This document shows, piece by piece, positions 1 to 64,000 of a DNA stretch of 64,000 nucleotides (position 1 is the stretch's first letter; the number at the start of each line of letters is the position of its first letter). A program made the translations under genes and the position numbers. The notes under the pieces are model-generated. The model saw nothing but the letters and a program-made list of their open reading frames with translations, ran no database searches and was not told the DNA's origin. This DNA is from an uncultured Planctomycetales bacterium (lineage in GTDB: Bacteria; Omnitrophota; Gorgyraeia; Gygaellales; Profunditerraquicolaceae): contig CAZIUK010000003.1 in NCBI GenBank assembly GCA_964542785.1, positions 12,946 through 76,945 of the forward strand, given 5' to 3'.

Positions 1-6
1 ATTAGT

Positions 7-3000
7 ATGCGTTCTTTAGAAGATTTTAAGCTTAAAAAGAACCCACACGGGCAATACCGAGTAGATGATTTTTATTCTGTTTTAAAATATCTTAAATCTG
101 AATATCCCGAAGATATTTTATTTCTCTTTACCTCAACCGATTTAACTTCAAAATTTTATAGCCTAGTCCCTTATTACATCTTTGGCCGGGCGTGGATAGA
201 AGATAAAGTAATAGTTACCTCTATTTATCAATTCCATTCTTTTTCTGCTGAATTATTCAAAGAGCGTATTTATAAGCAGATTCTTCATGAATTAGGTCAT
301 ATATTAGGGCTTGATGATTGTCTTGATTCTAATTGTGCTATGCGTTTTTCTAGAAATATTATGGAATTGGATGAGAGAAAAAAAGAGTTTTGTAGCGGAT
401 GCAGGGGTTTTCTTAAGGTAGAATTAAGCAATTTCCGTGAGAATGACGGCGCTTATACCGCTAATAGTATTTATCTAATAGGGTCAGAAAAAGGCTTACA
501 GGGTGTTAGTTATTTTAGCCTTTATCTTTCGGGATCTGAGGATAAAGAAGGGTTTTTTGGCAATCTTACTAAGCAAGTGGTAGCTTACCATGGGTATAAA
601 GAGGTTGTAGAGTATGAATGTAGCCTGCAAGTTCATCAAAAAGCATTGCACGATATTTATGCAAAAGAGGTTAATTTTAAGACAGGATTAAGAAGGGATT
701 TAGAAACTTTAAAGAGACCTAGATTACCTAAAGAAACTAAAATAGAAAATGTATATCCTTTTAGGCTTTACAGCAAAGAGAGGATTGTAAGTAAGGCAGA
801 TATAGAAAACATAGAGTATTTAAAAGAAAGTCTAAAACGAAATATATACTACGTTAATGCTCCGTCGTTAAGAAAAGATCAGATTATTTTTAGGGTTAAG
901 GACCTTGTTAAAATAGTTTCGTTTATTAAAGCAGAAATAAACAAGCGTCTTCCCAAATTACAGATAATAAATATTTCTGTTTATGGGTCATATCTTTTTA
1001 GCGATGAGGAAGTTGTCCCAAGCGATATAGATATAATTGTTATTGTTGGCGGGAATTACTTTAGTACCGGCATTGAGATCCCGATTAGCCGTTTATGGAT
1101 ACCTTCTTTTGGCAATCTACGTTTGGCTAAGCAGTTTTCTATTTATGTTATGGGCGACGAAAATCTTAAGGACGGCATTTTGGATGAGACTGCAATTTTT
1201 AGCCCGCAGGAAAAAGTTAGATGGCTTGCAACGCAGAAGAGAGTTGTTGAGAATACCTCTTTTGTTTTATACAGAAGGAATGTTGTTTTAGACGGTTGTG
1301 ATTTTATAGCAAACGAAGAGATTTACCGCAGAAATATCTTAGCGCGTGTTTACGACCTTCTTTATAATGCCTACCGTAGGATGTATCTTCATCAACTTAA
1401 GACTAATGAAAAAGAGTTTGAAAGGTTTAAAATTGCTACTACTCGCTTATTAGACGCAGCATTATTTTTAAAAGACCATAAGCCTGTTAGTTTTGATTGC
1501 GAGGAGATATTTAACTTAAGAAAGAGGTTTGAAGAGACCTACGTGATAGACCGTAAGATGGCAAAGTTGGAAGTTCAAAGGGCATGGGTTCAATTATCAG
1601 AGGAATACTCTAGATTTTTAGGAGTTTCTAATTACCGCGATAATGGAGGCAGTTATAAAAATACAAAGCAGGGGTATAGTTGCCCTTTTTTTACAGTAGA
1701 TAGACATCAGGAGGCGTATACCCTAATTCAAGAGTATGTAAAGATAATTGATAAGCTACCTGTACTTATTAACTTTGATGCTCGTTTTGATATAGGGCAA
1801 ACAATTCCGCTTTTAATTGCAGGCCGTAATTGGATATCTTTCCTATTGGATAGTAAGCTAATCCGGAGTTGTTATTTTATTTCAAACAGGCCTAAGTATA
1901 GTAGCTTTATTTTGCATTATGACAATAAAGGAATGATTTTAAAGAGCAATAGTCTAAATTCTTTAGATTGCGCTGAAGAGAATGCTATTGTCAGCATTGA
2001 CTTAGACTATATTATTTCGAAAGATATTCCGGAAGAGATAGACGAAAGTAGGATAGCTTTAGTGGTTAATAGTATATTTAGAATTTTGCGGGAGAATAAT
2101 ATAAAGCCTTCTATGGTTATTGTATTGCGTTCTTCGGACTCCATTCTATCCGCTTTAGAGTGGAGAGCAAGGGCGAGGATTGAATCTTGTTTTCTAGAAT
2201 TTTTTGTGGAGATTAGAAGGAATACCGAATTAGAAAACGAGGCACAAGCTAGGCAGAAGGTTTTAAATAAGGCTACCCTTAAGAAGATAAAAGAGGAGGA
2301 TAATGCTAAGATAAGTATAGTCCTTGGTAATAAGTTAAGGACTTTTACTCTTTATAGATGGGTTAGGATATTTGATAGCATCCTTTTTTCTCTTGATAAA
2401 GAGAGTTCTTCCTTAAAGGGAATGGTTAAAGATATAGAAAGTTTCCGGTTTAGCAATAATTGCTTATCTAAAATACAGGGTTTTATGAATTTGGTAAAAG
2501 ACTCAAGGTTAGAGGAGAAAAAAGAGTCTTTCAGGAGGCTCCTTGTTGCTAAAGAGTTTATAGGGTTAGGAAGGGTTAATTTGGCGGTAGAATCAATGCA
2601 GGCGGTAGCTTTGTTAATAAGGTCGCGTATTGCTGATATTGAGTCTATGAGAGAGAGATTGTTTAAAGTTAGAAAAGAGCTTTTAACATTATCTAAAAAT
2701 AGATTGGAGAGGGTTCAAGGAGCTATTAGAGAAGTAACGGCAGGTTATTGCTATTCTAAAGATAGTAGTTATCTTAAGCAGTCTTTATTTCGGCTATTTA
2801 GATGGCCTTTTTTAGGGGAGCCGGATTTTATAGGGGTACGTAATCAGATTAAGCGCTTAGGAATAATCGTAAATAATCTGCAAAAGAATAAAGCTAGAGG
2901 GCTTCTTTTTGAAAGATTAAAGTTGATAGAGTCTATTTTATCTGAGGCGTTATTAGAGAATGAGTTTACAACAGATTATAGAAATAAGGTTAAATCTTTT

Positions 3001-3423
3001 AGCGGGAGGTTAGAAGAGTTTGATGTTTTATTTAAGGAGTGGGCCGTAAAAAATAGCCTTATTCGAGGCTCTCCGAGGTATTGGAGGGCGCGCCTCTTTA
3101 AGGCTCTCTTTATCTCGGAGAAATCCCCTTGTTTTGCTGCCTGCGATACTATGCTCTTAGTCATCAAGGTTACGAATTTTAGGTTGATTATTCATAGTTT
3201 AATTAAAAATAACCGCTCTAATCTTTTAGGGTTTATTCTTGGTTTTTTAAAATCAAACCCAGATATGCATTGCGCAAAAGATATTACCGGTAAAAATAGG
3301 AATCAATTCCTTATGGAGCTTATAGCAAATGCCTCTTCTGATTTTAATTTATTAGAAAAAGCCAAGGCAGAAGATATAGTAAACCTTTATAAGGCGTTTT
3401 TAATCAAGTTTCCTGGAAAATAG
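7..3423 (+). CDS. Multidomain fusion protein: archaemetzincin-like Zn-metallopeptidase N-terminus, Pol-beta-type nucleotidyltransferase core, possible ureohydrolase-fold relic and a long helical C-terminus
   Basis: 1138-aa ORF. Residues 94-133, HELGHILGLDDCLDSNCAM-x16-CSGC, fit the archaemetzincin signature HExxHxxGx3Cx4CxM...CxxC. Residues 327-342, GSYLFSDEEVVPSDID, fit the minimal NTase motif G[SG]-x(9-13)-DxD. RRMYLH (Rx4H) lies in the following helical segment. Residues 700-1138 are unassigned. Confidence 0.6.
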   Translation: MRSLEDFKLKKNPHGQYRVDDFYSVLKYLKSEYPEDILFLFTSTDLTSKFYSLVPYYIFGRAWIEDKVIVTSIYQFHSFSAELFKERIYKQILHELGHILGLDDCLDSNCAMRFSRNIMELDERKKEFCSGCRGFLKVELSNFRENDGAYTANSIYLIGSEKGLQGVSYFSLYLSGSEDKEGFFGNLTKQVVAYHGYKEVVEYECSLQVHQKALHDIYAKEVNFKTGLRRDLETLKRPRLPKETKIENVYPFRLYSKERIVSKADIENIEYLKESLKRNIYYVNAPSLRKDQIIFRVKDLVKIVSFIKAEINKRLPKLQIINISVYGSYLFSDEEVVPSDIDIIVIVGGNYFSTGIEIPISRLWIPSFGNLRLAKQFSIYVMGDENLKDGILDETAIFSPQEKVRWLATQKRVVENTSFVLYRRNVVLDGCDFIANEEIYRRNILARVYDLLYNAYRRMYLHQLKTNEKEFERFKIATTRLLDAALFLKDHKPVSFDCEEIFNLRKRFEETYVIDRKMAKLEVQRAWVQLSEEYSRFLGVSNYRDNGGSYKNTKQGYSCPFFTVDRHQEAYTLIQEYVKIIDKLPVLINFDARFDIGQTIPLLIAGRNWISFLLDSKLIRSCYFISNRPKYSSFILHYDNKGMILKSNSLNSLDCAEENAIVSIDLDYIISKDIPEEIDESRIALVVNSIFRILRENNIKPSMVIVLRSSDSILSALEWRARARIESCFLEFFVEIRRNTELENEAQARQKVLNKATLKKIKEEDNAKISIVLGNKLRTFTLYRWVRIFDSILFSLDKESSSLKGMVKDIESFRFSNNCLSKIQGFMNLVKDSRLEEKKESFRRLLVAKEFIGLGRVNLAVESMQAVALLIRSRIADIESMRERLFKVRKELLTLSKNRLERVQGAIREVTAGYCYSKDSSYLKQSLFRLFRWPFLGEPDFIGVRNQIKRLGIIVNNLQKNKARGLLFERLKLIESILSEALLENEFTTDYRNKVKSFSGRLEEFDVLFKEWAVKNSLIRGSPRYWRARLFKALFISEKSPCFAACDTMLLVIKVTNFRLIIHSLIKNNRSNLLGFILGFLKSNPDMHCAKDITGKNRNQFLMELIANASSDFNLLEKAKAEDIVNLYKAFLIKFPGK

Positions 3424-3588
3424 GGGGGTCTTTTTTGTAAGGGGGAAGGATTTGCAAGAAATTAAGAAGGGTTTTGTTTTTTATTTTAGAAGAGTAGTTG
3501 TTTGTTTCTGTTATATTGTATCGGAGTTTATGATATAATAATTTAGAGTTTAAGCAGGAAAAGCTACAGAGAGAAAGGATGTTAGAGT

Positions 3589-3945
3589 ATGGATGAGCGT
3601 AGAGCTTACCCTAGGATGAGAGTGGATAAAAATGCGGCTTGTACGATTGAAAACCGCTTTACTCCGCTTGCCTGTAATGTTGATGATATAAGTTTAAGTG
3701 GAGTAAGGATTACGATGTCAAAGAATCTTTTCCCGGAGGCTTTTTCTAATATAACCCTGGATATTCCGGAAACTTTATCTTTTAATGTCGGAACGCATGT
3801 CGCCTGGCATGATGAATACGAAGGAAAAAACACATATGGCCTTGCCTTCAATAGGTTAGATGATGGGGATAGAGATAAAATAGCCATTTTTATAAAAGAT
3901 AATTTGTTTAAGACTTTAAGTAAAGAATGGTGGAGGGGCTTATAA
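3589..3945 (+). CDS. PilZ domain protein (putative c-di-GMP receptor)
   Basis: 118 aa. Both PilZ motifs are present: RRAYPR (RRxxxR) and DISLSG (DxSxxG). Confidence 0.8.
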   Translation: MDERRAYPRMRVDKNAACTIENRFTPLACNVDDISLSGVRITMSKNLFPEAFSNITLDIPETLSFNVGTHVAWHDEYEGKNTYGLAFNRLDDGDRDKIAIFIKDNLFKTLSKEWWRGL

Positions 3946-3946
3946 T

Positions 3947-4633
3947 ATGTATGAACGCAGGAAGATATCCAGATGGCGCATTGATAAGCCGGCGAGGATT
4001 AAGTTTGAAGGATCCGTTTCTTTTATTGATTGCTTGGTCAAAGATATTAATTTTAAAGGCATGCAGATTGTAATGCCTTTAAGATTTAAGGCAGATACTT
4101 ATATAAAATTTAAGTTAAAATTGTCAGATCTTTTTTCTATAGAGAGTGAGGCATGGATAGCTTGGCATAAAAATAGCGATAGGCATAACATTTACGGCTT
4201 TTTATTTACAAGACTTACTGATGCAGATAAAGAAGTTATTTATAAATTTGTTTATCAGAGTGTCCCTGAAGCAATTTCGCATAATTTGTGGAAGGATGCT
4301 TTAAGGGAAGGAGGTGAAGATATGAATGACCGTAGGGTTTTCCAGAGGTTTAATATTCGTTTTTCTGTTAGGTTGTTTGATTTAAATAGCGGATATGAGT
4401 TTACCGGAGAGACAAGCGATATAAGCGCTAAAGGTCTAGGGGTATGGTTAAAAGACGATATACCTCCTAATACTCCTTTGGAGGCTTGGCTGAAGATCCC
4501 CGATAAAGGTGAACCTTTATACACAAGGGGGAGCGTGGCCTGGTCAAAGCCTGACCTTCAGGGTGAACACCGTTTAGGCATAAGCCTTGAACGGGCTGAC
4601 CTTATGGGTTTATCTAGGATATTGAGGATTTAG
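3947..4633 (+). CDS. Tandem PilZ domain protein
   Basis: 228 aa. Domain 1 has RRKISR and DINFKG (Ser replaced by Asn). Domain 2 has RRVFQR and DISAKG. The start lies 2 nt after the preceding PilZ gene. Confidence 0.8.
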   Translation: MYERRKISRWRIDKPARIKFEGSVSFIDCLVKDINFKGMQIVMPLRFKADTYIKFKLKLSDLFSIESEAWIAWHKNSDRHNIYGFLFTRLTDADKEVIYKFVYQSVPEAISHNLWKDALREGGEDMNDRRVFQRFNIRFSVRLFDLNSGYEFTGETSDISAKGLGVWLKDDIPPNTPLEAWLKIPDKGEPLYTRGSVAWSKPDLQGEHRLGISLERADLMGLSRILRI

Positions 4634-4670
4634 AAAAATATTTTAAAAATTTTAATCAGATTATAAAAAT

Positions 4671-5981
4671 ATGATAAGATCTAAGTTTTGCCTCTTTATT
4701 TTTGGTACTTTTTTTGCGTTTGCGATAGTATTATCAGGCTGTCTGCAAAAAAACAGGATAGATAAACCTACCCTTACTCTCTGGCATTGGATGACTGACC
4801 GAGAAACTCCCTTTAAAGAGTTAGCTAAAAAGTATGAAGCTAAGACAGGGATAAAGATAAACCTTGAGCTTTATGCGCCCTCAGAGGCTTATGCGCAAAA
4901 GGTGCGTGTTGCAGCACAAGGAGCAAACCTGCCTGATATCTTTGCCATCTTAGGGGAAAAGAGGGATCTTGCATCTTTTATTAAAGCCGGGCTTATCCTC
5001 GATCTTACCTCTTATATGCAAGAAGATTCCTTTAGGTGGGAGGGGCTTTTTTATCCTAAGGCGATAGCTGTAAATAGTTTTAGCAAGGATGACAGCTATG
5101 GAGTTAGTCCAGGGATTTATGGCGTGCCGATAGATATAATGACTATTCAAATGCTTTATAATAAGTCTTTATTTAAGAGCCTGGGGTTAAATCCGAATAA
5201 CCCCCCGAAAGATTTTACAGAAATTTTAAATATAGCAAAGAAGATTAAGGAAGAAGGTTTGCAAGGGTTTGTTTCCGGCTTTAGCGAGGTATGGTTGGTT
5301 TATTGCTTTGCCGAAAACTATGCCTTTAATATTATGGGTCCGGAAAAGATGTTAGCTACCATAAAAGGAGAGGTTCCTTATACTGATTCAGACTGGGTTA
5401 GAGTTTTAGAATTATTTAAGGATATGCAGGAATCCGGACTGTTGGCTAAGGGGATAGTTACTATGGTTAATAAGACCGCTGAACAGCTTTTTGCTAATGA
5501 GAAGGCGGTATTTGCTTTTAATGGCTCTTGGTCTGTAAATGTCTATAAAGCGATGAACCCAAAATTAAATTACGATGTTTTTTTTCCTCCTCGGGCAAGC
5601 TATAATTATCCTATGGTTATAAGGGGAGGGGCTGGTTCTTCATTTGTGGTTAATGCACGTTCGCCTAATAAAAAAGAGGCGGTAAATTTTTTACGTTGGC
5701 TTACTGAAGATGAGCAGCAGGTATATCTATCTGAAGCAACTAATAATCTTCCAGCGAATAAAAAGGCAACAGGTTCCCTAAGTGGAGTTTTAGCCGGTTT
5801 TGCCAAGGGTATAGATAGCGCCATACATCCTAATCTTTGGGAAGAAAGGGAATCGTCGTCGGTAATTGATGCTTTTGGCAGGGGGGTGCAGTCAATTATT
5901 ATAGGCAAGAAGACTCCTGAAGAGGCGGCTTTAGAGATCCAGAAGATAAAAGAGAAGGAGTTAATTAGAAAGCGCAAATAA
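4671..5981 (+). CDS. ABC transporter extracellular solute-binding lipoprotein (CUT1 sugar type)
   Basis: 436 aa. It has a signal peptide with a lipobox-like LSGC and overall sugar-binding-protein character. Two MalF/MalG-type permeases follow immediately. Confidence 0.8.
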   Translation: MIRSKFCLFIFGTFFAFAIVLSGCLQKNRIDKPTLTLWHWMTDRETPFKELAKKYEAKTGIKINLELYAPSEAYAQKVRVAAQGANLPDIFAILGEKRDLASFIKAGLILDLTSYMQEDSFRWEGLFYPKAIAVNSFSKDDSYGVSPGIYGVPIDIMTIQMLYNKSLFKSLGLNPNNPPKDFTEILNIAKKIKEEGLQGFVSGFSEVWLVYCFAENYAFNIMGPEKMLATIKGEVPYTDSDWVRVLELFKDMQESGLLAKGIVTMVNKTAEQLFANEKAVFAFNGSWSVNVYKAMNPKLNYDVFFPPRASYNYPMVIRGGAGSSFVVNARSPNKKEAVNFLRWLTEDEQQVYLSEATNNLPANKKATGSLSGVLAGFAKGIDSAIHPNLWEERESSSVIDAFGRGVQSIIIGKKTPEEAALEIQKIKEKELIRKRK

Positions 5982-5982
5982 G

Positions 5983-6864
5983 ATGAAGTTAGGGCCTAAT
6001 TTAGAAAATTATGCTTTGATTTTCCCGGCGTTATTGATCTTCTCTATATTTTATATCATTCCTTTTATATGGATTTTTCAGTTAAGTTTTTTTGATTGGG
6101 ACGGGATATTGCCCTATAAGTCTTTTTGCGCTCTGGCTAACTTCAAGGAGGTTCTTTTTGAGGATTTTAGTTTTTGGCAATCTATGCGTAACGCAGGGTA
6201 TATTACTCTTGTAGCGCTCTCTTTTCAGAATCTTTTAGCGTTCTTGTTAGCTTTGGCGTGTGACCGTCAGATACGTATGAAGAATTTTTATCAAGCGGTA
6301 TTTTTTATCCCCCCTATACTCTCTGAAATAGTTGTAGGTATAGTATGGCGTTTTATCATTAGCGATGTTGAAGGAGCTAATATAGTTAACCGTATCCTCT
6401 GCGGGATTGGGCTGCAAGAGCTTGCGCGCAACTGGTTGGCTGATCCTGATATTGCGCTTACCACTATATCTATAGTGCATAGCTGGAAGGGGTTTGGCTG
6501 GGGATTTTTAATCTTTCTTGCCGGGCTACAAACTATCCCTAAAGAGCTTTACGAGGCGGCGCGCATTGACGGGGCTAATGCTTGGGATTCCTTTAAAAAG
6601 ATTACCCTTCCTTCAATGGTGCCGGTAATAGTATTAGTATCAATATTAACAATTTTAGGGACGATGCAGGCATTTGCATTGATTATAGGGCTTGTAGGAG
6701 GGGAGTTTGCCGGGCATACCTCGGTTCCGGTTTTAAGGATATTAGCGGTTATGCGCGATTCATCGCGCTTTGGCTATGCCTGCGCACAAGGGTTGATCTT
6801 TGGGGCAGTTTTGGTAATAATCTCATTTATGCAATATAGGTTTTCTGGTAAATATCGTAAATAA
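5983..6864 (+). CDS. Sugar ABC transporter permease (MalF/UgpA-like)
   Basis: 293 aa and polytopic. The EAA-loop-like sequence is ELYEAARIDGANAWDSFKKITLP. Confidence 0.85.
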   Translation: MKLGPNLENYALIFPALLIFSIFYIIPFIWIFQLSFFDWDGILPYKSFCALANFKEVLFEDFSFWQSMRNAGYITLVALSFQNLLAFLLALACDRQIRMKNFYQAVFFIPPILSEIVVGIVWRFIISDVEGANIVNRILCGIGLQELARNWLADPDIALTTISIVHSWKGFGWGFLIFLAGLQTIPKELYEAARIDGANAWDSFKKITLPSMVPVIVLVSILTILGTMQAFALIIGLVGGEFAGHTSVPVLRILAVMRDSSRFGYACAQGLIFGAVLVIISFMQYRFSGKYRK

Positions 6865-7712
6865 TGGAAAGCGCTGTTTATTATAAAATAAAAAGATTTA
6901 TACAAGGTTTTTTTACGCACCTATTCCTTATCAGCGTGGCTTTAACCTGTCTGTATCCTTTACTATGGATATTCTTTGGTAGTTTTAAGACACAAGAGAG
7001 TATTTTTAATAGTATCTCGATTATCCCTGAAAAATTTCATTTTGAAAATTATTATTTTGCGTTAATTAAAAGTGATTTTAGCCGTTATTTTTTTAATAGC
7101 GTTTTCTATACTATTATCGTAGTAATTGCGGTAGTAATCATTTCTTCAATGGCAGGGTATGCCTTTAGCCGTTTGCGTTTCTTTGGGAGAAGGGCGGTAT
7201 TTTTAATATTTATAGCAGCGATGATGATTCCTTTACCCGGAAGTTTCGTAGCCCTATTTATCCTATTAAATAAATTGCATCTGCGCGATACTCCTTTAGG
7301 GTATATTTTATGTATGGTTAATGCCGGGCTGCCCGTAAGCATATTTTTGCTAAAGACATTTTTTGACACGATGCCTAAAGAGATTGAAGATGCCGCGCGC
7401 ATTGACGGTTGTTCTAAAATAGGTATTTGGCGGCATATAGCCTTGCCGCTTGCGCGGCCTGCCCTAGCGGTAGTAATTATTATTAACGTTTTAAATGTTT
7501 GGAATGAATATATCCTGGCTTTGGTAGTTTTTGACAACAAAAACTTTATGCCCCTTCAGCGGGCGTTAGTAGTTTTTCAGGGGGAGTTTTTAACTAACTA
7601 TCCGCTTTTAATGGCAGGACTTACCATAACAGTCATGCCCATAATTATTATCTATATCCTGATGCAAAAGCATATAGTCAAGGGGGTAACTTCCAAGGTC
7701 TTTTTTGGATAA
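6864..7712 (+). CDS. Sugar ABC transporter permease (MalG/UgpE-like)
   Basis: 282 aa and polytopic. The EAA loop is EIEDAARIDGCSKIGIWRHIALP. The start overlaps the upstream stop. Confidence 0.85.
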   Translation: MESAVYYKIKRFIQGFFTHLFLISVALTCLYPLLWIFFGSFKTQESIFNSISIIPEKFHFENYYFALIKSDFSRYFFNSVFYTIIVVIAVVIISSMAGYAFSRLRFFGRRAVFLIFIAAMMIPLPGSFVALFILLNKLHLRDTPLGYILCMVNAGLPVSIFLLKTFFDTMPKEIEDAARIDGCSKIGIWRHIALPLARPALAVVIIINVLNVWNEYILALVVFDNKNFMPLQRALVVFQGEFLTNYPLLMAGLTITVMPIIIIYILMQKHIVKGVTSKVFFG

Positions 7713-7720
7713 TAAATGTA

Positions 7721-7748
7721 TTTACAAGCATAGTAAATCTGTTATAAT
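7721..7748 (+). promoter_or_regulatory. Sigma70-like promoter for the symporter gene
   Basis: TTTACA (7721-7726), a 16-nt spacer and TATAAT (7743-7748), lying 77 nt upstream of the ATG at 7825. Confidence 0.5.
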
Positions 7749-7824
7749 ATATTTCTTAATTTTTGCCTATTTTGGCTTTACCTAATATATTAACTGTAGT
7801 TATAAGAGAAAGGACAGGCAACTT

Positions 7825-9336
7825 ATGAGCCAGCTGGAGGGTCAAGTTAAGCACCATCTTACAGCGCCAGAAGACCGTATCTCTATTTTTCAGCAGTTTA
7901 TTTATAGCTTAGGCGGGTTTGCAAATACTGCGCAGGCTGCTTTTATCGGGCAGATGGTTATTGTCTTAAACTTAGGTTTAGGGGTAAACCCAGCCTTAGT
8001 TGGTTTGGTAGGAGCTATCCCGCGCATAGTGGATGCTATCTCAGACCCTATAACCGGGTATTTTTCCGATAATTTACGTACCCGTTGGGGGAGGCGTAAG
8101 CCAATGATATTTTTAGGGGCTATAACCGGAGGGATTTGTTTTGCCTTGATGTTTCAGCTTTACAAAGGGTACAGCGAGATGTTTTACTTCTGGTATTTTT
8201 TGATATTCCAAATCCTTTATTTTATAGGGTTTACCTGTTTTTCTATTCCTTGGATAGCTCTTGGTTATGAGATGACCCCTGATTACCATGAAAGGACGCG
8301 GCTGCAAGGCGCAAGTAATATCGCCGGGCAGTTACCTTGGCTTATTGCTCCTTGGTGTTGGGCTATTATGCATAATCAAGCATGGTTCCCAGATATAGTT
8401 TACGGGGGGAGGGTTCTCTCGGTTATTATTGGGACCATTATCGTTATTTTTGGTATTATGCCGGCAATCTTTAATAAGGAGCGTTTTTATGCCTTGCCAA
8501 AGCCTGATGTAAGGGGTGCTTTAAATGTAACAAAGAGCTTTTTTTCCGGAGCCCTCATTACCCTTAAATGTAAATCTTTTCTTAAGCTGTGTTTAGCTAC
8601 CCTGCTTATCTTTGGCGGGTTCATGTGTGCCTCAGCTTTTACGATTTACGTAGTCTTCTTTTATGTTTTTCAGAATGCTCCTATTCTTGATCAGGCCTAT
8701 GCGAAGGGGGGAATTTTACTTGGATTCTACGGGACCTTCAGCGCTATTTGTACGATGGGGGTAATTTTTGTGACTACGTGGCTTTCTAGAAAGCTCGGCA
8801 AGAGAAACGCATTTTTTGTTACTATACCTATTTCAATTATTGGTTATGCCTTAAAGTGGATAGGCTATAATCCACAGTATCCTTATTTGCTTTTTGTTGC
8901 TGCTCCTTTTATCGTTTTTGGATTAGGGTCTCTTTTTACTCTAATGAGCTCTATGGTAGCTGATGTCTGTGACCTAGATGAGCTTAATACGACTACCCGG
9001 CGTGAAGGCATGTTTAGTGCAGTTTATTGGTGGATGGTTAAGTTAGGGATTGCGCTCGCCTCGATTATTTCGGGGGTACTCATAAATGCAACCGGCTTTC
9101 GTCAAGAGCTTGGTTTATTCCAGTCTGTAGATACCTTGCTTTGGCTTAGGATTTATGATATAGGTATCCCTATAGTAACTTCCCTTATTGCTATTTTTAT
9201 TATTATGACTTTTGATATTTCTGAGTCTAGGGCGTGCGATATCCGCCAGCAGATAGAAAGACGCAGAGGAGAAAGGCGTGCAGAAGAAGAGAAACATATA
9301 GAAGAAGAAAGGCGTAAGGGAGAAAGAAGGAATTAA
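7825..9336 (+). CDS. Glycoside-pentoside-hexuronide (GPH)/MFS cation symporter, MelB-like
   Basis: 503 aa with about 12 TM segments. The N-terminus (DRISIFQQFIYSLGGFANT...) is GPH-like. The charged C-terminal tail is RRRGERRAEEEKHIEEERRKGERRN. Confidence 0.75.
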   Translation: MSQLEGQVKHHLTAPEDRISIFQQFIYSLGGFANTAQAAFIGQMVIVLNLGLGVNPALVGLVGAIPRIVDAISDPITGYFSDNLRTRWGRRKPMIFLGAITGGICFALMFQLYKGYSEMFYFWYFLIFQILYFIGFTCFSIPWIALGYEMTPDYHERTRLQGASNIAGQLPWLIAPWCWAIMHNQAWFPDIVYGGRVLSVIIGTIIVIFGIMPAIFNKERFYALPKPDVRGALNVTKSFFSGALITLKCKSFLKLCLATLLIFGGFMCASAFTIYVVFFYVFQNAPILDQAYAKGGILLGFYGTFSAICTMGVIFVTTWLSRKLGKRNAFFVTIPISIIGYALKWIGYNPQYPYLLFVAAPFIVFGLGSLFTLMSSMVADVCDLDELNTTTRREGMFSAVYWWMVKLGIALASIISGVLINATGFRQELGLFQSVDTLLWLRIYDIGIPIVTSLIAIFIIMTFDISESRACDIRQQIERRRGERRAEEEKHIEEERRKGERRN

Positions 9337-9348
9337 GGTAATAGTACA

Positions 9349-11643
9349 ATGAAAAGATTAGAGAGTTTTTTAAGAATATTATTTATTTTCCCGCTGGCCT
9401 TGGCCCTTGTTAGTCTTTCTCAACCGGCGGTCAAAGTTTTAAAAGCCGGCGAAGAGCCTATTACAGCTTCCTCCGCAGAACTTATTAATAAGGCTTGGGC
9501 CGCGCATGGTAGGCGGAATATTGAGGCGACCTTTAAATACACCCAGCAGGTTATAGATCTTTATAAAGATAAGGCAGATAAAGACCAGGCGGGTTTAAGG
9601 TCGCTGCCTAAGAGCAAGGATGAGATAGAAGATGTAAGGGCTTTAAATGACGTAGCTACTGCTTATTTTATCCAGGCGGAGAGTTATCTGCGCCAAGATA
9701 AGCCTAAAGAGGCTAAGCAGTTGTTAGAATTGGTAGTTAGTAAGTATCCTTTTGCTCAAGCCTGGGACCAACGGGGATGGTTCTGGTCAATAAAAACAGC
9801 TGCGGAGCAAACGATTAAGAAGATAGAGACCGGTTCAATTGAGGTAGAAAAGAAAAAGAAGGTAAGCCAGTTAGTTACTGATATTAACCTTTATGATTCC
9901 GGGAAAGAGGATTTTTTAGATTATACCAAGTATGGGGAATTTAAGAATGTAGGGACAAAGGATTATAAGTATCATGTTACTGATCAGGCGGGTTTAATTG
10001 CCGCAGTAGGTGAAGGCATTTATCCTAACTCTACTTCTGTAAGGTGGGATCCTGCTTTTAAAAACGCATTAAAAGAAAAGAGACTTGAAGGGGAGCTTTG
10101 GGATTTTCTCCAATCCCCGGATTTAGAGGCTGCATTTTTTAAATGGGCCACAGCTTCAGAGCCGCAGGGGGTAAAATTATTCTATACGGCATTAATTTTA
10201 GAGAAGGCAGGTTTGATAAAACATGCGCTTAAATGTTATTATGCTATTGTTGTTCATTTTCCCGGGAGTTATGGGTGGACATACTTTAAGACCCCTTGGT
10301 ATGTAGGCCAAGCTGCTCTTTCTAAGATAAAATTTATTCTTAAGAATAATCCTCAGTTAGGGTATAAACTTGAGGGTGCAGATATAAAGATTGTTAATGG
10401 GTATGATAATAATGTTGCGAACGACATTGCAGTAGTAAGTCCGGGCAAGTTTGTTAAAGTCAAGAGAACTGAGGTATCTTCTAAAAATAGTATTAAGCCC
10501 TTGAAGATTAAAAGGCAGTCAGGGGCGGGCAAGGTTTATACAGTGCAGTATGAAAATGGAGACTGGCAACTTATGGTAGAAGGGAAACCTTATATAATAA
10601 AAGGGATTACCTATACTGCAACTAAGGTCGGGCAATCCCCAGATGAGGGGACATTGACCAGCTGGATGGAGGATGATTTTAATAACAATAAGAGGCCAGA
10701 CGGGCCGTACGATGCTTTTTTAGATACTAACCCTAATTTACCTATTGGGGATTTTAAATTAATGAAAGATATGGGGGTAAATACCATAAGGCTTTATCAT
10801 CATCCTGAGAAAGTAAATAAAGAGGTTTTAAGGGATATGTATAATACTTATGGTATCCGCGTAATTCTGGGGGATTTTTTAGGTAAATATGCTTTAGGCT
10901 CAGGTGCTGCGTGGGATCCGGGGACCGATTATAATAACGAGGAACATAAGAAGAATATGATTGAATCGGTTAAAAAGATGGTTTATGAACATAAGGATGA
11001 GCCGTATCTTTTATTTTGGGTTTTAGGAAATGAAAATGTCTACGGGTATGCGTGTAATGCTAATACTGATCCGGATGCTTTTTTTAAATTTGCCAATGAA
11101 GTGGCTAAGATCATTAAATCTATTGATTCTGACCATCCTGTGGCTATATGTAGTGGAGATATACTTTATCTAGATAGGTTTGGCAAGAGTTCTACGGATA
11201 TAGATATTTTTGGGGCTAATTCTTACCGCGGAGACTACGGCTTTGGCCGTTTCTGGAAGAGTGTTAAAGAGGAGGCAGGCATACCTGCCTTTATTACTGA
11301 GTATGGTTGTTCTGCATATGTAGAGGGGAAGTCTTTGCTTGAGGCAGAGGAGCTTCAGGCATCTTACCATAAAGGTTCTTGGGAAGATATAGCCTTTAAC
11401 ATGGCTTTTGGAGAAGGAGAAGGGAATGCTTTAGGCGGAGTAATATTTGAGTGGATGGATGAGTGGTGGAAGGGTTATGAGCCATTTATCCATGATACTA
11501 AAGGGCTTTGGGCAGGTCCATTCCCGGGAGGATATATGCTTGAAGAGTGGTTAGGCTTATGCGGGCAAGGGGATGGAAAAGAGAGCCCGTTTTTTAGGCA
11601 TCTGCGTAAAGCTTATTACACTTATCAAGAGATGTGGAGGTGA
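9349..11643 (+). CDS. Secreted clan GH-A (TIM-barrel) glycoside hydrolase with a TPR-like N-terminal region; family not assignable by eye
   Basis: 764 aa with a signal peptide. It carries NTIRLYHHP, the acid/base-type motif WVLGNENVYG, the nucleophile-type motif ITEYGCSAY and FEWMDEWWK. Confidence 0.65.
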   Translation: MKRLESFLRILFIFPLALALVSLSQPAVKVLKAGEEPITASSAELINKAWAAHGRRNIEATFKYTQQVIDLYKDKADKDQAGLRSLPKSKDEIEDVRALNDVATAYFIQAESYLRQDKPKEAKQLLELVVSKYPFAQAWDQRGWFWSIKTAAEQTIKKIETGSIEVEKKKKVSQLVTDINLYDSGKEDFLDYTKYGEFKNVGTKDYKYHVTDQAGLIAAVGEGIYPNSTSVRWDPAFKNALKEKRLEGELWDFLQSPDLEAAFFKWATASEPQGVKLFYTALILEKAGLIKHALKCYYAIVVHFPGSYGWTYFKTPWYVGQAALSKIKFILKNNPQLGYKLEGADIKIVNGYDNNVANDIAVVSPGKFVKVKRTEVSSKNSIKPLKIKRQSGAGKVYTVQYENGDWQLMVEGKPYIIKGITYTATKVGQSPDEGTLTSWMEDDFNNNKRPDGPYDAFLDTNPNLPIGDFKLMKDMGVNTIRLYHHPEKVNKEVLRDMYNTYGIRVILGDFLGKYALGSGAAWDPGTDYNNEEHKKNMIESVKKMVYEHKDEPYLLFWVLGNENVYGYACNANTDPDAFFKFANEVAKIIKSIDSDHPVAICSGDILYLDRFGKSSTDIDIFGANSYRGDYGFGRFWKSVKEEAGIPAFITEYGCSAYVEGKSLLEAEELQASYHKGSWEDIAFNMAFGEGEGNALGGVIFEWMDEWWKGYEPFIHDTKGLWAGPFPGGYMLEEWLGLCGQGDGKESPFFRHLRKAYYTYQEMWR

Positions 11644-11751
11644 AATCGGAGGAGAAAGGAGTGGAGAATAAACAGGTATATAAAAATAAAAAATATAAAT
11701 AATGGAGTAAGATATATATTAAGTTAAAAAGAAGGAAAGGAAGGTGCGGCA

Positions 11752-12888
11752 ATGAAAAAAATATTGGTAGTCTTGTTAATGTTAGGCTTGATTTTGCCTA
11801 TGGCTCATTCAGTTCAGGCACAGCCTAAGGAGTTTGTGGTTTATTTTGATAAGAACGCCAAGAATAATCATTATATCCCTGCCGGTTGGATGGGGGATAC
11901 AGGGGATATTACCCTTGATGATAATTCAGCAGATAATCCGTATTCAGGGACGACTTCTATGAAATTTGTTTATAGCGCCAAGAAATCCCAAAAACAAGGA
12001 TGGGCTGGAGTATATTGGCAGAGCTCTCCTAATAACTGGGGGAATAAGAAGAGTGGATTTGATCTCTCCGGTATGACCAAACTTACCTTTTGGGCGCGTG
12101 GGGCAAAGGGAGGAGAAGTAATACATAAGTTTGTAGTCGGAGGTTTAAAGGGTATTTACCCGGATTCAGCAACTATTGAGATGGGCCCTGTAGAACTAAC
12201 TAATTCTTGGAAGCAATATACTATTAACCTTGCCGGGAAAGACCTTACTTATATAAATGGCGGTTTTTCTTGGGTGACGAATGCGGATTTAAACCCCGAT
12301 GGTGCAACCTTCTACATTGACGATATTAAATTTGAAGCAGATTCTTCTATGAAACCGGAAGGAAAAAAAGAAGAAGCTATGCCTTTTTATGTTTTTTCTG
12401 ACAGGTCTTCTATGAACAATCATTTTATCCCTTCGGGTTGGATGGGTGATTTTGGCGATTTAAAGTATGATATATCTAAAGAAGATCCGTATTTAGGAGA
12501 TACCTGCATTAAATTATCTTATAGTGCTAAAAAGGCGCAGGGTGCTGGTTGGGCAGGTATATACTGGCAAAACCCGGCTCATAATTGGGGGACAGTTGAC
12601 GCAGGATACGATTTGTCTAAAGCTAAAAGCCTTACATTTTGGGCTAAAGGGGCTGAAGGAGAAGAGCGTATTGAGGAGTTTAAAGTCGGAGGAGTAATGG
12701 GAGAGTTCTCTGATTCTGATTCGGCAGTAATTGGCCCGGTTATTTTAAATAAGGAATGGACAAAATATACCATTGACTTAAAAGGCAAGGATATGTCCTA
12801 TATTATCAGCGGATTCTGCTTATCTGCTAACGCAGATAATAATCCTGAAGGCGCTGAGTTTTATTTGGATGAGATTAAATTCGAATAA
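11752..12888 (+). CDS. Secreted protein with two tandem CBM-like beta-sandwich repeats
   Basis: 378 aa with a signal peptide. There is an internal duplication of about 180 aa: NNHYIPAGWMGDTGD...WAGVYWQ...FYIDDIKFE versus NNHFIPSGWMGDFGD...WAGIYWQ...FYLDEIKFE. Confidence 0.6.
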   Translation: MKKILVVLLMLGLILPMAHSVQAQPKEFVVYFDKNAKNNHYIPAGWMGDTGDITLDDNSADNPYSGTTSMKFVYSAKKSQKQGWAGVYWQSSPNNWGNKKSGFDLSGMTKLTFWARGAKGGEVIHKFVVGGLKGIYPDSATIEMGPVELTNSWKQYTINLAGKDLTYINGGFSWVTNADLNPDGATFYIDDIKFEADSSMKPEGKKEEAMPFYVFSDRSSMNNHFIPSGWMGDFGDLKYDISKEDPYLGDTCIKLSYSAKKAQGAGWAGIYWQNPAHNWGTVDAGYDLSKAKSLTFWAKGAEGEERIEEFKVGGVMGEFSDSDSAVIGPVILNKEWTKYTIDLKGKDMSYIISGFCLSANADNNPEGAEFYLDEIKFE

Positions 12889-12897
12889 AAAAATCAG

Positions 12898-12949
12898 GGA
12901 CGGCTCTTGTGCCGTTTTAAAAGTGTCCCCTTTTTGTCTTTGGGGACAC
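12898..12949 (+). terminator. Two hairpins after the CBM-like gene (possible terminator)
   Basis: ACGGC-tcttgt-GCCGT followed by TTT (12900-12918), then GTGTCCCC-11 nt-GGGGACAC (12923-12949). Confidence 0.4.
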
Positions 12950-13021
12950 TTCTGCTTTATTTTTAGAGCCATCCCTATTTTTATTTTAGTTATTTTTAAT
13001 TTAGGCGCGGCTGTAAGGCCT

Positions 13022-14188
13022 ATGCCAAAAGCCTTTGTTAAAAAGTTAAAGAACAGCCATTACCAGCTCATCGTGGAAGGCAAGCCCTATGTTATAAAAG
13101 GTGTTTGTTATAATCCTATACCTATAGGCCAAAACCATGAATATAATTGGTGGGGTGATCCTAATAAGCCTTGGGAGATAGACGGCGAGCTTATGCAGAA
13201 GATGGGGGTTAATGCTATAAGGGTATATCAGGTGCAGGGCGAACCGGAAGAGGTAAAAAGAGTTATAAGGTATTTATATGAGAAGCACGGCATACGCACT
13301 ATATTAGGAGATTGGCTCGGTTTTTGGGAGTTTCCCTGTCCTTTTTATGGAGATAAAAGGTTTCAGAAGAAGATAAAAGAAGAGGTTTTAAATATGGTCA
13401 AAGAGTATAAGGACGAGCCCGGGGTCCTAATGTGGGTTTTAGGGAATGAGAATAATTATTCTTGTTTAGGGCATGTTAATCCTTGGGGTAATGAGGACAT
13501 TGACAAAGAGACCGACCCTCAGAAACAAAAGGCGATGCGCGCTAAGGTTTATTATTCTTTTGTAAATGAGATAGCGTTAGAGATAAAAAAGATTGATAAA
13601 GACCATCCGGTGGCGTTAGGGAACGGAGAGCTTGTGGGGTTAGAGTTTGCCAAAGAATATGCCCCGGATATAGACATAGTTGCTTGTATAATTTATCGCG
13701 GAAAAACCTTCGGCAACCTTTTTAACTCGCTTCGGCTTACCTTTGATAAGCCTATATTTTTATCTGAGTTCGGCGCGGATGCGTATGATGCGTATTTAAA
13801 AAAAGAAGACCAGAATATGCAGGCTTTTTTCTTAGAATCGCAGTGGCGGCAGGTTTATCAAAACTTAGCCGGCAATATAGATGGCGCGGGAAACTGCCTT
13901 GGTGGAGCAATGTTTGAATGGACGGATGAATGGTGGAAGCATGATGAACATAATCCGGATAGTTGGAGCGTGCATGATACCGGTTCAAATTGGTCTAATA
14001 GCAGTTATTATTTTGATATCAAGGCTGAAGGGAATAAGAATATGAATGAGGAGTGGTTCGGCTTGGTAGAGCTTTTAAAAGAAGAAGAGTGCGGGATAAA
14101 TAAAAGGCTGCCAAGGAAAGCGTATTATGTTGTAAGGGAATTTTGGAATGAGCCGGGCTTAAATAAAAATAAAAGGAATAAAAAATGA
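13022..14188 (+). CDS. Clan GH-A glycoside hydrolase, catalytic-domain-only paralog of 9349-11643
   Basis: It aligns by eye with the C-terminal half of the 764-aa protein (LIVEGKPYVIKGVCYNP, NAIRVYQ, WVLGNENNY, LSEFGADAY, FEWTDEWWK). The start is uncertain. ATG 13022 lies after the hairpins, in-frame GTG 12923 would add a hydrophobic N-terminus, and the ORF track starts at 12869. Confidence 0.65.
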   Translation: MPKAFVKKLKNSHYQLIVEGKPYVIKGVCYNPIPIGQNHEYNWWGDPNKPWEIDGELMQKMGVNAIRVYQVQGEPEEVKRVIRYLYEKHGIRTILGDWLGFWEFPCPFYGDKRFQKKIKEEVLNMVKEYKDEPGVLMWVLGNENNYSCLGHVNPWGNEDIDKETDPQKQKAMRAKVYYSFVNEIALEIKKIDKDHPVALGNGELVGLEFAKEYAPDIDIVACIIYRGKTFGNLFNSLRLTFDKPIFLSEFGADAYDAYLKKEDQNMQAFFLESQWRQVYQNLAGNIDGAGNCLGGAMFEWTDEWWKHDEHNPDSWSVHDTGSNWSNSSYYFDIKAEGNKNMNEEWFGLVELLKEEECGINKRLPRKAYYVVREFWNEPGLNKNKRNKK

Positions 14189-15780
14189 AAAAAATAACCT
14201 TATTTATTATACTTCTATTTTTTATTTTTTTTCCAAAGGTAAAAATTTTTGCCTTTGACTTAGATGAGTTAAAAAAATGCGCCTGCGAAGGAGTTTTGGA
14301 TAATAATCTTGTTAGAGGATGCCTTAATGAGGCTAAGAGCGGGTATCTAAAAGAGAATAGGTATTCGGAGTTTGTGGAGCTTCTAAAAAGCTTGTGCCCA
14401 AACAAAGAAGCAAATAGATTGTTAAATTACAATATAGCATTAGCGCGTTATGAGCAGTTAAAGTATTTAGAGGAGTCTAAGGGGTGGGATGAGTATTTTG
14501 CCATGGGGAATAATTACCGAAATGATATAGCAAGAGAAGCCGGTTTAGTTATTATCTCTTTACCTGAGGATAGCCGGGAGTCTCTTGAGGCGAGGCTCCT
14601 TCTTTATAGGTTCCATAAAGACCAGCAGGATTCTTTTGTTGAGGATGCGCTCTTAGACTTAATGGCCTCTGCACAAGGGTATGCAAAATTTGGCGATGAC
14701 CCAAGCCTTTTAAAAGAGGTTGCGGATACCCTTTTTTCTTACCAAGAGAGCTTCAGGTCTAAAGAGGCGTATAGGTTGTATGTTGCTTTACTTACAAGGT
14801 TAGATATAAAAGATGAAGAATTAAAAAAATTAGCGGTTCAATTTTATCAAGAAGGGAACTTAGAGTTAGCAGAGAATATTTATGATACCTATATGACAAG
14901 AATTAATGACTCTTTTCTGCAAGAGGATATTTTAAAAGAATTAAAGGAAGTAGCGAGGTTATTTTCTTATAAAGACTCAGGGCATTATGATTTAGATTAT
15001 GCTGAAAGTATTTTTCAGAAGATAGAGGACATAGACGGTATAGATGCTTTTGACGAAGATTTAATTTATATGCGTGGGTTTAACTTGGAGAAGAATAAAT
15101 CTTTTGAAAAGACAAAGAATATTTATTTAATGCTTTTAAAGGATTATCCTGAAAGCCGTTATGCTCAAGAGGTTATTTTTAAACTCGGCGTTATCTTTAC
15201 CTATGCCTTGAGGGACCCTAAAGAAGGGGAAGGGTATTTTAAGCTCCTTGCCGATAAGCAGGATTTAACTTCTTATTCTTTAAGTAGTTTATACCAGTTA
15301 GGATTAATAAAGCAGTGGGAGGCGGATACCGCTGCCGCTAAAAATTATTACAATAAATTAATTAGCAATTCTCAAATAAGTGAAGAAACGAACCTCGTTT
15401 TGGCGGCTAAGAAGAGATTAAAAGAGGTAGAGGATAAAGAGCCTATGGAGCATAACCTTAGATTTTTTATGGATGCTTCTCTTGGAAAAGAGTTTTCGGG
15501 TTTAGGCATGAGTAAGGTTGGTTTAAGGCCGAATATTTATATGCCTAAATTAACTGAAGACATAAATATAAGTTCTTACGTTTATCTTGCTGCAAGCGGT
15601 TGTTTTAATGTTGAGGTACAGTATCTCTGGTCAGGGGATTTAGGAGGGGCTGAACCCGGGGTAAAGGATCCCGGGTTTAACCTATCCTATAAAAATCCTG
15701 GGACAAAGATAGTAGGTCTGGTTTTAATCTCGCCAACAGGCATAACAGATTATGCCTTTGACTTTGTAGATGTCAGGTAA
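14185..15780 (+). CDS. Secreted TPR-like repeat protein
   Basis: 531 aa with a signal peptide and helical-repeat composition. An ATGA start/stop overlap links it to the upstream gene. Confidence 0.5.
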   Translation: MKKITLFIILLFFIFFPKVKIFAFDLDELKKCACEGVLDNNLVRGCLNEAKSGYLKENRYSEFVELLKSLCPNKEANRLLNYNIALARYEQLKYLEESKGWDEYFAMGNNYRNDIAREAGLVIISLPEDSRESLEARLLLYRFHKDQQDSFVEDALLDLMASAQGYAKFGDDPSLLKEVADTLFSYQESFRSKEAYRLYVALLTRLDIKDEELKKLAVQFYQEGNLELAENIYDTYMTRINDSFLQEDILKELKEVARLFSYKDSGHYDLDYAESIFQKIEDIDGIDAFDEDLIYMRGFNLEKNKSFEKTKNIYLMLLKDYPESRYAQEVIFKLGVIFTYALRDPKEGEGYFKLLADKQDLTSYSLSSLYQLGLIKQWEADTAAAKNYYNKLISNSQISEETNLVLAAKKRLKEVEDKEPMEHNLRFFMDASLGKEFSGLGMSKVGLRPNIYMPKLTEDINISSYVYLAASGCFNVEVQYLWSGDLGGAEPGVKDPGFNLSYKNPGTKIVGLVLISPTGITDYAFDFVDVR

Positions 15781-15821
15781 TCCTTACAACCTGGGCATTT
15801 CTCATTAATTCTTAATAATAC

Positions 15822-15850
15822 TTGACTTATGTTTTATTTAGTAGTATAAA
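15822..15850 (+). promoter_or_regulatory. Sigma70-like promoter for the ROK regulator operon
   Basis: TTGACT (15822-15827), a 17-nt spacer and TATAAA (15845-15850). Confidence 0.5.
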
Positions 15851-15892
15851 TAATTCAGTATATTTTGCCACGGAGATAAAGGAAATGTTTTT

Positions 15893-17059
15893 ATGCGCAA
15901 TTTTGATTTCGATAAAGAGGTCTCTAGCGAAAAAGGAAAACGCAATATTGAAATTTTAGATATTTTAAGAAAACGCGGTCCGCTAAGTAGGCCGGAGATC
16001 TCTAAGGATATGGGTATCAATGTCGTTACCATATCTAATTATATAAATGATTTTATAAAAAACAATTTGGTCTTTGAAAAAGAGCTTGATATCTCTGAAG
16101 GGGGCAGAAGGCCTTTGCTTTTAGATTTAAACCCGCAAGCCGGATTTGTTATCGGCGTGGGTTTAAATCTTACCAATATGGTCGGAGTATTAGTGGACCT
16201 TAAGGGGAATATAATTACTAAGACTCAAACCGCAAGACCAAAAGTTTTGGCTAAAGAGATATCTGAGTGTGCTCTGGAGATTATACGTGAAATACTGAGG
16301 CGCTCTAAAGAATATTCTTCCGAGATTAAAGGGATTGGCATTGGGGTTGCAGGGTTAGTTAATAAAGATACCGGCTTAATACACTGGCCCCAAAAGGCGG
16401 ATCGCTATTATACCTATCTTTCTTTAGACCTGCCTCTTAAAGAACTTATAGAAAAAGAATTCGGGTTTCCTTGTCTAATTGAAAATGATGCTACCAGCGC
16501 ATGTTTTGGGGAGCAGTGGTTTGGCGCTGGGCAGGGGTATAAGAATATTATATATATGTTCTCCGGAGTTGGTTGTGGCATAATGATAAATGGAGATGTT
16601 TACCGTGGGGCAAAAGGGTATGCAGGAGAGTTAGCTATTTATAGCCATAAAGAAGAGGATATCTTTAACTGTGATTTAGGCCCTGAATGTTTTGTTAAGC
16701 CTTGGGAGACAGATCTTAAGATGCTTAAAGATACGGGGAAACCAGATTTAAGGACTCTATTTAATCTTATTTGGCAAGGTGATGAGCAGGCTTCAAAAGC
16801 TATTATAAGAGCGGCAAAGAGGTTAGGGGTTAAAATAGCTTTTTTAGTGAATCTTCTTAACCCTGAGATGGTTGTTATTGGGGGAGGGCTAGAAGATGCA
16901 GGAGATAGTTTTTTAAAAGAGGTAAATAGTACTGTAAATGATTGGGCTTTTAGCGAATCTACCAAAGGCTTAAGAATAGTTTTTTCTCAATTGCGGGAAA
17001 ACTCAGTTGCCTTAGGAGCAGCCAGTATAGTAATACAAAGGGTTTTTGCGCAAGCATAA
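15893..17059 (+). CDS. ROK family transcriptional regulator (NagC/XylR-like)
   Basis: 388 aa. It has an N-terminal winged HTH (ILDILRKRGPLSRPEISKDMGINVVTISNYINDF) followed by a ROK sugar-kinase-like fold (GIGVAGLVN, ENDATSA). Confidence 0.8.
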   Translation: MRNFDFDKEVSSEKGKRNIEILDILRKRGPLSRPEISKDMGINVVTISNYINDFIKNNLVFEKELDISEGGRRPLLLDLNPQAGFVIGVGLNLTNMVGVLVDLKGNIITKTQTARPKVLAKEISECALEIIREILRRSKEYSSEIKGIGIGVAGLVNKDTGLIHWPQKADRYYTYLSLDLPLKELIEKEFGFPCLIENDATSACFGEQWFGAGQGYKNIIYMFSGVGCGIMINGDVYRGAKGYAGELAIYSHKEEDIFNCDLGPECFVKPWETDLKMLKDTGKPDLRTLFNLIWQGDEQASKAIIRAAKRLGVKIAFLVNLLNPEMVVIGGGLEDAGDSFLKEVNSTVNDWAFSESTKGLRIVFSQLRENSVALGAASIVIQRVFAQA

Positions 17060-17073
17060 ATTAAGGAGGATAG

Positions 17074-18228
17074 ATGGAGCAGAAGGAAAAGTTTATTATT
17101 GTAGGCCTCATTGGGGTTGCGGTTGTCTGCGCTTTTCTTTTAATTCAGTCAGCTGGCGATAGACAGCAGTTGACGCACGAACGAGACGAGCTAAAGAAGG
17201 AGAATGTAAGTTTAACTTTAAAGATAGACAGGTTTACTGCTGATTTGCGCGCCTATCAGGATAAGATAAATTCTTTAAATGCTGATTTAGATAAGGCTTA
17301 TCAGGATAAGGCGGAGTTTGAAAAAAAATATATATTAGTAAATAAAGCTCGGGAAGAGTTGGTAGAAAAATTAAAATCTCAAGCGCGCCCTGCTTTGGCA
17401 GTCCAAGAGACTCAACAGTCTTCTGCCCCACAGGCAAATGATGTTTATTGGGCAGATATACTAAAAACAAAGACTGACCTTGAGCTTCAGCTGAATAATT
17501 TAAGAGGAGAGCTTAAAAAGTTGCAGATAGATAATGAGCAGTTGCAAAGAGAAAAGGGTTCTTTTGAGTTAGAGCTAAATAATTTAAAGCGGGAGAAGGA
17601 CGATTTAAGCAGGCAGTTAGACTATAATAAAAAATTATTGGATAGTTTGGCGCAGGAGTTAGTAAGGGAAAAGAACGATAAAACTCAAATTCAGGATAGC
17701 TATAAACTTATACGTAATGAGAACTCTGTTTTAACCAGGCAGATAAATAGGCTTAACTTGCGCAAGGTAGATTTGGAGAGAAAGCTTCAAGAGGCAAATG
17801 AAGAAAGATCTAACCTTGAGCATAGGGCCCAAGAGATGGAGGTTATGCTTACCGAAAGGTTAAATCAGATTAATAACCTTAAAGAGAGGATAGAGAGTGT
17901 AAGGTCAGGCGAACCTCTTAAGGGGCAGAAGCAGGAATCGGTAAATTTGCCTGCTATAGTAGTAAAACCTAAAGATCCGGCTTACTACCATCAGGATGAT
18001 ACAGGCTCTAGCCTTATAGGAAAAATTATGGCGGTGAATAAGGAGAATAATTTTGTAATTATTGATTTAGGGGAAGAGGCAGGCGTGAAGGTAGGTGATA
18101 CGCTTAGGGTTTATAGGAATGATAAGCCTATTGCGAATATTGAGGTTACGCAGGTACGACGGAACATCTCTGCCTGTGATATAAAGCAGCAAGGTTCTAC
18201 AATAAAAATCGGCGATACAGTAAGGTAA
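17074..18228 (+). CDS. Membrane-anchored coiled-coil protein, function unknown
   Basis: 384 aa. It has an N-terminal TM segment, about 250 aa of heptad-rich sequence and a small C-terminal beta domain. Confidence 0.5.
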   Translation: MEQKEKFIIVGLIGVAVVCAFLLIQSAGDRQQLTHERDELKKENVSLTLKIDRFTADLRAYQDKINSLNADLDKAYQDKAEFEKKYILVNKAREELVEKLKSQARPALAVQETQQSSAPQANDVYWADILKTKTDLELQLNNLRGELKKLQIDNEQLQREKGSFELELNNLKREKDDLSRQLDYNKKLLDSLAQELVREKNDKTQIQDSYKLIRNENSVLTRQINRLNLRKVDLERKLQEANEERSNLEHRAQEMEVMLTERLNQINNLKERIESVRSGEPLKGQKQESVNLPAIVVKPKDPAYYHQDDTGSSLIGKIMAVNKENNFVIIDLGEEAGVKVGDTLRVYRNDKPIANIEVTQVRRNISACDIKQQGSTIKIGDTVR

Positions 18229-18235
18229 TTATTAA

Positions 18236-19261
18236 ATGGCACGCATTAAGAAGAATCCCACCGGAAGTATCTCTATAGAGGATGTTGCTAAAAGAGCAGG
18301 GGTTTCTATCACTACCGTCTCTAGAGTTATTAATAAGGTTGGGACGGTAAAGGAGAAAAACCGGCTTAAGGTTTTAAGCGCTATAAAAGAGTTAAAATTC
18401 CAACCTTCGGTTTTTGCCCAAAGGCTTGCTACGGGAAAAAGCAATGTGGTTGCTTTAATTATCCCTCGCTACGAAGGGGTATTTTATTCTTTTTATGCAT
18501 TAGAGTTAATTCGCGCTACGGGAAACCTCTGCGAAGTTTTTAATCTAGACCTTTTGCTTCATCTAACTGATAGCCATAAGAGAGCCCCGCTTAATTTAAA
18601 GGGCGTGGGGGGGGTTATGTTTTCGGATATTATCGGTACCCGTTTTCAGGTAGAAGAAGCAATAACTTCAGGCACACCAGCAGTTGTAATAAATAATTAT
18701 GTTAAAGACCTGCCGGTAAGTTGTGTGGCTATTGATAATGTAGGCGGCGCAGAAAACGCAGTTAATTATTTGGTAAGCCTAGGGCATAAAAAAATAGCGC
18801 ATATTACAGGAGACATAACAACGCAGGCAGCAGCCTTAAGGCTTGAGGGGTATATTCAGGCATTAAAAAAGAATAATATCCCGGTAAGAGAAGAGTATAT
18901 ATTAAAAACAGATTATTCTAGGGGGCAGGCTAGGTCTGCAGCAGAGACTTTATTTAAGCTTTCTAATATCCCTACGGCAGTTTTTGTGGCTTCAGATTCA
19001 ATGGCACTTGAGGTTATGACTTTAGCGCGCGAGATGGGCAAGAGTATCCCTACGGATTTATCTATTGTAGGATTTGATGATAACCCCTCAGGGCTTTACG
19101 GGCCCGTGGCATTGACTACAGTTAGACAGCCTTTAATTAAGATGGCGGAAGAGGGGGTAAAGGAATTAAATAGGTTGATGACCTTAAAAAAAGGAAGCCA
19201 AGTAAAAAAAGTTATTTTACCGACGGAACTAATCGTAAGGGAATCCTGCCGAAGCCTTTAA
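18236..19261 (+). CDS. LacI family transcriptional regulator
   Basis: 341 aa. The HTH is ISIEDVAKRAGVSITTVSRVIN, followed by a periplasmic-binding-protein-like sugar-sensing fold. Confidence 0.85.
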   Translation: MARIKKNPTGSISIEDVAKRAGVSITTVSRVINKVGTVKEKNRLKVLSAIKELKFQPSVFAQRLATGKSNVVALIIPRYEGVFYSFYALELIRATGNLCEVFNLDLLLHLTDSHKRAPLNLKGVGGVMFSDIIGTRFQVEEAITSGTPAVVINNYVKDLPVSCVAIDNVGGAENAVNYLVSLGHKKIAHITGDITTQAAALRLEGYIQALKKNNIPVREEYILKTDYSRGQARSAAETLFKLSNIPTAVFVASDSMALEVMTLAREMGKSIPTDLSIVGFDDNPSGLYGPVALTTVRQPLIKMAEEGVKELNRLMTLKKGSQVKKVILPTELIVRESCRSL

Positions 19262-19269
19262 TTTTTTTA

Positions 19270-19317
19270 ATACAATCAGTTGTATATCTATCGTTCTTAA
19301 AGCACAATATATTGTAA
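19270..19317 (+). promoter_or_regulatory. Putative tandem NrdR boxes upstream of nrdJ
   Basis: GCACAATATATTGTAA (19302-19317) matches 13/16 positions of the NrdR-box consensus acaCwAtATaTwGtgt. ATACAATCAGTTGTAT (19270-19285) matches 10/16. The centres are 32 bp apart. Confidence 0.45.
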
Positions 19318-19324
19318 TTTTTTA

Positions 19325-19354
19325 TTGACAAGTAAATGTCTCTTGTGTTATTAT
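19325..19354 (+). promoter_or_regulatory. Sigma70-like promoter for nrdJ
   Basis: TTGACA (19325-19330), an 18-nt spacer and TATTAT (19349-19354) preceded by TGTG. Confidence 0.4.
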
Positions 19355-19403
19355 TGTCTATAAAAATAAAATGTCTTTTTAATTTTTCTAATAGGAGATT
19401 GTT

Positions 19404-22400
19404 ATGAAGCCAAAATTATCCGAAAATGCATTGAAAGTTTTAGAAAGAAGGTATTTGAAAAAAGATGAAGAGGGGAAAGTTGTAGAAACCCCGCAAGAGC
19501 TTTTTAGAAGAGTGGCCTCTGCAATTGCTTCGGCAGATAGGTTATACGGAAAAACAGAAAAAGAGATTAAGGTGTTAGAGGAAGAGTTTTACAATATGAT
19601 GGCTTCTTTGGAGTTTCTCCCTAATTCCCCTTGCCTTATGAACGCCGGTAAGGATTTAGGGCAACTATCTGCTTGTTTTGTCCTTCCGATAGAAGATTCC
19701 ATGGACTCTATATTTGAGAGTCTTAAAGCAACTGCTATGATCCATAAGTGCCTTGTCCCAGAAACTATTGTTATGGTTGATAGCGGTTTAAAGGAATTAA
19801 AAGATGTTTCTCCCGGAGAGAGGATACTTACCGAAGAGGGGTATTATAAGGTAAGCGAAATACATAAAAATGGAACCAAAGATATTTTTGAAGTAGTTAC
19901 TGAAAAAGGATATGCAATTAGAGGCACTGCTAAGCACCGCCTATTTATTATTGATGAAAATGGCAATTATGCATGGAAAAAGATAAAAGATTTAAGCCCG
20001 GATGATTGGGTGGTTTTAAAGCCCGCTAAGTGGCATGGTAGAGAAGTAGTAAAGCTTTCTAATTTTAAGTATGATTATCATCCGGTTAATAACGGGTCTT
20101 TTAACTTAAAGAGGGTAAAGATTCCAAGCTTCCTCTCTGTGCAATTGGCAGAATTATGGGGGATGTATATAGGCGATGGCTCTAACCATCGCGACGGAAT
20201 CAGGTTTAGCGTTGGAGAAGAGAGCCGGGAGCTTGTTGATTACATCTCTAAAATCTCCTTAGAACTATTTAACAAAAAACCAAGTGTGAGTAGATATGAA
20301 AAGAAGAGTTGTTATGAGGTAGCTCTTCTTAGCGTTGAACTTAAAGAATGGTTTGCGTCTTTAGGCATAACCAAAGCCTCAGCGCGTAGCGCAAGGATCC
20401 CTAAGATTCTTAAAAACGCGGGAGAAGATTATATATGTGGTTTTTTAAGAGGGCTTTTTTCTACGGATGGCTGTATAAGGAAGAGCGGGCATATTGCTTT
20501 AAGTACTACATCAAGCGCTTTGGCAGAAGAATTACAGGTCATTATGCTTTATTTAGGGATACCTACGCAAAAAACATACCGTCCGGATACAGATAGTTAT
20601 CAAGTCTCAGTTTGTAATAAGTCAGGATTTGCTATTTTTAGGGATAAGATAGGATTTTTAATCCGCGCTAAGCAAGAAAGGTTAAGTTCCGTTAATATTG
20701 AGGAGATTTTTACTAAAGGGCAGATAATCCCGAACCAGAAGAATCGTTTAAGTTCTTGGTATAATAGCTTGGAAGATATCTTAGAAAGAAGAAGGGCGGC
20801 AGATTTTATAGAAGGAATAATCCATAGGCCATCCGGCTTTCGCCAGTTAACCCGGCAGAAGGCATTGCTTATGCAAGAAGATGGCTTAGGCCCCGAATTC
20901 CTTAAGCAGTTTTTACAGGATAACTTATTCTATACGAAAATAAGCAGTATAAAACATTGCGGCAAGAGCGTAGTGTATGACTTAACTGTTCCTTATAAAC
21001 ATTCTTATGTGGCGAATGGTTTTGTTAGCCATAATTCTGGTGGAGGGACGGGTTTTTCCTTTTCGCGCCTTCGGTCGAAAAATGCGGTAGTTAAGACTAC
21101 TGGGGGTGTTGCCTCGGGGCCTATATCTTTTATGCGCGTTTATGATGCGGCGACCGAAGCGGTAAAACAAGGCGGGACAAGGCGTGGCGCTAACATGGGC
21201 ATATTAAGGGTAGACCACCCGGATGTCTTAGAGTTTATTACCTGTAAAGATAATAATAAGCAGATTAATAATTTCAATATCTCTATCGCCTTAACCGATG
21301 AATTTATGCGCAAGTTAGAAAAGAATGAGGATTATGATTTGATAGATCCCCATACTCAAAAGGTAGTAGAGAAGGTTAACTCTAAGGAGGTATTTGACTT
21401 AATAGTAAAGCAGGCGCATAAGAACGGAGAGCCTGGGGTGATCTTTATTGACAGGATGAATGAATTTAATCCTACCCCTAAATTAGGCAAGTATGAGTCT
21501 ACTAATCCTTGCGGGGAGCAGGTCTTACTTCCTTATGAGAGTTGTGATTTAGGTTCAATAAACCTTTCTTTGATTTGCAAGCAAAGAGACGGGCTTTATG
21601 AGATTGATTGGAATAGGTTAAAAGAGGTGACGCATTTAGCTGTGTATTTTTTAGATAATCTAATTGACGAGAATAAGTTTCCTCTTTTGCAAATTGAAAA
21701 GGCGACAAAAGCGACCCGCAAGGTTGGGTTAGGGGTTATGGGTTGGGCTTCTCTGCTTATACGTTTGAATATACCTTATAATAGCGACGAGGCGGTTGCC
21801 TTGGCTGAGAAGGTTATGTCTTTTATTTTAGATGAAGCGGTTAAAAAATCTTTAGAGTTAGGCAAGGCAAAGGGTGCCTTTCCTGCATTTAAAGGAAGTA
21901 TCTATGATAAGAAGAACGCAACGGCTAAGATGCGCAATGCCACTCTTACTACGATAGCTCCGACAGGGACAATTAGTATTATTGCCGGTCCGTGCTCTTC
22001 TGGGATTGAGCCGTTGTTTGCGATATCTTATTACCGTAATGTAATGGACAATGATAAGTTAGTAGAGGTTGATCCTTTATTTGAAGAGGTGGCGCGTTTG
22101 CGCGGTTTTTATAGCCGTGAATTGATGGAGAAGATTGCTAAGAGCGGTTCCCTTGCGCATATTGAAGAGGTGCCTGAGGATGTAAAAAAGATTTTTGTTA
22201 CTGCCCACGATATATCTCCTGAATGGCATGTGCGTATGCAGGCGGCATTTCAGAGGTTTGTACATAATGCTACTTCAAAGACAATAAACTTTCCAGAGGA
22301 GGCTTCTATCGAAGATGTCCGTGAGGCCTATCTTTTAGCTTATGATTTAGGGTGTAAGGGGATAACTGTTTATCGCGATAAGAGCCGAGAGGAACAGGTC

Positions 22401-23003
22401 TTAAATATTGGTAGCTCTAAAGAAGACAAGAGCATAAAGACAGATACCTTTAAGCAGGATTTTAAGAAAGAGATTGCGCCTAGGCCTCGACCGGAGGTAA
22501 TTTTTGGCACAACGACAAAGGTCCCAACCGGCTGCGGGAATCTTTACGTTACTATAAATGTTGACGAAAAAGGAGAGCCATTTGAATTGTTTACTCAAAT
22601 GGGTAAAGCCGGGGGGTGCGCTGCTTCCCAACTTGAAGCCATAGGCAGATTAGTCTCTTTAGGTTTTCGTACAGGAGTAGAGGTCAAATCTATTATTGAA
22701 CAGCTTAGGAATATCCGCTGTCCGTCTCCTTCTTGGGAGAAAGGGCAACGTATATTTTCTTGTGCTGATGCTATTGCCAGAGTAATAGAGAGAAGGTTGG
22801 TAAATACGCAAACCTCAAAAGAAGGGCTTGAAGTAGCTCCAATAGCGATGAAGCACTCTTCTGATGATGAGCAAGTAGTAACTGAGATTAATAATAGCAC
22901 TAGCCGCGGGGATATTGTTGGAGTATGCCCTGATTGCGGGGGAGCTCTTCGCCATGAAGAAGGGTGTATGAAGTGTTATGCCTGCGGGTTTTCTAAGTGT
23001 TGA
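19404..23003 (+). CDS. nrdJ: Adenosylcobalamin-dependent (class II) ribonucleotide reductase, intein-containing precursor
   Basis: 1199 aa. Extein motifs are LPNSPCLMNAG, SGGGTGFSFSRLR, the thiyl-Cys context TNPCGEQ, and TIAPTGT. There is a C-terminal Cys4 ribbon (CPDCGG...CMKCYACG). Confidence 0.9.
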   Translation: MKPKLSENALKVLERRYLKKDEEGKVVETPQELFRRVASAIASADRLYGKTEKEIKVLEEEFYNMMASLEFLPNSPCLMNAGKDLGQLSACFVLPIEDSMDSIFESLKATAMIHKCLVPETIVMVDSGLKELKDVSPGERILTEEGYYKVSEIHKNGTKDIFEVVTEKGYAIRGTAKHRLFIIDENGNYAWKKIKDLSPDDWVVLKPAKWHGREVVKLSNFKYDYHPVNNGSFNLKRVKIPSFLSVQLAELWGMYIGDGSNHRDGIRFSVGEESRELVDYISKISLELFNKKPSVSRYEKKSCYEVALLSVELKEWFASLGITKASARSARIPKILKNAGEDYICGFLRGLFSTDGCIRKSGHIALSTTSSALAEELQVIMLYLGIPTQKTYRPDTDSYQVSVCNKSGFAIFRDKIGFLIRAKQERLSSVNIEEIFTKGQIIPNQKNRLSSWYNSLEDILERRRAADFIEGIIHRPSGFRQLTRQKALLMQEDGLGPEFLKQFLQDNLFYTKISSIKHCGKSVVYDLTVPYKHSYVANGFVSHNSGGGTGFSFSRLRSKNAVVKTTGGVASGPISFMRVYDAATEAVKQGGTRRGANMGILRVDHPDVLEFITCKDNNKQINNFNISIALTDEFMRKLEKNEDYDLIDPHTQKVVEKVNSKEVFDLIVKQAHKNGEPGVIFIDRMNEFNPTPKLGKYESTNPCGEQVLLPYESCDLGSINLSLICKQRDGLYEIDWNRLKEVTHLAVYFLDNLIDENKFPLLQIEKATKATRKVGLGVMGWASLLIRLNIPYNSDEAVALAEKVMSFILDEAVKKSLELGKAKGAFPAFKGSIYDKKNATAKMRNATLTTIAPTGTISIIAGPCSSGIEPLFAISYYRNVMDNDKLVEVDPLFEEVARLRGFYSRELMEKIAKSGSLAHIEEVPEDVKKIFVTAHDISPEWHVRMQAAFQRFVHNATSKTINFPEEASIEDVREAYLLAYDLGCKGITVYRDKSREEQVLNIGSSKEDKSIKTDTFKQDFKKEIAPRPRPEVIFGTTTKVPTGCGNLYVTINVDEKGEPFELFTQMGKAGGCAASQLEAIGRLVSLGFRTGVEVKSIIEQLRNIRCPSPSWEKGQRIFSCADAIARVIERRLVNTQTSKEGLEVAPIAMKHSSDDEQVVTEINNSTSRGDIVGVCPDCGGALRHEEGCMKCYACGFSKC
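19749..21035 (+). mobile_element. Intein (429 aa) with a LAGLIDADG homing endonuclease, inserted before the GGGTG motif of NrdJ
   Basis: It starts at Cys (CLVPETIVMVD), has block B TAKHRLF, and ends ...FVSHN with Ser as the +1 residue (SGGGTG). The two LAGLIDADG motifs are LWGMYIGDGS and FLRGLFSTDGC. The 1287-nt length is in frame. Confidence 0.85.
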
Positions 23004-23058
23004 TTTAGTTATTCGATTATTTTGTTTATCAGTTTGATAGTTAAATAAGGGGATTAAG

Positions 23059-24342
23059 ATGAAAAAAATTCTTTATGTAGTGCTTGATGGTTTAGGGGAT
23101 TTGCCGATAAAAGAGTTGGGAGGAAAGACCCCGCTTGAAGCGGCAGTTACTCCTAATATGGATAGGTTAGCGCAGTCAGGCAGAACAGGGATAGTTTATC
23201 CCGTAGGAAAAGGTATTGCCCCGGAGTCGGATGTAGCGGTAATCAGCCTATTAGGGTATGACGCGCATAAGTATTATACCGGACGCGGGCCATTAGAGTC
23301 TTTTGCCGAAGGTTTGAATATAAATGATGGGGATGTTGCTTTTAGAGTTAATTTTGCTACGGTAGGCGATGACCTAAAGACTATAAAAGACCGCCGCGTG
23401 GGGAGAAACCTCTCTACAGAAGAAGCCGCTGCTTTAGCTAAGGAGATAAATGCAAAGGTTACTTTGTCTAGCGCTACATTTGAGTTTAAGAGTACTATTG
23501 GACACCGCGGGATATTAGTGATAAGAGGGATGCATCAGAAGTTATCAGGTTGGATTACTAATACAGACCCTGCTTATGGCCGTTACGGAGTATTTGGCGT
23601 AGCCTTAGATGAGTTTGAAAATAGGGTAGCGGTATCTGTACCTATACAAGGACATGAGGAGGACTTAAGCGCTAAAGAGTCTTCTAAGCTTTTAAATGAA
23701 TTTACTGAAAAATCTATAAAGGTATTAAATGAATCAGCAATAAACAAGAAGAGGATTAGTGAAGGAAAGTTGCCGGGAAATTTAATCCTCTCGCGTGACG
23801 CAGGGGATCGGTTGCCTAAATTTCCTTCTATTTTAAGCATATTTAATTTAAAGTTTGGTTCTTTTGTGCAGATGCCTGTTGAGAAGGGAATAGCACTTTT
23901 AACGGGGATAGATGTTATTGAAGTTCCTCAATCAAGCGGCCATTTAGATGTGGATTATCCTATTTGGGCAAAGATAGCGTTAGATTCTATGCAAAAGTAT
24001 GACGGAATTTATGTGCATTTAAAAGGCCCTGATGAGCCTGCGCACGATGGAGATTTCTTGAATAAAAAAGAGAGTATAGAGGCAATAGACAAACATTTCT
24101 TCTCAAGTCTCTTACCTAAATTGGATATCGCTAATACTATTGTTGCTATAACCGCAGATCACTCTACTGCCTGCGCAATCAAAGCGCATACTGCAGATCC
24201 TGTTCCGCTATTAATATGCGGGGGGAATATTAGGCCTGATGGCTCAATGAGTTTTTCAGAGCGGGCAGCAGCCTTAGGCTCAATCGGAGAACTTTTAGGT
24301 AATCAGATACTGCCGTATTTAGTGGATTTATCTAAAGAGTAA
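23059..24342 (+). CDS. apgM: Cofactor-independent phosphoglycerate mutase, archaeal type
   Basis: 427 aa with VLDGLGD at the N-terminus and ITADHSTACAIKAHTADPVPLLI near the C-terminus. Confidence 0.8.
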   Translation: MKKILYVVLDGLGDLPIKELGGKTPLEAAVTPNMDRLAQSGRTGIVYPVGKGIAPESDVAVISLLGYDAHKYYTGRGPLESFAEGLNINDGDVAFRVNFATVGDDLKTIKDRRVGRNLSTEEAAALAKEINAKVTLSSATFEFKSTIGHRGILVIRGMHQKLSGWITNTDPAYGRYGVFGVALDEFENRVAVSVPIQGHEEDLSAKESSKLLNEFTEKSIKVLNESAINKKRISEGKLPGNLILSRDAGDRLPKFPSILSIFNLKFGSFVQMPVEKGIALLTGIDVIEVPQSSGHLDVDYPIWAKIALDSMQKYDGIYVHLKGPDEPAHDGDFLNKKESIEAIDKHFFSSLLPKLDIANTIVAITADHSTACAIKAHTADPVPLLICGGNIRPDGSMSFSERAAALGSIGELLGNQILPYLVDLSKE

Positions 24343-24363
24343 GGCATTGGTTTTATCTCTTAT

Positions 24364-24394
24364 GGGGCCGGAGTTATATCCGGCCCCTTTATTT
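24364..24394 (+). terminator. Rho-independent terminator after apgM
   Basis: GGGGCCGG-agttatat-CCGGCCCC followed by TTTATTT. Confidence 0.8.
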
Positions 24395-24426
24395 ATATAA
24401 TTATTTTAGGATTAGGTTTTTTAGCG

Positions 24427-26262
24427 ATGGAGAATTACGAGATTATAGTAATAGGTGCAGGGCATGCCGGGATAGAGGCTGGTTTGGCAGCTTCGCGGAT
24501 GGGGCGTAAGACAGCGATAGTTACCTTTAGAAAAGAGACCATTGGGCTTATGAGTTGTAATCCGGCGATTGGAGGAGTAGGCAAGGGGCAATTAGTCCGT
24601 GAAATAGATGCTTTAGGGGGAGAGATGGCTCATGCTATAGATTTTAGCGGGATACAGTTTCGCACTCTCAATGCTTCTAAAGGAGCGGCAGTTCATTCAT
24701 CCCGGGCTCAGGCAGACCGAAAGATTTATCAAAGATATATGCAAAAGAGGGTAACAAGTCAAAAAAATCTTACTCTTATAGAAAAGGAAACGACAGGTAT
24801 TATTAAGGAAGATAGGGCAGTTGGAGTTAGATGTGGTAAAGAGGTAATCCTCGCAAAAAAAATTATTCTTGCTGCGGGGACTTTTTTAAACGGAGTAATA
24901 CGTATTGGCTTAGATAAGTATAAAGGAGGCAGGGTTAATGAGCCTGTTAGTCAGAGATTGCCTTTAAGTTTAAAAAGTGCCGGGCTTAAAATGGGCCGGT
25001 TTAAGACTTGCACTACAATGTGCCTTGACAAAAGGACGATTGATTTTTCTAAGATGGCGCCCCAATTTGCAGATAGCAGGATAAGGCCTTTTTCTTCTGC
25101 TACCAAGAAGATAAATTTAAAACAAAAACCATGTTACTTAACTTATACTAATGATAAGACGCATAAGATAATCGCTTCCTCTTTAAAGGATAAAGAGTTT
25201 TTAGCTATCCTTAAAGAGGGGGTAAACCCGCGTTACTGTCCTTCTATAGAAGATAAGATCATGCGTTTTCCTGATAGAGAGAGGCACCAGGTATTCTTAG
25301 AGCCCGAAGGCATAGATACTGATGAGTATTATTGTAACGGGCTGTTTACTTTTCTGCCGAAAAATACACAAGAGGCTATAATCCGCTCTATTGTGGGGTT
25401 AGAAAAAGCCAAGATAACTAAGTTTGGTTATGGTATAGAGTATGATTACTTTGACCCGACTCAACTTTTTCCTACTTTAGAGGTAAAAAAAATTAGAAAC
25501 TTATATCTTGCTGGACAGATTAATGGCACAACCGGGTATGAGGAAGCTGGAGCGCAAGGGTTGATTGCCGGGATTAATGCGGCTTTAAGCATAAGCAAAA
25601 AAGAACCGTTAATACTTAACCGCGCTTTAAGTTATATCGGCGTCTTAATTGACGACCTTGTTACTAAGGGGGTTGAGGAGCCGTATCGTATGTTTACCTC
25701 GCGGGCAGAATACCGGCTTATATTAAGAGAGGATAATGCGGATATACGCTTAAGCAAAATAGGTTATGACTTAGGGTTAGTTAAAGATTGTCTTTATAAA
25801 AAGTCTTTAGTTAAGGCTGAAGAGATTAAAAAGGGGATACTTTTTTTAAGGGATACTCGGGTTAAATCTTTTAAAGCAGAGAGATTAAAAAAAGAGGCAA
25901 CGCTTGAAAGTTTATTAAAAAGGCCCGGTGTAGGGCTGGATGACTTTAAGGAGTATAACTATAAAGAGCTTAAAGGTGTAGAGGTTGATGTGTCTAAGGG
26001 CATAGAGATTGAGGTAAAGTATAGCGGGTTCATAAGCAGGCAGATAAAAGATGTTGAGAGGTTTATGCATCTTGAGAAGATAAAAATTCCTAATAGTATA
26101 GTTTATACTGATATTCCGGGGTTATCCAACGAGGCAAAGGAAAAATTAAGCAGGCTTAGACCTTTGACCCTTGGCCAGGCATCACGTATATCAGGGGTAA
26201 CTTTGGCGGCTATTTCAATATTGATGATCTATCTTAAGAAAGAGCGTTTAGGGGTAGTATAA
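24427..26262 (+). CDS. mnmG: tRNA uridine 5-carboxymethylaminomethyl modification enzyme MnmG (GidA)
   Basis: 611 aa. It has the FAD fingerprint VIGAGHAGIEAG, plus SCNPAIGGVGKGQLVREIDALGG and GQINGTTGYEEAGAQG. Confidence 0.92.
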   Translation: MENYEIIVIGAGHAGIEAGLAASRMGRKTAIVTFRKETIGLMSCNPAIGGVGKGQLVREIDALGGEMAHAIDFSGIQFRTLNASKGAAVHSSRAQADRKIYQRYMQKRVTSQKNLTLIEKETTGIIKEDRAVGVRCGKEVILAKKIILAAGTFLNGVIRIGLDKYKGGRVNEPVSQRLPLSLKSAGLKMGRFKTCTTMCLDKRTIDFSKMAPQFADSRIRPFSSATKKINLKQKPCYLTYTNDKTHKIIASSLKDKEFLAILKEGVNPRYCPSIEDKIMRFPDRERHQVFLEPEGIDTDEYYCNGLFTFLPKNTQEAIIRSIVGLEKAKITKFGYGIEYDYFDPTQLFPTLEVKKIRNLYLAGQINGTTGYEEAGAQGLIAGINAALSISKKEPLILNRALSYIGVLIDDLVTKGVEEPYRMFTSRAEYRLILREDNADIRLSKIGYDLGLVKDCLYKKSLVKAEEIKKGILFLRDTRVKSFKAERLKKEATLESLLKRPGVGLDDFKEYNYKELKGVEVDVSKGIEIEVKYSGFISRQIKDVERFMHLEKIKIPNSIVYTDIPGLSNEAKEKLSRLRPLTLGQASRISGVTLAAISILMIYLKKERLGVV

Positions 26263-26281
26263 TTTAAAGCAGAATATCTCC

Positions 26282-26310
26282 TTGACCCGGGATTTCCCCT
26301 AGTATATAAT
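26282..26310 (+). promoter_or_regulatory. Sigma70-like promoter immediately upstream of nadE
   Basis: TTGACC (26282-26287), a 17-nt spacer and TATAAT (26305-26310). The ATG lies 8 nt after the -10 element. Confidence 0.5.
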
Positions 26311-26318
26311 TCATTTTA

Positions 26319-27035
26319 ATGAAGAAGAAGATTGTAACTTGGATAAAAAAAAAGGTTAAGTCTGCAAGGGCTAGGGGGATTGTTTTAGGGTTATCCGGAG
26401 GGTTAGATTCAGCAGTTGTTGCCGAATTGTCTTTACAAGCAGTTGGGAGAGAGAATGTATTAGCTTTAATCTTACCTTGCAATAGCATAAGAGAGGATTT
26501 AAAGGATGCTAAGTTAGTTGTAAAGGCGCTTAAACTAAAGGCAAAAAATATAGACCTAACTAAGGTTTATGAGCTTTTTATAAAGCTTTTACCTTCGGCA
26601 GGCATCCTTGCTAAGGCTAATCTTAAACCTAGGCTGCGCATGACTGCGCTTTATTACTTTGCCAATAAGTTTAATTACCTTGTTTGCGGTACAAGCAATA
26701 AATCAGAGGTATCTATAGGGTATTTTACTAAGTTTGGGGATGGCGGGGCAGATATACTTCCTTTGGCGGGGTTGTTAAAATCTCAAGTAAGAGATTTGGC
26801 AAGAGAGCTAAATATCCCAAAGAGGATAATTTCTAAAGCTCCTAGTGCCGGACTTTGGAGGGGCCAAACTGATGAAGCAGAGCTAGGACTTACATACAAT
26901 GAGCTTGATGATATATTGATGCGGCTCGAGAAGGGGTTAAAGCAGTTGTCGTCTTTAGATAAGGTAAGAAAGGTAAAGAGTTTGATTTTACACTCTGCGC
27001 ATAAAAGAGGTAATGCGGCTGTTTTCCGTATTTAA
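26319..27035 (+). CDS. nadE: NH3-dependent NAD+ synthetase
   Basis: 238 aa with the PP-loop GLSGGLDSAV. No glutaminase domain is present. Confidence 0.85.
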   Translation: MKKKIVTWIKKKVKSARARGIVLGLSGGLDSAVVAELSLQAVGRENVLALILPCNSIREDLKDAKLVVKALKLKAKNIDLTKVYELFIKLLPSAGILAKANLKPRLRMTALYYFANKFNYLVCGTSNKSEVSIGYFTKFGDGGADILPLAGLLKSQVRDLARELNIPKRIISKAPSAGLWRGQTDEAELGLTYNELDDILMRLEKGLKQLSSLDKVRKVKSLILHSAHKRGNAAVFRI

Positions 27036-27050
27036 GCGAAAGGGGAAAAG

Positions 27051-27542
27051 ATGGATGAGATACTTAAGATATTAGAGAAAGATGCGCGCACAGCTCCTGA
27101 GGATATCGCTAAGATGCTTAAGAAAAAAAGGAGCCCTCAAGAGATAAGGGATAAGATTAAAAAGTATGAAAAAGACGGGGTGATTTTAAAATATAAGACA
27201 GTTTTGAATAAAGATTTAATTCGAAATAATGAATCATGTGTACGCGCTTTAATTGAGGTTAATGTCCTTCCGCAGAAAGATGTTGGTTTTGATAGGATAG
27301 CCGAGCGGATATATTCCTTTCCAGAGGTCTTAAGTTGTTATCTTATATCAGGCGCATACGACCTTCTTGTGATAGTGGAGGGTAAGAATATACATGCTGT
27401 ATCAAACTTTGTGGCAGAGAAACTTTCCTGCCTTGAGAATGTCCGCGAGACGACTACGCATTTTCTGCTTAAAAAATACAAAGAAGACGGAGTCGCCTTG
27501 AAGCGCAAAGAGGATAATAAAAGGATAGCTATCTCTTATTAA
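27051..27542 (+). CDS. Lrp/AsnC family transcriptional regulator
   Basis: 163 aa with an N-terminal HTH (ILKILEKDARTAPEDIAKML) and a RAM-like C-terminal domain. Confidence 0.7.
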   Translation: MDEILKILEKDARTAPEDIAKMLKKKRSPQEIRDKIKKYEKDGVILKYKTVLNKDLIRNNESCVRALIEVNVLPQKDVGFDRIAERIYSFPEVLSCYLISGAYDLLVIVEGKNIHAVSNFVAEKLSCLENVRETTTHFLLKKYKEDGVALKRKEDNKRIAISY

Positions 27543-27628
27543 TAAAATATTTTTTAGCTGCTATTTTTTTAAAAGGATTTTTATGCGAAAAGATAAGTTT
27601 TAGCAAGAAGCAATAATAAAGTAAAACA

Positions 27629-28789
27629 ATGAGAAATATCGTATCTAATAAAGTAGAGCAGATACAGCCTTCAGGCATCAGGGCTTTTTTTGATTTAGTC
27701 TTGGGAATGAAGGATGTTATATCATTAGGCGTAGGCGAGCCTGATTTTGTTACCCCTTGGGCGATACGTGAATCTGGGATAACTGCGCTTGAAGAGGGCT
27801 TTACTTCATATACTTCTAATAAAGGTTTATACAAGCTGCGCTTGGGTATAAGCCGTTATCTAAGGAGTAGATTCGGCATGGAGTATTCTGCGGATGAGGA
27901 GATTCTGGTTACTGTCGGGGTAAGTGAAGCTATGGATTTAGCTTTGCGTACGATTGTAAACCCTAATGACAAGATCCTAATACCTTCTCCTAACTATGTC
28001 TCTTACGGTCCGCTTGCGGAGTTAGCCTCAGGCATCCCCGTATATATAGATACGCAGAAGGATGGGTTTAAATTAACCGCCAAAAATCTAGAGAGGCATA
28101 TAGATGATAAGGTAAAAGGGATAATTTTTAATTACCCGTGTAATCCCACCGGAGTTTCTTACAAGAGAAAAGAGTTAAGCAGGATAAATGAGATTCTCTT
28201 AAAGAATAAGATTATATGTATATCGGATGAGATATACGGGGATTTAACTTATGATTTTGAGCATGTAGCCTTCCCCTCGTTGCCTAAGGCTAAAAAGAAT
28301 ACGATTTATCTTAATGGTTTCTCTAAGTCATACGCGATGACCGGCTGGAGGGTAGGTTTTGCCTGTGGGCCTAAAGATATTATCGCAGGAATGACCAAGA
28401 TACATCAATATACTATCATGTGTGTCCCTACAGTCTCTCAGATGGCAGCATCTGAAGCGTTGTATTCTGGGGAAAGGGAAGTTAGGGAGATGAAACGCGA
28501 GTATGCAAGAAGAAGGGAATTTATTATTGAAGGGTTAAATAAGTTAGGGCTTCTTTGCCATAAGCCGCAAGGAGCTTTTTATGCTTTCCCTAATATCAAA
28601 AAAACAGGGTTGACTGCTCTTGATTTTGCCCAGAGGCTTTTAAAGAAGAAGAGAGTTGCAGTGGTCCCGGGGACTGCCTTTGGCAGGGAATACAAAGACT
28701 ACCTTCGTATATCCTATGCTTCAAGTTTAGATAATCTTAAAGAAGCTTTAAAAAGGATCGGCGATTTTTTAATTAGCGGGGGTATCTAA
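27629..28789 (+). CDS. Class I/II PLP-dependent aminotransferase (aspartate aminotransferase-like)
   Basis: 386 aa with NGFSKSYAMTGWRVG, which contains the PLP-binding Lys. Confidence 0.85.
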   Translation: MRNIVSNKVEQIQPSGIRAFFDLVLGMKDVISLGVGEPDFVTPWAIRESGITALEEGFTSYTSNKGLYKLRLGISRYLRSRFGMEYSADEEILVTVGVSEAMDLALRTIVNPNDKILIPSPNYVSYGPLAELASGIPVYIDTQKDGFKLTAKNLERHIDDKVKGIIFNYPCNPTGVSYKRKELSRINEILLKNKIICISDEIYGDLTYDFEHVAFPSLPKAKKNTIYLNGFSKSYAMTGWRVGFACGPKDIIAGMTKIHQYTIMCVPTVSQMAASEALYSGEREVREMKREYARRREFIIEGLNKLGLLCHKPQGAFYAFPNIKKTGLTALDFAQRLLKKKRVAVVPGTAFGREYKDYLRISYASSLDNLKEALKRIGDFLISGGI

Positions 28790-28822
28790 AAAAAGGTTTA
28801 CGGAATAGAAGAGGAGATAAAG

Positions 28823-29209
28823 ATGGTAAAAAGACGTATTTTTATTGCAGATGACGAGCCGGAGGTCCTCTTTTTGCTAAAAGATTTTCTTACTGCTAAT
28901 AATTTTGATGTTAAAGTTTGCAAGGTATCTAAAAATGTTGTGCGCTTAATTCGTTCTTTTAAGCCCCATTTAATTCTCTTAGATTTATTGATGCCTGATC
29001 TAGGCGGTTTTGAGGTGTGTGAAATTTTAAATCACGATTCTTGTACTTGCGGGATACCGATAATTATTATTTCCGGGTTAGGCGACCCAAAGGATATTAA
29101 AAAAGCCTATAAATTGGGCATAGTGGGTTATCTGGTTAAGCCATTTTCTTTAGAGAGTATGCTTAAAAAAATTAATCAGGCCATTGCTAATAAGGAGAAA
29201 GTCTTTTAG
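28823..29209 (+). CDS. Single-domain response regulator (CheY-like receiver)
   Basis: 128 aa. The canonical residues are present: ADDEP, LILLDLLMP, IIIISG and LVKPF. Confidence 0.85.
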   Translation: MVKRRIFIADDEPEVLFLLKDFLTANNFDVKVCKVSKNVVRLIRSFKPHLILLDLLMPDLGGFEVCEILNHDSCTCGIPIIIISGLGDPKDIKKAYKLGIVGYLVKPFSLESMLKKINQAIANKEKVF

Positions 29210-29259
29210 CCTTTTTTTCCTTCACGACGGTAGATTTAAATAAAAATTAAAAATACTTC

Positions 29260-29307
29260 TTGACAAAAACCCCATTCTTTTATATCATTTGATATAGAGT
29301 TATATCA
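29260..29307 (+). promoter_or_regulatory. Promoter with an overlapping palindromic operator candidate upstream of the HTH/secretin operon
   Basis: TTGACA (29260-29265), a 17-nt spacer and TATCAT (29283-29288). The perfect inverted repeat TATATCA-tt-TGATATA spans 29281-29296, and a third TATATCA lies at 29301-29307. Confidence 0.45.
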
Positions 29308-29358
29308 AGTGCTATAACTTACCATATATCTATAATCCTTTTAACAGAGGAGACTCAA

Positions 29359-29586
29359 ATGGCCGAATCCTTAATTTCTCCCGCTGAAATAACTAAAATT
29401 CATAGCATATCTTATCAGACGGTTAACTACTATACTAACCTTGGGCTCTTAAAAGTCAAAAAGAGAGAGGCTAATAATCGTCTTTACAGCTCCAAGGAAG
29501 TCAGTTCTAGCTTAAAGAAGGTCTCTGAGCTTAAGAGCCGGGGGTATTCATTAAAGCTTATATGTGATTTATTAAGAAAGGGCTGA
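29359..29586 (+). CDS. Small MerR/excisionase-type HTH DNA-binding protein
   Basis: 75 aa. The HTH-like segment is ISPAEITKIHSISYQTVNYYTNLGLL, and the GAGGAG RBS lies upstream. Confidence 0.55.
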   Translation: MAESLISPAEITKIHSISYQTVNYYTNLGLLKVKKREANNRLYSSKEVSSSLKKVSELKSRGYSLKLICDLLRKG

Positions 29587-29590
29587 TGGG

Positions 29591-30415
29591 ATGAGCTATT
29601 ATTCCGCGCTGGGGTTAAAAAAGGAACCTTTTTCTAATAGCCCTGACCCCGATTTTTTCTTTGAATCCAATGAACATAAAGCTGCCCTTACCAGGCTTTT
29701 GATTGAAATACGTCTGCGTAGAGGCTTAAGCGTTATTTTAGGTGATGTAGGAGTCGGCAAGACTACTCTTTCCCGTAAACTTTTTCAAATGCTAAAAGAG
29801 CGTTTGGATATACTCTTCTTTATGGTCTTGGATCCAACCGCTGAAAGCGCAGAGTTATTCTTAGAGTCGTTAGTGCGTACCTTTAACCTGCAGGATGATA
29901 TCGGTGATTCTCCGACAATACTTGATTATAAAGAGGTTATTAAAAAATTTCTCTTTCAGAAGGGGGTGGAGGAGAATAAAACTATAGTTTTAGTTGTTGA
30001 TGAAGCTCAAAAGCTTAACCCCTTGTCTTTAGAGATCTTACGCGTCTTATTAAATTATGAAACTAATGATTTTAAGCTTTTGCAGTTAGTCTTATTGGGG
30101 CAGTTGGAGCTCTTGTCTAGAATAAAAGAGATTAAGAATTTTTATGACCGTATAGTCCTTAAATATGTAATAAACCCTTTAGATGAATTAGCGACAAGGG
30201 ATTTAATTGATTTTCGTTTGAAGCATTCTGGTTTTGATTCTGAACTAAAACTTTTTACAGAGGAAGCAGTTAGCGAGGTTTACCGTTATAGCCAAGGTTA
30301 TCCGCGCAGGATTAATTTAATTTGCCATAATTCATTAAGAAATTTTTTGATGAGCAAAAAAACTTTAATTGATGCAGATATAATTAGAGAAGCAATAACT
30401 AAAAGCGCCTTATAG
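29591..30415 (+). CDS. GspA/ExeA/MshM-like AAA ATPase (AAA_22 type)
   Basis: 274 aa. Walker A is GDVGVGKTT and Walker B is VLVVDEAQ. No peptidoglycan-binding domain is visible. Confidence 0.7.
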   Translation: MSYYSALGLKKEPFSNSPDPDFFFESNEHKAALTRLLIEIRLRRGLSVILGDVGVGKTTLSRKLFQMLKERLDILFFMVLDPTAESAELFLESLVRTFNLQDDIGDSPTILDYKEVIKKFLFQKGVEENKTIVLVVDEAQKLNPLSLEILRVLLNYETNDFKLLQLVLLGQLELLSRIKEIKNFYDRIVLKYVINPLDELATRDLIDFRLKHSGFDSELKLFTEEAVSEVYRYSQGYPRRINLICHNSLRNFLMSKKTLIDADIIREAITKSAL

Positions 30416-30417
30416 TT

Positions 30418-31077
30418 ATGGATAAACAGAGCTCTGACGAAAGACTCCTTAAGCTTATAGAAGGTCAATATAATACCACTACCTTAAAAGGACAGCAAAT
30501 CCCATTTCCCAAAGGACAGAAGCCCGCTATAGAGAAAATAGAGAGAAAATTTAACCTCAATAAATTATTATCTCAAATTAAGGAGCTAAAAATTGATTTA
30601 GTTTATATTAACAAAGGATTAATTTTAGCAGCTGTTTTTTTAGTTTTAGTTTTTTTATTTACTATCTTTACTCCTCCTGGGACTTCTCTTTTAAGCCTTG
30701 AGACTTTTAATAACGCTAGCTCTCGGCAGATAGAGCAGCTAATTAATATGGGGCAAAAGCAGGCGAGTTTGCGTAAATCTGCCTCCTTTAAGGATATAAA
30801 AAGGAATATATTTCTTCCTTTTAGCGCTCCTCAGGGTTTATTAAACCTACAGCAAGCTACAGAATTATCGGAAGAGATAAAAGCGTTAAAATTGGTGGGT
30901 ATTATTTGGTCGGCTGATCCTGAGGTTATGATTGAGAATGCAAAAGACACAAGGACTTATATACTTAAAAAAGGAGATACTTTTAATGAATCTTATAAGG
31001 TAAAAAATATAACACGCAATTCAGTAACCTTGCAGGTATCTACCCAAGATGGCCTAAAGGATTATGAGCTAAGATGA
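30418..31077 (+). CDS. Bitopic membrane protein with a GspB/GspC-HR/PilP-like C-terminal domain
   Basis: 219 aa with a central TM segment (LILAAVFLVLVFLFTIF). The C-terminus is LKLVGIIWSADPEVMIENAKDTRTYILKKGDTF..YKVKNITRNSVTLQ. Confidence 0.5.
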   Translation: MDKQSSDERLLKLIEGQYNTTTLKGQQIPFPKGQKPAIEKIERKFNLNKLLSQIKELKIDLVYINKGLILAAVFLVLVFLFTIFTPPGTSLLSLETFNNASSRQIEQLINMGQKQASLRKSASFKDIKRNIFLPFSAPQGLLNLQQATELSEEIKALKLVGIIWSADPEVMIENAKDTRTYILKKGDTFNESYKVKNITRNSVTLQVSTQDGLKDYELR

Positions 31078-32609
31078 GGATTTTATTTTATTTTTTCTTA
31101 TATTTATCTTTATTTTTATTTTATCCCGGGTTAATTTTATCAGGAGAGGAAGGTACGCAGGTAAGCGCAGTTAAGGAGGTTAAGTTAGACGGGGTAAATG
31201 ATGATAGTCAAGAGAGTATTGATAAGATTTCTTTGGATCTGAAAGGGGTTGATATCAATGAGCTTTTTAAGATAATTTCTGCAAAATCCGGAATCACCAT
31301 AGTTACCTCTCCTGAAGTAAGGGGCCGGGTTTCGGTTTTTATTGATAATTTAAGTTTTGATGATGCGTTAGACGTAATCGTGACCTTACAGGATCTTGCT
31401 TACGAGAAGAAGGGGAACGTAGTAAAGGTGATGACTATGGTAGAGTATGAGCGGGCCTATGGGAAAAAATTCGGGGAGAGGAAAGAGACCCGTACTATAC
31501 GGCTTACTTATGCTAAGCCTTCTAATGTCGTCAATGCAATTACCTCCTTAAAGTCTGACCTTGGCAAGATTATTGCCGATGAATCTACCGGGACTATTAT
31601 TATAACCGATACTCCGCAATCTTTAAGTGTCATTTTAGAAGCTATTAAAGAATTAGACCGTCCTTTAGAAACTTTAGTAATTGATATTAATTATGCGCGT
31701 TTTGGGGATATAAAAAATTACCTGAATGAATTAATTACCCCCGGGGTAGGGCAGATTATCTCTGATGATAGAAGCGGTAAAGTGGTGGTTTATGATTTTC
31801 CTCAAAGGTTGGCGCGCATTAAAAACCTTTTGCAGGAATTAGACGAACAGTCCCGTCAGGTGCTTATTACTGGAGAGATTATTGAAGTAGAGATAGGCGA
31901 TAAATTTCAAAGCGGTATTGAGTGGGAAAAAATATTTAAGTCTGTGCATATGGATAATTTGGATTTAGTAGCGAAATTTCCAGTTACCCCGGCTTTGGCT
32001 AATTACGGTAAAATTAGCATAGGAACCTTGACACAGGACCATTATAATATAATAATTAATATGATTAATGAATATGGAAAGACTAAGATACTTAACCGCC
32101 CTAGGATTGTGGCGGTTAATAAAGAAGAGGCTAGGATTCTTGTCGGGACTCGCGAGGCCTATGTTACCTCTAGCCAAAGCCAAAGCGAAACTTCTGTAGT
32201 TACCGCAGAGAACATCAACTTTGTAGATGTCGGGCTTAAGCTGGTGGTTATTCCTACTATTGGCTCTGACGGTTTTATTACTATGAAAATAAAGCCTGAA
32301 ATCAGCACAGTAAAGGAGTATTTAGATACTGAGGCAGGTGGCCGTGTGCCGATAGTTAAAACTGCTGAATCGGAGACTGTGGTTAAGGTAAAAGACGGAA
32401 ATATGTTAGTTATAGCAGGGTTGATGATAGATAGTGATTTAAAAGAGGCTAAGGGGCTGCCTGATTTGTCTAAGTTGCCTATTTTAGGCCATTTATTTTC
32501 TACGAAGACAAAGGAAAAGACAAAATCAGAAATAGTTATTTTTATAACGCCAACAATTATAAGCGGCACTAGTGATTTTGGGCGCGAGGAGAGAAATGCA
32601 ATCAGGTAA
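31074..32609 (+). CDS. Secretin (PilQ/MshL/GspD family), paralog 1
   Basis: 511 aa with a signal peptide and an N0/STN-like domain (ISLDLKGVDINELFKIISAKSGITIV...). The secretin core includes LNRPRIVAVNKEEARILVG, IPIVKTAESETVVKVKDGNMLVIAGL and VIFITPTII. Confidence 0.85.
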   Translation: MRILFYFFLYLSLFLFYPGLILSGEEGTQVSAVKEVKLDGVNDDSQESIDKISLDLKGVDINELFKIISAKSGITIVTSPEVRGRVSVFIDNLSFDDALDVIVTLQDLAYEKKGNVVKVMTMVEYERAYGKKFGERKETRTIRLTYAKPSNVVNAITSLKSDLGKIIADESTGTIIITDTPQSLSVILEAIKELDRPLETLVIDINYARFGDIKNYLNELITPGVGQIISDDRSGKVVVYDFPQRLARIKNLLQELDEQSRQVLITGEIIEVEIGDKFQSGIEWEKIFKSVHMDNLDLVAKFPVTPALANYGKISIGTLTQDHYNIIINMINEYGKTKILNRPRIVAVNKEEARILVGTREAYVTSSQSQSETSVVTAENINFVDVGLKLVVIPTIGSDGFITMKIKPEISTVKEYLDTEAGGRVPIVKTAESETVVKVKDGNMLVIAGLMIDSDLKEAKGLPDLSKLPILGHLFSTKTKEKTKSEIVIFITPTIISGTSDFGREERNAIR

Positions 32610-32628
32610 TATTATAAATGGTATAAAA

Positions 32629-32665
32629 GGGGACAGCGACTTTTTTATCAAAAAGTCGCTGTCCC
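32629..32665. repeat. REP-like inverted pair (hairpin) between the two secretin genes
   Basis: GGGGACAGCGACTTTTT-tatc-AAAAAGTCGCTGTCCC forms a perfect 16-bp stem. Confidence 0.95.
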
Positions 32666-32670
32666 TATTT

Positions 32671-34611
32671 ATGAAATGGGGTATCTGCCTATTTTTATTA
32701 TTTTTGCTGATAGCGCCTTTAGGGGCTTTTATTTTTGCGCAAGGCGATATTGATTATGATGAACAGATAGATAAGATTTCTTTAGATTTAAAGAATGTTG
32801 AAATTGTAGAGCTTCTGCGCATACTTTCTCTTAAGACAAAAAAGACAATTGTCCCCAGCAAAGATATCTCAGGGCGCGTTACTATTTACCTTAATAACGT
32901 CTCTTTTAATGACGTTTTAGATATAGTCCTTTTAACTCAAGGCCTGGCTTTAAACAAAAAAGATAATATTTATTATGTTATGAGCGAAGCTGAATTTAAA
33001 AAAATTTTCGGCCGGGATTACATTGACAATAGAAAGGTAGAGACGGTAAAGCTTGCTTATGCTAAGCCCTCGGTAGTTTTTAATGCCTTAGGCCAGTTAA
33101 AATCAGATCTGGGGAAATTAGTCGTAGATGAATCAAGCGGGACGGTTATTCTTATAGATATTCCCGAAAAACTTTCTCTGATGAAAAAGATGATAAATGA
33201 AATGGACCAGCCATTGACAACCAAGGTCTACAACCTTAACTACATTAAAGCTGCTGATGCTAAAACTCAAATAACTGCCGCTATTACGCAAGGCACAGGA
33301 GAGGTTATAGTAGATGAAAGAAGCAGTAAAGCTATTGTTTCAGATTTATCTAAGAAAATGGATAAGATAGGTATGCTTGTACGCGAGATAGACGAAGAAT
33401 CGCGCCAGGTTTATGTGGAGGCTGATATTGTAGAGCTTAGTTTAAGCGATAAGTTTGAGCGCGGCATAGATTGGGAGAAGGTTTATACCTCTGCGGCTAT
33501 GGATGGATTAACCTTTGCCGGTTATTTCCCTGCTACATTAGCGCAGTTTCAAAAAATATCCGTTGGCACTTTAGCCGTGGATCACTACAAGGCCATATTA
33601 AATTTTCTTAACACTTACGGCAAGACGAATATCATCTCTCAGCCTAGGATAGCAGTTGTTAATAATGAAGAGGCAAATATTATGATTGGCGTGCGTGAGG
33701 CTTATATAACACAGACGCAGAGTCAGGCTACTTCCACTACGGTTACTTCGGAAACGGTAGAGTTTATTGATGTTGGCGTTAAGCTTAAAATATCCCCAAG
33801 GATAGGCTCTGATGGTTTTATCACTATGAAACTTAAACCTGAGGTAAGCTCTGTAAAGGAGACAGTAGAGACTTCTTTAGGCAGCCGTATTCCGATAGTC
33901 CAGACTTCTGAGTCAGAGACGACGGTAAAGGTTAAGGATGGGACGATGATTATGATTGCCGGGATGACTAAGATTGAAAATGTAGATGCGATTAAGGGTT
34001 GGCCAGTGCTTTCTAAAATTCCCTTTCTTGATATATTCTTTGGCAATCGTACCAGCGAGAAAAAGAGAACAGAGGTTATAGTCTTTTTGACTCCGAGAAT
34101 AATGCGCAGTGATGAAGGCTTAAGAGGATTAGAGATTGCTAAGATTCTCCCTAAGGAATATCTGCCTGAGAAGCTGCAGGTTAAGATAGACAGGGACCAG
34201 AAGATAGATGACGCTTTGTTTGAGACTGAGGAGAATCCGCAGGAATTACTTACGGCGCGCGATTATTATTTTAAGGGGTTAGAGTCGCAGGCATCTTTGG
34301 ATAATAAAGAGGCCATACGTTATTTTAAGAAGGCTATAGAGTTAGATAGTAAATATGCCGCGGCTTATAACAATTTAGGAATTGCTTATGAGAAGGAGTT
34401 TATGCCGGAAAAAGCAGAAGAGGCGTATCTTCAGGTTATATCTATGGACCCTTCTTTTGTCTCTGCTTATTCTAATTTAGCCTTACTTAATGAAGACCGG
34501 CTTGATTATGCCCGGGCGCTTATTTATTGGAGAAAACGAGTCCTTTACGGAGACCCTAATGATGAGTGGACTAAACAGGCTGTTCAAAGGGTTAAGGAGC
34601 TTAGCCGTTAA
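32671..34611 (+). CDS. Secretin paralog 2 with a C-terminal TPR extension
   Basis: Domain order matches paralog 1, with roughly 45-50% identity by eye. It adds a TPR-like tail (AIRYFKKAIELDSKYAAAYNNLGIAYEK...). ATG 32671 directly precedes the signal peptide MKWGICLFLLFLLIAPLGAFIFAQG. The upstream in-frame ATGs at 32572 and 32596 read through the REP hairpin. Confidence 0.8.
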   Translation: MKWGICLFLLFLLIAPLGAFIFAQGDIDYDEQIDKISLDLKNVEIVELLRILSLKTKKTIVPSKDISGRVTIYLNNVSFNDVLDIVLLTQGLALNKKDNIYYVMSEAEFKKIFGRDYIDNRKVETVKLAYAKPSVVFNALGQLKSDLGKLVVDESSGTVILIDIPEKLSLMKKMINEMDQPLTTKVYNLNYIKAADAKTQITAAITQGTGEVIVDERSSKAIVSDLSKKMDKIGMLVREIDEESRQVYVEADIVELSLSDKFERGIDWEKVYTSAAMDGLTFAGYFPATLAQFQKISVGTLAVDHYKAILNFLNTYGKTNIISQPRIAVVNNEEANIMIGVREAYITQTQSQATSTTVTSETVEFIDVGVKLKISPRIGSDGFITMKLKPEVSSVKETVETSLGSRIPIVQTSESETTVKVKDGTMIMIAGMTKIENVDAIKGWPVLSKIPFLDIFFGNRTSEKKRTEVIVFLTPRIMRSDEGLRGLEIAKILPKEYLPEKLQVKIDRDQKIDDALFETEENPQELLTARDYYFKGLESQASLDNKEAIRYFKKAIELDSKYAAAYNNLGIAYEKEFMPEKAEEAYLQVISMDPSFVSAYSNLALLNEDRLDYARALIYWRKRVLYGDPNDEWTKQAVQRVKELSR

Positions 34612-35965
34612 CTTAAAACCAAAGAAGAGCTTTTTTCAGGAGAAACTCCTCCTCTTTTCTTTTTTCATCCTTATTTTTAGCACCTTTCTTATAGGATCTG
34701 TTGGTATATCCAAAATATATTGGTTTAATGCTAAAGTTAAAGATTTAGCCCAACATAACCTTAAATTAGAGTCCGCAGTTCTTGAGATGAGGATAAGGAA
34801 TGCTAATTTTGCGATGGGGGTGCGTAACTATGTTTTTTGGCGCGCTTCACGCTACTTGCAGTCTGTATCCATTGCCGGAGACTTAGATAAGATTTTTATT
34901 TCGGTAGAAGATTTTGAAGAGCATCTTAAAGCGTATCGCCAGAGTTCTTATCTAAAGGAGCAGAGGGATTGGGCAGATGAAGTAGCTTTAGCTTTTGATG
35001 GGGTTGTCCAGCAAGGCAAGAGGCTTGTTGAGCTGCTTGGAAAAGAAGAACCGGGAAAGATAAGCGAGCTTATAAACAGCCAGTTGATGAGCTTTGAGAA
35101 TAATGTTTACCGAATTGATGAATTTTTAGATAAGGCGATGGGCAAGTCTAATCTTGCTGAGGTAGAGCGCCAGATGCTTATTACAGCTCAGGATAAGGAG
35201 CAGGCTATTAGTTTTTTGAAGGTAAGCCTTATTGTATCTATTCTTATGGGGTTAGTTATTGCGTCTGTGGTATATCGCAGGATAGTCCGGGAAAAAGCTT
35301 ACCGCCAGAAACTCTTTGACCGGATTGTAAATCTTGAGGAGGACGAGCGTAAGAAGCTCTCTACCGCGGTTCATGATGAGATGGGCCAAGACTTAAGCGC
35401 CCTTAAGATTTATTTAGGGTTAATTTCTCAAGAGCTGCCGGATATAGCTGAAGATACTAAGAAAAAGCTTGATGAGTGCAAAAAGATCGCTTCCGGGCTT
35501 ATCGAGAAGAGCCATAATATTTCTTTTCTTCTCAGGCCCCCGGAGTTAGACGAGGTAGGGCTTTTAGAGAGCATAGAATCGCTTCTTCTTGAGGCTAAAC
35601 ATTTAACGGGGATAGAGTATTCATTTCAGAAGCCTAAGCTTTTGCTGGATTGTTCGGCAGAGAGGAGTCTTTTGCTTTACCGCGCCTCTCAGGAACTTTT
35701 AACCAATATGATAAAATATGCAAAGGCAAAAAATGTGGTTTTACGTTTAAATAGGATCGGTGATTCCGCTCAGCTTTTTTATTATGATGATGGTTGCGGG
35801 TTTGATCTTGCAAAGTTAAAGTATAAATTATTGCGCCGCAGAGAGGATAAGTTTGGCTTGGGGTTATTGGGCCTGAAAGAAAGGGTGGAGCTTTTAGGCG
35901 GGGATATAAAGATAAATTCGTCTTTGGGGGGAGGCACGACTATTATAGTCAATTTGCCGCTTTAA
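34559..35965 (+). CDS. Sensor histidine kinase (HisKA_3/NarX-DegS type)
   Basis: It has two TM segments flanking a sensor domain of about 190 aa. The H-box is AVHDEMGQDLSAL and an HATPase_c domain follows (ELLTNMIKYA, DDGCGF, GLGLLGLKERVELLGG). ATG 34559 has GGAG 6 nt upstream and overlaps the 3' end of the secretin gene. Confidence 0.8.
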   Translation: MMSGLNRLFKGLRSLAVNLKPKKSFFQEKLLLFSFFILIFSTFLIGSVGISKIYWFNAKVKDLAQHNLKLESAVLEMRIRNANFAMGVRNYVFWRASRYLQSVSIAGDLDKIFISVEDFEEHLKAYRQSSYLKEQRDWADEVALAFDGVVQQGKRLVELLGKEEPGKISELINSQLMSFENNVYRIDEFLDKAMGKSNLAEVERQMLITAQDKEQAISFLKVSLIVSILMGLVIASVVYRRIVREKAYRQKLFDRIVNLEEDERKKLSTAVHDEMGQDLSALKIYLGLISQELPDIAEDTKKKLDECKKIASGLIEKSHNISFLLRPPELDEVGLLESIESLLLEAKHLTGIEYSFQKPKLLLDCSAERSLLLYRASQELLTNMIKYAKAKNVVLRLNRIGDSAQLFYYDDGCGFDLAKLKYKLLRRREDKFGLGLLGLKERVELLGGDIKINSSLGGGTTIIVNLPL

Positions 35966-35967
35966 TC

Positions 35968-36609
35968 ATGCCTATAAGAGTCGCTATAGTCGATGACCAC
36001 GATATAATCCGTTTGGGGATAAAGAGTGTCTTAGAGAAAATCACAGATTATGAAATTTGCGCTGAAGGAGAGAATGGCGAAGAAGCCTTAAAGATCGCGC
36101 AAAGCTTATCTCCGGATATTATGTTGTTAGATATAACTATGCCTAAGCTTGGAGGGCTTGATATTATTTCCAGGATAAAACGTGCCAGTCCTAAAACCCG
36201 CATTGTGATTATTTCGGTGCATAAATTAGGGGCGTATGTTTTAAAGGCCTTAAGGCAAGGAGTAAGCGGGTATCTTAATAAGGAGAATGTTGCAGAAGAA
36301 CTACTTCTAGCACTTTCAAGCGTATCTAAGGGTAAGGTTTATTTTGGTCAAGAGATATCTCAGTATCTTGCAGAGACTGTTAAAAACCCGGACCAAAAAC
36401 CCTTGTCTCACAGCCTTCTGAGTGAAAAGGAATTGGATATTCTGCGTTTGGTAGTTGAAGGGAAGACAGCAAAAGAGATAGCAGAGGTTACTTTTCTAAG
36501 CCATCGGACAGTTGAAAATTATAAGAATAGTATTATGAAAAAGCTTAATTTACACAAGACAAGTGATTTGATTAAGTACTCATTAGAGAACAAAATACTT
36601 GATATTTGA
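35968..36609 (+). CDS. NarL/FixJ-family response regulator (REC + LuxR-type HTH)
   Basis: 213 aa with VDDHD, MLLDITMP and the C-terminal HTH TAKEIAEVTFLSHRTVENYKNSIMKKL. Confidence 0.9.
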   Translation: MPIRVAIVDDHDIIRLGIKSVLEKITDYEICAEGENGEEALKIAQSLSPDIMLLDITMPKLGGLDIISRIKRASPKTRIVIISVHKLGAYVLKALRQGVSGYLNKENVAEELLLALSSVSKGKVYFGQEISQYLAETVKNPDQKPLSHSLLSEKELDILRLVVEGKTAKEIAEVTFLSHRTVENYKNSIMKKLNLHKTSDLIKYSLENKILDI

Positions 36610-36616
36610 TCTTATA

Positions 36617-36644
36617 AATGTCCAATCTAAAATGTCCATTCTAA
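36617..36644 (+). repeat. Tandem 14-mer direct repeat
   Basis: AATGTCCAATCTAA is followed directly by AATGTCCATTCTAA, with one mismatch. The first copy starts 8 nt after the response regulator stop. Confidence 0.9.
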
Positions 36645-36656
36645 GGAGAAGGGAAA

Positions 36657-36670
36657 GGGGGACAGCGACT
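36657..36670 (+). repeat. Solo REP-like half-site
   Basis: GGGGACAGCGACT. Confidence 0.85.
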
Positions 36671-36791
36671 ATTTATAAGAGTAATATTTATAATAAAATA
36701 GAGTAGTTTTACGATTGTTATTTTAGGATAAATATAATATACTTAAGGTACAGGTTAAAAATAAAAAATGGCAGGTATAATGAAAATAATA

Positions 36792-36815
36792 AACAATAAC
36801 AATAACAATAACAAC
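36792..36815 (+). repeat. Hexanucleotide microsatellite (AACAAT)x3 + AACAAC
   Basis: Read directly from the sequence. It lies in the 5' leader of the DUF2341-like gene and produces the poly-Asn in the spurious ORF extension. Confidence 0.9.
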
Positions 36816-36818
36816 AAA

Positions 36819-36872
36819 GGGGACAGCGACTATTACTATTTTTGCGCTATGATAAAAAAAGTCGCTGTCCCC
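36819..36872. repeat. REP-like inverted pair with a 30-nt spacer, overlapping the start codon of the next gene
   Basis: GGGGACAGCGAC (36819-36830) pairs with GTCGCTGTCCCC (36861-36872). The ATG at 36849 lies inside the spacer. Confidence 0.9.
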
Positions 36873-39338
36873 ATTTTGGTTGCGTGTTTTTTTGTTGTCG
36901 CAGCGCAGGCAGAGGTCTTGGTAATTAAAGCTCCCTTAACTTGGGGGCTTGATAAATCCGCAGAATACCCTTTGCCAAAAGTATTAAACGGTATTTATAC
37001 AACTGACCAGTTTGTAGCTACTGAAGGACAAGTTAGCGCTATTACGATGAATTGGGAATCAAGGGGCGCTATATCAATGGAGGTAAGCGCTGATAATGGG
37101 CTGCATTATACTCCGGTAATAAATGGCGTTCCTTTAGAGAGCGGTTTTGTAAGTGGAGATAGGATTCGCTGGCGGGCACAAGCGCTAAATGAGGATGCGC
37201 AGTTAACAGCGGTGAATCTTTCTTATTCTGATACATCCGGAGTAATAGGGGATTTTGGCCAGCCACTTTTAAGCGGATTTATGTACCGTAAAGAATTTAT
37301 AGTGCGCAATGATTCTAGAGAAGATTTATACAATTATCAGATGAAGCTAAGAATAGGGGAAAGTGAATTAGCCAAGGATGCTGATATCTGCCTTTCTAAA
37401 AAAGCAAAAGAGGATTTTAGCGATATAAGAATTAGCGCATCTGATGGTAAGCGTATTTTATCCTATTATCTTGAAAGCATAGAAGGCGAGCTTCCAGGAA
37501 AGCGCAGTGCTGTAATTTGGGTTAATATTCCTCAACTGCCAAAAGAAAAAGATTTAAAGCTTTACCTATATTATGGGAATCCGCAGGCTTTAAGTTTATC
37601 AAGCGGCGAGCAGACGTTTGATTTTTTTGATGATTTTAAAGACCCTGCCAAGAGCAATGAGAAATGGATAACCTATACAGAAAAAAACGGTACCTTGCAA
37701 TTAAAAAATGGGGAAATTAAGCTTGATGCAGCCGAAGCCATTACAAAAGATTTTCTTTTTAAAGAAGGAATTGTTGAGTATCCCGTAGAGATTGAGAGCG
37801 GTTTTGAAAACAGTTTAAACTTGCGTGTCCAGAATGGTAACTCTTATGATATTCCGCTTTGGTCGGGTTATTCTTCTTTATACAAAGGTGCAGAGCATTG
37901 CATTGCTGTAGAGGGGACAGTAAGAAATAATGACACAACTGCTCTACCTTCTTTTGCCGGAAATAGGTATTACTACCGTTTTGAATATTTTAATGGTAAT
38001 ATAGTCTTTAGCCGTTTTGATGCTTTGACTAAAGAAAAGCAGGCAGAGGCAGTCTTTAAGTCTGATTCTTTGCAAAAAATAGGCTATCTGTCTTTGCGTT
38101 CCGGAGGTGACGGGAATGGCAAGAATGTTATTCGTTTTGGCGCTATACTTGTGCGTAAAGCTGCTTTAATCAAACCGTATTTTGTTTCAGCAGGAAAAGA
38201 AGAGCAACTCTCTTTGCCTATTTTTTCCGGTACAACTCTTTCTTCTTTTGGGAGCCTTACTTTGGCCAAAGGGGCAATGAGCGGGCATTATATTTCAAGT
38301 AATATCCGAAGCGAAGACCAGATAAGGATCATGATCCCTGACTGGGATATTGATTCTCTTGGAGGAGAGTTTATCTTACATCTTTCTGCTGATGCCGGCG
38401 GGTCATATAAGAAAGGCTGCGAAAAGGGGAAGTATTATTATGCTTCAAAAAAGGATTTTGTCCCCGGGAAAAACTTAAAGATACGCATTGACCTTTTAAA
38501 AGGGGCAGGCTCCGAAGTCGAAAAAGTCGCTGTCCCCTTTGTGAAGGTGGAGCATAGGGCAGGAAAGGTAAATATTATTTCACCTAATGGCAGAGAGGTC
38601 TGGGAGGTAGGAAGCAGTAAGAAGATTAGCTGGAGTGCCTTGGATTACGATGAAACTTATCTTTTTGATTTAGCTTACTCTGTCAATGGAGGAAAGGATT
38701 ATATTGAGATTATAGCCAATAAAGATAATGATGGAGTTTATACTTGGGTTGTCCCGGATAAAATTACTAAAATCGCAAAGATAAAGATATCTGATTCTTT
38801 GGATAAAGGTATTTATGATCTTTCCGATGCTTATTTTTCTATTGTAGCTAGAGAAGATTTAAGCATTCAGGAAGAGAAAAAAGAAGAAGCAGGGGTAGTA
38901 GTGCAGGCAGCGCTAAAAGATAAAGCCAGTAAAGAGAGCAAAGATAAGAAAGATAAAGTTACTAAAGAAAGCAAAAAGAAGAAAGATAAAGTTAGCAAAG
39001 AGAACAAAAAGTTGCCGGGGAAAAATCTTTATGATCTTTTAATTAAGATAGGCGATAGCAGGTCTTCCTACAGCGAGGGGGATATTGTTATCTTAAGGCC
39101 TTCAGGTTATATTTGGAGCGTTGAAGAGAGGGAGAAGTTTTTGATTGCGCAGGTATACCTAACTGAAAAGCAGGCTGAGGAATTAACCTCTCCTTTAAAA
39201 ACAAAGGATGGAGAGATATTAAGCCGCAGGAAATATAGGATTAACTTGCTTAAGCAGGGGCTTAAAGGTTTGACAGGGTCAATTAAAAGGCCAAAGGGCT
39301 CTTTTGAGGCAGGGGTTATTGAGGATAAGGCAAATTAG
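36849..39338 (+). CDS. Large secreted protein with a DUF2341-like domain, beta-sandwich modules and a Lys-rich segment
   Basis: The start is set at MIKKVAVPILVACFFVVAAQAEV (signal peptide). The DUF2341-like pattern is YRKEFIVRN...DFSDIRISASDGKRILSYYLES...AVIWVNIPQLP...LYLYYGNPQA. An IISPNGREVWEVGSSKKISW module is present. The K-rich repeat is KDKVTKESKKKKDKVSKENKK. Confidence 0.6.
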   Translation: MIKKVAVPILVACFFVVAAQAEVLVIKAPLTWGLDKSAEYPLPKVLNGIYTTDQFVATEGQVSAITMNWESRGAISMEVSADNGLHYTPVINGVPLESGFVSGDRIRWRAQALNEDAQLTAVNLSYSDTSGVIGDFGQPLLSGFMYRKEFIVRNDSREDLYNYQMKLRIGESELAKDADICLSKKAKEDFSDIRISASDGKRILSYYLESIEGELPGKRSAVIWVNIPQLPKEKDLKLYLYYGNPQALSLSSGEQTFDFFDDFKDPAKSNEKWITYTEKNGTLQLKNGEIKLDAAEAITKDFLFKEGIVEYPVEIESGFENSLNLRVQNGNSYDIPLWSGYSSLYKGAEHCIAVEGTVRNNDTTALPSFAGNRYYYRFEYFNGNIVFSRFDALTKEKQAEAVFKSDSLQKIGYLSLRSGGDGNGKNVIRFGAILVRKAALIKPYFVSAGKEEQLSLPIFSGTTLSSFGSLTLAKGAMSGHYISSNIRSEDQIRIMIPDWDIDSLGGEFILHLSADAGGSYKKGCEKGKYYYASKKDFVPGKNLKIRIDLLKGAGSEVEKVAVPFVKVEHRAGKVNIISPNGREVWEVGSSKKISWSALDYDETYLFDLAYSVNGGKDYIEIIANKDNDGVYTWVVPDKITKIAKIKISDSLDKGIYDLSDAYFSIVAREDLSIQEEKKEEAGVVVQAALKDKASKESKDKKDKVTKESKKKKDKVSKENKKLPGKNLYDLLIKIGDSRSSYSEGDIVILRPSGYIWSVEEREKFLIAQVYLTEKQAEELTSPLKTKDGEILSRRKYRINLLKQGLKGLTGSIKRPKGSFEAGVIEDKAN
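38521..38537 (-). repeat. REP-like half-site inside the coding sequence
   Basis: AAAAAGTCGCTGTCCCC is translated in frame as EKVAVPF. Confidence 0.85.
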
Positions 39339-39379
39339 GCAAAGGTATAACTTTTCTTCCTATTAAGGGGGTTTTTAAG

Positions 39380-40987
39380 ATGAGAAAGAAGTTATTAGTC
39401 TTCTGGGTTTTATTTTTTGCTTTAGTATTTTTAAAGAGTACCTTTGCCAATAATATAACTGTAAGCAACCTTTCGCTGGATAACCTGGATTCAGCTTCAG
39501 GCACAGTTGAGATAAAGTTTGATTTAGATTGGGAGAATAGTTTTTCCCCGGAACAAGACCCTGATGCTACAACATTTGACGCAGCGTGGGTATTTGTTAA
39601 GTTTTACAGCGGAGATCCTAAGAAGTGGCATCATGCGCGGCTAAGCGAAGGCGGGACCTTCCAGTTGTATAGCACGGAGACAAAATTAGGGATTACCGAG
39701 GATAGAGTAGGTGTTTTTTGCCGCCCGGGAAACAACCAAACCCTTATCTGGAACTATCGTGATGCAGGAGTCAGCTTGGAAGAGGAGGATATAAAGATTA
39801 AGGTCTTTGCCATTGAGATGGTATATATACCAGAGGGAGAGTTTTATATAGGTTCCGGTATGCTAGAAGCTTATTCGTTTTATGACGCCTCTGATCCTAC
39901 TCGGAGTCAGCCTATTAAAATTACTGCCTCTTCTCCCTGGCTCTCTGATAGGGCTAATGGCGCTGAAGGCACAGGAATACCAGGAGATATAGCGTTTAAT
40001 AAGACTACCAGTCCTGGCTATGGTAATCTGCCAGTAGTAAGAACCCAATTAAACCCTAACTATCCTACAGGATACAAGGGGTTTTATATCGCAAAGTATC
40101 CGATCTCTCAGGGTCAATACAGGGATTTTTTAAATACCCTGACTAGGGAAGAGCAGCATAGGCTGGTTGGGAAAACTATAAGTGACACTAACGCATCTTT
40201 CTCACTTCCTGACAATATCCCTCCAGGAACAACAGAGGTAACTAATGTATATGTAATGGAGAATTCTCCCGCCTTAACTAGGCGTGTTTCAATAAGATGC
40301 GATAGCCAGATAGATGCGTATGCTCCGGTAACTTTTTACTGCGACTTAAATGGAAACGGTATTCCTAATGAAGAAGATGATGGAGAGTGGCTCCCGATGA
40401 GTGACATCTGGTGGCACTTTAACGGAGCATTCTGTGATTGGGCAGGGTTGCGGCCTATAACTGAATTAGAATATGAAAAAGCCTGCCGCGGTCCAGTTTA
40501 TCCTGTCCCAGGGGAATTGGCTCATGGGCTTTCTAACGTTAATTATCTTTCGGTTTCCGCTGCCCAGGTAGGTAACCCCGGGCGAATTGATGAGTATGCA
40601 ACTAATAACGGGAACTTTCGTTGGATATATGGTACCTCGTGGATAATGCGGGTAGGTTTTGCCGCGACCCCTAATTCTACCAGGGAATCAGCAATTTCTT
40701 CTTATTATGGGGTAATGGATATGACATCCCAGGTTAGTACTCCTGTTGTAAGTGTAGTTGCTCTTACTTTTGACGGACAACATGGAGATGGAGAGTTAGA
40801 CGCGTCAGTAAACACAGTGCATAATGTGCCTAACTGGCCTACAGATCATGCAGGCTGGCGCTCCGGTGACAGGAATTATGTGAGTGCGGTTTCGTACCGT
40901 TATTCTGATAGCAATCTGGATCCTTTAGTATGGAAAAAGAATCGTACTGGAAATAGCAGTATACGTCCTTGCCGGACTGCTTATTAG
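39380..40987 (+). CDS. Secreted protein with a formylglycine-generating-enzyme (SUMF1/FGE-sulfatase) fold domain
   Basis: 535 aa with a signal peptide. It carries MVYIPEGEFYIGSG, YIAKYPISQGQYRDFLN and GLRPITELEYEKACRG. Confidence 0.6.
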   Translation: MRKKLLVFWVLFFALVFLKSTFANNITVSNLSLDNLDSASGTVEIKFDLDWENSFSPEQDPDATTFDAAWVFVKFYSGDPKKWHHARLSEGGTFQLYSTETKLGITEDRVGVFCRPGNNQTLIWNYRDAGVSLEEEDIKIKVFAIEMVYIPEGEFYIGSGMLEAYSFYDASDPTRSQPIKITASSPWLSDRANGAEGTGIPGDIAFNKTTSPGYGNLPVVRTQLNPNYPTGYKGFYIAKYPISQGQYRDFLNTLTREEQHRLVGKTISDTNASFSLPDNIPPGTTEVTNVYVMENSPALTRRVSIRCDSQIDAYAPVTFYCDLNGNGIPNEEDDGEWLPMSDIWWHFNGAFCDWAGLRPITELEYEKACRGPVYPVPGELAHGLSNVNYLSVSAAQVGNPGRIDEYATNNGNFRWIYGTSWIMRVGFAATPNSTRESAISSYYGVMDMTSQVSTPVVSVVALTFDGQHGDGELDASVNTVHNVPNWPTDHAGWRSGDRNYVSAVSYRYSDSNLDPLVWKKNRTGNSSIRPCRTAY

Positions 40988-41036
40988 GAAGTTAACAGGT
41001 TTTTGTAGGATTAAAGAGGATTTAAAAGAGGGAAAG

Positions 41037-43922
41037 ATGGAAAAGAAAGAGAGAATAAACATAATAATTTCAGTAATTCTTATTCTTACGGCAGCATCCC
41101 TGTTTTTTCCGCTTTCTTCTGCCTTTGCCGGCCAATTTACCGGAGGTATCGGCGACGGAGATGCTTGTGCAGAGGTCTCTCTCTCCTCTCTGGCTACGGT
41201 TCCAGAAGTAGTTTCAAAGATTATCCGGGCAGGGGAGGAGATATTATCTATCAGCCGCTTAAATAACAAAGTTACCGTTGTCTTGACTAACCCCTACCCT
41301 AATAATAACCTTAAACCCGGCCAGTATATTGTGATTTATACCGGGATCTCTGGGACTCCTTCTTTTAACGGCAGATTCTTAATTGATAGCGTCTTAAGCC
41401 AAAGCGAGTTTACCTATCAGCAGGGAGGCAGTAATGAGTCAGGGTCTATAGGAAGCTTTAGTTTTGCCGGAGGAGATTTTAGTACCCTTACTAGCTGGGA
41501 GGCTGATTTACCGTATGATTTAGCCAGTACAGGCACGCCGCATATCGCCGTATGTTATAATGATTGGGTATCAGGGCTTAAAGATAACCTTGTGGTTGAA
41601 GGACATACAACCACCCCTAAATATTATATAAAAATTACTCCTTTTAGGCTTGACCGAAATACTGGGAAACCAAAGTCAGGCTTTTTTATTGCTCCTTCAA
41701 GCGGAAATGCAATAATCCTCCAGGATAATGCTGATTTGGTGCTTGATAGTATTGAAGCTACTGCTCCGGTAGTGATCAATGCCGGAGTAGCCCGGGTTGA
41801 TGATCGTTCCATCTATTCAAAGTTAGAGGTAGGTAGCGGCGCGACCTTGGCTCTTAGCGGGGCGAATTTTGGTAATTTAAAAGAGATGGTTATAAACGCA
41901 GGTTCAACCCTTGAATATCTTGACGGTGATTCTTCTTCTTTAGACAACCCAATAGCCTTGCTTAACCAGGATCACCATCATCTTAAGCTTTCTAAGGGGT
42001 TTTTTAAGTTACCGGCAGATAATTTTACTATTATGGGTAATATTGATATCGGATCACAGGCAAGCTTGGATGCGACAGAAAATAATTATAATATCAAAGT
42101 TGCAGGAGATTGGTTCTGTTTGGGGAATTTTAATTCGCGCGTGGCAGGAGTGGAATTTAACGGAACTAACCAAAAGATATCCGGGTCAACTTCTTTCTTT
42201 AATTTTAGAAAAGATAACTCAGGCCCTGGTACCTTAATCTTGACCTTTGAAAGCGCATCTCTTCAGACTGTCAAAGGCAGGCTTGACTTAGGAAGAGGAA
42301 GCAGGGAAAATTTTTTAAAGTTGCGCAGCAGCCAGGAGGGGAGTCAGTGGGAGCTTGACCTTCAGGGAGATAGCTTAGCCGGGTTTGTAAATGTAAAGGA
42401 TTCTGATGCTTCCAGGGGAAATAAGGTTTATGCTACAGCTTCTTTGGATTCCGGGAATAATGATAATTGGGAGTTTAACAGCGCTGAAGGAGGGCCTATC
42501 CAGTCTGTGAGCGTTTCTCCTTCAAGCGGGTATCGAAAGATCGGAGAGAGTGTAGGGTTTACAATTAAAATCAAGCCGCAATATTCTAACAGCACTCTTT
42601 TGTATTATGAATCTTATTTTGGAAACCATTTAATTGAGCTAACCAGGGAAGAAGACGGTATAACTTTTAATGGTTCCTATATAGTTAAAGAGGGTGATCC
42701 TGATATAGCTGATCCTTCTTTGTCAGGCAGGCTTGAGATTATGCCTTTTGGGGGAGCTACATCTCTTTTTAGCGCGATTTTATCTAAAACCACTCTGTAT
42801 ATAGATGCTAATAAGCCGGTAGTAAGTAGTGGAAACATCTTAGTTACCACTAGTCCTGATAATGGTGAATTTTATCGCGCTGGCGAAGATATTACTCTTA
42901 CCTGGGATAATTCTGCTTCTGGAGACGGGAGCCATAATCCGGATATTGCCCTAGTTACCGCTGATTTTTCAGCTTTAGGCGGAAGTTCTGCTGTAGAGAT
43001 GTCAGAGAGCGAAGGTATTTATACCGCAAGCTATACAGTTTCTGCTGAGAGTATAAATGGTACCCATGATATCTTAGTTACTGTTACGGATAAGGCCGGC
43101 AACCAGACCTCTCTTGCCGCCCCTACAAAGGTAAGAGTTGTCTCTGGCTCTCTTACGCTTACCAGCCCCACTACCCCGGTAAGCTATGTTGCCGGAACAA
43201 CCCAGAAGATAACCTGGAATGCTTCTGGAGATATAAGTACGGTAAATTTAAAATATTCCATTGATTCAGGACAAAGTTATAAGACCATTAACACTGTAGG
43301 GTCTTTGACCGGGGGGAATACTTGTGACTGGGTAGTTCCTAGCGATATAACTTCTAAGGCCCGGGTTAAGGTTGAGGATACTGCCATTAAGCAGGTTTAT
43401 AGCGCCTCAAGCGTAGATTTTAGCATTGTTTATCCTTCTGTTACTATTACCAGTCCTAATGGAGGGGAGTCTTGGACAGCAGGCTCTAAACAGAATATTA
43501 CTTGGACAACGAATTCACCTTTAGTGACTCATCTTAAACTTGAATATTCTGTTGATGGAGGATCAAGCTGGAATTTAATTGCCGCAGCAGTTCCTAATAC
43601 AGGATCATATTTATGGAAACTGGATAACCTTTTTGCTGTAGATACTGTTAGGGTAAGGGCGACAGGCTTAGCCCGTAATCAAATGTTAACTTTAGGCGGA
43701 AGCGCTATGGACAAAGTTTCTTCTGGCGCTTGGCTGGAGGATAACTATAAGGTTTTAGCCATAGAGGTCTTAAGTGATTTTAACGCAGGAGACACTCTGC
43801 TGATATCTGGTCTAAAGTTCGGTAATTTTATTGTCTCTCCTGCGAATAACCTGAAGTTAAGCGCTGGAAGTAATTCTGTTATAGATGATAAGAAGATTAC
43901 AGTTATAGCGCCTTCTGTTTAG
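41037..43922 (+). CDS. Large secreted protein with repeated Ig-like/beta-sandwich modules
   Basis: 961 aa with an N-terminal signal/anchor. Repeated modules of the type ITSPNGGESWTAGSKQNITWT and LTSPTTPVSYVAGTTQKITWN are present. Confidence 0.55.
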   Translation: MEKKERINIIISVILILTAASLFFPLSSAFAGQFTGGIGDGDACAEVSLSSLATVPEVVSKIIRAGEEILSISRLNNKVTVVLTNPYPNNNLKPGQYIVIYTGISGTPSFNGRFLIDSVLSQSEFTYQQGGSNESGSIGSFSFAGGDFSTLTSWEADLPYDLASTGTPHIAVCYNDWVSGLKDNLVVEGHTTTPKYYIKITPFRLDRNTGKPKSGFFIAPSSGNAIILQDNADLVLDSIEATAPVVINAGVARVDDRSIYSKLEVGSGATLALSGANFGNLKEMVINAGSTLEYLDGDSSSLDNPIALLNQDHHHLKLSKGFFKLPADNFTIMGNIDIGSQASLDATENNYNIKVAGDWFCLGNFNSRVAGVEFNGTNQKISGSTSFFNFRKDNSGPGTLILTFESASLQTVKGRLDLGRGSRENFLKLRSSQEGSQWELDLQGDSLAGFVNVKDSDASRGNKVYATASLDSGNNDNWEFNSAEGGPIQSVSVSPSSGYRKIGESVGFTIKIKPQYSNSTLLYYESYFGNHLIELTREEDGITFNGSYIVKEGDPDIADPSLSGRLEIMPFGGATSLFSAILSKTTLYIDANKPVVSSGNILVTTSPDNGEFYRAGEDITLTWDNSASGDGSHNPDIALVTADFSALGGSSAVEMSESEGIYTASYTVSAESINGTHDILVTVTDKAGNQTSLAAPTKVRVVSGSLTLTSPTTPVSYVAGTTQKITWNASGDISTVNLKYSIDSGQSYKTINTVGSLTGGNTCDWVVPSDITSKARVKVEDTAIKQVYSASSVDFSIVYPSVTITSPNGGESWTAGSKQNITWTTNSPLVTHLKLEYSVDGGSSWNLIAAAVPNTGSYLWKLDNLFAVDTVRVRATGLARNQMLTLGGSAMDKVSSGAWLEDNYKVLAIEVLSDFNAGDTLLISGLKFGNFIVSPANNLKLSAGSNSVIDDKKITVIAPSV

Positions 43923-44022
43923 CAAGGCGGATTTGGGGATAGTTTTGTTTAGGTAAGGGGATTATAGAGGTTTTAAGATAAGAGTAGTTAGAGATGGTTA
44001 GAAGATGTGGGGTGAATAGATT

Positions 44023-47000
44023 ATGAAGAAAATACTCAAGGTATTATTAATAGGCGGGTTAGCGCTCTGGGGTTATTTTGAATCCGCATCCTTGGCTTTA
44101 GGAGCTAATCTTTCTATCTCAAGCGCGTCTGATCAGACCTTTATCTCTGAGGAAGCGCCTAAGGATGCGCAGGCTATAACCATTACTGATGTATCTGGAT
44201 CCGGCATAATCGTTTCAAGCGGGTTGAGGATACTTATCCCGGATTCTTTCGGGATGCAGTGGCATGGGGCTATGCTTAGGGATGATAGCGTGACTGATAC
44301 CTCTAACGCTGATTTTAGTGTTATTGCCGCGCAGATAATCTCTGCCGGGGTAACCTTGGAAAGTTCAGATGCCGGAGCAACCGGGAGCGTGGAGGTTAAT
44401 TTTACCAGTATAAACTCTATACCTGCTGATGCAAAGATAGTGATTACATTCCCGGATAATTTTGTTTTTAATTCTAAAAGCCCAACTCTTGCTTCTTCTG
44501 CCACAATGAGCGGGGATTTTAGTGTTAGTATTACTGGGCAGGTTATAACAGTTACCCGCAACTCAACTTCGGCTTCTTCTGCTGGAAGCCACTTAATTAC
44601 CTTAACTAATATTAAGAATCCGATTAGGCCGGGAACAACTGGGGCATATTCATTGAAGATCCAGACTCTGGCGGGGTTTGATATTGATGTGAATAATGAT
44701 TTAGCCGCTTCCACGATTGTCCCTGCGGCAACTTCCCGTATAACTTTAAATTCTCCGGATGATATGACTGCAGGCGCAGCGCGCGCAGCCTACACCTTAA
44801 CCCGTTATGATGAGTACGGTAATTTAAGTACACAAGAGGAAGAAGTCTTTGACATTTCAACTACCTCTACCGGGGATAATGCTGTTTTCTACAATGATGC
44901 TACTGCAAGCGAAGCCGGGAATATCATTACCAGTATCACTATCCCCCAGGGTTCTTCTTCGGTTAACTTCTGGTATGACGATACCAAGATGGGGGCGTAT
45001 ACAATTGCGGCTATTAAATCAGATCAGCCTGAGATTACCGTTTCTGATGGTATAAATGTAAAGCATGCTGAACCGGATCATTTAAGGTTTGTTTCTGATA
45101 TACCTACTGCGGATGCCAAGCAGGTCTCTGTGCAGTTTAACCTGCCTCAGCTTGCTGCTGTTGACCGTTATGATAATATACTTACTAATGACTACGGAGC
45201 TGCTGCTTATTCCGGGAATAAGGCTATAACCTATTCCTTAAGCGGTCAAAGAGACGCTCCCGACGGAAATGGGACAGATCTTTTTTATTCCGACAATGTA
45301 GCTTCGGCGAAGGTAAATTTTACTAACGGCCTCTCAACAAATGCCCTTAGCGCTAAGTTATACCGGGCGCAGAATACGGTTATATCCCCGGCGGATAGTA
45401 ATCTTCCCAGCGAGAGTCTTCCTTCTAACGAGATTATTGTTAACCCGGCTACAGCGACAAAACTGGTCTTTAAACAGCAGCCTTCTGGCAGTGCGATAGT
45501 CAACTCTGCCTTTTTACAACAGCCGGTAGTAGCTATCCAGGATCATTACGGCAACCAGACTTTGGATATATTCCCGATAAAGCTCTATGATTCTATCCGT
45601 TCGGAATTTCCTTATGCCGATGCTCCTGGAATTTTAACTTCTGACCACGAGGATAATACATTAAATGCCGTTGCAGGCGAGGCGTCTTTTAGCGGGGTTG
45701 AATATAATGCCTCAGGTGTAATATACCTGTATGCCCAAGGATTAGGCGCAGGCAGCAATGTTAACCCTGTTTTTTCAAATGAGATAACCCTGGCTACTTC
45801 CGTCACAACCATGGTTAAGGCCGCGGATACTCCTGTAGCTGACTTTAACCTAACTCCTACCAACGATACATTGGAAAAGAAGTTTAAGGTTTTAAAGTTT
45901 AAGGTAACTGATGCCGGAGAAGATAAGACTCCTACATTGATCGATCAGATTAAAATAGCAGTATCCGGCACCGGGGGTCATGCTTCTACAGATATTGCCT
46001 GGGCAGGTTTATATGTAGGAGAAGAAAAGGTGGCGGATGCTGCTTCTATAACAGATGACTTTATTACTTTTGGGCAGGAGCCTAACAGCGATTCTACTGC
46101 AGGTATCTACAGCGTGCCTGATAGTAGCTCTGTTGAATTTACCGTGTATATCCATATGAAGCCGGATAAGTTATCCGCCCTTGACGGCCAGTCGTATATC
46201 TTTACTACTGATGAAGATAGGGTAGGGGTTGACAGAGGGGCTTCTTCGCAAATGACGGCAAGCTCAGGCAGTATAGCCGCTGTTACCGGAACTATTAAAG
46301 TTGATATGACGCATCTTGAGATTGTAACTGAAGAAGGAGCCTCAACATTAACTGTCTCTGCTGGGGTGCCGGTAGAGCTGTTGGTGCGCGCTACCGACGC
46401 TAATAAGAACATAGATAGCGATTATAATGGTAGCCATACCTTAGTCTTCTCAGGGTTAAATAGTGTTGGTACCCTTTACCCAAAGATAGAGAGTGTCCTT
46501 TTTGGCTATAATATAACTATTTCTTTTTCAGGAGGTATTTCTGCTTCTCAAGGAGTTACCCTTACTCCTTATAAGAGCGAGGAAGGTATAATCGTTGTCC
46601 AGGAATCAGGAAAGTCTTACAGTCAGCATGGATTAACTGCCACGATTGTCCCTGCGGCGACTTCCCGTATAACTTTAAATTCTCCGGATGATATGACTGC
46701 AGGCGCAGCGCGCGCAGCCTACACCTTAACCCGTTATGATGAGTACGGTAATTTAAGTACACAAGAGGAAGAAGTCTTTGACATTTCAACTACCTCTACC
46801 GGGGATAATGCTGTTTTCTACAATGATGCTACTGCAAGCGAAGCCGGGAATATCATTACCAGTATCACTATCCCCCAGGGTTCTTCTTCGGTTAACTTCT
46901 GGTATGACGATACCAAGATGGGGGCGTATACAATTGCGGCTATTAAATCAGATCAGCCTGAGATTACCGTTTCTGATGGTATAAATGTAAAGCATGCTGA

Positions 47001-50000
47001 ACCGGATCATTTAAGGTTTGTTTCTGATATACCTACTGCGGATGCCAAGCAGGTCTCTGTGCAGTTTAACCTGCCTCAGCTTGCTGCTGTTGACCGTTAT
47101 GATAATATACTTACTAATGACTACGGAGCTGCTGCTTATTCCGGGAATAAGGCTATAACCTATTCCTTAAGCGGTCAAAGAGACGCTCCCGACGGAAATG
47201 GGACAGATCTTTTTTATTCCGACAATGTAGCTTCGGCGAAGGTAAATTTTACTAACGGCCTCTCAACAAATGCCCTTAGCGCTAAGTTATACCGGGCGCA
47301 GAATACGGTTATATCCCCGGCGGATAGTAATCTTCCCAGCGAGAGTCTTCCTTCTAACGAGATTATTGTTAACCCGGCTACAGCGACAAAACTGGTCTTT
47401 AAACAGCAGCCTTCTGGCAGTGCGATAGTCAACTCTGCCTTTTTACAACAGCCGGTAGTAGCTATCCAGGATCATTACGGCAACCAGACTTTGGATATAT
47501 TCCCGATAAAGCTCTATGATTCTATCCGTTCGGAATTTCCTTATGCCGATGCTCCTGGAATTTTAACTTCTGACCACGAGGATAATACATTAAATGCCGT
47601 TGCAGGCGAGGCGTCTTTTAGCGGGGTTGAATATAATGCCTCAGGTGTAATATACCTGTATGCCCAAGGATTAGGCGCAGGCAGCAATGTTAACCCTGTT
47701 TTTTCAAATGAGATAACCCTGGCTACTTCCGTCACAACCATGGTTAAGGCCGCGGATACTCCTGTAGCTGACTTTAACCTAACTCCTACCAACGATACAT
47801 TGGAAAAGAAGTTTAAGGTTTTAAAGTTTAAGGTAACTGATGCCGGAGAAGATAAGACTCCTACATTGATCGATCAGATTAAAATAGCAGTATCCGGCAC
47901 CGGGGGTCATGCTTCTACAGATATTGCCTGGGCAGGTTTATATGTAGGAGAAGAAAAGGTGGCGGATGCTGCTTCTATAACAGATGACTTTATTACTTTT
48001 GGGCAGGAGCCTAACAGCGATTCTACTGCAGGTATCTACAGCGTGCCTGATAGTAGCTCTGTTGAATTTACCGTGTATATCCATATGAAGCCGGATAAGT
48101 TATCCGCCCTTGACGGCCAGTCGTATATCTTTACTACTGATGAAGATAGGGTAGGGGTTGACAGAGGGGCTTCTTCGCAAATGACGGCAAGCTCAGGCAG
48201 TATAGCCGCTGTTACCGGAACTATTAAAGTTGATATGACGCATCTTGAGATTGTAACTGAAGAAGGAGCCTCAACATTAACTGTCTCTGCTGGGGTGCCG
48301 GTAGAGCTGTTGGTGCGCGCTACCGACGCTAATAAGAACATAGATAGCGATTATAATGGTAGCCATACCTTAGTCTTCTCAGGGTTAAATAGTGTTGGTA
48401 CCCTTTACCCAAAGATAGAGAGTGTCCTTTTTGGCTATAATATAACTATTTCTTTTTCAGGAGGTATTTCTGCTTCTCAAGGAGTTACCCTTACTCCTTA
48501 TAAGAGCGAGGAAGGTATAATCGTTGTCCAGGAATCAGGAAAGTCTTACAGTCAGCATGGATTAACTGCCACGATTAATGCGGGTGCTGCCAGTAATATT
48601 GCCCTATTAAGCGGCAATAACCAATCTGGAAAGATAGCCGCGCCTCTACTCCAGGCTTTTGTGGTGGCAGTTACCGATGTTTATGGTAATGGTATTGGAT
48701 CTGGGACCGGGGTTGATTTTGCTATTCTTAGCCAGCCTGAAGGTGCAACAGGAGCTTTATTAAGCACTATTTCTGGTGTAACTGATGCTAATGGCCATGC
48801 CTTTACAACCCTGACTGTAGGTAGCCTTGCTGGTGATTATCAGGTGACTGCTTCTTCAGCGGGGTTATCTGGTTCACCGGTAACTTTTATCGCTACGGGT
48901 TTACTCCCTAGTGCAATTCAGCTTTTAAGCGGAGATAACCAGTCTAAACAGGTAGTTTCTGCATTAGATGACCCTCTGGTAGTTAAAATAGTTGATTCAA
49001 CAGGTATTCCTATTCCTCGTGAGAAAGTGGATTTTACTATATCTTCTTATCCTGAAGGCGCGGTTGGGCAAGCGCTCTTGTCAGGCTCAGTGGTAACTGA
49101 TGATAACGGCCAGGCACAGACCAGCTTTACTTTAGGAGATAAGGCAGGGGTTTACAAGGTAACTGTTAATTGCGGTTCGCTTACTGCGGTTGATTTTAAT
49201 TTTAATGCTACTGCCAGGGCTCCTTATCAGGTAGCCTTAAGAGGTCCGGTTTCAGTCAAGGCAGGGGAGGTCTCTACCAAATTTACCGTCTCCATAGAGG
49301 ATGAATACAATAATCCTTCTAATTTATCCCAGGCAACTGTATTTTCATTAACCAATAATCCTTCTCGGCCAAGCGGAATATTTTATTCAAATAGCGACGG
49401 GACGTTAGCAATTAATTCTCTGACTGTAGCTAAGGGTACGAATAGCGCCAGTTTTTACTATAAGGATACAATAACTGGCATGGCGAATATTACGGCAACC
49501 CGTACTAGCGGGCAGTCTTTAATCCAGGGAATATCAAGCCAGGAAGTTACGGTTATCCCTTCGGATGCCTATCGTTTTACTATTGTTGGCAATACTGATA
49601 CTATAGAGACAGGGGAAAGTAAAGTATTGACCATAACCGCTTATGATAATTTAGGCAATGTAAAGAGCGATTATACCGGGAATGTTAATGTTCTCTTCTC
49701 TGGGGCTAGTGCTTCCCCAGCTCCTTCATCAAAGAAAGCCACAGCTTCTAACCATCTAAGTCAGGATATTGAATTTGGAAAGACTACCAGCCTAAACTTT
49801 ATTAATGGTGTAGCTGTTTCAACCTTGAAGTTTTATAAAGTAGAGGATGTGAATATAAAGATAACCAGCGGTTCAATAGTTACTGCTGAAGAGGATAGTC
49901 TAAGCTTTACCGTCAGGCATGGTCAGGCAGATCACTTGAAATTCGGCGGGAATCTTCCTGCTTTGCAGGAGGCGGGGGTAGAGTTTGATTTTGAAACTAC

Positions 50001-53000
50001 GCTGCAAGCGGTTGACCTTTATGATAATATCTGCAACGGCCTTAATGGTTCTTCCGGATTCTCTGGTTCAAAGAAGGTTACCTGGAGTTTAAGCGGAGCT
50101 TCTGATGGACCTGAGGGGAATGTTATTGATGAGTTTGTCAGTCCTGTAGAGTTTAGCTTAGGGGTATCCACTACTACTTTAAGCGCAAAGCTCTACCGTG
50201 CACAGGATACCACCATTACCGCTGCTATTTCTGCTTTAATAGGGGTAAATGTTGCTTCGAATACAATTACAGTTGAGCCTGGGGCAGTAGCAAAGCTAAG
50301 GTTCTCTCAGGAGCCTGCGGCTTCTTCCATTACCAGTCAGGCTTTAGAGGTACAGCCTAAGGTTGCGGTAAGTGATCAGTATGGTAACCCTGTTTCTACT
50401 ACCTCGGCTAACGTAAGCATTGCTGCTTCAACTAGCAATGATTCATTTGTACCTGTGGTTAATGGAGTATTAAGCGCTATTGGAGGACTTACAGCATCTA
50501 CAGTTAACGGAGTAGCTTCTTTTAGCGGAGTAACCTATAATTATCCTGAGACTATTTACCTTCGCGCCACAGTCGCAGGGGTAAGCCTGGTGCCGGTATT
50601 CTCTTCAGGTATAACATTTAGTACCGCTCAGGAAACAGCTCTCTCTGTTACTACACCAGGGCCTACTGCTATTTCTTCTCTTGCCTATACTACTGCAGAC
50701 AGAGTTGGGGTGCTTAATTTTAGGGTTGTTGATGGGGGGACTGATGGTTTCTCCAGTAAGATACGCCAGGTGATTGTAAAGCGCAACACCTCTGATACTA
50801 CCGGCGGGTGGACAAATTACCTGCAGGGAGTCTATATTACCGATGGAGCAACGCAGGTGGTTGGGAGGATAGAGGATGATCAGATTATTTTTGGCTTGGG
50901 GGGAAATGATATTTATGATGTTACTAACGGCACGACTAAGAATTTTACTGTGAGCGTATTTTTGAAGAATCCGCTCCCCTTAGATTCAGATAATAAGGTT
51001 TTGGGTTTCAAGCTTGATCCGGCTACAGATATAGTATTTGGTTCACCTAGCTCTAGGCTTGTCTCTTCTTCTGTGATGAGTTCAACTCCAAAGATCTCGG
51101 TTGTGGCTACTGATTTTGCTATTTTTGGCTCTCCTACCATGAATGCCGGAGATACCCAGCCGATTACGCTTAAGGCCGTAGATATACTGGGCAATATTGA
51201 TAAGGATTATGTTGGAGAAAAAACTTTAGTTTTTAGCGGACCAAGTATAACGAGTAAAGGAAATGAGCCCATCGAGACGACCTCAAATATTCCTTTTGGT
51301 ACGGATACCCCGGTTTCTTTTACCAACGGCCAGAGCTCATCTACCGTCGGGATTAAACTCTTTAAAGCCGAAACTGCTTATGTTAAGGCAGCCGATATTT
51401 CTGCGGGGATAACTACTCCTAATCAGAAAGCCTTGATTGTTACGGTTTACGGCGGAGCTGCCACGGGTTTAAGTTGGCTTACCCAGCCGGTGGGCGTAGT
51501 TGTCGAAAATGCCCCGTGGAAAGAGTTTAGTATTTCAGTTACCGATGCTTATGGCAATACCTCATCCAGCAGTACTGAGGTAACCGTAGCTCCTTCTAAC
51601 GGCAGTATCTCTACAGGTTCGCAGGCAACAGTTACCGCTCAATCGGGAATAGCCACATTCTATAATTTTGCGGTAAATGGTCTTAATGATGAAGAGAAGA
51701 TCACTTTAAGCGCATCAGCAAGCGGGGTAGCCGGTACCGGTCCTTCCAATGAAGTGCAGGTATTTAAGGTTTATAAGGTAACGGTCTTTGTAAAAGATTA
51801 TACTAGCGCTAGTAATCTTACTGAATGCGCTTTGGATGCCACATCTAACGGAGTAGTCGTAGATGGTTTTCCAAAGACAGGCAACAGCCCGTTTACTTTT
51901 AACTTGCCCTACGGGACGTATACCTTCCGGGTCTCTAAGGAAAAATATGTTGATGAAAACACCGAAAAGACAGCTGGTGTTGCCGCGGATTACCTGGACG
52001 GAGTATATGATGCAAAGATTACCTGGTCTTTGACTGCTACAAGTTTAGTTGAGGCTACTGCTGATTATAAAGCACAGAGCGCTTTTGTTTATGATGAAAG
52101 TACTGACAAGCTTTCTATCCGCGTCTGGCTGGAGAAGCGCGGGAAGATGGTAGTTAATGATGATGTTAATATTTTAGGTAATGCGGTTGTAGATATCTAT
52201 AATGATTCTACCGGGGGATGGCTTAAGTCAATTACCTTAGAGCCTCCTGCTGCGTCTAATACTGTAAATGGAGTTTATTTTAAGGAGATACCTAATGTAG
52301 TTTCTGTTGACGATGATTTTAACCTTGTTGCAGGCAAGACCTATTTTGCCCGTGTTGTCATTAATTATGGTGGGCTTACTGGTACAGGCAGAAGTTATGA
52401 AGGAGGAGCGACCTTTAGTGTTACTATAAACGAGAATCTGCGCGCAGTTACTAATTCTATTCAGACGGTTGCTACTAATATCGCCGGGCAGACTGCGGCA
52501 ATTCAAAAGACGATAAAGGATGAGATAGAAGGCCAGATTACTAGTGTTGTTGTGCCTAAGATTACTGATGTAAAGACTGAGACATCTAAGATTCTTTCTG
52601 CCACAGGCACAGAGTCTTTGCAGGATAAGATTGCCGAGGTAAAAACACAGGTAGTCCAGGAGGTTCAGCCGCATATTAAATCCGGTATATTAAATGGAGA
52701 GACTGCGGTAAGAACTGGCTCTAAACTAGCTGTTCGTTATCGAACTGATTCTGGACTTTCTCCAACGATATCCGTATATAGCCCCAAGAACAATCTTCTT
52801 ATCTCCGACAGGGCTATGGCAGAGATAGGGATAACGGGAATCTATGAGTATAATGTAACATTTTTACCGGCTTGGGGGAGGGGATCCTTTACTATTGTTT
52901 GTTCAGAGCCGGTAAAAGGAACAGCTGATGCCTTTGTGCTTAAGGTAAGTGATTCGGATATAGAGGATATATCAAGTAGTGTCTCTGCTGTTTTAGGTAG

Positions 53001-53370
53001 CACCTCTGGCATTACCAACCTTAAGAAAGTAACCGAAACCTTAAACGCGCAGTTTAGTGATATGGATAAGGCTATTGCCCAAATCAGCAAGAATATTACT
53101 GGAAAGGTTGAAGAGGTAAAAGGGGCTGCCGTTGAACTTGCCGGCGTATTTAAGCAGCTTGAGGATATGAGTAATACCATTAAGAGCTTAGGAGGGACAG
53201 CCGGTATAAATATTGATAAGATTTACGAGGTATCTAAAGATAAGCAGGAGGATATTAGTTATATTAAGAATAAGAGCGAAGAGCTTAAGGCGGCGATGGA
53301 GCTTAACCAAAAGATGATAGAGAATGTTGCTAAGAAGCCAGTAGTTCAAACCTGGTTTGAATTCAAGTAA
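44023..53370 (+). CDS. Giant (3115 aa) secreted surface protein with Big/Ig-like repeats and a coiled-coil-like C-terminus
   Basis: It has a signal peptide. Invasin/intimin-type Big-like units are visible (LLSGNNQSGKIAAPLLQAFVVAVTDVYGNG...DYQVTASSAGLSGSPVTF). A 643-aa module occurs twice almost identically, and a diverged third copy lies at about 49.5-51.5 kb. A carboxypeptidase-regulatory-like segment is also present (YKVTVFVKD...GTYTFRVSKEKY). Confidence 0.75.
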   Translation: MKKILKVLLIGGLALWGYFESASLALGANLSISSASDQTFISEEAPKDAQAITITDVSGSGIIVSSGLRILIPDSFGMQWHGAMLRDDSVTDTSNADFSVIAAQIISAGVTLESSDAGATGSVEVNFTSINSIPADAKIVITFPDNFVFNSKSPTLASSATMSGDFSVSITGQVITVTRNSTSASSAGSHLITLTNIKNPIRPGTTGAYSLKIQTLAGFDIDVNNDLAASTIVPAATSRITLNSPDDMTAGAARAAYTLTRYDEYGNLSTQEEEVFDISTTSTGDNAVFYNDATASEAGNIITSITIPQGSSSVNFWYDDTKMGAYTIAAIKSDQPEITVSDGINVKHAEPDHLRFVSDIPTADAKQVSVQFNLPQLAAVDRYDNILTNDYGAAAYSGNKAITYSLSGQRDAPDGNGTDLFYSDNVASAKVNFTNGLSTNALSAKLYRAQNTVISPADSNLPSESLPSNEIIVNPATATKLVFKQQPSGSAIVNSAFLQQPVVAIQDHYGNQTLDIFPIKLYDSIRSEFPYADAPGILTSDHEDNTLNAVAGEASFSGVEYNASGVIYLYAQGLGAGSNVNPVFSNEITLATSVTTMVKAADTPVADFNLTPTNDTLEKKFKVLKFKVTDAGEDKTPTLIDQIKIAVSGTGGHASTDIAWAGLYVGEEKVADAASITDDFITFGQEPNSDSTAGIYSVPDSSSVEFTVYIHMKPDKLSALDGQSYIFTTDEDRVGVDRGASSQMTASSGSIAAVTGTIKVDMTHLEIVTEEGASTLTVSAGVPVELLVRATDANKNIDSDYNGSHTLVFSGLNSVGTLYPKIESVLFGYNITISFSGGISASQGVTLTPYKSEEGIIVVQESGKSYSQHGLTATIVPAATSRITLNSPDDMTAGAARAAYTLTRYDEYGNLSTQEEEVFDISTTSTGDNAVFYNDATASEAGNIITSITIPQGSSSVNFWYDDTKMGAYTIAAIKSDQPEITVSDGINVKHAEPDHLRFVSDIPTADAKQVSVQFNLPQLAAVDRYDNILTNDYGAAAYSGNKAITYSLSGQRDAPDGNGTDLFYSDNVASAKVNFTNGLSTNALSAKLYRAQNTVISPADSNLPSESLPSNEIIVNPATATKLVFKQQPSGSAIVNSAFLQQPVVAIQDHYGNQTLDIFPIKLYDSIRSEFPYADAPGILTSDHEDNTLNAVAGEASFSGVEYNASGVIYLYAQGLGAGSNVNPVFSNEITLATSVTTMVKAADTPVADFNLTPTNDTLEKKFKVLKFKVTDAGEDKTPTLIDQIKIAVSGTGGHASTDIAWAGLYVGEEKVADAASITDDFITFGQEPNSDSTAGIYSVPDSSSVEFTVYIHMKPDKLSALDGQSYIFTTDEDRVGVDRGASSQMTASSGSIAAVTGTIKVDMTHLEIVTEEGASTLTVSAGVPVELLVRATDANKNIDSDYNGSHTLVFSGLNSVGTLYPKIESVLFGYNITISFSGGISASQGVTLTPYKSEEGIIVVQESGKSYSQHGLTATINAGAASNIALLSGNNQSGKIAAPLLQAFVVAVTDVYGNGIGSGTGVDFAILSQPEGATGALLSTISGVTDANGHAFTTLTVGSLAGDYQVTASSAGLSGSPVTFIATGLLPSAIQLLSGDNQSKQVVSALDDPLVVKIVDSTGIPIPREKVDFTISSYPEGAVGQALLSGSVVTDDNGQAQTSFTLGDKAGVYKVTVNCGSLTAVDFNFNATARAPYQVALRGPVSVKAGEVSTKFTVSIEDEYNNPSNLSQATVFSLTNNPSRPSGIFYSNSDGTLAINSLTVAKGTNSASFYYKDTITGMANITATRTSGQSLIQGISSQEVTVIPSDAYRFTIVGNTDTIETGESKVLTITAYDNLGNVKSDYTGNVNVLFSGASASPAPSSKKATASNHLSQDIEFGKTTSLNFINGVAVSTLKFYKVEDVNIKITSGSIVTAEEDSLSFTVRHGQADHLKFGGNLPALQEAGVEFDFETTLQAVDLYDNICNGLNGSSGFSGSKKVTWSLSGASDGPEGNVIDEFVSPVEFSLGVSTTTLSAKLYRAQDTTITAAISALIGVNVASNTITVEPGAVAKLRFSQEPAASSITSQALEVQPKVAVSDQYGNPVSTTSANVSIAASTSNDSFVPVVNGVLSAIGGLTASTVNGVASFSGVTYNYPETIYLRATVAGVSLVPVFSSGITFSTAQETALSVTTPGPTAISSLAYTTADRVGVLNFRVVDGGTDGFSSKIRQVIVKRNTSDTTGGWTNYLQGVYITDGATQVVGRIEDDQIIFGLGGNDIYDVTNGTTKNFTVSVFLKNPLPLDSDNKVLGFKLDPATDIVFGSPSSRLVSSSVMSSTPKISVVATDFAIFGSPTMNAGDTQPITLKAVDILGNIDKDYVGEKTLVFSGPSITSKGNEPIETTSNIPFGTDTPVSFTNGQSSSTVGIKLFKAETAYVKAADISAGITTPNQKALIVTVYGGAATGLSWLTQPVGVVVENAPWKEFSISVTDAYGNTSSSSTEVTVAPSNGSISTGSQATVTAQSGIATFYNFAVNGLNDEEKITLSASASGVAGTGPSNEVQVFKVYKVTVFVKDYTSASNLTECALDATSNGVVVDGFPKTGNSPFTFNLPYGTYTFRVSKEKYVDENTEKTAGVAADYLDGVYDAKITWSLTATSLVEATADYKAQSAFVYDESTDKLSIRVWLEKRGKMVVNDDVNILGNAVVDIYNDSTGGWLKSITLEPPAASNTVNGVYFKEIPNVVSVDDDFNLVAGKTYFARVVINYGGLTGTGRSYEGGATFSVTINENLRAVTNSIQTVATNIAGQTAAIQKTIKDEIEGQITSVVVPKITDVKTETSKILSATGTESLQDKIAEVKTQVVQEVQPHIKSGILNGETAVRTGSKLAVRYRTDSGLSPTISVYSPKNNLLISDRAMAEIGITGIYEYNVTFLPAWGRGSFTIVCSEPVKGTADAFVLKVSDSDIEDISSSVSAVLGSTSGITNLKKVTETLNAQFSDMDKAIAQISKNITGKVEEVKGAAVELAGVFKQLEDMSNTIKSLGGTAGINIDKIYEVSKDKQEDISYIKNKSEELKAAMELNQKMIENVAKKPVVQTWFEFK
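44711..48576 (+). repeat. Near-perfect in-frame tandem duplication, 2 x 1929 bp
   Basis: Copy 1 spans 44711-46639 and copy 2 spans 46640-48568. The shared 8-mer CCACGATT sits at all three boundaries (44711, 46640, 48569). I found one mismatch (A44730 versus G46659, synonymous). The translated copies are identical. Confidence 0.95.
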
Positions 53371-53390
53371 AAATAATGATAATGGATAAT

Positions 53391-53449
53391 GGGGACAGCG
53401 ACTTTTTTGATAAAAAGTCGCTGTCCCCCTAGAAAAAGTCGCTGTCCCC
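53391..53449. repeat. REP-like cluster (one forward and two reverse copies) after the giant gene
   Basis: GGGGACAGCGACTTTTT-tgat-AAAAAGTCGCTGTCCCC forms a 17-bp stem. A second AAAAAGTCGCTGTCCCC follows at 53433-53449. Confidence 0.95.
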
Positions 53450-53495
53450 TTTAAAAGGGTGACATATTTGAAAAATATGGTAAAATAAAATCAAG

Positions 53496-54200
53496 ATGAT
53501 AAAAATACTATTGAAGGGTAGGTTTAATTTTATTCTAATTATCTTTATTGCGTTATTTCTTTTTTTTGTTCCTGCGGAAGCTGGCATTACTATGCGCCTT
53601 ATGGCAGTAAACCCGGCTGATTCAGAGCAAACCGTTCCGATAAAGGTTTATCTTCCTGTAGAAGTCAAGCCCGAAGATATAATATATAAAGACGATTTAG
53701 ATGTAGCTTATGATACCCAGCAGGGAAGTTATTATGTTTTTGGAGAATTCCTCTTAGCCCCTAAAGAGGTATTAGAGAAAGAAATAGAGATAAAGGATAT
53801 CTGGGTTATAGATTTAAGCGAGGTTGAAATGTTACGCTTAGAGGCTAAGGATATGCTGAAGTCTTTTAAGAAGACAAAGTATTATGAACGCGCCCAGCTT
53901 ATTTATAATGGGATAGATAAAAAGCTTAAAGAGGTAGAAGAGGAGCAAGATTTGTCTTCTGCCAGCCCTGCTTATAAGATTTCAAATTATAGAAATTCTT
54001 TAAGTTTGATTGATTCTGTCAAGGCCGATCTTGTCTCAGCTAAAACCCTTTTATCTGAGGCTTTACCTAAAGGTATGGCTAAGCTTACTTGGGGAGTTAT
54101 TTTGTTTATTGTGCTTTTTTTAGGGGTTTTAGGGGGAGGATCTTTTTTTATTTGGCAACACCAGTCAAGGCTTGAATCTGAAGAGAAGACCAAGGAGTAA
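53496..54200 (+). CDS. Membrane-anchored hypothetical protein
   Basis: 234 aa with an N-terminal signal/TM and a C-terminal TM (LTWGVILFIVLFLGVLGGGSFFIW). I recognised no motif. Confidence 0.5.
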   Translation: MIKILLKGRFNFILIIFIALFLFFVPAEAGITMRLMAVNPADSEQTVPIKVYLPVEVKPEDIIYKDDLDVAYDTQQGSYYVFGEFLLAPKEVLEKEIEIKDIWVIDLSEVEMLRLEAKDMLKSFKKTKYYERAQLIYNGIDKKLKEVEEEQDLSSASPAYKISNYRNSLSLIDSVKADLVSAKTLLSEALPKGMAKLTWGVILFIVLFLGVLGGGSFFIWQHQSRLESEEKTKE

Positions 54201-54266
54201 ATAAAATAAATACAAATATTATCAGGACAGATAGGGCAAGCCCTTTTAATACCTAAACGTTAATTA

Positions 54267-55046
54267 ATGAAAAGGGAATTTGTTATTTTATTAGTAATTT
54301 TATTTTTTTTTGTGCATAGTTTAGGCGCGCAGGCTTCAGAAGGGCTTTGGAATACTGAAAAGACTCAGCATTTTATAATATATTACCAGTCTGCCCAGGC
54401 AAGTTTTATTCGGGATTTGGCTTATGCCGCTGAAAGGTATTATAACAGCATTATTGATGAGCTTGGTTTTAGGCGTATGGATTTTTGGAGTTGGGATAAC
54501 CGGGCTAAAATCTATATATACAATGGATTTGAAGATTATAAAAAAGAGGCTGACCGTAAAGATTGGTCTGGTGCGGTTGTTTTTGTGGATACCCGTACTA
54601 TTAAAAGTTTTTTAGGGCAGTTTGATTTTTTTGATTCTATCCTTCCGCATGAGATGACCCATATAATATTCAGGGAATTTGTGGGTAGAGAAGCAATCCT
54701 TCCTTTGTGTATAGATGAAGGAGTTGCAAGCTCTCAGGAGAAAGGCCATTTGCATGAGAGGTTATCTTTGATAAAGAAACTTATTTTGCAGGGAAAATAT
54801 ATGCATTTTGATAAATTATTCAATATCTACCAGGCTAAGGGTATAAGCCCTCAGGAGTTTTATGCCCAGTCAGCCTCGCTCGTTGTTTTTTTAATAAAAC
54901 AATATGGAAGAGAACGTTTTGTTGATTTTAGCCGTAAATTAAGGGACGGAATGCTTTGGGATAAGGCTTTATTAAGCGTATATAAGTTTAAGAGCTTTGC
55001 AGATATGGAGAATGAGTGGAAAGATTTTATTTTGAGAAATTTCTGA
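54267..55046 (+). CDS. Secreted gluzincin-type (peptidase MA-like) metallopeptidase
   Basis: 259 aa with a signal peptide. HEMTH is followed after 18 residues by E (HEMTHIIFREFVGREAILPLCIDEG), fitting HExxH-x18-E. Confidence 0.6.
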   Translation: MKREFVILLVILFFFVHSLGAQASEGLWNTEKTQHFIIYYQSAQASFIRDLAYAAERYYNSIIDELGFRRMDFWSWDNRAKIYIYNGFEDYKKEADRKDWSGAVVFVDTRTIKSFLGQFDFFDSILPHEMTHIIFREFVGREAILPLCIDEGVASSQEKGHLHERLSLIKKLILQGKYMHFDKLFNIYQAKGISPQEFYAQSASLVVFLIKQYGRERFVDFSRKLRDGMLWDKALLSVYKFKSFADMENEWKDFILRNF

Positions 55047-55075
55047 AATACTGCTATAATAAACAGTGATATAGT

Positions 55076-55711
55076 GGGGACAGCGACTTTTTGACTTTTT
55101 ATTTTTAGCTCTTTGATAATTTTTACTTAAATTTTTAAGTTAGATTTCCTTCCTTGCCGCGTCTATTGATAGTGAAGGTGATAGATGATATAGGGCCTAA
55201 AAGGAAGGGGTGGTATGGGGAGAATAGCCAGAATAGTAGGAGTAGGGTTGCCGCACCATATTACACAGAGAAGGAATTACCAATAATGTTGCTCATATGC
55301 GTTATTCGCAGTATTTTAATAATAAATTAAACCAGCGAGGGCATCTTTGGCAGGGAAGATTTTATTCTTGTATTTTGTCGCAAGCGCACCTTATGCTTGC
55401 TGCTTGCTATATAGAGCGTAATCCTGTACGCGCGGGTTTAGTAGATCAGCCATGGCATTGGCAATGGTCAAGTGCTGCCAGCCATACAAACCGTAAGATT
55501 GATGAGTTGGTTAATTCTGATGAGTTGTTAAAGCTTGTAGGTATGTCAAGCTCTTCTTGGGAGAAATATATAGAAACAAAGGAAGAAGAGAGTTTTTTGC
55601 AGGATATAAGGAAACATACTTTTACCAGTCGTTCTTTTGGCGTGGTTTAGGTTATTTTAAGGAGCAGGTCTAAGAAGGATAGGGTTGGGTTAAAAAAAAG
55701 TCGCTGTCCCC
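55076..55711 (+). mobile_element. Decayed REPtron: RAYT pseudogene bracketed by inverted REP-like half-sites
   Basis: GGGGACAGCGACTTTTT (55076-55092) and its exact reverse complement AAAAAGTCGCTGTCCCC (55695-55711) flank the RAYT remnant. Confidence 0.7.
55215..55650 (+). pseudogene. REP-associated tyrosine transposase (RAYT, IS200/Y1-like) with an internal deletion and frame break
   Basis: The N-terminal fragment MGRIARIVGVGLPHHITQRRNYQ* (55215-55286) resembles the RAYT N-terminus. The C-terminal fragment lies in another frame (55297-55650) and carries GHLWQGRFYS and YIERNPVRAGLV..WQWSS. The central segment of about 70 aa that normally carries the HUH motif (NHxHLL) is missing. Confidence 0.7.
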
Positions 55712-55735
55712 GTTTTAGTATGGAGGTTATTTAAG

Positions 55736-56614
55736 ATGCATAAAGATGTAGATATTTTAGTTATCAAAGGAGAAGAAAAAGCCACAGGGTTGATTGAATC
55801 TACGGTTCGTTCTGCAGGCTACAATGTTTGGTTGGCCAATGATCATAATGAAGGCTTGAAGCTTTTGCGTTCTAATACTTTCCCGATAGTAATTACAGAA
55901 GTACTTTCTGTAAAGATGGATGTTGCTCACTTTTGTAGAGAGGTCAACAAACTAAGCCCGTTGACTAACGTGATTGTTGTTGCCCTCTATTCTTTAATTA
56001 ATAACGCTATTAAGGCTATGGAGGCAGGGGCTTACGGGTATATTACTAAGCCACTAAATGTTTCTGAAATACGTATAGTCGTGGAGAGGGCAGTAGAGAG
56101 GTACTTTCTGTTTTCTGCCAGGGAAGATAAGGATTATTTTGTTGATTTAGCTGTAAGGGATGGGCTTACCGGACTTTTTAATCGGCGCTATTTTAATGAA
56201 TTAATAAAAATAGAGTTTAGCCGCATTAAGCGGTTACCGTCGTTTCTCTCTCTGCTAATTCTTGACATAGATAATTTTAAAAACTATAATGATACGCAAG
56301 GACATAGCGCAGGCGACATTTTATTAAAGAATGCCGCTAAAATTTTTAAGAGTTCTGTGCGTACCGTAGATATAGTTTTTCGCTATGGGGGAGAGGAGTT
56401 TGCAGTAATACTTCCTAGTACAGATAAAAAAGGGGCTCAGATTATTGCAGAGAGGATACGTATGCAGGTGAGCCTGTATCTACCTACTACTGTAAGTATA
56501 GGCATTTCTACTGCCCCAGAAGATGCCGAGGAGATAAGCCTATTGATAGAGAAGGCGGATAAGGCTTTGTATCAAGCGAAGAACAGTGGTAAAAATAAGT
56601 GGTGTGTTGCATGA
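55736..56614 (+). CDS. Diguanylate cyclase with a degenerate receiver domain (REC-GGDEF)
   Basis: 292 aa. The active site GGEEF has an RxxD I-site (RTVD) 5 residues upstream. In the REC domain the phospho-acceptor position reads IVITEV (Glu instead of Asp), and the acidic pair is replaced (ILVIKGEE). Confidence 0.8.
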   Translation: MHKDVDILVIKGEEKATGLIESTVRSAGYNVWLANDHNEGLKLLRSNTFPIVITEVLSVKMDVAHFCREVNKLSPLTNVIVVALYSLINNAIKAMEAGAYGYITKPLNVSEIRIVVERAVERYFLFSAREDKDYFVDLAVRDGLTGLFNRRYFNELIKIEFSRIKRLPSFLSLLILDIDNFKNYNDTQGHSAGDILLKNAAKIFKSSVRTVDIVFRYGGEEFAVILPSTDKKGAQIIAERIRMQVSLYLPTTVSIGISTAPEDAEEISLLIEKADKALYQAKNSGKNKWCVA

Positions 56615-56835
56615 GGGTTCTTATACTAGAGCCTAAAGGGACTATTTGGGAGGGGATAGCAGAGCAAGTGACCCTTCCGGCTAAAGAAGGTCAAATGTGT
56701 GTGCTTGATTTTCATCAGCCTTTTGCAGTTAGGTTGATAAATGGCAGCATTGTTTTTAGCAATAAAAGAATAAAAATAAAAGACGGGGTTGCTTATATGC
56801 GGTCTAACAATTTGACGGCCTTTGTGCAAACTTAA
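56611..56835 (+). CDS. atpC: F-type ATPase epsilon subunit, beta-sandwich domain only
   Basis: 74 aa from MRVLILEPKGTIWEGIAEQVTLPAKEGQMCVLDFHQPF.... This fits the pattern of the epsilon N-terminal domain, and no C-terminal helical hairpin is present. An ATGA overlap links it to the GGDEF gene stop. Confidence 0.6.
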   Translation: MRVLILEPKGTIWEGIAEQVTLPAKEGQMCVLDFHQPFAVRLINGSIVFSNKRIKIKDGVAYMRSNNLTAFVQT

Positions 56836-56840
56836 AAAAT

Positions 56841-57053
56841 ATGAGTAGTATAGGATTAATTATCGTTATGTTTTTAAGCACTGCCGGCCCGGCTGCAGTT
56901 ATAGCTTTTGTAGGATATGCTGCGGTTAAGGCGGTCGCGCGTAATCCTTCCGCGAGCCCAAAGATATTTACTGTTATGATTCTATCATTTATATTCGCAG
57001 AGGCGATAGCGATTTTAGCCCTTCTGATTATATATAATTTGTTTACCAAATAA
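56841..57053 (+). CDS. atpE: F-type ATPase subunit c
   Basis: 70 aa forming a two-helix hairpin. The loop is ARNP and the helix-2 carboxylate is in IFAEAIAILAL. Confidence 0.8.
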   Translation: MSSIGLIIVMFLSTAGPAAVIAFVGYAAVKAVARNPSASPKIFTVMILSFIFAEAIAILALLIIYNLFTK

Positions 57054-57060
57054 GATAAAT

Positions 57061-57774
57061 ATGTTGATTAACCTTTTGATTTTGCAAATTATTACCTTTA
57101 TAGGGGTTGTCTTACTTTTACGTTTTATATTTACCCGCCACTTAAAATCCGCGTTATCCAGGCTTAATGCCTTGCATGGGGAAAATTTATCTAAAGAAGA
57201 AGAGCTTAAGGAGGAGATCAGGCGTGTTAAGGAGCAAAGCGAAGCCTTTATTAAACAAAGCAGGGAAGAAGCAGAATTAATCATTGCTGAGGCTAATAAG
57301 AATGCTCAGAGAATTAGGATGAATATTGAGGAGCAGGCTAGAAATCAGGCAGAGAAGATCATCAGTGATTCTCGCATAGATAGCGAGAAAATTCAAAAGG
57401 AAGCACTTAAGAATATACAGGGACAGAGTATAGAGTTAGCCTTAAGGATGATTTCAGAATTGCTTACTGAAACAGATAAGGTAGCTTTGCAGTATGAGTT
57501 AGCCAACGGTATTATTGAAGAGATCTCCCGATTGCCTAAAGAACAGTTTAGTGTTCCCGGGGGGGAAGTCAACATTACTTCCAGCTTTCCGCTGTTAGAA
57601 AGGCAATGCAATAAAATAAAGAGTATTCTTACAGATAAATCAGGTTCGCCTGTAAATTTAAATCAAAAGTTAGACCCGGAGATTATCGGCGGGCTTATAG
57701 TTGAAATGGGGGGCATGGTCATCGACGGGACATTAAGAAGCAGGCTACAGAGGGTTGCTGAGGGGTTTAAATAA
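57061..57774 (+). CDS. atpF: F-type ATPase subunit b fused to a delta (OSCP) C-terminal domain
   Basis: 237 aa with an N-terminal TM and a charged helix typical of subunit b. The C-terminus VNITSSFPL...LDPEIIGGLIVEMGGMVIDGTLRSRLQRV matches the delta C-terminal pattern. Confidence 0.65.
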   Translation: MLINLLILQIITFIGVVLLLRFIFTRHLKSALSRLNALHGENLSKEEELKEEIRRVKEQSEAFIKQSREEAELIIAEANKNAQRIRMNIEEQARNQAEKIISDSRIDSEKIQKEALKNIQGQSIELALRMISELLTETDKVALQYELANGIIEEISRLPKEQFSVPGGEVNITSSFPLLERQCNKIKSILTDKSGSPVNLNQKLDPEIIGGLIVEMGGMVIDGTLRSRLQRVAEGFK

Positions 57775-57778
57775 GCTT

Positions 57779-59251
57779 ATGGCTGTTGAGGCGTTAGATA
57801 TTAAAGAAGTAGGCAAGGTTGAGGAGCTTAAGCAGGGGATCGTTAAAATTAGTGGTTTGCCTAATTGCGCCTTTGGGGATGTTATAACTTTTGATAATTC
57901 ATCTTTTAGCATTGATAGTATGCTTAAGGGGATGATTATTGAGTTTGATTCTAAATACGCCTTTGGCATTGTTTTTGGGGATGAGCATAGCATAAAAGTA
58001 GGGGATATTGTTTCTAGCCGTAAACATTTATTAAGCGTACCGGTTGGAGATAGTTTTATAGGTAGGGTGGTAGATGCCTTAGGTAATCCTTTGGATGGTA
58101 AAGGTAAGATAGAGAAGGATGAAGATTATCCGGTTTTTCGGCAAGCTGCCGGGATAATGGAACGCGAACCCATTTCTCAGACTTTGCATACGGGTATTAA
58201 AATTATAGATATGTTGATTCCTTTAGGCAAGGGGCAACGTGAGCTTGTTGTTGGGGATAGGCAAATAGGCAAAACTTCTATTGCCTTGGATATGATAATA
58301 AATCAAAAAGGCAGAGATGTTATATGTATATATTGCTGGATTGGAGGCAGTATATCTGCCTTTAATAAGGTTATTCAGACTATAAAAGAGCACGGGTGCA
58401 TGGATTTTACTTTAGCTGTTTGTGCTTCTGCCGGGTCATCGGTTAGCGAACAGTATATTGCTCCTTATACTGCCGCGGCTTTAGGCGAGTATTTTATGTA
58501 TAAAGGCAAGGATGTGTTAGTAGTTTTTGATGATTTGACTAAGCATAGCTGGGTTTATAGGCAGATGTCTTTGTTACTGGAGCGTGCCCCTGGGAGAGAA
58601 GCTTACCCCGGAGATATATTCTTTCTTCACTCTCAATTAATGGAACGTGCTGGGAGGCTTAAAAAAGAATTTGGCGGAGGAACTATGACTTTTTTACCTT
58701 TGGCTGAAACACTGCAAGGAGATATTACAGGCTATATCTGTTCTAATATCGTTTCAATGACTGACGGGCAAATCTATTTAAATACTGGGTTATTCCAAGA
58801 AGGTTTTAAGCCAGCAATTGATTTAGAGTTATCTGTATCTCGTATTGGCAGTAAGGTACAGTCTCCGGCCATTAAGAAGTTAAGCGAAGGATTGCGTTAT
58901 GAATATGTACATTACCGTTCTTTGTTGAGATTGACGCGCCTGCGGACAAAATTAAGCCCCGAGGCTACGCAACAGATTCAGCGCGGTAGGGCGCTCTATG
59001 AATTGCTTATACAAGAAAATTTTTCTCCTGTTTCTCAAGCAGAAGAGATTGTTTCTTTTTACGCTTTTCAACAAAAAATCCTCGAGTCGATAAATTTGGA
59101 CGAGGTAAAATTGTTTAAGAAAAACTTTTTCCCTTATTTAAGTAAAAATAATCAAGATTTGGTGGATATTTTGAATGATAAAGGTGAACTTACAGAAGAA
59201 GTCAAGCAGCTTTTAGACAAGGCGATAAAAGGTTTTTTTGCGCTTTCATAA
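57779..59251 (+). CDS. atpA: F-type ATPase alpha subunit (divergent)
   Basis: Walker A is GDRQIGKTS. Also present are DDLTKHSWVYRQMSLLLERAPGREAYPGDIFFLHSQLMERA. The start is set at ATG 57779, just after the b-delta stop, whereas the ORF track starts at 57755. Confidence 0.85.
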   Translation: MAVEALDIKEVGKVEELKQGIVKISGLPNCAFGDVITFDNSSFSIDSMLKGMIIEFDSKYAFGIVFGDEHSIKVGDIVSSRKHLLSVPVGDSFIGRVVDALGNPLDGKGKIEKDEDYPVFRQAAGIMEREPISQTLHTGIKIIDMLIPLGKGQRELVVGDRQIGKTSIALDMIINQKGRDVICIYCWIGGSISAFNKVIQTIKEHGCMDFTLAVCASAGSSVSEQYIAPYTAAALGEYFMYKGKDVLVVFDDLTKHSWVYRQMSLLLERAPGREAYPGDIFFLHSQLMERAGRLKKEFGGGTMTFLPLAETLQGDITGYICSNIVSMTDGQIYLNTGLFQEGFKPAIDLELSVSRIGSKVQSPAIKKLSEGLRYEYVHYRSLLRLTRLRTKLSPEATQQIQRGRALYELLIQENFSPVSQAEEIVSFYAFQQKILESINLDEVKLFKKNFFPYLSKNNQDLVDILNDKGELTEEVKQLLDKAIKGFFALS

Positions 59252-59264
59252 ATGGGATAAATGA

Positions 59265-59337
59265 AATGGGGGACGAAATGGGGGACAGCGACTTTTTTCT
59301 AAAAAAAGTCGCTGTCCTCCCATAAAGTCGCTGTCCC
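59265..59337. repeat. REP-like cluster between atpA and atpG
   Basis: A partial head AATGGGGGAC is followed by GGGGACAGCGACTTTTTT (59281-59298). Reverse copies are AAAAAAAGTCGCTGTCC (59301-59317) and AAAGTCGCTGTCCC (59324-59337). Confidence 0.9.
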
Positions 59338-59349
59338 TCCCATTAAAAG

Positions 59350-60192
59350 ATGATACCGGTTGGGAAGCTAAAAGTAAACCTGCAGTTTAATAAGAACCTC
59401 GGCAATTTAGTTGAGGTGATGAAGTTGGCGGCGACCTCGCAGTTTAATCAATTTCGTTTAAAGGGGGAGCCGTCTTCTGAGTATGTAAAGCTGCTTGGTG
59501 ATTTCTTTGGAACCCTTTTAAGTATTGGTATTGGCAATGATTTATTAAGGCCCAGGGAGGGCCTGCCGTCTCTTTTAGTCTTAGTAAGTTCCGATGAAGG
59601 TTTTTTAGGAGAGCTTAACTTTCTTTTAGTTAATAGTCTTCTTAATACTTTAAGGCGAAATGATATCATTGCTTGTTCAGGAACCTTAGGGGCCAACTAT
59701 TTAAAAGAGGTCCAAATTGACTTTTCTTATTTTGATTCTCCTGGAGAAAAGCTTGATACAAAAGCCCTATCTTCCTTAAGGGATTATATATTAAACCTTT
59801 ATTTAAAGAAGAAGGTTGGCAGGGTTTATATAATTTACTCTAAGTTTATAAACATCGGCGCTCAACAGATTGAGGTAGAGACTATATTGCCTTTGTTTCA
59901 AGATTACCAGATGCAAAGAGTCCCCATTCAAAATTTTTTAATTGAGCCTAACCTTAAGTCGGTAATAGAAGGATGGGTTAAAAGCTGGCTGGATTTTCGC
60001 CTTTATCAAATTTTTTGGTTAAGCAAGCTCTCAGAGTTTGCCGCTAGGATTATGCATTTAGAGGGTAGTGTCCAAGAGTTAAAAAGGATAAATGGCCGCT
60101 TGAATATAGAGTATTTTAAATATTTACATGCCTTATCTGATAAATCGATTAGGGAGATTACTGCGGCGCGTTTAATTAATAAATATAGGTAA
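59350..60192 (+). CDS. atpG: F-type ATPase gamma subunit (divergent)
   Basis: 280 aa, positioned between alpha and beta. The N-terminus (NLGNLVEVMKLAATSQFNQF) and C-terminus (LSDKSIREITAARLI) resemble the terminal helices of gamma. Confidence 0.6.
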   Translation: MIPVGKLKVNLQFNKNLGNLVEVMKLAATSQFNQFRLKGEPSSEYVKLLGDFFGTLLSIGIGNDLLRPREGLPSLLVLVSSDEGFLGELNFLLVNSLLNTLRRNDIIACSGTLGANYLKEVQIDFSYFDSPGEKLDTKALSSLRDYILNLYLKKKVGRVYIIYSKFINIGAQQIEVETILPLFQDYQMQRVPIQNFLIEPNLKSVIEGWVKSWLDFRLYQIFWLSKLSEFAARIMHLEGSVQELKRINGRLNIEYFKYLHALSDKSIREITAARLINKYR

Positions 60193-61599
<1,407 letters not shown>

Positions 61600-61601
61600 A
61601 T

Positions 61602-63227
61602 ATGTCTAATAAATTATTAGGAGAGATGTTGTTGAGGAAGAAGTTTATCAGCGAGGAACAACTTTCTCAGGCATTAATGGCTTGTTCTCAGAATGAATCT
61701 ATGTTGGGGGCATACTTAGTGGAGAAAGGTCTTATCAGGGAAGAGGAGCTTTTAAGTGTCTTGTCCGAACAGTTTAATATTCCTTTTCTTTCTAATTTAA
61801 GAGAGGTTAAGGTTTCTACTGAAGCGATAAAAGCTATCCCGGCAAAATTAGTACAACACCACGGGTTTATCCCCATAAGTTTAGATGGCCAAGTTTTAAC
61901 GGTTGTGGTTTTTAATCCCATGGATTTATGGCTTGCGGAAAATATTAAACTTAATTTAGGCTTTCAAATTAAGAGGGTACTCTCTACGCGAAATGAAGTA
62001 GAGAAGGCAATACACAAGTATTATGGTGCTGTTGCCGGTACTGTGGATAAAATCATGGAAGGAAGATTTAGGCCCGGGATAAAGATTGAAAAAAGAGAGA
62101 CCATAGAGGATATTGAAAAAAACTCCGATGAGGCCTCAGTGATAAAGCTGGTGAATCAGATTATTTCAGAGGCAATAAAAATAAACGCGACTGATATTCA
62201 CATTGAGATTTATGAGAAGAAGATAGAGTTGCGTTACCGCATTGATGGAGTTTTACGTGAAATGAAGTTGCCCCAGGATGCTTATTATATCGGCCCGGCA
62301 ATTGTATCCAGGGTTAAAATTATGTGCCGTTTGGATGTTGTAGAACACCGCTTGCCTCAGGATGGCAGGGCAAGGGTGCGTTTAATTAGCGGGCAAGAGG
62401 TAGATTTAAGGGTTTCGGTTTTACCCAGTTATTTTGGAGAGAATGTTGTTATTCGCATACTTCCTTCGGGAGTTTTGCTTTGTTTGGATAAGATAGGTTT
62501 TTTCCCCGAAGATCTAAAGAAGATAAAAATGCTTTTGCAAAAACCGCACGGGATAATCCTTATTACAGGGCCTACCGGAAGCGGCAAGACTACCACGCTC
62601 TATGCTTCTTTAAGCCAATTAAACCGTAAAGAGGTAAAGATAATCAGTATAGAAGATCCGGTTGAATATGCAGTAGAGGGAATTACCCAAATCCATATTA
62701 ATCCTAAAATCGGGCTTACTTTTGCCAGCGCATTACGCAGTGTATTAAGGCATGATCCGGATGTTATGATGATAGGGGAGATCCGAGATCCTGAGACTGC
62801 GGATTTAGCGATACGTTCTGCATTAACCGGCCATTTGGTATTCTCTACGCTTCATACCAATGATTCAGCATCTGGGGTTGCCCGTCTTATAGATATGGGG
62901 ATCGAGCCGTATCTTTTAGCTTCCTCAATTGAGGTAATTATAGCGCAGAGGTTAGTGCGCTTGCTCTGTACTGCTTGTTCAGGAAAAGGTTGCGAGGCTT
63001 GCAGTGAAACAGGGTTTAAGGGGAGAAGGCCGGTTTATGAGATTATGATTATAGATGATGAAATTCGTAATATGATTATATCTCGTAAAAGTTCGCAAGA
63101 AATAAAGGCTAAGGCGCGGCAGAACGGGATGCTTACCCTTATGGATAACGGCATGCTTTTAGTTGAACAAGGTTTAACTAGTAAGGAAGAGATTTTACGC
63201 GTTGTGGAGTTAGAGCAGGAAGGTTAA
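61602..63227 (+). CDS. GspE/PilB/MshE-family secretion ATPase with an MshEN-type N-terminal domain
   Basis: 541 aa. Walker A is GPTGSGKTTT. An Asp box, a His box and a tetracysteine cluster (CTACSGKGCEAC) are present. The N-terminus has two 24-aa MshEN-like motifs separated by 5 residues. Confidence 0.88.
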   Translation: MSNKLLGEMLLRKKFISEEQLSQALMACSQNESMLGAYLVEKGLIREEELLSVLSEQFNIPFLSNLREVKVSTEAIKAIPAKLVQHHGFIPISLDGQVLTVVVFNPMDLWLAENIKLNLGFQIKRVLSTRNEVEKAIHKYYGAVAGTVDKIMEGRFRPGIKIEKRETIEDIEKNSDEASVIKLVNQIISEAIKINATDIHIEIYEKKIELRYRIDGVLREMKLPQDAYYIGPAIVSRVKIMCRLDVVEHRLPQDGRARVRLISGQEVDLRVSVLPSYFGENVVIRILPSGVLLCLDKIGFFPEDLKKIKMLLQKPHGIILITGPTGSGKTTTLYASLSQLNRKEVKIISIEDPVEYAVEGITQIHINPKIGLTFASALRSVLRHDPDVMMIGEIRDPETADLAIRSALTGHLVFSTLHTNDSASGVARLIDMGIEPYLLASSIEVIIAQRLVRLLCTACSGKGCEACSETGFKGRRPVYEIMIIDDEIRNMIISRKSSQEIKAKARQNGMLTLMDNGMLLVEQGLTSKEEILRVVELEQEG

Positions 63228-64000
63228 ATGATATTTAGATATAAAGCTAAAAAAAATCTTAACGAGGCAGTAGAAGGAGAAATCAAGAGTGAAAGTTTAG
63301 AAAAAGCCCTAGCTAGCCTTCAGTCTGAAGGTTTGGTCCCAGTTTATATTGAACCTGTTAGCCAGGATATTCCTATTGAGCAGTTAGAGGTTAACCCTAA
63401 GAAAAATTTTGGCAAGTGGCAACAGAAGCAGTTAATTTTATTTACACAGAAGCTTTATAATTTAGTTAATTCTAATGTAGAATTGTTAAGGGCATTAATG
63501 CTTTTAGAGGAGGATTGCCGCAATCTTACGGAAAAGGTATTAATTGGAGAAATTATAAGGAGTATTAAAGATGGGGCTACTTTCTCTGCTTCTTTAAGCT
63601 TGTACCCGCAATATTTCCCTGCTATTTATGTTAATATGCTGCGCGCAGGAGAATCAACCGGGAGGATTAAGGATGCACTTTTTCAGGTCTTAGGCTACCT
63701 CTGTAGGGTTGAAGACTTAAAAAGTAAGGTTAAGCAGGCTTTGGCTTATCCGCTATTTATGGTGATAGTAGGGACGGGGACTATATTTTTAATGCTTACC
63801 TTTGTTTTACCCCGTATTGCCGGGATGTTTGAAGATTTTCAGGCAGAACTTCCTTTCCCTACGCGCGTACTCTTATCTACCTCTGAATTTATTAAAACCC
63901 ACTGGTTTTTTTTGTTACTTTTTGCTTTTCTTTTAGTTTTTATTATCGGGAAAAAAGGCAAAAAAGGAATTTTTGCCAGTATTAAATACCGCCTCCCCAT
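63228..64000 (+). CDS. GspF/PilC-family inner-membrane platform protein (3' end beyond the window)
   Basis: I translated this manually from ATG 63228, which directly follows the gspE-like stop, and the frame stays open to the window end. Motifs include LYPQYFPAIYVNMLRAGESTGRI and ALAYPLFMVIVGTGTIFLMLTFVLPRI. It is absent from the ORF track because it has no stop. Confidence 0.8.
   Translation, partial: MIFRYKAKKNLNEAVEGEIKSESLEKALASLQSEGLVPVYIEPVSQDIPIEQLEVNPKKNFGKWQQKQLILFTQKLYNLVNSNVELLRALMLLEEDCRNLTEKVLIGEIIRSIKDGATFSASLSLYPQYFPAIYVNMLRAGESTGRIKDALFQVLGYLCRVEDLKSKVKQALAYPLFMVIVGTGTIFLMLTFVLPRIAGMFEDFQAELPFPTRVLLSTSEFIKTHWFFLLLFAFLLVFIIGKKGKKGIFASIKYRLP

Follow-up and report, generated by a model that had tools for sequence, protein, structure and literature searches.

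REPIN-RAYT systems (Group 2/3 RAYTs, GTAG REPs) are reportedly the subject of the work of Nunvar in 2010 and of Bertels and Rainey in 2011. In TIRtrons the distance between the gene and its TIRs, which share the consensus GGGGWSAS, is fixed, and TIR families also occur in dimers and clusters (Di Nocera et al., 2013, PMC3733652). The TIRYT branch corresponds to subclass 2.1 of TnpA-Y1 in Quentin et al. (2018, PMC6006769) and to Group 1 of the RAYTs in Bertels et al. (2017, PMC5581495). No REP-like sequences were found for subclass 2.1 by the former survey and the flanking 16-mers of Group 1 were reported by the latter at only about 12 copies per replicon, so it is untypical for an enzyme of this branch to drive a large population of repeats.

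The locus reported in this work lies in a 64-kb window, which is the whole stretch of DNA that was analysed. It is very probably a decayed TIRtron, in which two cognate repeat units still enclose what is left of a vertically inherited Y1/HUH gene from the TIRYT branch. Elements of this kind have already been described, and this locus is a clear but ordinary case. The features of the locus are as follows.

55032..55060, + strand: promoter-like site outside the left repeat (consensus scan, 11/12).
55076..55092, + strand: left terminal inverted repeat unit GGGGACAGCGACTTTTT with the core GGGGACAG.
55091..55120, + strand: second promoter-like site (consensus scan, 10/12).
55108..55214, + strand: conserved leader from the left repeat to the start codon (invariant columns in two alignments).
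55215..55286, + strand: N-terminal fragment, residues 1-23 and a TAA stop, ORF MGRIARIVGVGLPHHITQRRNYQ (ORF list).
55283..55284, + strand: deletion junction with frameshift (two alignments and blastn block boundaries 55283 and 55284).
55285..55650, + strand: C-terminal fragment that corresponds to residues 78-198 of the orthologue (ORF list, alignments, and profile matches).
55695..55711, - strand: right terminal inverted repeat unit, which reads AAAAAGTCGCTGTCCCC on the + strand.

The first-pass annotation had described two gene fragments in different frames, 10 nt apart and bracketed by an exact 17-mer and its reverse complement. The ORF list confirmed the fragments, where the 10 nt separate the stop of the N-terminal fragment from the ATG (55297) of a 117-aa ORF in the other frame (55297-55650) that contains GHLWQGRFYS, YIERNPVRAGLV, and WQWSS. 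The repeat search of the window returned the two units as a 100% complementary inverted pair, with arms 602 nt apart, that brackets the gene remnant. The right unit lies 24 nt upstream of the start of a response-regulator/GGDEF gene at 55736. The C-terminal fragment keeps LWQGRF, YIERNP (catalytic tyrosine codon at 55408-55410), and the WSS motif, and it ends at a derived TAG (55648-55650) where the sister species L009 has GAG. This fragment matches NCBIfam REP_Tyr_transpos with 35 bits (E = 1e-8) at profile positions 96-146 and aligns to profile positions 77-121 of Pfam Y1_Tnp.

The leader consists of the conserved blocks CTTTGAYAAT, GTTAGATT, and CCGCGTCTATT, which are followed by a GGAGG-like ribosome-binding site. 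The promoter-like site outside the left repeat consists of TTGAGA, a 17-nt spacer, and TATAAT, with TG ahead of the -10 box. Its TGCTATAATAAA is unchanged in 6/6 aligned orthologous loci, and judged from its sequence this site may function as a promoter. The -35 box TTGACT of the second site adjoins the inner edge of the left repeat. Of 51 cases across homologues, 23 have TTGAC inside the left unit, at a distance of up to 23 nt, and none has it inside the right unit. The second site is a candidate promoter of the transposase gene.

The gene occupies a slot with the order Peptidase_MA_2, the gene itself, response-regulator/GGDEF, and the ATP synthase genes downstream. This slot is shared by at least five related species, and intact orthologues were identified in it in L001/L002, L003/L004, L007, and L009. 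L009 has an intact 225-aa gene with the same 17-mer flanks (left unit at 6873, + strand), and L001, L007, and L042 exhibit species-specific variants of the unit in the same place. The intact ORF of L009 runs through the right unit (...KKVAVPILGA). The L009 protein is 95% identical to both window fragments (95.7% to the N-terminal fragment over residues 1-23), and its neighbour proteins are 82-96% identical to those of the window. The protein collection includes the 85-aa ORF of the window (P0003), and the nearest full-length protein there, at 78% identity, belongs to the syntenic slot of another species. No second transposase copy was found in the 64-kb window. The shared slot in at least five species and the identities that track those of the neighbouring genes point to a gene that is fixed in the chromosome and inherited vertically.

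Both window fragments align collinearly with the intact orthologues and are parts of one Y1/HUH transposase gene, as had been proposed. The deletion between them is real but smaller than the roughly 70 codons first estimated. The window copy lacks exactly 161 nt compared with L009 (L009 7080-7240), which corresponds to residues 24-77 or about 54 codons, and the homology picks up again at 55284/55285 with only this block missing between the fragments. The deleted residues include PNHVHF, and the HUH motif (NHVH) does lie in the missing central region where the first-pass annotation had placed it. No microhomology was found at the deletion junction (ACCAA/CAG...ATT/TAATG). Two further lesions are present in the window copy. 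Codon AGG at 55272-55274 gives G20R within the conserved QRGN motif, a change that polarisation assigns to the window lineage as derived, and a nonsense codon has arisen from GAG (GAG>TAG, E199*). Polarised non-synonymous or nonsense changes relate to synonymous changes as 5:1 in the window lineage vs 1:2 in L009. With the frameshifting deletion, G20R, and the nonsense codon, the transposase gene copy in the window is dead, in agreement with the earlier call, and the 85- or 117-aa ORF at this locus should be named a pseudogene fragment in annotation. The gene has been lost independently in a third species, L042.

The intact orthologues (P0001, P0002, and L009) carry PNHVHF, LWQGRF, and YIERNP. 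They score 51-57 bits against Pfam Y1_Tnp (cut-off 23), 66.8-73.4 bits against NCBIfam REP_Tyr_transpos, which is under the cut-off of 80, and 18-25 bits against the IS200 model NF033573 (cut-off 55). The L009 orthologue was compared with the named TIRYTs using blastp, and it is 47% identical to GSU2396 (E = 9e-68), 43% to Pca3049, and 41% to aba2776. It is 34% identical to ccr1445 and 32% to sml1152. Its identity to the canonical RAYTs is 23% for E. coli b228 (E = 3e-4) and 26% for P. fluorescens pfs4255. The 41-47% identity to TIRYTs covers the full length, whereas the identity to the E. coli and P. fluorescens RAYTs covers part of the length. The NHVH, WQ, YIERNP, and WSS motifs agree with TnpA-Y1 subclass 2.1. 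The core GGGGACAG is present in both arms and fits the TIRtron consensus. An intact orthologue was also compared with the sequences of the Protein Data Bank, and no match was returned at E <= 1.

The locus is similar to TIRtrons in the full-length identity of its enzyme, in the motifs (NHVH, WQ, YIE.NP, and WSS), and in inverted repeats of the GGGGWSAS type that lie on both sides of the gene at a fixed distance. It is also similar in a repeat that occurs elsewhere as dimers and clusters and in a 3' repeat that may overlap the end of the ORF. However, the window copy is a pseudogene with the HUH motif deleted, and its host belongs to Omnitrophota, which is not among the hosts that we noticed, outside any targeted search, in the TIRYT/RAYT surveys. 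The proteins of this clade are also short (205-225 aa vs a median of 238). Their C-terminus has WQWSS and IRKHT.TGR, with the most distal, HTH-like part of the tail (which ends in ...GRPRK in longer members) short or absent. The local density of 14 units in 64 kb exceeds the Group 1 average of about 12 per replicon.

Flanking inverted repeats (called at a score of at least 13) were identified at the same position in 57 of the 72 full-length homologous loci, which belong to many phyla, and in 0 of 150 shuffles. In the homologous loci the median distance from the end of the left arm to the ATG that follows it is 42 nt. Among the 57 loci with the repeat, 42 have arms with GGGACAG and 19 have the strict GGGGWSAS. 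These loci, and the same flanks on intact orthologues in the slot, considerably strengthen the link between repeat and enzyme that had been drawn from the window sequence. The homologues are spread widely and patchily among taxa. The enzyme-flanking variant of each species is also the variant at its orthologous intergenic clusters. The single units of many relatives are small hairpins with compensatory stem variants (such as AAATAGG-GACAGACA-CCTATTT or AACTAG-GGACAGCGA-CTAGTT), and about 40% of the units in relatives form a perfect stem of 5 bp or longer. The mean stem in relatives is 4.31 vs 3.89 for cross-unit pairings, where 8 of 2000 permutations reach the observed mean. The relatives have ATAGGG in place of GTAG.

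The flanking repeat is also a dispersed family, as had been claimed. The 17-mer, with at most three mismatches permitted, occurs 14 times in the 64-kb window vs 0.20 expected, and 0 of 100 shuffles reach 14. The units away from the gene are as follows.

32629..32666, no strand: tight inverted doublet (17-mer, 4 nt, 17-mer), intergenic; single-stranded DNA hairpin of -20.7 kcal/mol, z = -10.9.
36658..36674, + strand: single unit with 1 mismatch (17-mer scan).
36819..36872, no strand: inverted doublet with a 20-nt spacer; -18.2 kcal/mol, z = -7.2.
38521..38537, - strand: single exact unit within coding sequence, read E-K-V-A-V-P (17-mer scan).
53391..53449, no strand: three exact units (+, -, -) after a 3115-aa gene; cluster orthologous in L009, L042, and L003.
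59281..59338, no strand: three units (+, -, -; 0, 1, and 2 mismatches) between atpA and atpG; orthologous doublets in L009 and L003.

Exact 17-mers make up 9 of the 14 units, and no decay is visible. The bases 5' of the core differ among the 14 units (AAAAG, TAATG, TAGTG, AAACG, and others). The right arm of the doublet at 36819..36872 overlaps the start of a DUF2341 protein gene (36856). The doublets fold into 17-21-bp hairpins at -18 to -23 kcal/mol (z = -7 to -11). The single units of the window exhibit 1-5 bp of self-complementarity around the core, and hairpins form from inverted doublets only. The proposal that each 17-mer is its own REP hairpin, which holds in many relatives, was dropped for this genome (at most 5 bp). 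No match to Rfam was found in the whole window at gathering thresholds. The terminator consensus scan of 52.5-60 kb did not return any intrinsic-terminator-like site, and the doublets as simple intrinsic terminators were dropped on that result.

The metagenome scan for the exact 17-mer returned 109 loci, where 86 have one copy of the 11-mer core at G+C up to 0.73. Given the very large size of the collection, many of these 86 loci presumably match by chance. Only 23 of the 109 loci have at least two units, arranged mostly as tight doublets, and no close intact paralogue was found among these 23. The tight inverted doublets appear to be REPIN/MITE-like derivatives and are probably orphaned by now. 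They resemble MITEs in that each doublet looks like a TIRtron minus its interior (the left and right units in unchanged relative orientation, 3-20 nt apart). They differ from MITEs in their much smaller length (38-54 nt), in that no target-site duplication was recognised, and in their presumed enzyme, which is a Y1 HUH protein instead of a DDE transposase.

Other readings of the locus were weighed against a decayed TIRtron. The chance that the deletion is an artefact of assembly or sequencing, with the real gene intact, is negligible. Logan contigs from two other runs (SRR29782965 and SRR16642416) are 100% identical over 2170 and 950 nt with the same deletion allele, which argues against an assembly error, and G20R and the nonsense codon are further independent lesions. 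The first-pass annotation had labelled the locus a REPtron, a label that is better refined to TIRtron. A canonical REPtron, in which classical REP hairpins with a GTAG foot would lie on both sides of a RAYT of the Group 2/3 type, is unlikely. REP_Tyr_transpos is the best NCBIfam model, the logic of one gene with inverted cognate repeats and dispersed copies is shared, and the single units in many relatives are small hairpins with compensatory stem variants. However, the scores of 67-73 bits lie under the family cut-off, the partial-length identity to RAYTs is well below the full-length identity to TIRYTs, the conserved GT[AG]G foot is absent from the 14 window units and from the relatives, and the single units of the window have little self-complementarity. 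Compared with REPIN-RAYT systems, the locus is similar in its single vertically inherited chromosomal Y1 gene with inverted cognate repeats on both sides, in dispersed inverted doublets that give long hairpins, and in repeat variants that co-vary with the enzyme. These systems also offer the precedent of a frameshifted enzyme with persisting repeats and of dead-RAYT lineages such as Neisseria gonorrhoeae. The locus is different in its protein branch (23-26% identity), in the lack of a GTAG foot, in single units that are not palindromes, and in repeat decay that is not yet visible.

The remnant of an autonomous IS200/IS605-type insertion, where the repeats would be its ends and the dispersed copies solo ends or MITEs, would be consistent with the Y1_Tnp family membership and the inverted termini. 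Bertels et al. (2017, PMC5581495) described Group 1 as the RAYT group that is most like an IS, and the wide and patchy spread of homologues suggests long-term horizontal transfer. Such an origin is nevertheless very improbable when set against a syntenic slot that five or more related species share, with identities that follow the neighbour genes, the low score of the IS200 model, the motif Y---NP instead of Y---Q, and the window itself, in which neither a tnpB partner nor a second copy was found. The locus shares the Y1/HUH catalytic core with IS200/IS605 elements (IS608 and ISDra2), and by analogy its enzyme would presumably act on single-stranded DNA and recognise structured ends. Unlike them it is not multi-copy, its repeats are inverted instead of same-strand subterminal hairpins, and its syntenic position is fixed. 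It is distinctly unlikely that the doublets are host regulatory elements under selection (terminators, mRNA stabilisers, or protein-binding sites), whose relation to the transposase would be historical only and for which the death of the gene would have no consequence. All doublets do lie between co-directional genes, mostly right after the stop codon, the clusters are kept at orthologous positions across species, the units are still exact although the gene is dead, and the co-option of REPs for such roles is known (PMC3733652). Against these points, no terminator-like site was found in 52.5-60 kb, where T runs lie within the stems and not after them, the Rfam search was empty, and units also occur in coding sequence (38521) and over a start codon (36856). 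The orthologous clusters also switch to the enzyme-flanking variant of each species, for which enzyme-driven turnover or conversion is expected instead of simple conservation. A role as host elements is compatible with the decayed-TIRtron explanation.

Under the decayed-TIRtron explanation, the intact ancestral enzyme, which is still present in the sister species, would bind and cut single-stranded DNA at the units through its HUH metal site and the tyrosine of the YIERNP helix. The enzyme would copy or move non-autonomous derivatives, which are the tight inverted doublets in intergenic gaps, and the promoter that adjoins the left unit would drive the transposase gene. Single-strand cleavage and mobilisation in trans are suggested by the biochemistry of IS200/IS605 TnpA and E. 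coli TnpA-REP. The gene would have been killed recently in this genome by the 161-nt deletion, with G20R and the nonsense codon to follow. By the same analogy the repeat population would then be orphaned and expected to decay slowly, unless another copy of the enzyme is present elsewhere in the genome. The absence of visible repeat decay fits a very recent loss, or equally a second active enzyme elsewhere, or host selection. No demonstrably new insertion was seen, and many of the clusters occupy sites that are orthologous between related species.

The findings in this work connect a specific and nameable enzyme family to the short repeat that is most abundant in this uncultured Omnitrophota lineage. 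The TIRtron pairing, which has been described for a few cultured bacteria, holds across many phyla (57/72 loci). The locus also provides matched sister genomes with a live and a dead enzyme, together with an independent second loss. The sister pair is useful for testing the predicted decay of repeats after the loss of a single-copy replicase, and the L009 protein with its units is the choice for a first biochemical test of TIRYT activity. We tentatively suggest, as a possibility and short of an even chance, that a TIRYT enzyme in this Omnitrophota clade maintains a dense population of REPIN-like doublets that is homogenised per species, where the enzyme has died at least twice independently (the window lineage and L042) and has been kept in L009. 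Two large surveys held that the Group 1/TIRYT branch is not associated with REPs or REPINs. If the suggestion is true, the clade would be a natural before-and-after experiment on a repeat population that loses its replicase.

The remnant of the Y1/HUH transposase gene lies between two inverted copies (arms) of a 17-nt repeat, each copy of which is termed a unit here. The arms were located by sequence reading and the gene fragments from the ORF list.

55076-55092, forward strand: left arm, GGGGACAGCGACTTTTT
55215-55286, forward strand: 23-codon ORF between the arms, MGRIARIVGVGLPHHITQRRNYQ
55297-55650, forward strand: 117-codon ORF in a different frame, 10 nt downstream of the 23-codon ORF, containing GHLWQGRFYS, YIERNPVRAGLV, and WQWSS
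55695-55711, reverse strand: right arm, exact reverse complement of GGGGACAGCGACTTTTT

The first-pass annotation had described inverted 17-mers that bracket two neighbouring gene fragments in differing frames, which was borne out by the sequence, repeat, and ORF checks. The repeat search of the window recovered the arms as a 17-nt inverted pair (100% complementary, 602 nt apart), and the arms pair with each other in the minimum-energy fold predicted for the entire 656-nt stretch containing the element. The 17-mer with up to 3 mismatches occurs 14 times in the window compared to 0.20 expected, a count that was reached by 0 of 100 shuffles.

The C-terminal fragment by itself matches profiles only weakly, namely NCBIfam REP_Tyr_transpos (E = 1e-8, 35 bits, cut-off 80, profile positions 96-146) and Pfam Y1_Tnp (E = 0.03, positions 77-121). 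The identity and orthology of the gene were established with its relatives. The search of a large protein collection recovered the annotated 85-aa ORF of the source genome (P0003) and two full-length relatives, P0001 (205 aa, 78% identical) and P0002 (211 aa, 69% identical, Omnitrophota). Their contigs carry the intact gene in exactly the window slot, where the order is Peptidase_MA_2 gene, transposase gene, response-regulator/GGDEF gene, and then ATP synthase genes. The scan of species-representative genomes identified the sister-species locus L009 (metagenome-assembled Omnitrophota genome, JBASUY010000059.1), which has neighbour proteins 82-96% identical to their window counterparts and an intact gene of 225 aa that matches both window fragments at 95% identity. 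Intact orthologues score 51-57 bits against Pfam Y1_Tnp (cut-off 23) and 67-73 bits against REP_Tyr_transpos, just below the cut-off of 80, while their scores against the IS200 model (18-25 bits) are far under the latter. No intact paralogue is present within the 64-kb window, and the closest full-length match in the protein collection is the 78% identical protein from the syntenic slot of another species.

When aligned with the orthologues at the DNA level, the window is missing exactly 161 nt, corresponding to L009 7080-7240, with the junction between 55283 and 55284. Residues 24-77 (QKVFLNTDDRKQYLLWIKEYSLKYGLSILAYCLMPNHVHFVAVPGKIDSLAKTF) are deleted and the frame is shifted, and therefore the HUH motif and roughly positions 17-76 of the Pfam profile are lost. 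The deletion proposed in the first-pass annotation is thus real, but its size of about 70 codons is revised to about 54. The window sequence, with its deletion, is matched at 100% identity by Logan contigs from two further sequencing runs, so there is no sign of a one-off assembly error, and the earlier call of a broken copy holds against a sequencing or assembly artefact. Changes between the window and L009 were polarised with three outgroups. The window lineage gained G20R (in the conserved QRGN motif), K132Q, S190F, G192S, and a GAG>TAG stop at 55648-55650. Its ratio of non-synonymous or nonsense to synonymous changes is 5:1, compared to 1:2 in the L009 lineage; these small numbers point towards relaxed constraint. 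The same gene in the same slot of another Omnitrophota species (L042, JAFGUY010000058.1, 2493-3064) has decayed separately through the loss of 190 nt, covering the N-terminus and HUH region, and of another 67 nt; the two flanking units are still present. This loss is independent of that in the window.

In the intact orthologues at L009 7011-7688 and L001 196-813, the transposase ORF extends into the right inverted repeat, and the repeat encodes the protein ends ...KKVAVPILGA (L009) and ...EMVAVPI (P0001). The derived TAG in the window ends translation 45 nt earlier than this terminus. The VAVP codons right after the HUH motif (HFVAVP) read GTCGCTGTCCCT at L003 3946-3957 and L004 1846-1857, matching the reverse complement of the repeat core at 11 of 12 positions, and GTTGCTGTTCCC in L009; the equivalent block is deleted in the window. 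The resemblance may be fortuitous, through the codons used, or may mark a repeat-like site inside the gene.

The first-pass annotation also linked the repeat family to the transposase, and this link is upheld by the related loci. Units with the core GGGACAGCG bracket the gene at every orthologous locus. The flanking unit is GGGGACAGCGACTTTTT in the window and L009, AGGGACAGCGACC(A/T)TTT in L001, L007, and L042, and GGGGACAGCGCCCAT in L003 and L004. The association extends across phyla. A wider set comprised 72 full-length homologues (40-86% identity, both flanks present) with record labels of Omnitrophota, 'Planctomycetia', Elusimicrobia, Syntrophus/Smithella, Caulobacteraceae, Gammaproteobacteria, and others. 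An inverted repeat scoring at least 13 occupies the same position in 57 of the 72, compared to 0/150 shuffled controls (maximum 11). Among homologous loci, GGGACAG is present in 42 arms, and the median distance from the end of the left arm to the start codon is 42 nt. The repeat variants co-vary with the gene: the species-specific variant is found again elsewhere within each locus (for example, 8 units in L003, 12 in L051, and at least 6 in L009), and the orthologous intergenic clusters downstream of the 3115-aa gene and of atpA contain the variant that flanks the gene in the respective species, as enzyme-linked turnover or conversion would predict. A TTGAC box lies at most 23 nt inside the left unit in 23/51 loci and inside the right unit in 0/51, which suggests that the gene promoter adjoins the left repeat.

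Just outside the left arm, AATACTGCTATAATAAA (55047-55063) is almost invariant at all orthologous loci, whereas the neighbouring intergenic DNA has diverged. The sequence can be read as an extended -10 (TGnTATAAT). Transcripts from this candidate promoter could cross the repeat and gene remnant and reach the response-regulator/GGDEF and ATP synthase genes, a possible reason for the retention of the remnant. At L003 3620-3650 and L004 1520-1550, the asymmetric core of the left flanking unit is flipped (CGCTGTC, not GACAGCG), so that the flanking units are direct, not inverted. The stem of these units, ATAAATGGG/CCCATTTAT, is palindromic, and the loop may have inverted through recombination within it.

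The element was compared with described gene-repeat structures. RAYT-like genes flanked by terminal inverted repeats, not GTAG REPs, have been named TIRYTs and their structures TIRtrons; the repeats have GGGGWSAS in common, lie at a constant distance from the gene, and form moderately abundant families in dimers and clusters (Di Nocera et al., PMC3733652). TIRYTs correspond to TnpA-Y1 subclass 2.1 and to Bertels' Group 1, with the motifs NHVH, W[EQ], YIELNP, and a tail SS motif, and no REP-like sequences were reported for this subclass (Quentin et al., PMC6006769). Group 1 has been called the most IS-like RAYT group, with flanking 16-mers in about 12 genomic copies (Bertels et al., PMC5581495). 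The window repeat core GGGGACAG fits GGGGWSAS, and the orthologue carries NHVH, WQ, YIERNP, and WSS. The blastp matches of the L009 protein to sequences printed in Additional file 5 of Di Nocera et al. are as follows, with sequence identity and E-value.

GSU2396 (TIRYT): 47%, full length, E = 9e-68
Pca3049 (TIRYT): 43%, E = 7e-55
aba2776 (TIRYT): 41%, E = 2e-51
E. coli RAYT: 23%, partial, E = 3e-4
P. fluorescens RAYT: 26%, partial, E = 1e-7

Because the core, the motifs, and blastp agree, the element is assigned to the TIRtrons (Group 1 / subclass 2.1) as a decayed member. It is related to the REPtron of the earlier label and shares the logic of REPtrons but falls outside their canonical GTAG-REP class. 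The Saganbacteria genome JABMSE01 has two homologues (L025 and L048, 48-49% identical to P0001) with separate, mutually unrelated flanking inverted repeats (GTGCCAGGCAC... and CTGACACCGGTG...), in agreement with reports of several enzyme-repeat pairs in one genome.

Apart from the two arms, twelve units are dispersed in the window.

32629-32666: tight inverted doublet or triplet
36819-36872: tight inverted doublet or triplet
53391-53449: tight inverted doublet or triplet
59281-59338: tight inverted doublet or triplet
36658: single unit
38521: single unit

The units of a doublet are oriented relative to each other as the arms are, so that the doublets look like the gene-bearing structure minus its interior. 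As single-stranded DNA they form predicted hairpins of 17-21 bp (-18 to -23 kcal/mol, z = -7 to -11), compared to a self-complementarity of 1-5 bp for single units in the source genome. In many relatives, a unit by itself forms a small hairpin, in which the loop is constant and the stem varies in a compensating manner (AAATAGG/CCTATTT, AAAAGGG/CCCTTTT, AACTAG/CTAGTT, and AAATGGG/CCCATTT). The consensus scan detected no terminator-like site in 52.5-60 kb, and the window has no match to any Rfam family. The exact 17-mer persists in 9 of the 14 units, which points either to a recent loss or to maintenance of the units by another enzyme or by host selection. Precedents for surviving repeats are the frameshifted RAYT of Neisseria gonorrhoeae with its persisting repeat population and E. 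coli strains without a RAYT.

All 14 units are in the second half of the window, with none in the first 32.6 kb even with 3 mismatches. A single 3115-aa ORF spans 44023-53370. Nearly all long ORFs are on the forward strand, and the few reverse-strand ORFs above 100 aa all lie inside forward-strand ORFs. Units lie within or across the coding sequence of a DUF2341 protein gene (36849-39335) at 36849-36872 and 38520-38537. One provides the protein start, ATG ATA AAA AAA GTC GCT GTC CCC (MIKKVAVP), apparently the beginning of a signal peptide; the second, exact unit is in the same frame (E-K-V-A-V-P, around residue 558). Where L009 has a clean doublet (11245-11300), the atpA-atpG cluster of the window (59262-59338) includes an additional third unit, which is degenerate, and upstream of it all a partial duplicate (ATGGGGGACGAA); hence clusters changed after the two species split. 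The gap that separates the 234-aa gene from the peptidase gene contains a doublet in L003 (2760-2830), a divergent doublet in L009 (5975-6050), and only the short remnant CAGGACAGATAGGGCAAGCCC in the window (54215-54255), apparently left by the loss of about 50 nt.

By analogy with IS200/IS605 TnpA and the biochemistry of E. coli TnpA-REP, the intact enzyme, expressed from a putative promoter adjoining the left unit, would bind and cut units as single-stranded DNA through its HUH metal site and the YIERNP tyrosine, and would thereby propagate doublets in trans. The repeats in the source genome would now be orphaned. The earlier interpretation is essentially right, refined by the TIRYT/TIRtron family and the 161-nt deletion. 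The host phylum Omnitrophota is apparently not among the hosts named in the papers compared here. The live, dead, and independently dead loci form a matched set that is useful as a resource but holds no surprise for the specialist.

Follow-up and report, generated by a model that had tools for sequence, protein, structure and literature searches.

The stretch of Omnitrophota DNA analysed here, 64,000 nucleotides in length (the window), contains a gene for a predicted diguanylate cyclase that leads directly into a set of F-type ATPase genes. The order of the genes at this locus is giant protein, unknown, Peptidase_MA, cyclase, epsilon, c, b/delta, alpha, gamma, beta, MshE-type pilus ATPase, T2SSF, and PilM/N. 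The cyclase gene and its immediate surroundings comprise the following features, given in window positions:

55215-55650, plus strand: degraded remnant of a REP-associated tyrosine transposase upstream of the cyclase gene (context, outside the system)
55722-55726, plus strand: ribosome-binding site GGAGG of the cyclase gene, 9 nt 5' of the start codon (sequence reading)
55736-56614, plus strand: REC-GGDEF diguanylate cyclase gene of the pseudo-receiver type, 292 aa (Pfam Response_reg and GGDEF)
55754-56080, plus strand: REC domain, residues 7-115 (Pfam Response_reg PF00072, E 1.2e-12)
55766-55771, 55898-55900, 55982-55984, and 56048-56050, plus strand: codons of the receiver residues K11-G12, E55, A83, and K105, respectively
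56150-56599, plus strand: GGDEF domain, residues 139-288 (Pfam E 2.2e-45)
56262-56290, plus strand: perfect sigma-70-type consensus TTGACA-17 nt-TATAAT inside the cyclase gene, a candidate internal promoter
56360-56371, plus strand: I-site RxxD, R209-T-V-D212
56387-56401, plus strand: GGEEF, residues 218-222
56611-56614, plus strand: stop/start overlap ATGA of the cyclase gene and the epsilon-like gene (sequence reading)

The first-pass annotation of this DNA had assigned a Glu to the phospho-acceptor position of the receiver and had called for an alignment of this column. The receiver was recognized by PF00072 with 48 bits against a cutoff of 30, and the AlphaFold model of the cyclase, which had a mean pLDDT of 87 and values of 81-95 over blocks 1-120, showed the succession of five strands and five helices that is typical of the (beta/alpha)5 fold. 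In a MAFFT alignment with CheY and Spo0F, Glu55 fell into the phospho-acceptor column together with D57 of CheY and D54 of Spo0F, and with phmmer it paired with D53 of PleD Rec1. The best phmmer match of the receiver was NtrC1 (PDB 1ny5/1zy2), and a residue-level comparison with NtrC1 also puts Glu55 at the acceptor position, in an ungapped match to NtrC-type receivers. In the AlphaFold model, E55 closes beta3 (51-55), where a canonical receiver has its acceptor Asp, while beta4 (78-84) has A83 in its terminal part and beta5 (101-105) finishes with K105. All three alignments and the predicted strand ends therefore agree on a Glu, and no genuine Asp was placed in the acceptor column.

The other pocket residues were also as first described. 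The acidic Mg2+-binding pair after beta1 is lost and replaced by K11 and G12 in the window's copy, the Thr/Ser column is probably occupied by Ala83, and the Lys column has kept its Lys (Lys105). A phmmer comparison with PleD alternatively paired the PleD Thr with S86 via a 3-residue gap, but position 83 was favoured over Ser86 as the conserved Thr/Ser by the ungapped NtrC-type alignment, by the canonical 22-residue spacing between Thr and Lys, and by the predicted strand ends. The window's copy is missing both the Thr at position 83 and the acidic pair, on which a phosphomimetic pocket should normally rely. Recognizable REC domains that have no acceptor Asp are defined as pseudo-receivers (PMC4395418, PMC12632262), and the receiver is such a pseudo-receiver, which has no Asp on which to accept phosphate.

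The GGDEF domain, in turn, has an intact GGEEF and an intact RxxD I-site, as had been claimed, and both motifs aligned to PleD. RTVD precedes GGEEF by five residues (RTVD-IVFRY-GGEEF), which is exactly the spacing found in PleD (RAID-LPCRY-GGEEF). The metal-binding D177 and D179 and the guanine-binding N185 and D194 also aligned to PleD by phmmer, the latter two as equivalents of N335 and D344, and position 194 is an Asp, unlike the Ser of the cGAMP-making Hypr variants. D177, D179, N185, D194, R209, D212, and the complete GGEEF motif were invariant in the 119 closest orthologues. In the wider family (n=211), D177, N185, D194, D212, G218, G219, E221, and F222 were invariant (D179 was checked in the 119 only), R209 was found in 207 and E220 in 210, with an Asp in the remaining one. 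Most likely, the domain is a catalytically competent, product-inhibitable cyclase, and its intact I-site would cap the output even of an always-on enzyme.

More than 200 orthologues of 290-299 aa were found in Omnitrophota, and the acceptor Glu was present in all 119 close orthologues as well as in 208 of the 211 sequences of the wider Omnitrophota family. E11, D/E12, T83, Y102, and K105 were kept in more than 95% of the 211, with Thr at position 83 in 208 of them. One orthologue (P0137) has an Ala at the acceptor position, yet it belongs to the same cyclase/ATPase locus, which suggests that the carboxylate may not be essential. The window's copy deviated at 8 of 48 conserved REC columns, where the family median is 1, versus 1 of 88 in the GGDEF domain. 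Judged from these alignments, the Glu is a family trait and the window's copy is the most decayed receiver. As the Glu and the catalytic residues are conserved features of a family, they are beyond chance. For comparison, we considered an out-group of 30-40% identical GGDEF-protein relatives from a scan of a genome collection, some of which are REC-GGDEF proteins and many of which matched in the GGDEF domain only. The acceptor of the REC-GGDEF out-group proteins was mostly Asp (25 of 31 loci among the matches listed, and 80 of 95 representatives in a second set). In both sequence and fold, the whole cyclase most resembled WspR, PleD, and DgcR, and the receiver alone was closest to NtrC-type receivers.

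Since Glu replaces the acceptor Asp family-wide, the enzyme would not be switched by a histidine kinase. None was detected within 10 kb of the cyclase among the called genes in nine related loci. The sole histidine kinase found in the window (34490-35965, HisKA_3) was rejected as a cognate kinase, as it pairs with its own NarL-type regulator (receiver profile 92 bits) and lies 20 kb upstream. Most likely, the cyclase is a kinase-independent, product-inhibited enzyme. The literature on receivers of this kind describes Glu as the commonest acceptor replacement (26%), Ala as common at the Thr position, and Lys as usually kept; aspartate-less receivers carry GGDEF as an output domain more often than expected, and a Glu can imitate the phosphorylated state, although by itself it is often insufficient to activate a receiver (PMC4395418, PMC12632262). 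In the NtrC family, the classic example of a phosphomimetic is D54E (Klose 1993, ref. 31 in PMC4395418). The activity of ChxR is independent of its Glu (PMC4395418). The acceptor Glu of the cyclase may act as a natural phosphomimetic that keeps the cyclase constitutively on.

At its 3' end, the cyclase gene overlaps the gene of a 74-aa epsilon-like protein, as the first-pass annotation had seen: the TGA at 56612-56614 shares bases with the ATG at 56611-56613. Such 4-nt overlaps are an ordinary operon feature and occur elsewhere in the window (14185-14188 and 31074-31077). In the relatives, the gap between the two genes is 0-6 nt in five loci and 51-102 nt in four, and the ATGA overlap is found only in the window's genome. 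A search for terminator-like sites found none from the cyclase gene through beta and none before 62459. The junction thus combines a stop/start overlap with the absence of an intervening terminator, as expected for coupled genes, which is consistent with co-transcription of the cyclase and the ATPase genes. As there is a perfect promoter-like site inside the cyclase gene, the ATPase genes could also have their own promoter. This site (56262-56290), which uses a rare GAC Asp codon, was kept in the five closest loci sampled (L082-L086) and lost in the four others (L087-L090), and it could uncouple transcription of the ATPase genes from that of the cyclase gene. No Rfam family, be it a c-di-GMP riboswitch or another structured RNA, reached the threshold anywhere in the window.

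The genes that follow the cyclase encode the subunits of an F-type ATPase and a pilus ATPase:

56611-56835, plus strand: epsilon-like subunit, 74 aa, N-terminal beta-sandwich only (PF02823 ATP-synt_DE_N, 40.4 bits against a cutoff of 27, E 3e-10)
56841-57053, plus strand: c subunit, 70 aa, with R34-N35-P36 loop and carboxylate E54 (PF00137)
57061-57774, plus strand: fused b/delta peripheral-stalk subunit, 237 aa (PF00430 and PF00213; NCBIfam matches)
57755-59251, plus strand: F1 alpha subunit, alternative start ATG at 57779 (NCBIfam atpA, 557 bits against a cutoff of 554; Pfam)
59350-60192, plus strand: divergent gamma subunit, 280 aa (PF00231; TIGR01146, 72 bits against a cutoff of 194)
60196-61599, plus strand: F1 beta subunit with P-loop GGAACGKT and catalytic GERIREGN (NCBIfam atpD, 520 bits against a cutoff of 463)
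61602-63227, plus strand: MshE/PilB-type T2SSE ATPase (T2SSE and MshEN)
61614-61772, plus strand: MshEN N-terminus of this ATPase, residues 5-57, with the tandem 24+5+24 c-di-GMP motif frame (NF053729)

Alpha, beta, gamma, epsilon, c, b, and delta are thus all encoded, with epsilon as a beta-sandwich only and b and delta fused. The initial label atpC for the first of these genes holds insofar as PF02823 identifies the product as epsilon-like, but only the beta-sandwich half of epsilon is present; such short forms (74-81 aa) were found in all 10 loci. The c subunit was 66-90% identical across the nine related loci. With the NCBIfam equivalog models, the scores of gamma, epsilon, and c fell well short of the cutoffs, as mostly did those of delta, which just reached TIGR01145 (60.1 against 57.5 bits). 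Subunit a (ATP-synt_A) was found neither in the scanned ORFs of the window nor within 10 kb on either side in the nine related loci. A 700-nt gap between c and b/delta in one of these loci (L088) contained no ORF for a hidden a subunit, and an upstream protein of 228-236 aa was rejected as a candidate because its hydrophobic segments are at the N-terminal and C-terminal ends only. From its gene content, the partner of the cyclase is therefore not an ordinary ATP synthase operon but an F-type ATPase with no a-subunit gene at the locus, set in a type-4a-pilus/T2SS-like cluster, and the 'atp' genes of the cluster should not be taken to indicate chemiosmotic ATP synthesis.

The pilus ATPase encoded downstream is a candidate receptor of c-di-GMP. 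Its N-terminus matched NF053729 ('c-di-GMP motif, MshE-related') with 53 bits against a cutoff of 38. The MshEN motif consists of two RLGxxhhxxGhhxxxxLxxxLxxQ elements of 24 residues each, separated by a 5-residue spacer (PMC5013675). In the T2SSE of the window, the 24+5+24 frame and most of the hydrophobic, Gly, and Gln positions are kept, the first-position Arg is replaced in both elements (L5 and M34), and the first element further has K14 for Gly and C28 for Gln. We also considered a co-variation of cyclase and MshEN, in which cyclase-less loci would be expected to lose the c-di-GMP motif; these loci, however, retain a canonical motif, so that co-variation gives no support for the proposed target. 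Taken on its motif and position, MshEN is plausibly the target of the c-di-GMP made by the cyclase, whose gene lies 5 kb upstream of that of the pilus ATPase.

A check of the synteny of the GGDEF and 'atpC' genes in relatives, also suggested at the outset, recovered the pairing, with the same gene order, in all nine cyclase-anchored loci and in 22 of 27 gamma-anchored metagenome loci. Among the cyclase-anchored loci, the order was unchanged even though identities fell as low as ~43% for the cyclase and ~35% for gamma. The upstream flank varies among the loci (NYN, transposase, or no Peptidase_MA), and the adjacency of the cyclase and then epsilon persists. The pairing with an F-ATPase operon, originally described as unusual, is therefore real, but it is conserved across divergent Omnitrophota and not a one-off, and the ATPase genes depart from a standard ATP synthase operon. 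The five gamma-anchored loci in which the cyclase is absent indicate that it is dispensable for the ATPase/pilus cluster. By gene order, the cyclase is the usual first gene of an Omnitrophota F-type ATPase/pilus cluster (followed by T2SSF, PilM/N, and pseudopilins) beside giant surface-protein genes, and it is a plausible signalling switch for the ATPase/pilus apparatus.

On balance, we lean towards the explanation that a Glu-pseudo-receiver not switched by a kinase is joined to a competent, RxxD-limited cyclase that heads the ATPase/pilus cluster and acts locally on MshEN. The cyclase would be of the small Rec-GGDEF type, similar to WspR and DgcR, and the Glu carboxylate would hold its NtrC-like receiver in an active-like, dimerization-competent state; in most orthologues, it would be assisted by Thr83, Tyr102, Lys105, and the acidic residues that are still present there. 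The two GGDEF domains of the dimer would then meet and produce c-di-GMP, and this output would be limited by RxxD feedback and not by phosphorylation. In the window's genome, the remainder of the phospho-pocket has decayed further (K11, G12, A83), with the catalytic domain left untouched. The c-di-GMP would act locally on MshEN, and pilus extension or secretion would thereby be tuned for attachment.

The strongest competitor, to which we assign a clearly smaller but appreciable chance, is that the pseudo-receiver is a conditional switch that senses a partner (the ATPase, the pilus machinery, or a giant protein) or a small ligand via its Glu/Thr/Lys/Tyr pocket. The conservation of E11, D12, T83, Y102, and K105 is more than a merely decayed site needs, pseudo-receivers such as FrzS work by protein-protein contacts (PMC12632262), and the cyclase gene is tightly linked to a multi-protein machine. 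However, the window's copy lost E11, D12, and T83 while its catalytic domain is still pristine, and no partner is recognizable from the sequence.

It is rather unlikely that the adjacency is only an inherited order in strand-biased, streamlined genomes and that the cyclase is a general source of c-di-GMP with no functional link to its neighbours. This would be in agreement with a 64-kb stretch in which every gene lies on the same strand and the gaps are short, with the five cyclase-less loci, whose apparatus presumably works, with the MshEN motif not co-varying with the presence of the cyclase, and with the other c-di-GMP components encoded elsewhere, among them PilZ genes and giant proteins that contain GGDEF domains. 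Against this, the arrangement has survived the sequence divergence of gamma and the cyclase described above, the cyclase-epsilon adjacency stays where the upstream flank changes, and ATPase genes were found beside none of the other GGDEF relatives in 80 out-group loci among the matches listed, 31 of which had a full REC-GGDEF match.

A far-reaching extension of our preferred explanation, which we consider doubtful, is that the Glu-receiver cyclase is the dedicated regulator of a novel c-di-GMP-controlled surface machine, composed of an F1Fo-like rotary ATPase that has no a subunit, an MshE-type type-4a pilus, and possibly the giant proteins, and used by ultra-small Omnitrophota for attachment to or attack on host cells, with the Glu as a selected, kinase-free phosphomimetic.

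Degenerate GGDEF receptors normally do not possess the catalytic residues, and we regard it as very improbable that the protein is inactive as a cyclase and instead serves, by means of its I-site, as a scaffold or as a receptor of c-di-GMP in the manner of such degenerate proteins. The RxxD motif is indeed near-invariant (D212 in 211 and R209 in 207 of 211), but GGEEF, the metal-binding Asp residues, and N185/D194 are conserved as well (119 of 119, and at least 210 of 211 at the re-checked columns, with D179 in the 119 only), and they match the active PleD residue for residue; with every catalytic residue conserved, this idea was rejected. Least credible of all is a switch driven by covalent modification of Glu55. 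Methylation or phosphorylation of Glu has been raised as a formal possibility (PMC4395418) and the Glu is strictly conserved, but no receiver Glu is known to be modified in this way for signalling (PMC4395418), neither a CheR-like methyltransferase nor a partner kinase was found in the window or the related loci, and the window's copy is without the metal-binding acidic pair needed for phosphotransfer.

Several percent of all receiver domains are pseudo-receivers, and the present family offers a clean test case for them, with a natural Asp-to-Glu receiver fused to an easily measured enzyme output in more than 200 sequences; it could be used to test directly whether an acceptor Glu is a selected phosphomimetic. 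For the ATPase/pilus locus, the cyclase provides a first candidate regulatory input, in the form of c-di-GMP, with MshEN as the candidate receptor. The ATPase/type-4a-pilus apparatus has been proposed to serve host attachment in uncultivated nanobacteria.

With regard to known systems, the top fold matches of the cyclase were DgcR of Leptospira biflexa, the prototypic small Rec-GGDEF protein (PDB 6zxb/6zxc/6zxm; NF047654), WspR (3bre), and PleD (1w25), all of which have GGEEF and the same I-site spacing. These enzymes are activated by a phosphorylation-driven rearrangement of the dimer, and their acceptor is an Asp, whereas it is a Glu here; in PleD, the pseudo-receiver is a second, extra domain. 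The cyclase shares the two-domain layout and the length of the DgcR model NF047654, with residues 6-288 on positions 4-292 of 295, but its family score of 147 was far below the cutoff of 500 bits. The pilus ATPase has the tandem 24-residue motifs and the 5-residue spacer before T2SSE in common with the MshE/MshEN ATPases (Wang et al., 2016, PMC5013675), but not the first-position Arg. The locus is of the same kind as the 'symbiotic' F-type ATPase/type-4a pilus loci of Omnitrophota, which are non-respiratory and near giant ORFs (Seymour et al., 2023, PMC10066038), and diguanylate cyclase, GGDEF, and c-di-GMP are unmentioned in the text and the available supplements of that study. By NCBIfam scores, alpha and beta resemble canonical atpA/atpD more closely than they do the Mycoplasma gliding or MSC F1-like families, and c and b/delta are kept. 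The receiver naturally carries the same Asp-to-Glu change that activates NtrC in the D54E variant (Klose et al., 1993, cited in PMC4395418), although the output of NtrC is an AAA+ transcription activator and the output here is a cyclase. Aspartate-less receivers with GGDEF domains have been described (Maule et al., 2015, PMC4395418; 2025 J Bacteriol review, PMC12632262) and share the REC fold, the replaced Asp, and the GGDEF output with the present protein, which differs in that the Glu is fixed across an orthologous family, the pocket is mostly intact, and the family is tied to one gene cluster. The cyclase thus belongs to the known class of aspartate-less-receiver GGDEF proteins, and it is its genomic context that is newly noted here.

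The cyclase gene of the window lies at the head of a run of F-type ATPase and pilus genes, all on the forward strand, for which the following features were identified.

55722-55726, +: GGAGG ahead of the cyclase ORF (sequence reading)
55736-56614, +: REC-GGDEF cyclase ORF, 292 aa (ORF call); receiver domain at residues 7-115 (Pfam, E 1.2e-12), GGDEF domain at residues 139-288 (Pfam, E 2.2e-45)
from 56611, +: epsilon-like subunit, 74 aa, beta-sandwich (PF02823, 40 bits vs threshold 27)
56841-57053, +: c subunit (Pfam)
57061-57774, +: fused b/delta subunit (Pfam)
57755-59251, +: alpha (NCBIfam atpA, 557 vs cutoff 554 bits)
59350-60192, +: gamma (Pfam; far under the NCBIfam equivalog cutoff)
60196-61599, +: beta (NCBIfam atpD, 520 vs cutoff 463 bits)
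61602-63227, +: T2SSE-family ATPase with MshEN N-terminal domain (domain search)

The first-pass annotation had described a receiver with Glu at the acceptor position, a lost acidic pair, Ala at the Thr position, and a retained Lys. Aligned by MAFFT to CheY and Spo0F, Glu55 shares the column of CheY D57 and Spo0F D54, K11/G12 occupy the acidic-pair columns, Ala83 the Thr column, and Lys105 the Lys column. In a separate phmmer alignment to Rec1 of PleD, Glu55 stands opposite D53, and K11/G12 opposite D9/D10. This alignment placed S86 at the Thr position via a 3-residue gap, but position 83 is favored, as the best receiver matches, NtrC1-type receivers, align without gaps, the Thr-to-Lys spacing is then the canonical 22 residues, and the strands of the AlphaFold model agree (mean pLDDT 87; beta3 51-55, beta4 78-84, beta5 101-105). 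Taken together, these alignments and the evidence for position 83 show that the residue calls were correct, with Glu rather than Asp in the acceptor column.

The GGDEF domain likewise matched its earlier description, with an intact GGEEF and an RxxD I-site. Its GGEEF (218-222) and RxxD I-site (209-212) match GGEEF and RAID of PleD residue by residue in phmmer, with the same 5-residue spacing, and N185 and D194 pair with the guanine-binding Asn/Asp of PleD. Judged by these residues, the domain appears free of any sign of degeneracy.

A search of a 5.8-billion-protein collection returned more than 120 full-length cyclase matches with 61-79% identity, mostly 291-293 aa long, and all those with a source name were labelled Omnitrophota/Omnitrophica. 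A 43%-identical member served as the query of a further search, which widened the family; its named matches were mostly Omnitrophota, with one labelled PVC group and one Parcubacteria. The acceptor is Glu in 208 of the 211 members, and Ala, Lys, or Asp in one member apiece. Glu is found at position 11 in 201, Asp/Glu at position 12 in 205, Thr at position 83 in 208, Lys105 in 209, and Tyr102 in all 211, so that the acceptor Glu is a fixed family character in an otherwise well-kept pocket. In the GGDEF domain, D177, N185, D194, D212, G218, G219, E221, and F222 are present in 211/211, R209 in 207, and E220 in 210; D179, checked in the 119 closest orthologues, is invariant there. The orthologue P0137 (10001-10894 of its locus, L090) has Ala (LTAL) in place of the Glu and keeps the full locus, which argues that the acceptor carboxylate is not indispensable.

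The window protein is the outlier of its family. Among 48 highly conserved receiver columns it has 8 departures (family median 1), including E11K, T83A, N62D, and G63V, against 1 departure in 88 conserved GGDEF columns; D12G is an extra departure in a column conserved just as Asp/Glu, outside the 48. As its nearest relatives (75-79% identity) mostly retain E-D-D-E-T-K, with Gly12 in one of them (P0004), this extra decay is recent. Among the nearest out-group REC-GGDEF proteins, the acceptor is mostly Asp, in 25/31 loci among the matches listed and in 80/95 representatives at 50% clustering; a few further representatives with Glu, at 36-47% identity, seem to be deep branches of the cyclase family itself.

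Nine orthologues on long contigs, with cyclase identities to the window between about 43% and 69% and gamma identities as low as about 35%, were examined for gene order. All nine loci share one order, in which a giant protein of 2,500-6,100 aa is followed by a 228-236-aa unknown protein and then Peptidase_MA_2, a transposase or NYN gene being sometimes inserted and Peptidase_MA_2 itself sometimes absent. The order continues in 9/9 with cyclase, epsilon, c, b/delta, alpha, gamma, and beta, then T2SSE (MshEN), T2SSF, and PilM/N, and, in loci whose 10-kb flank extends there, an approximately 177-aa protein and a T2SSG pseudopilin. The c gene is present in every locus, though gene callers often overlooked it. 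In the window, the cyclase TGA stop (56612-56614) overlaps the epsilon-like ATG (56611-56613) as had been noted, a distance of -4 nt. Five of the related loci have 0-6 nt between the two genes, and the other four have 51-102 nt. The adjacency is thus conserved, whereas the overlap is particular to the window genome.

In the reverse direction, a metagenome scan anchored on gamma yielded 27 loci that extend 4.3 kb or more upstream. The cyclase precedes epsilon in 22 of them and is absent from five, all of one divergent subclade, where Peptidase_MA directly precedes epsilon or, in L144, an unknown 234-aa gene does so. Wherever a locus of the scan covers the receiver N-terminus, Glu is the acceptor. 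No ATPase genes were found near out-group GGDEF-protein relatives in 80 loci (31 with a full REC-GGDEF match) among the matches listed. From the nine-locus order, the 22/27 loci, and the 0/80 out-group loci, we conclude that the cyclase-ATPase pairing is specific and widely conserved, yet not obligatory. The pairing, earlier described as unusual, is real and no isolated case. The cyclase-less subclade includes L144, L156, L157, L159, L162, and L170; in L170 the slot of the cyclase is taken by a separate receiver domain (6546-6932, about 130 aa), whose acceptor is a normal Asp.

No terminator-like site was found from the cyclase gene to position 62459, in keeping with a single long transcript. 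Within the cyclase coding sequence, approximately 320 nt upstream of epsilon, lies a 12/12 match to the sigma-70 consensus (TTGACA-17-TATAAT, 56262-56290), which may not be the promoter type of Omnitrophota. The site falls on codons of the conserved LDIDNFKNYND stretch and relies on GAC, a rare Asp codon here (16% of those for Asp). The five closest loci sampled retain it, and the four distant ones do not. It may act as an internal promoter of the ATPase genes.

The genes after epsilon are spaced 2-98 nt apart or overlap. Direct sequence reading showed that alpha and beta retain the P-loop, catalytic Glu, and Arg finger, and the c subunit retains the R-N-P loop and carboxylate E54. Gamma, epsilon, and c score far under the NCBIfam equivalog cutoffs, as mostly does delta, which just reaches TIGR01145 (60.1 vs 57.5 bits). 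Epsilon is without its C-terminal helical domain in 10/10 loci (74-81 aa), and b and delta form one fused protein. No a subunit was found in the scanned ORFs of the window or within 10 kb in the nine related loci (L082-L090). Unless an a subunit is supplied from another locus, the genes at 56611-61599 and their counterparts would make up a rotary machine that lacks the ion channel partner normally found with it. "Symbiotic", non-respiratory F-type ATPase clusters beside type-4a pilus genes have been described in every Omnitrophota class, with both gene sets at most 10 kb apart in 57/66 contigs (Seymour et al., 2023; PMC10066038). According to a 2026 preprint (bioRxiv 10.64898/2026.06.07.730766), 125 of the 176 complete genomes studied carry alpha and beta but just 30 a recognizable gamma, which fits the divergent gamma observed here. 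A diguanylate cyclase at this locus is mentioned neither in the preprint nor in the text and available supplements of Seymour et al. (2023). West-Roberts et al. (2023) describe PilZ genes that follow giant genes, as well as GGDEF domains within the giant proteins, and do not note the cyclase gene.

A direct functional tie of the cyclase to the F-type ATPase itself is speculative. The pilus ATPase is a candidate c-di-GMP target, as its N-terminus scores 53 bits (cutoff 38) against the NCBIfam model "c-di-GMP-binding, MshE-related" and retains the 24+5+24 frame of the motifs that Wang et al. (2016; PMC5013675) defined. In the window protein, L5 and M34 replace both first-position Arg, and K14 and C28 replace Gly and Gln of motif 1, which is canonical (R/K-I-G) in more distant loci. 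Cyclase-less loci also retain the motif; a link between the two proteins is plausible, though co-variation gives it no support. That the cyclase supplies c-di-GMP to this ATPase is a reasonable, if tentative, proposal.

The whole region is a type-4a-pilus/T2SS-like super-locus. Upstream of the cyclase lie a HisKA_3 kinase and the NarL-type regulator that belongs to it, DUF2341, FGE-sulfatase, and Ig-domain proteins, and a 3,115-aa protein. At 29591-34611, 20 kb upstream of the pilus ATPase, an ExeA/MshM-like AAA ATPase is encoded together with an unknown protein of 219 aa and a consecutive pair of secretins, of which the second is fused to TPR repeats, in a layout resembling the MSHA-type pilus secretion operon. 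The gene of the 3,115-aa protein (44023-53370) contains a 1,929-bp tandem duplication (44706-48563; copies starting at about 44706 and 46635) whose copies are essentially identical, with 8 mismatches in the 1,947 nt compared, which may sit at the repeat edges. Either a block of 643 aa was duplicated very recently within the gene, or the repeat is an artefact of assembly. Between Peptidase_MA_2 and the cyclase gene, 55215-55650 holds a remnant of a REP-associated tyrosine transposase (Y1_Tnp), corresponding to residues 1-23 and 76-197 of an intact 223-aa gene at the same position in L083 and lacking the segment that bears the HUH motif. An intein with a LAGLIDADG homing-endonuclease domain interrupts the ribonucleotide reductase large subunit (19404-23003). 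At 7-11643, the first ORF (1,138 aa, with an M54 peptidase-like domain close to its N-terminus) may represent the tail of a larger gene that extends beyond the beginning of the window; it is followed by two PilZ genes (3589-4633, domain search), a solute-binding protein, ABC permeases, an MFS transporter, and a GH2-like enzyme, the series found downstream of Omnitrophota giant genes by West-Roberts et al. (2023).

The place of the cyclase, heading the Omnitrophota F-ATPase/pilus locus, is conserved and previously unremarked. The observation of the first-pass annotation is confirmed and its interpretation partly supported. Kinase independence, which it had proposed, is very probable from the sequence, with the Glu acceptor fixed in 208/211. 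That this Glu is a selected phosphomimetic is an attractive reading, because the receiver is NtrC-like and its pocket conserved, and we regard it as somewhat short of an even chance. In aspartate-less receivers, Glu is the commonest acceptor replacement, Ala is common at the Thr position, and GGDEF is an enriched output (PMC4395418, PMC12632262). The cyclase is one of the aspartate-less (pseudo-)receiver GGDEF proteins, a known class, and the models nearest to it in structure and sequence are DgcR, WspR, and PleD.
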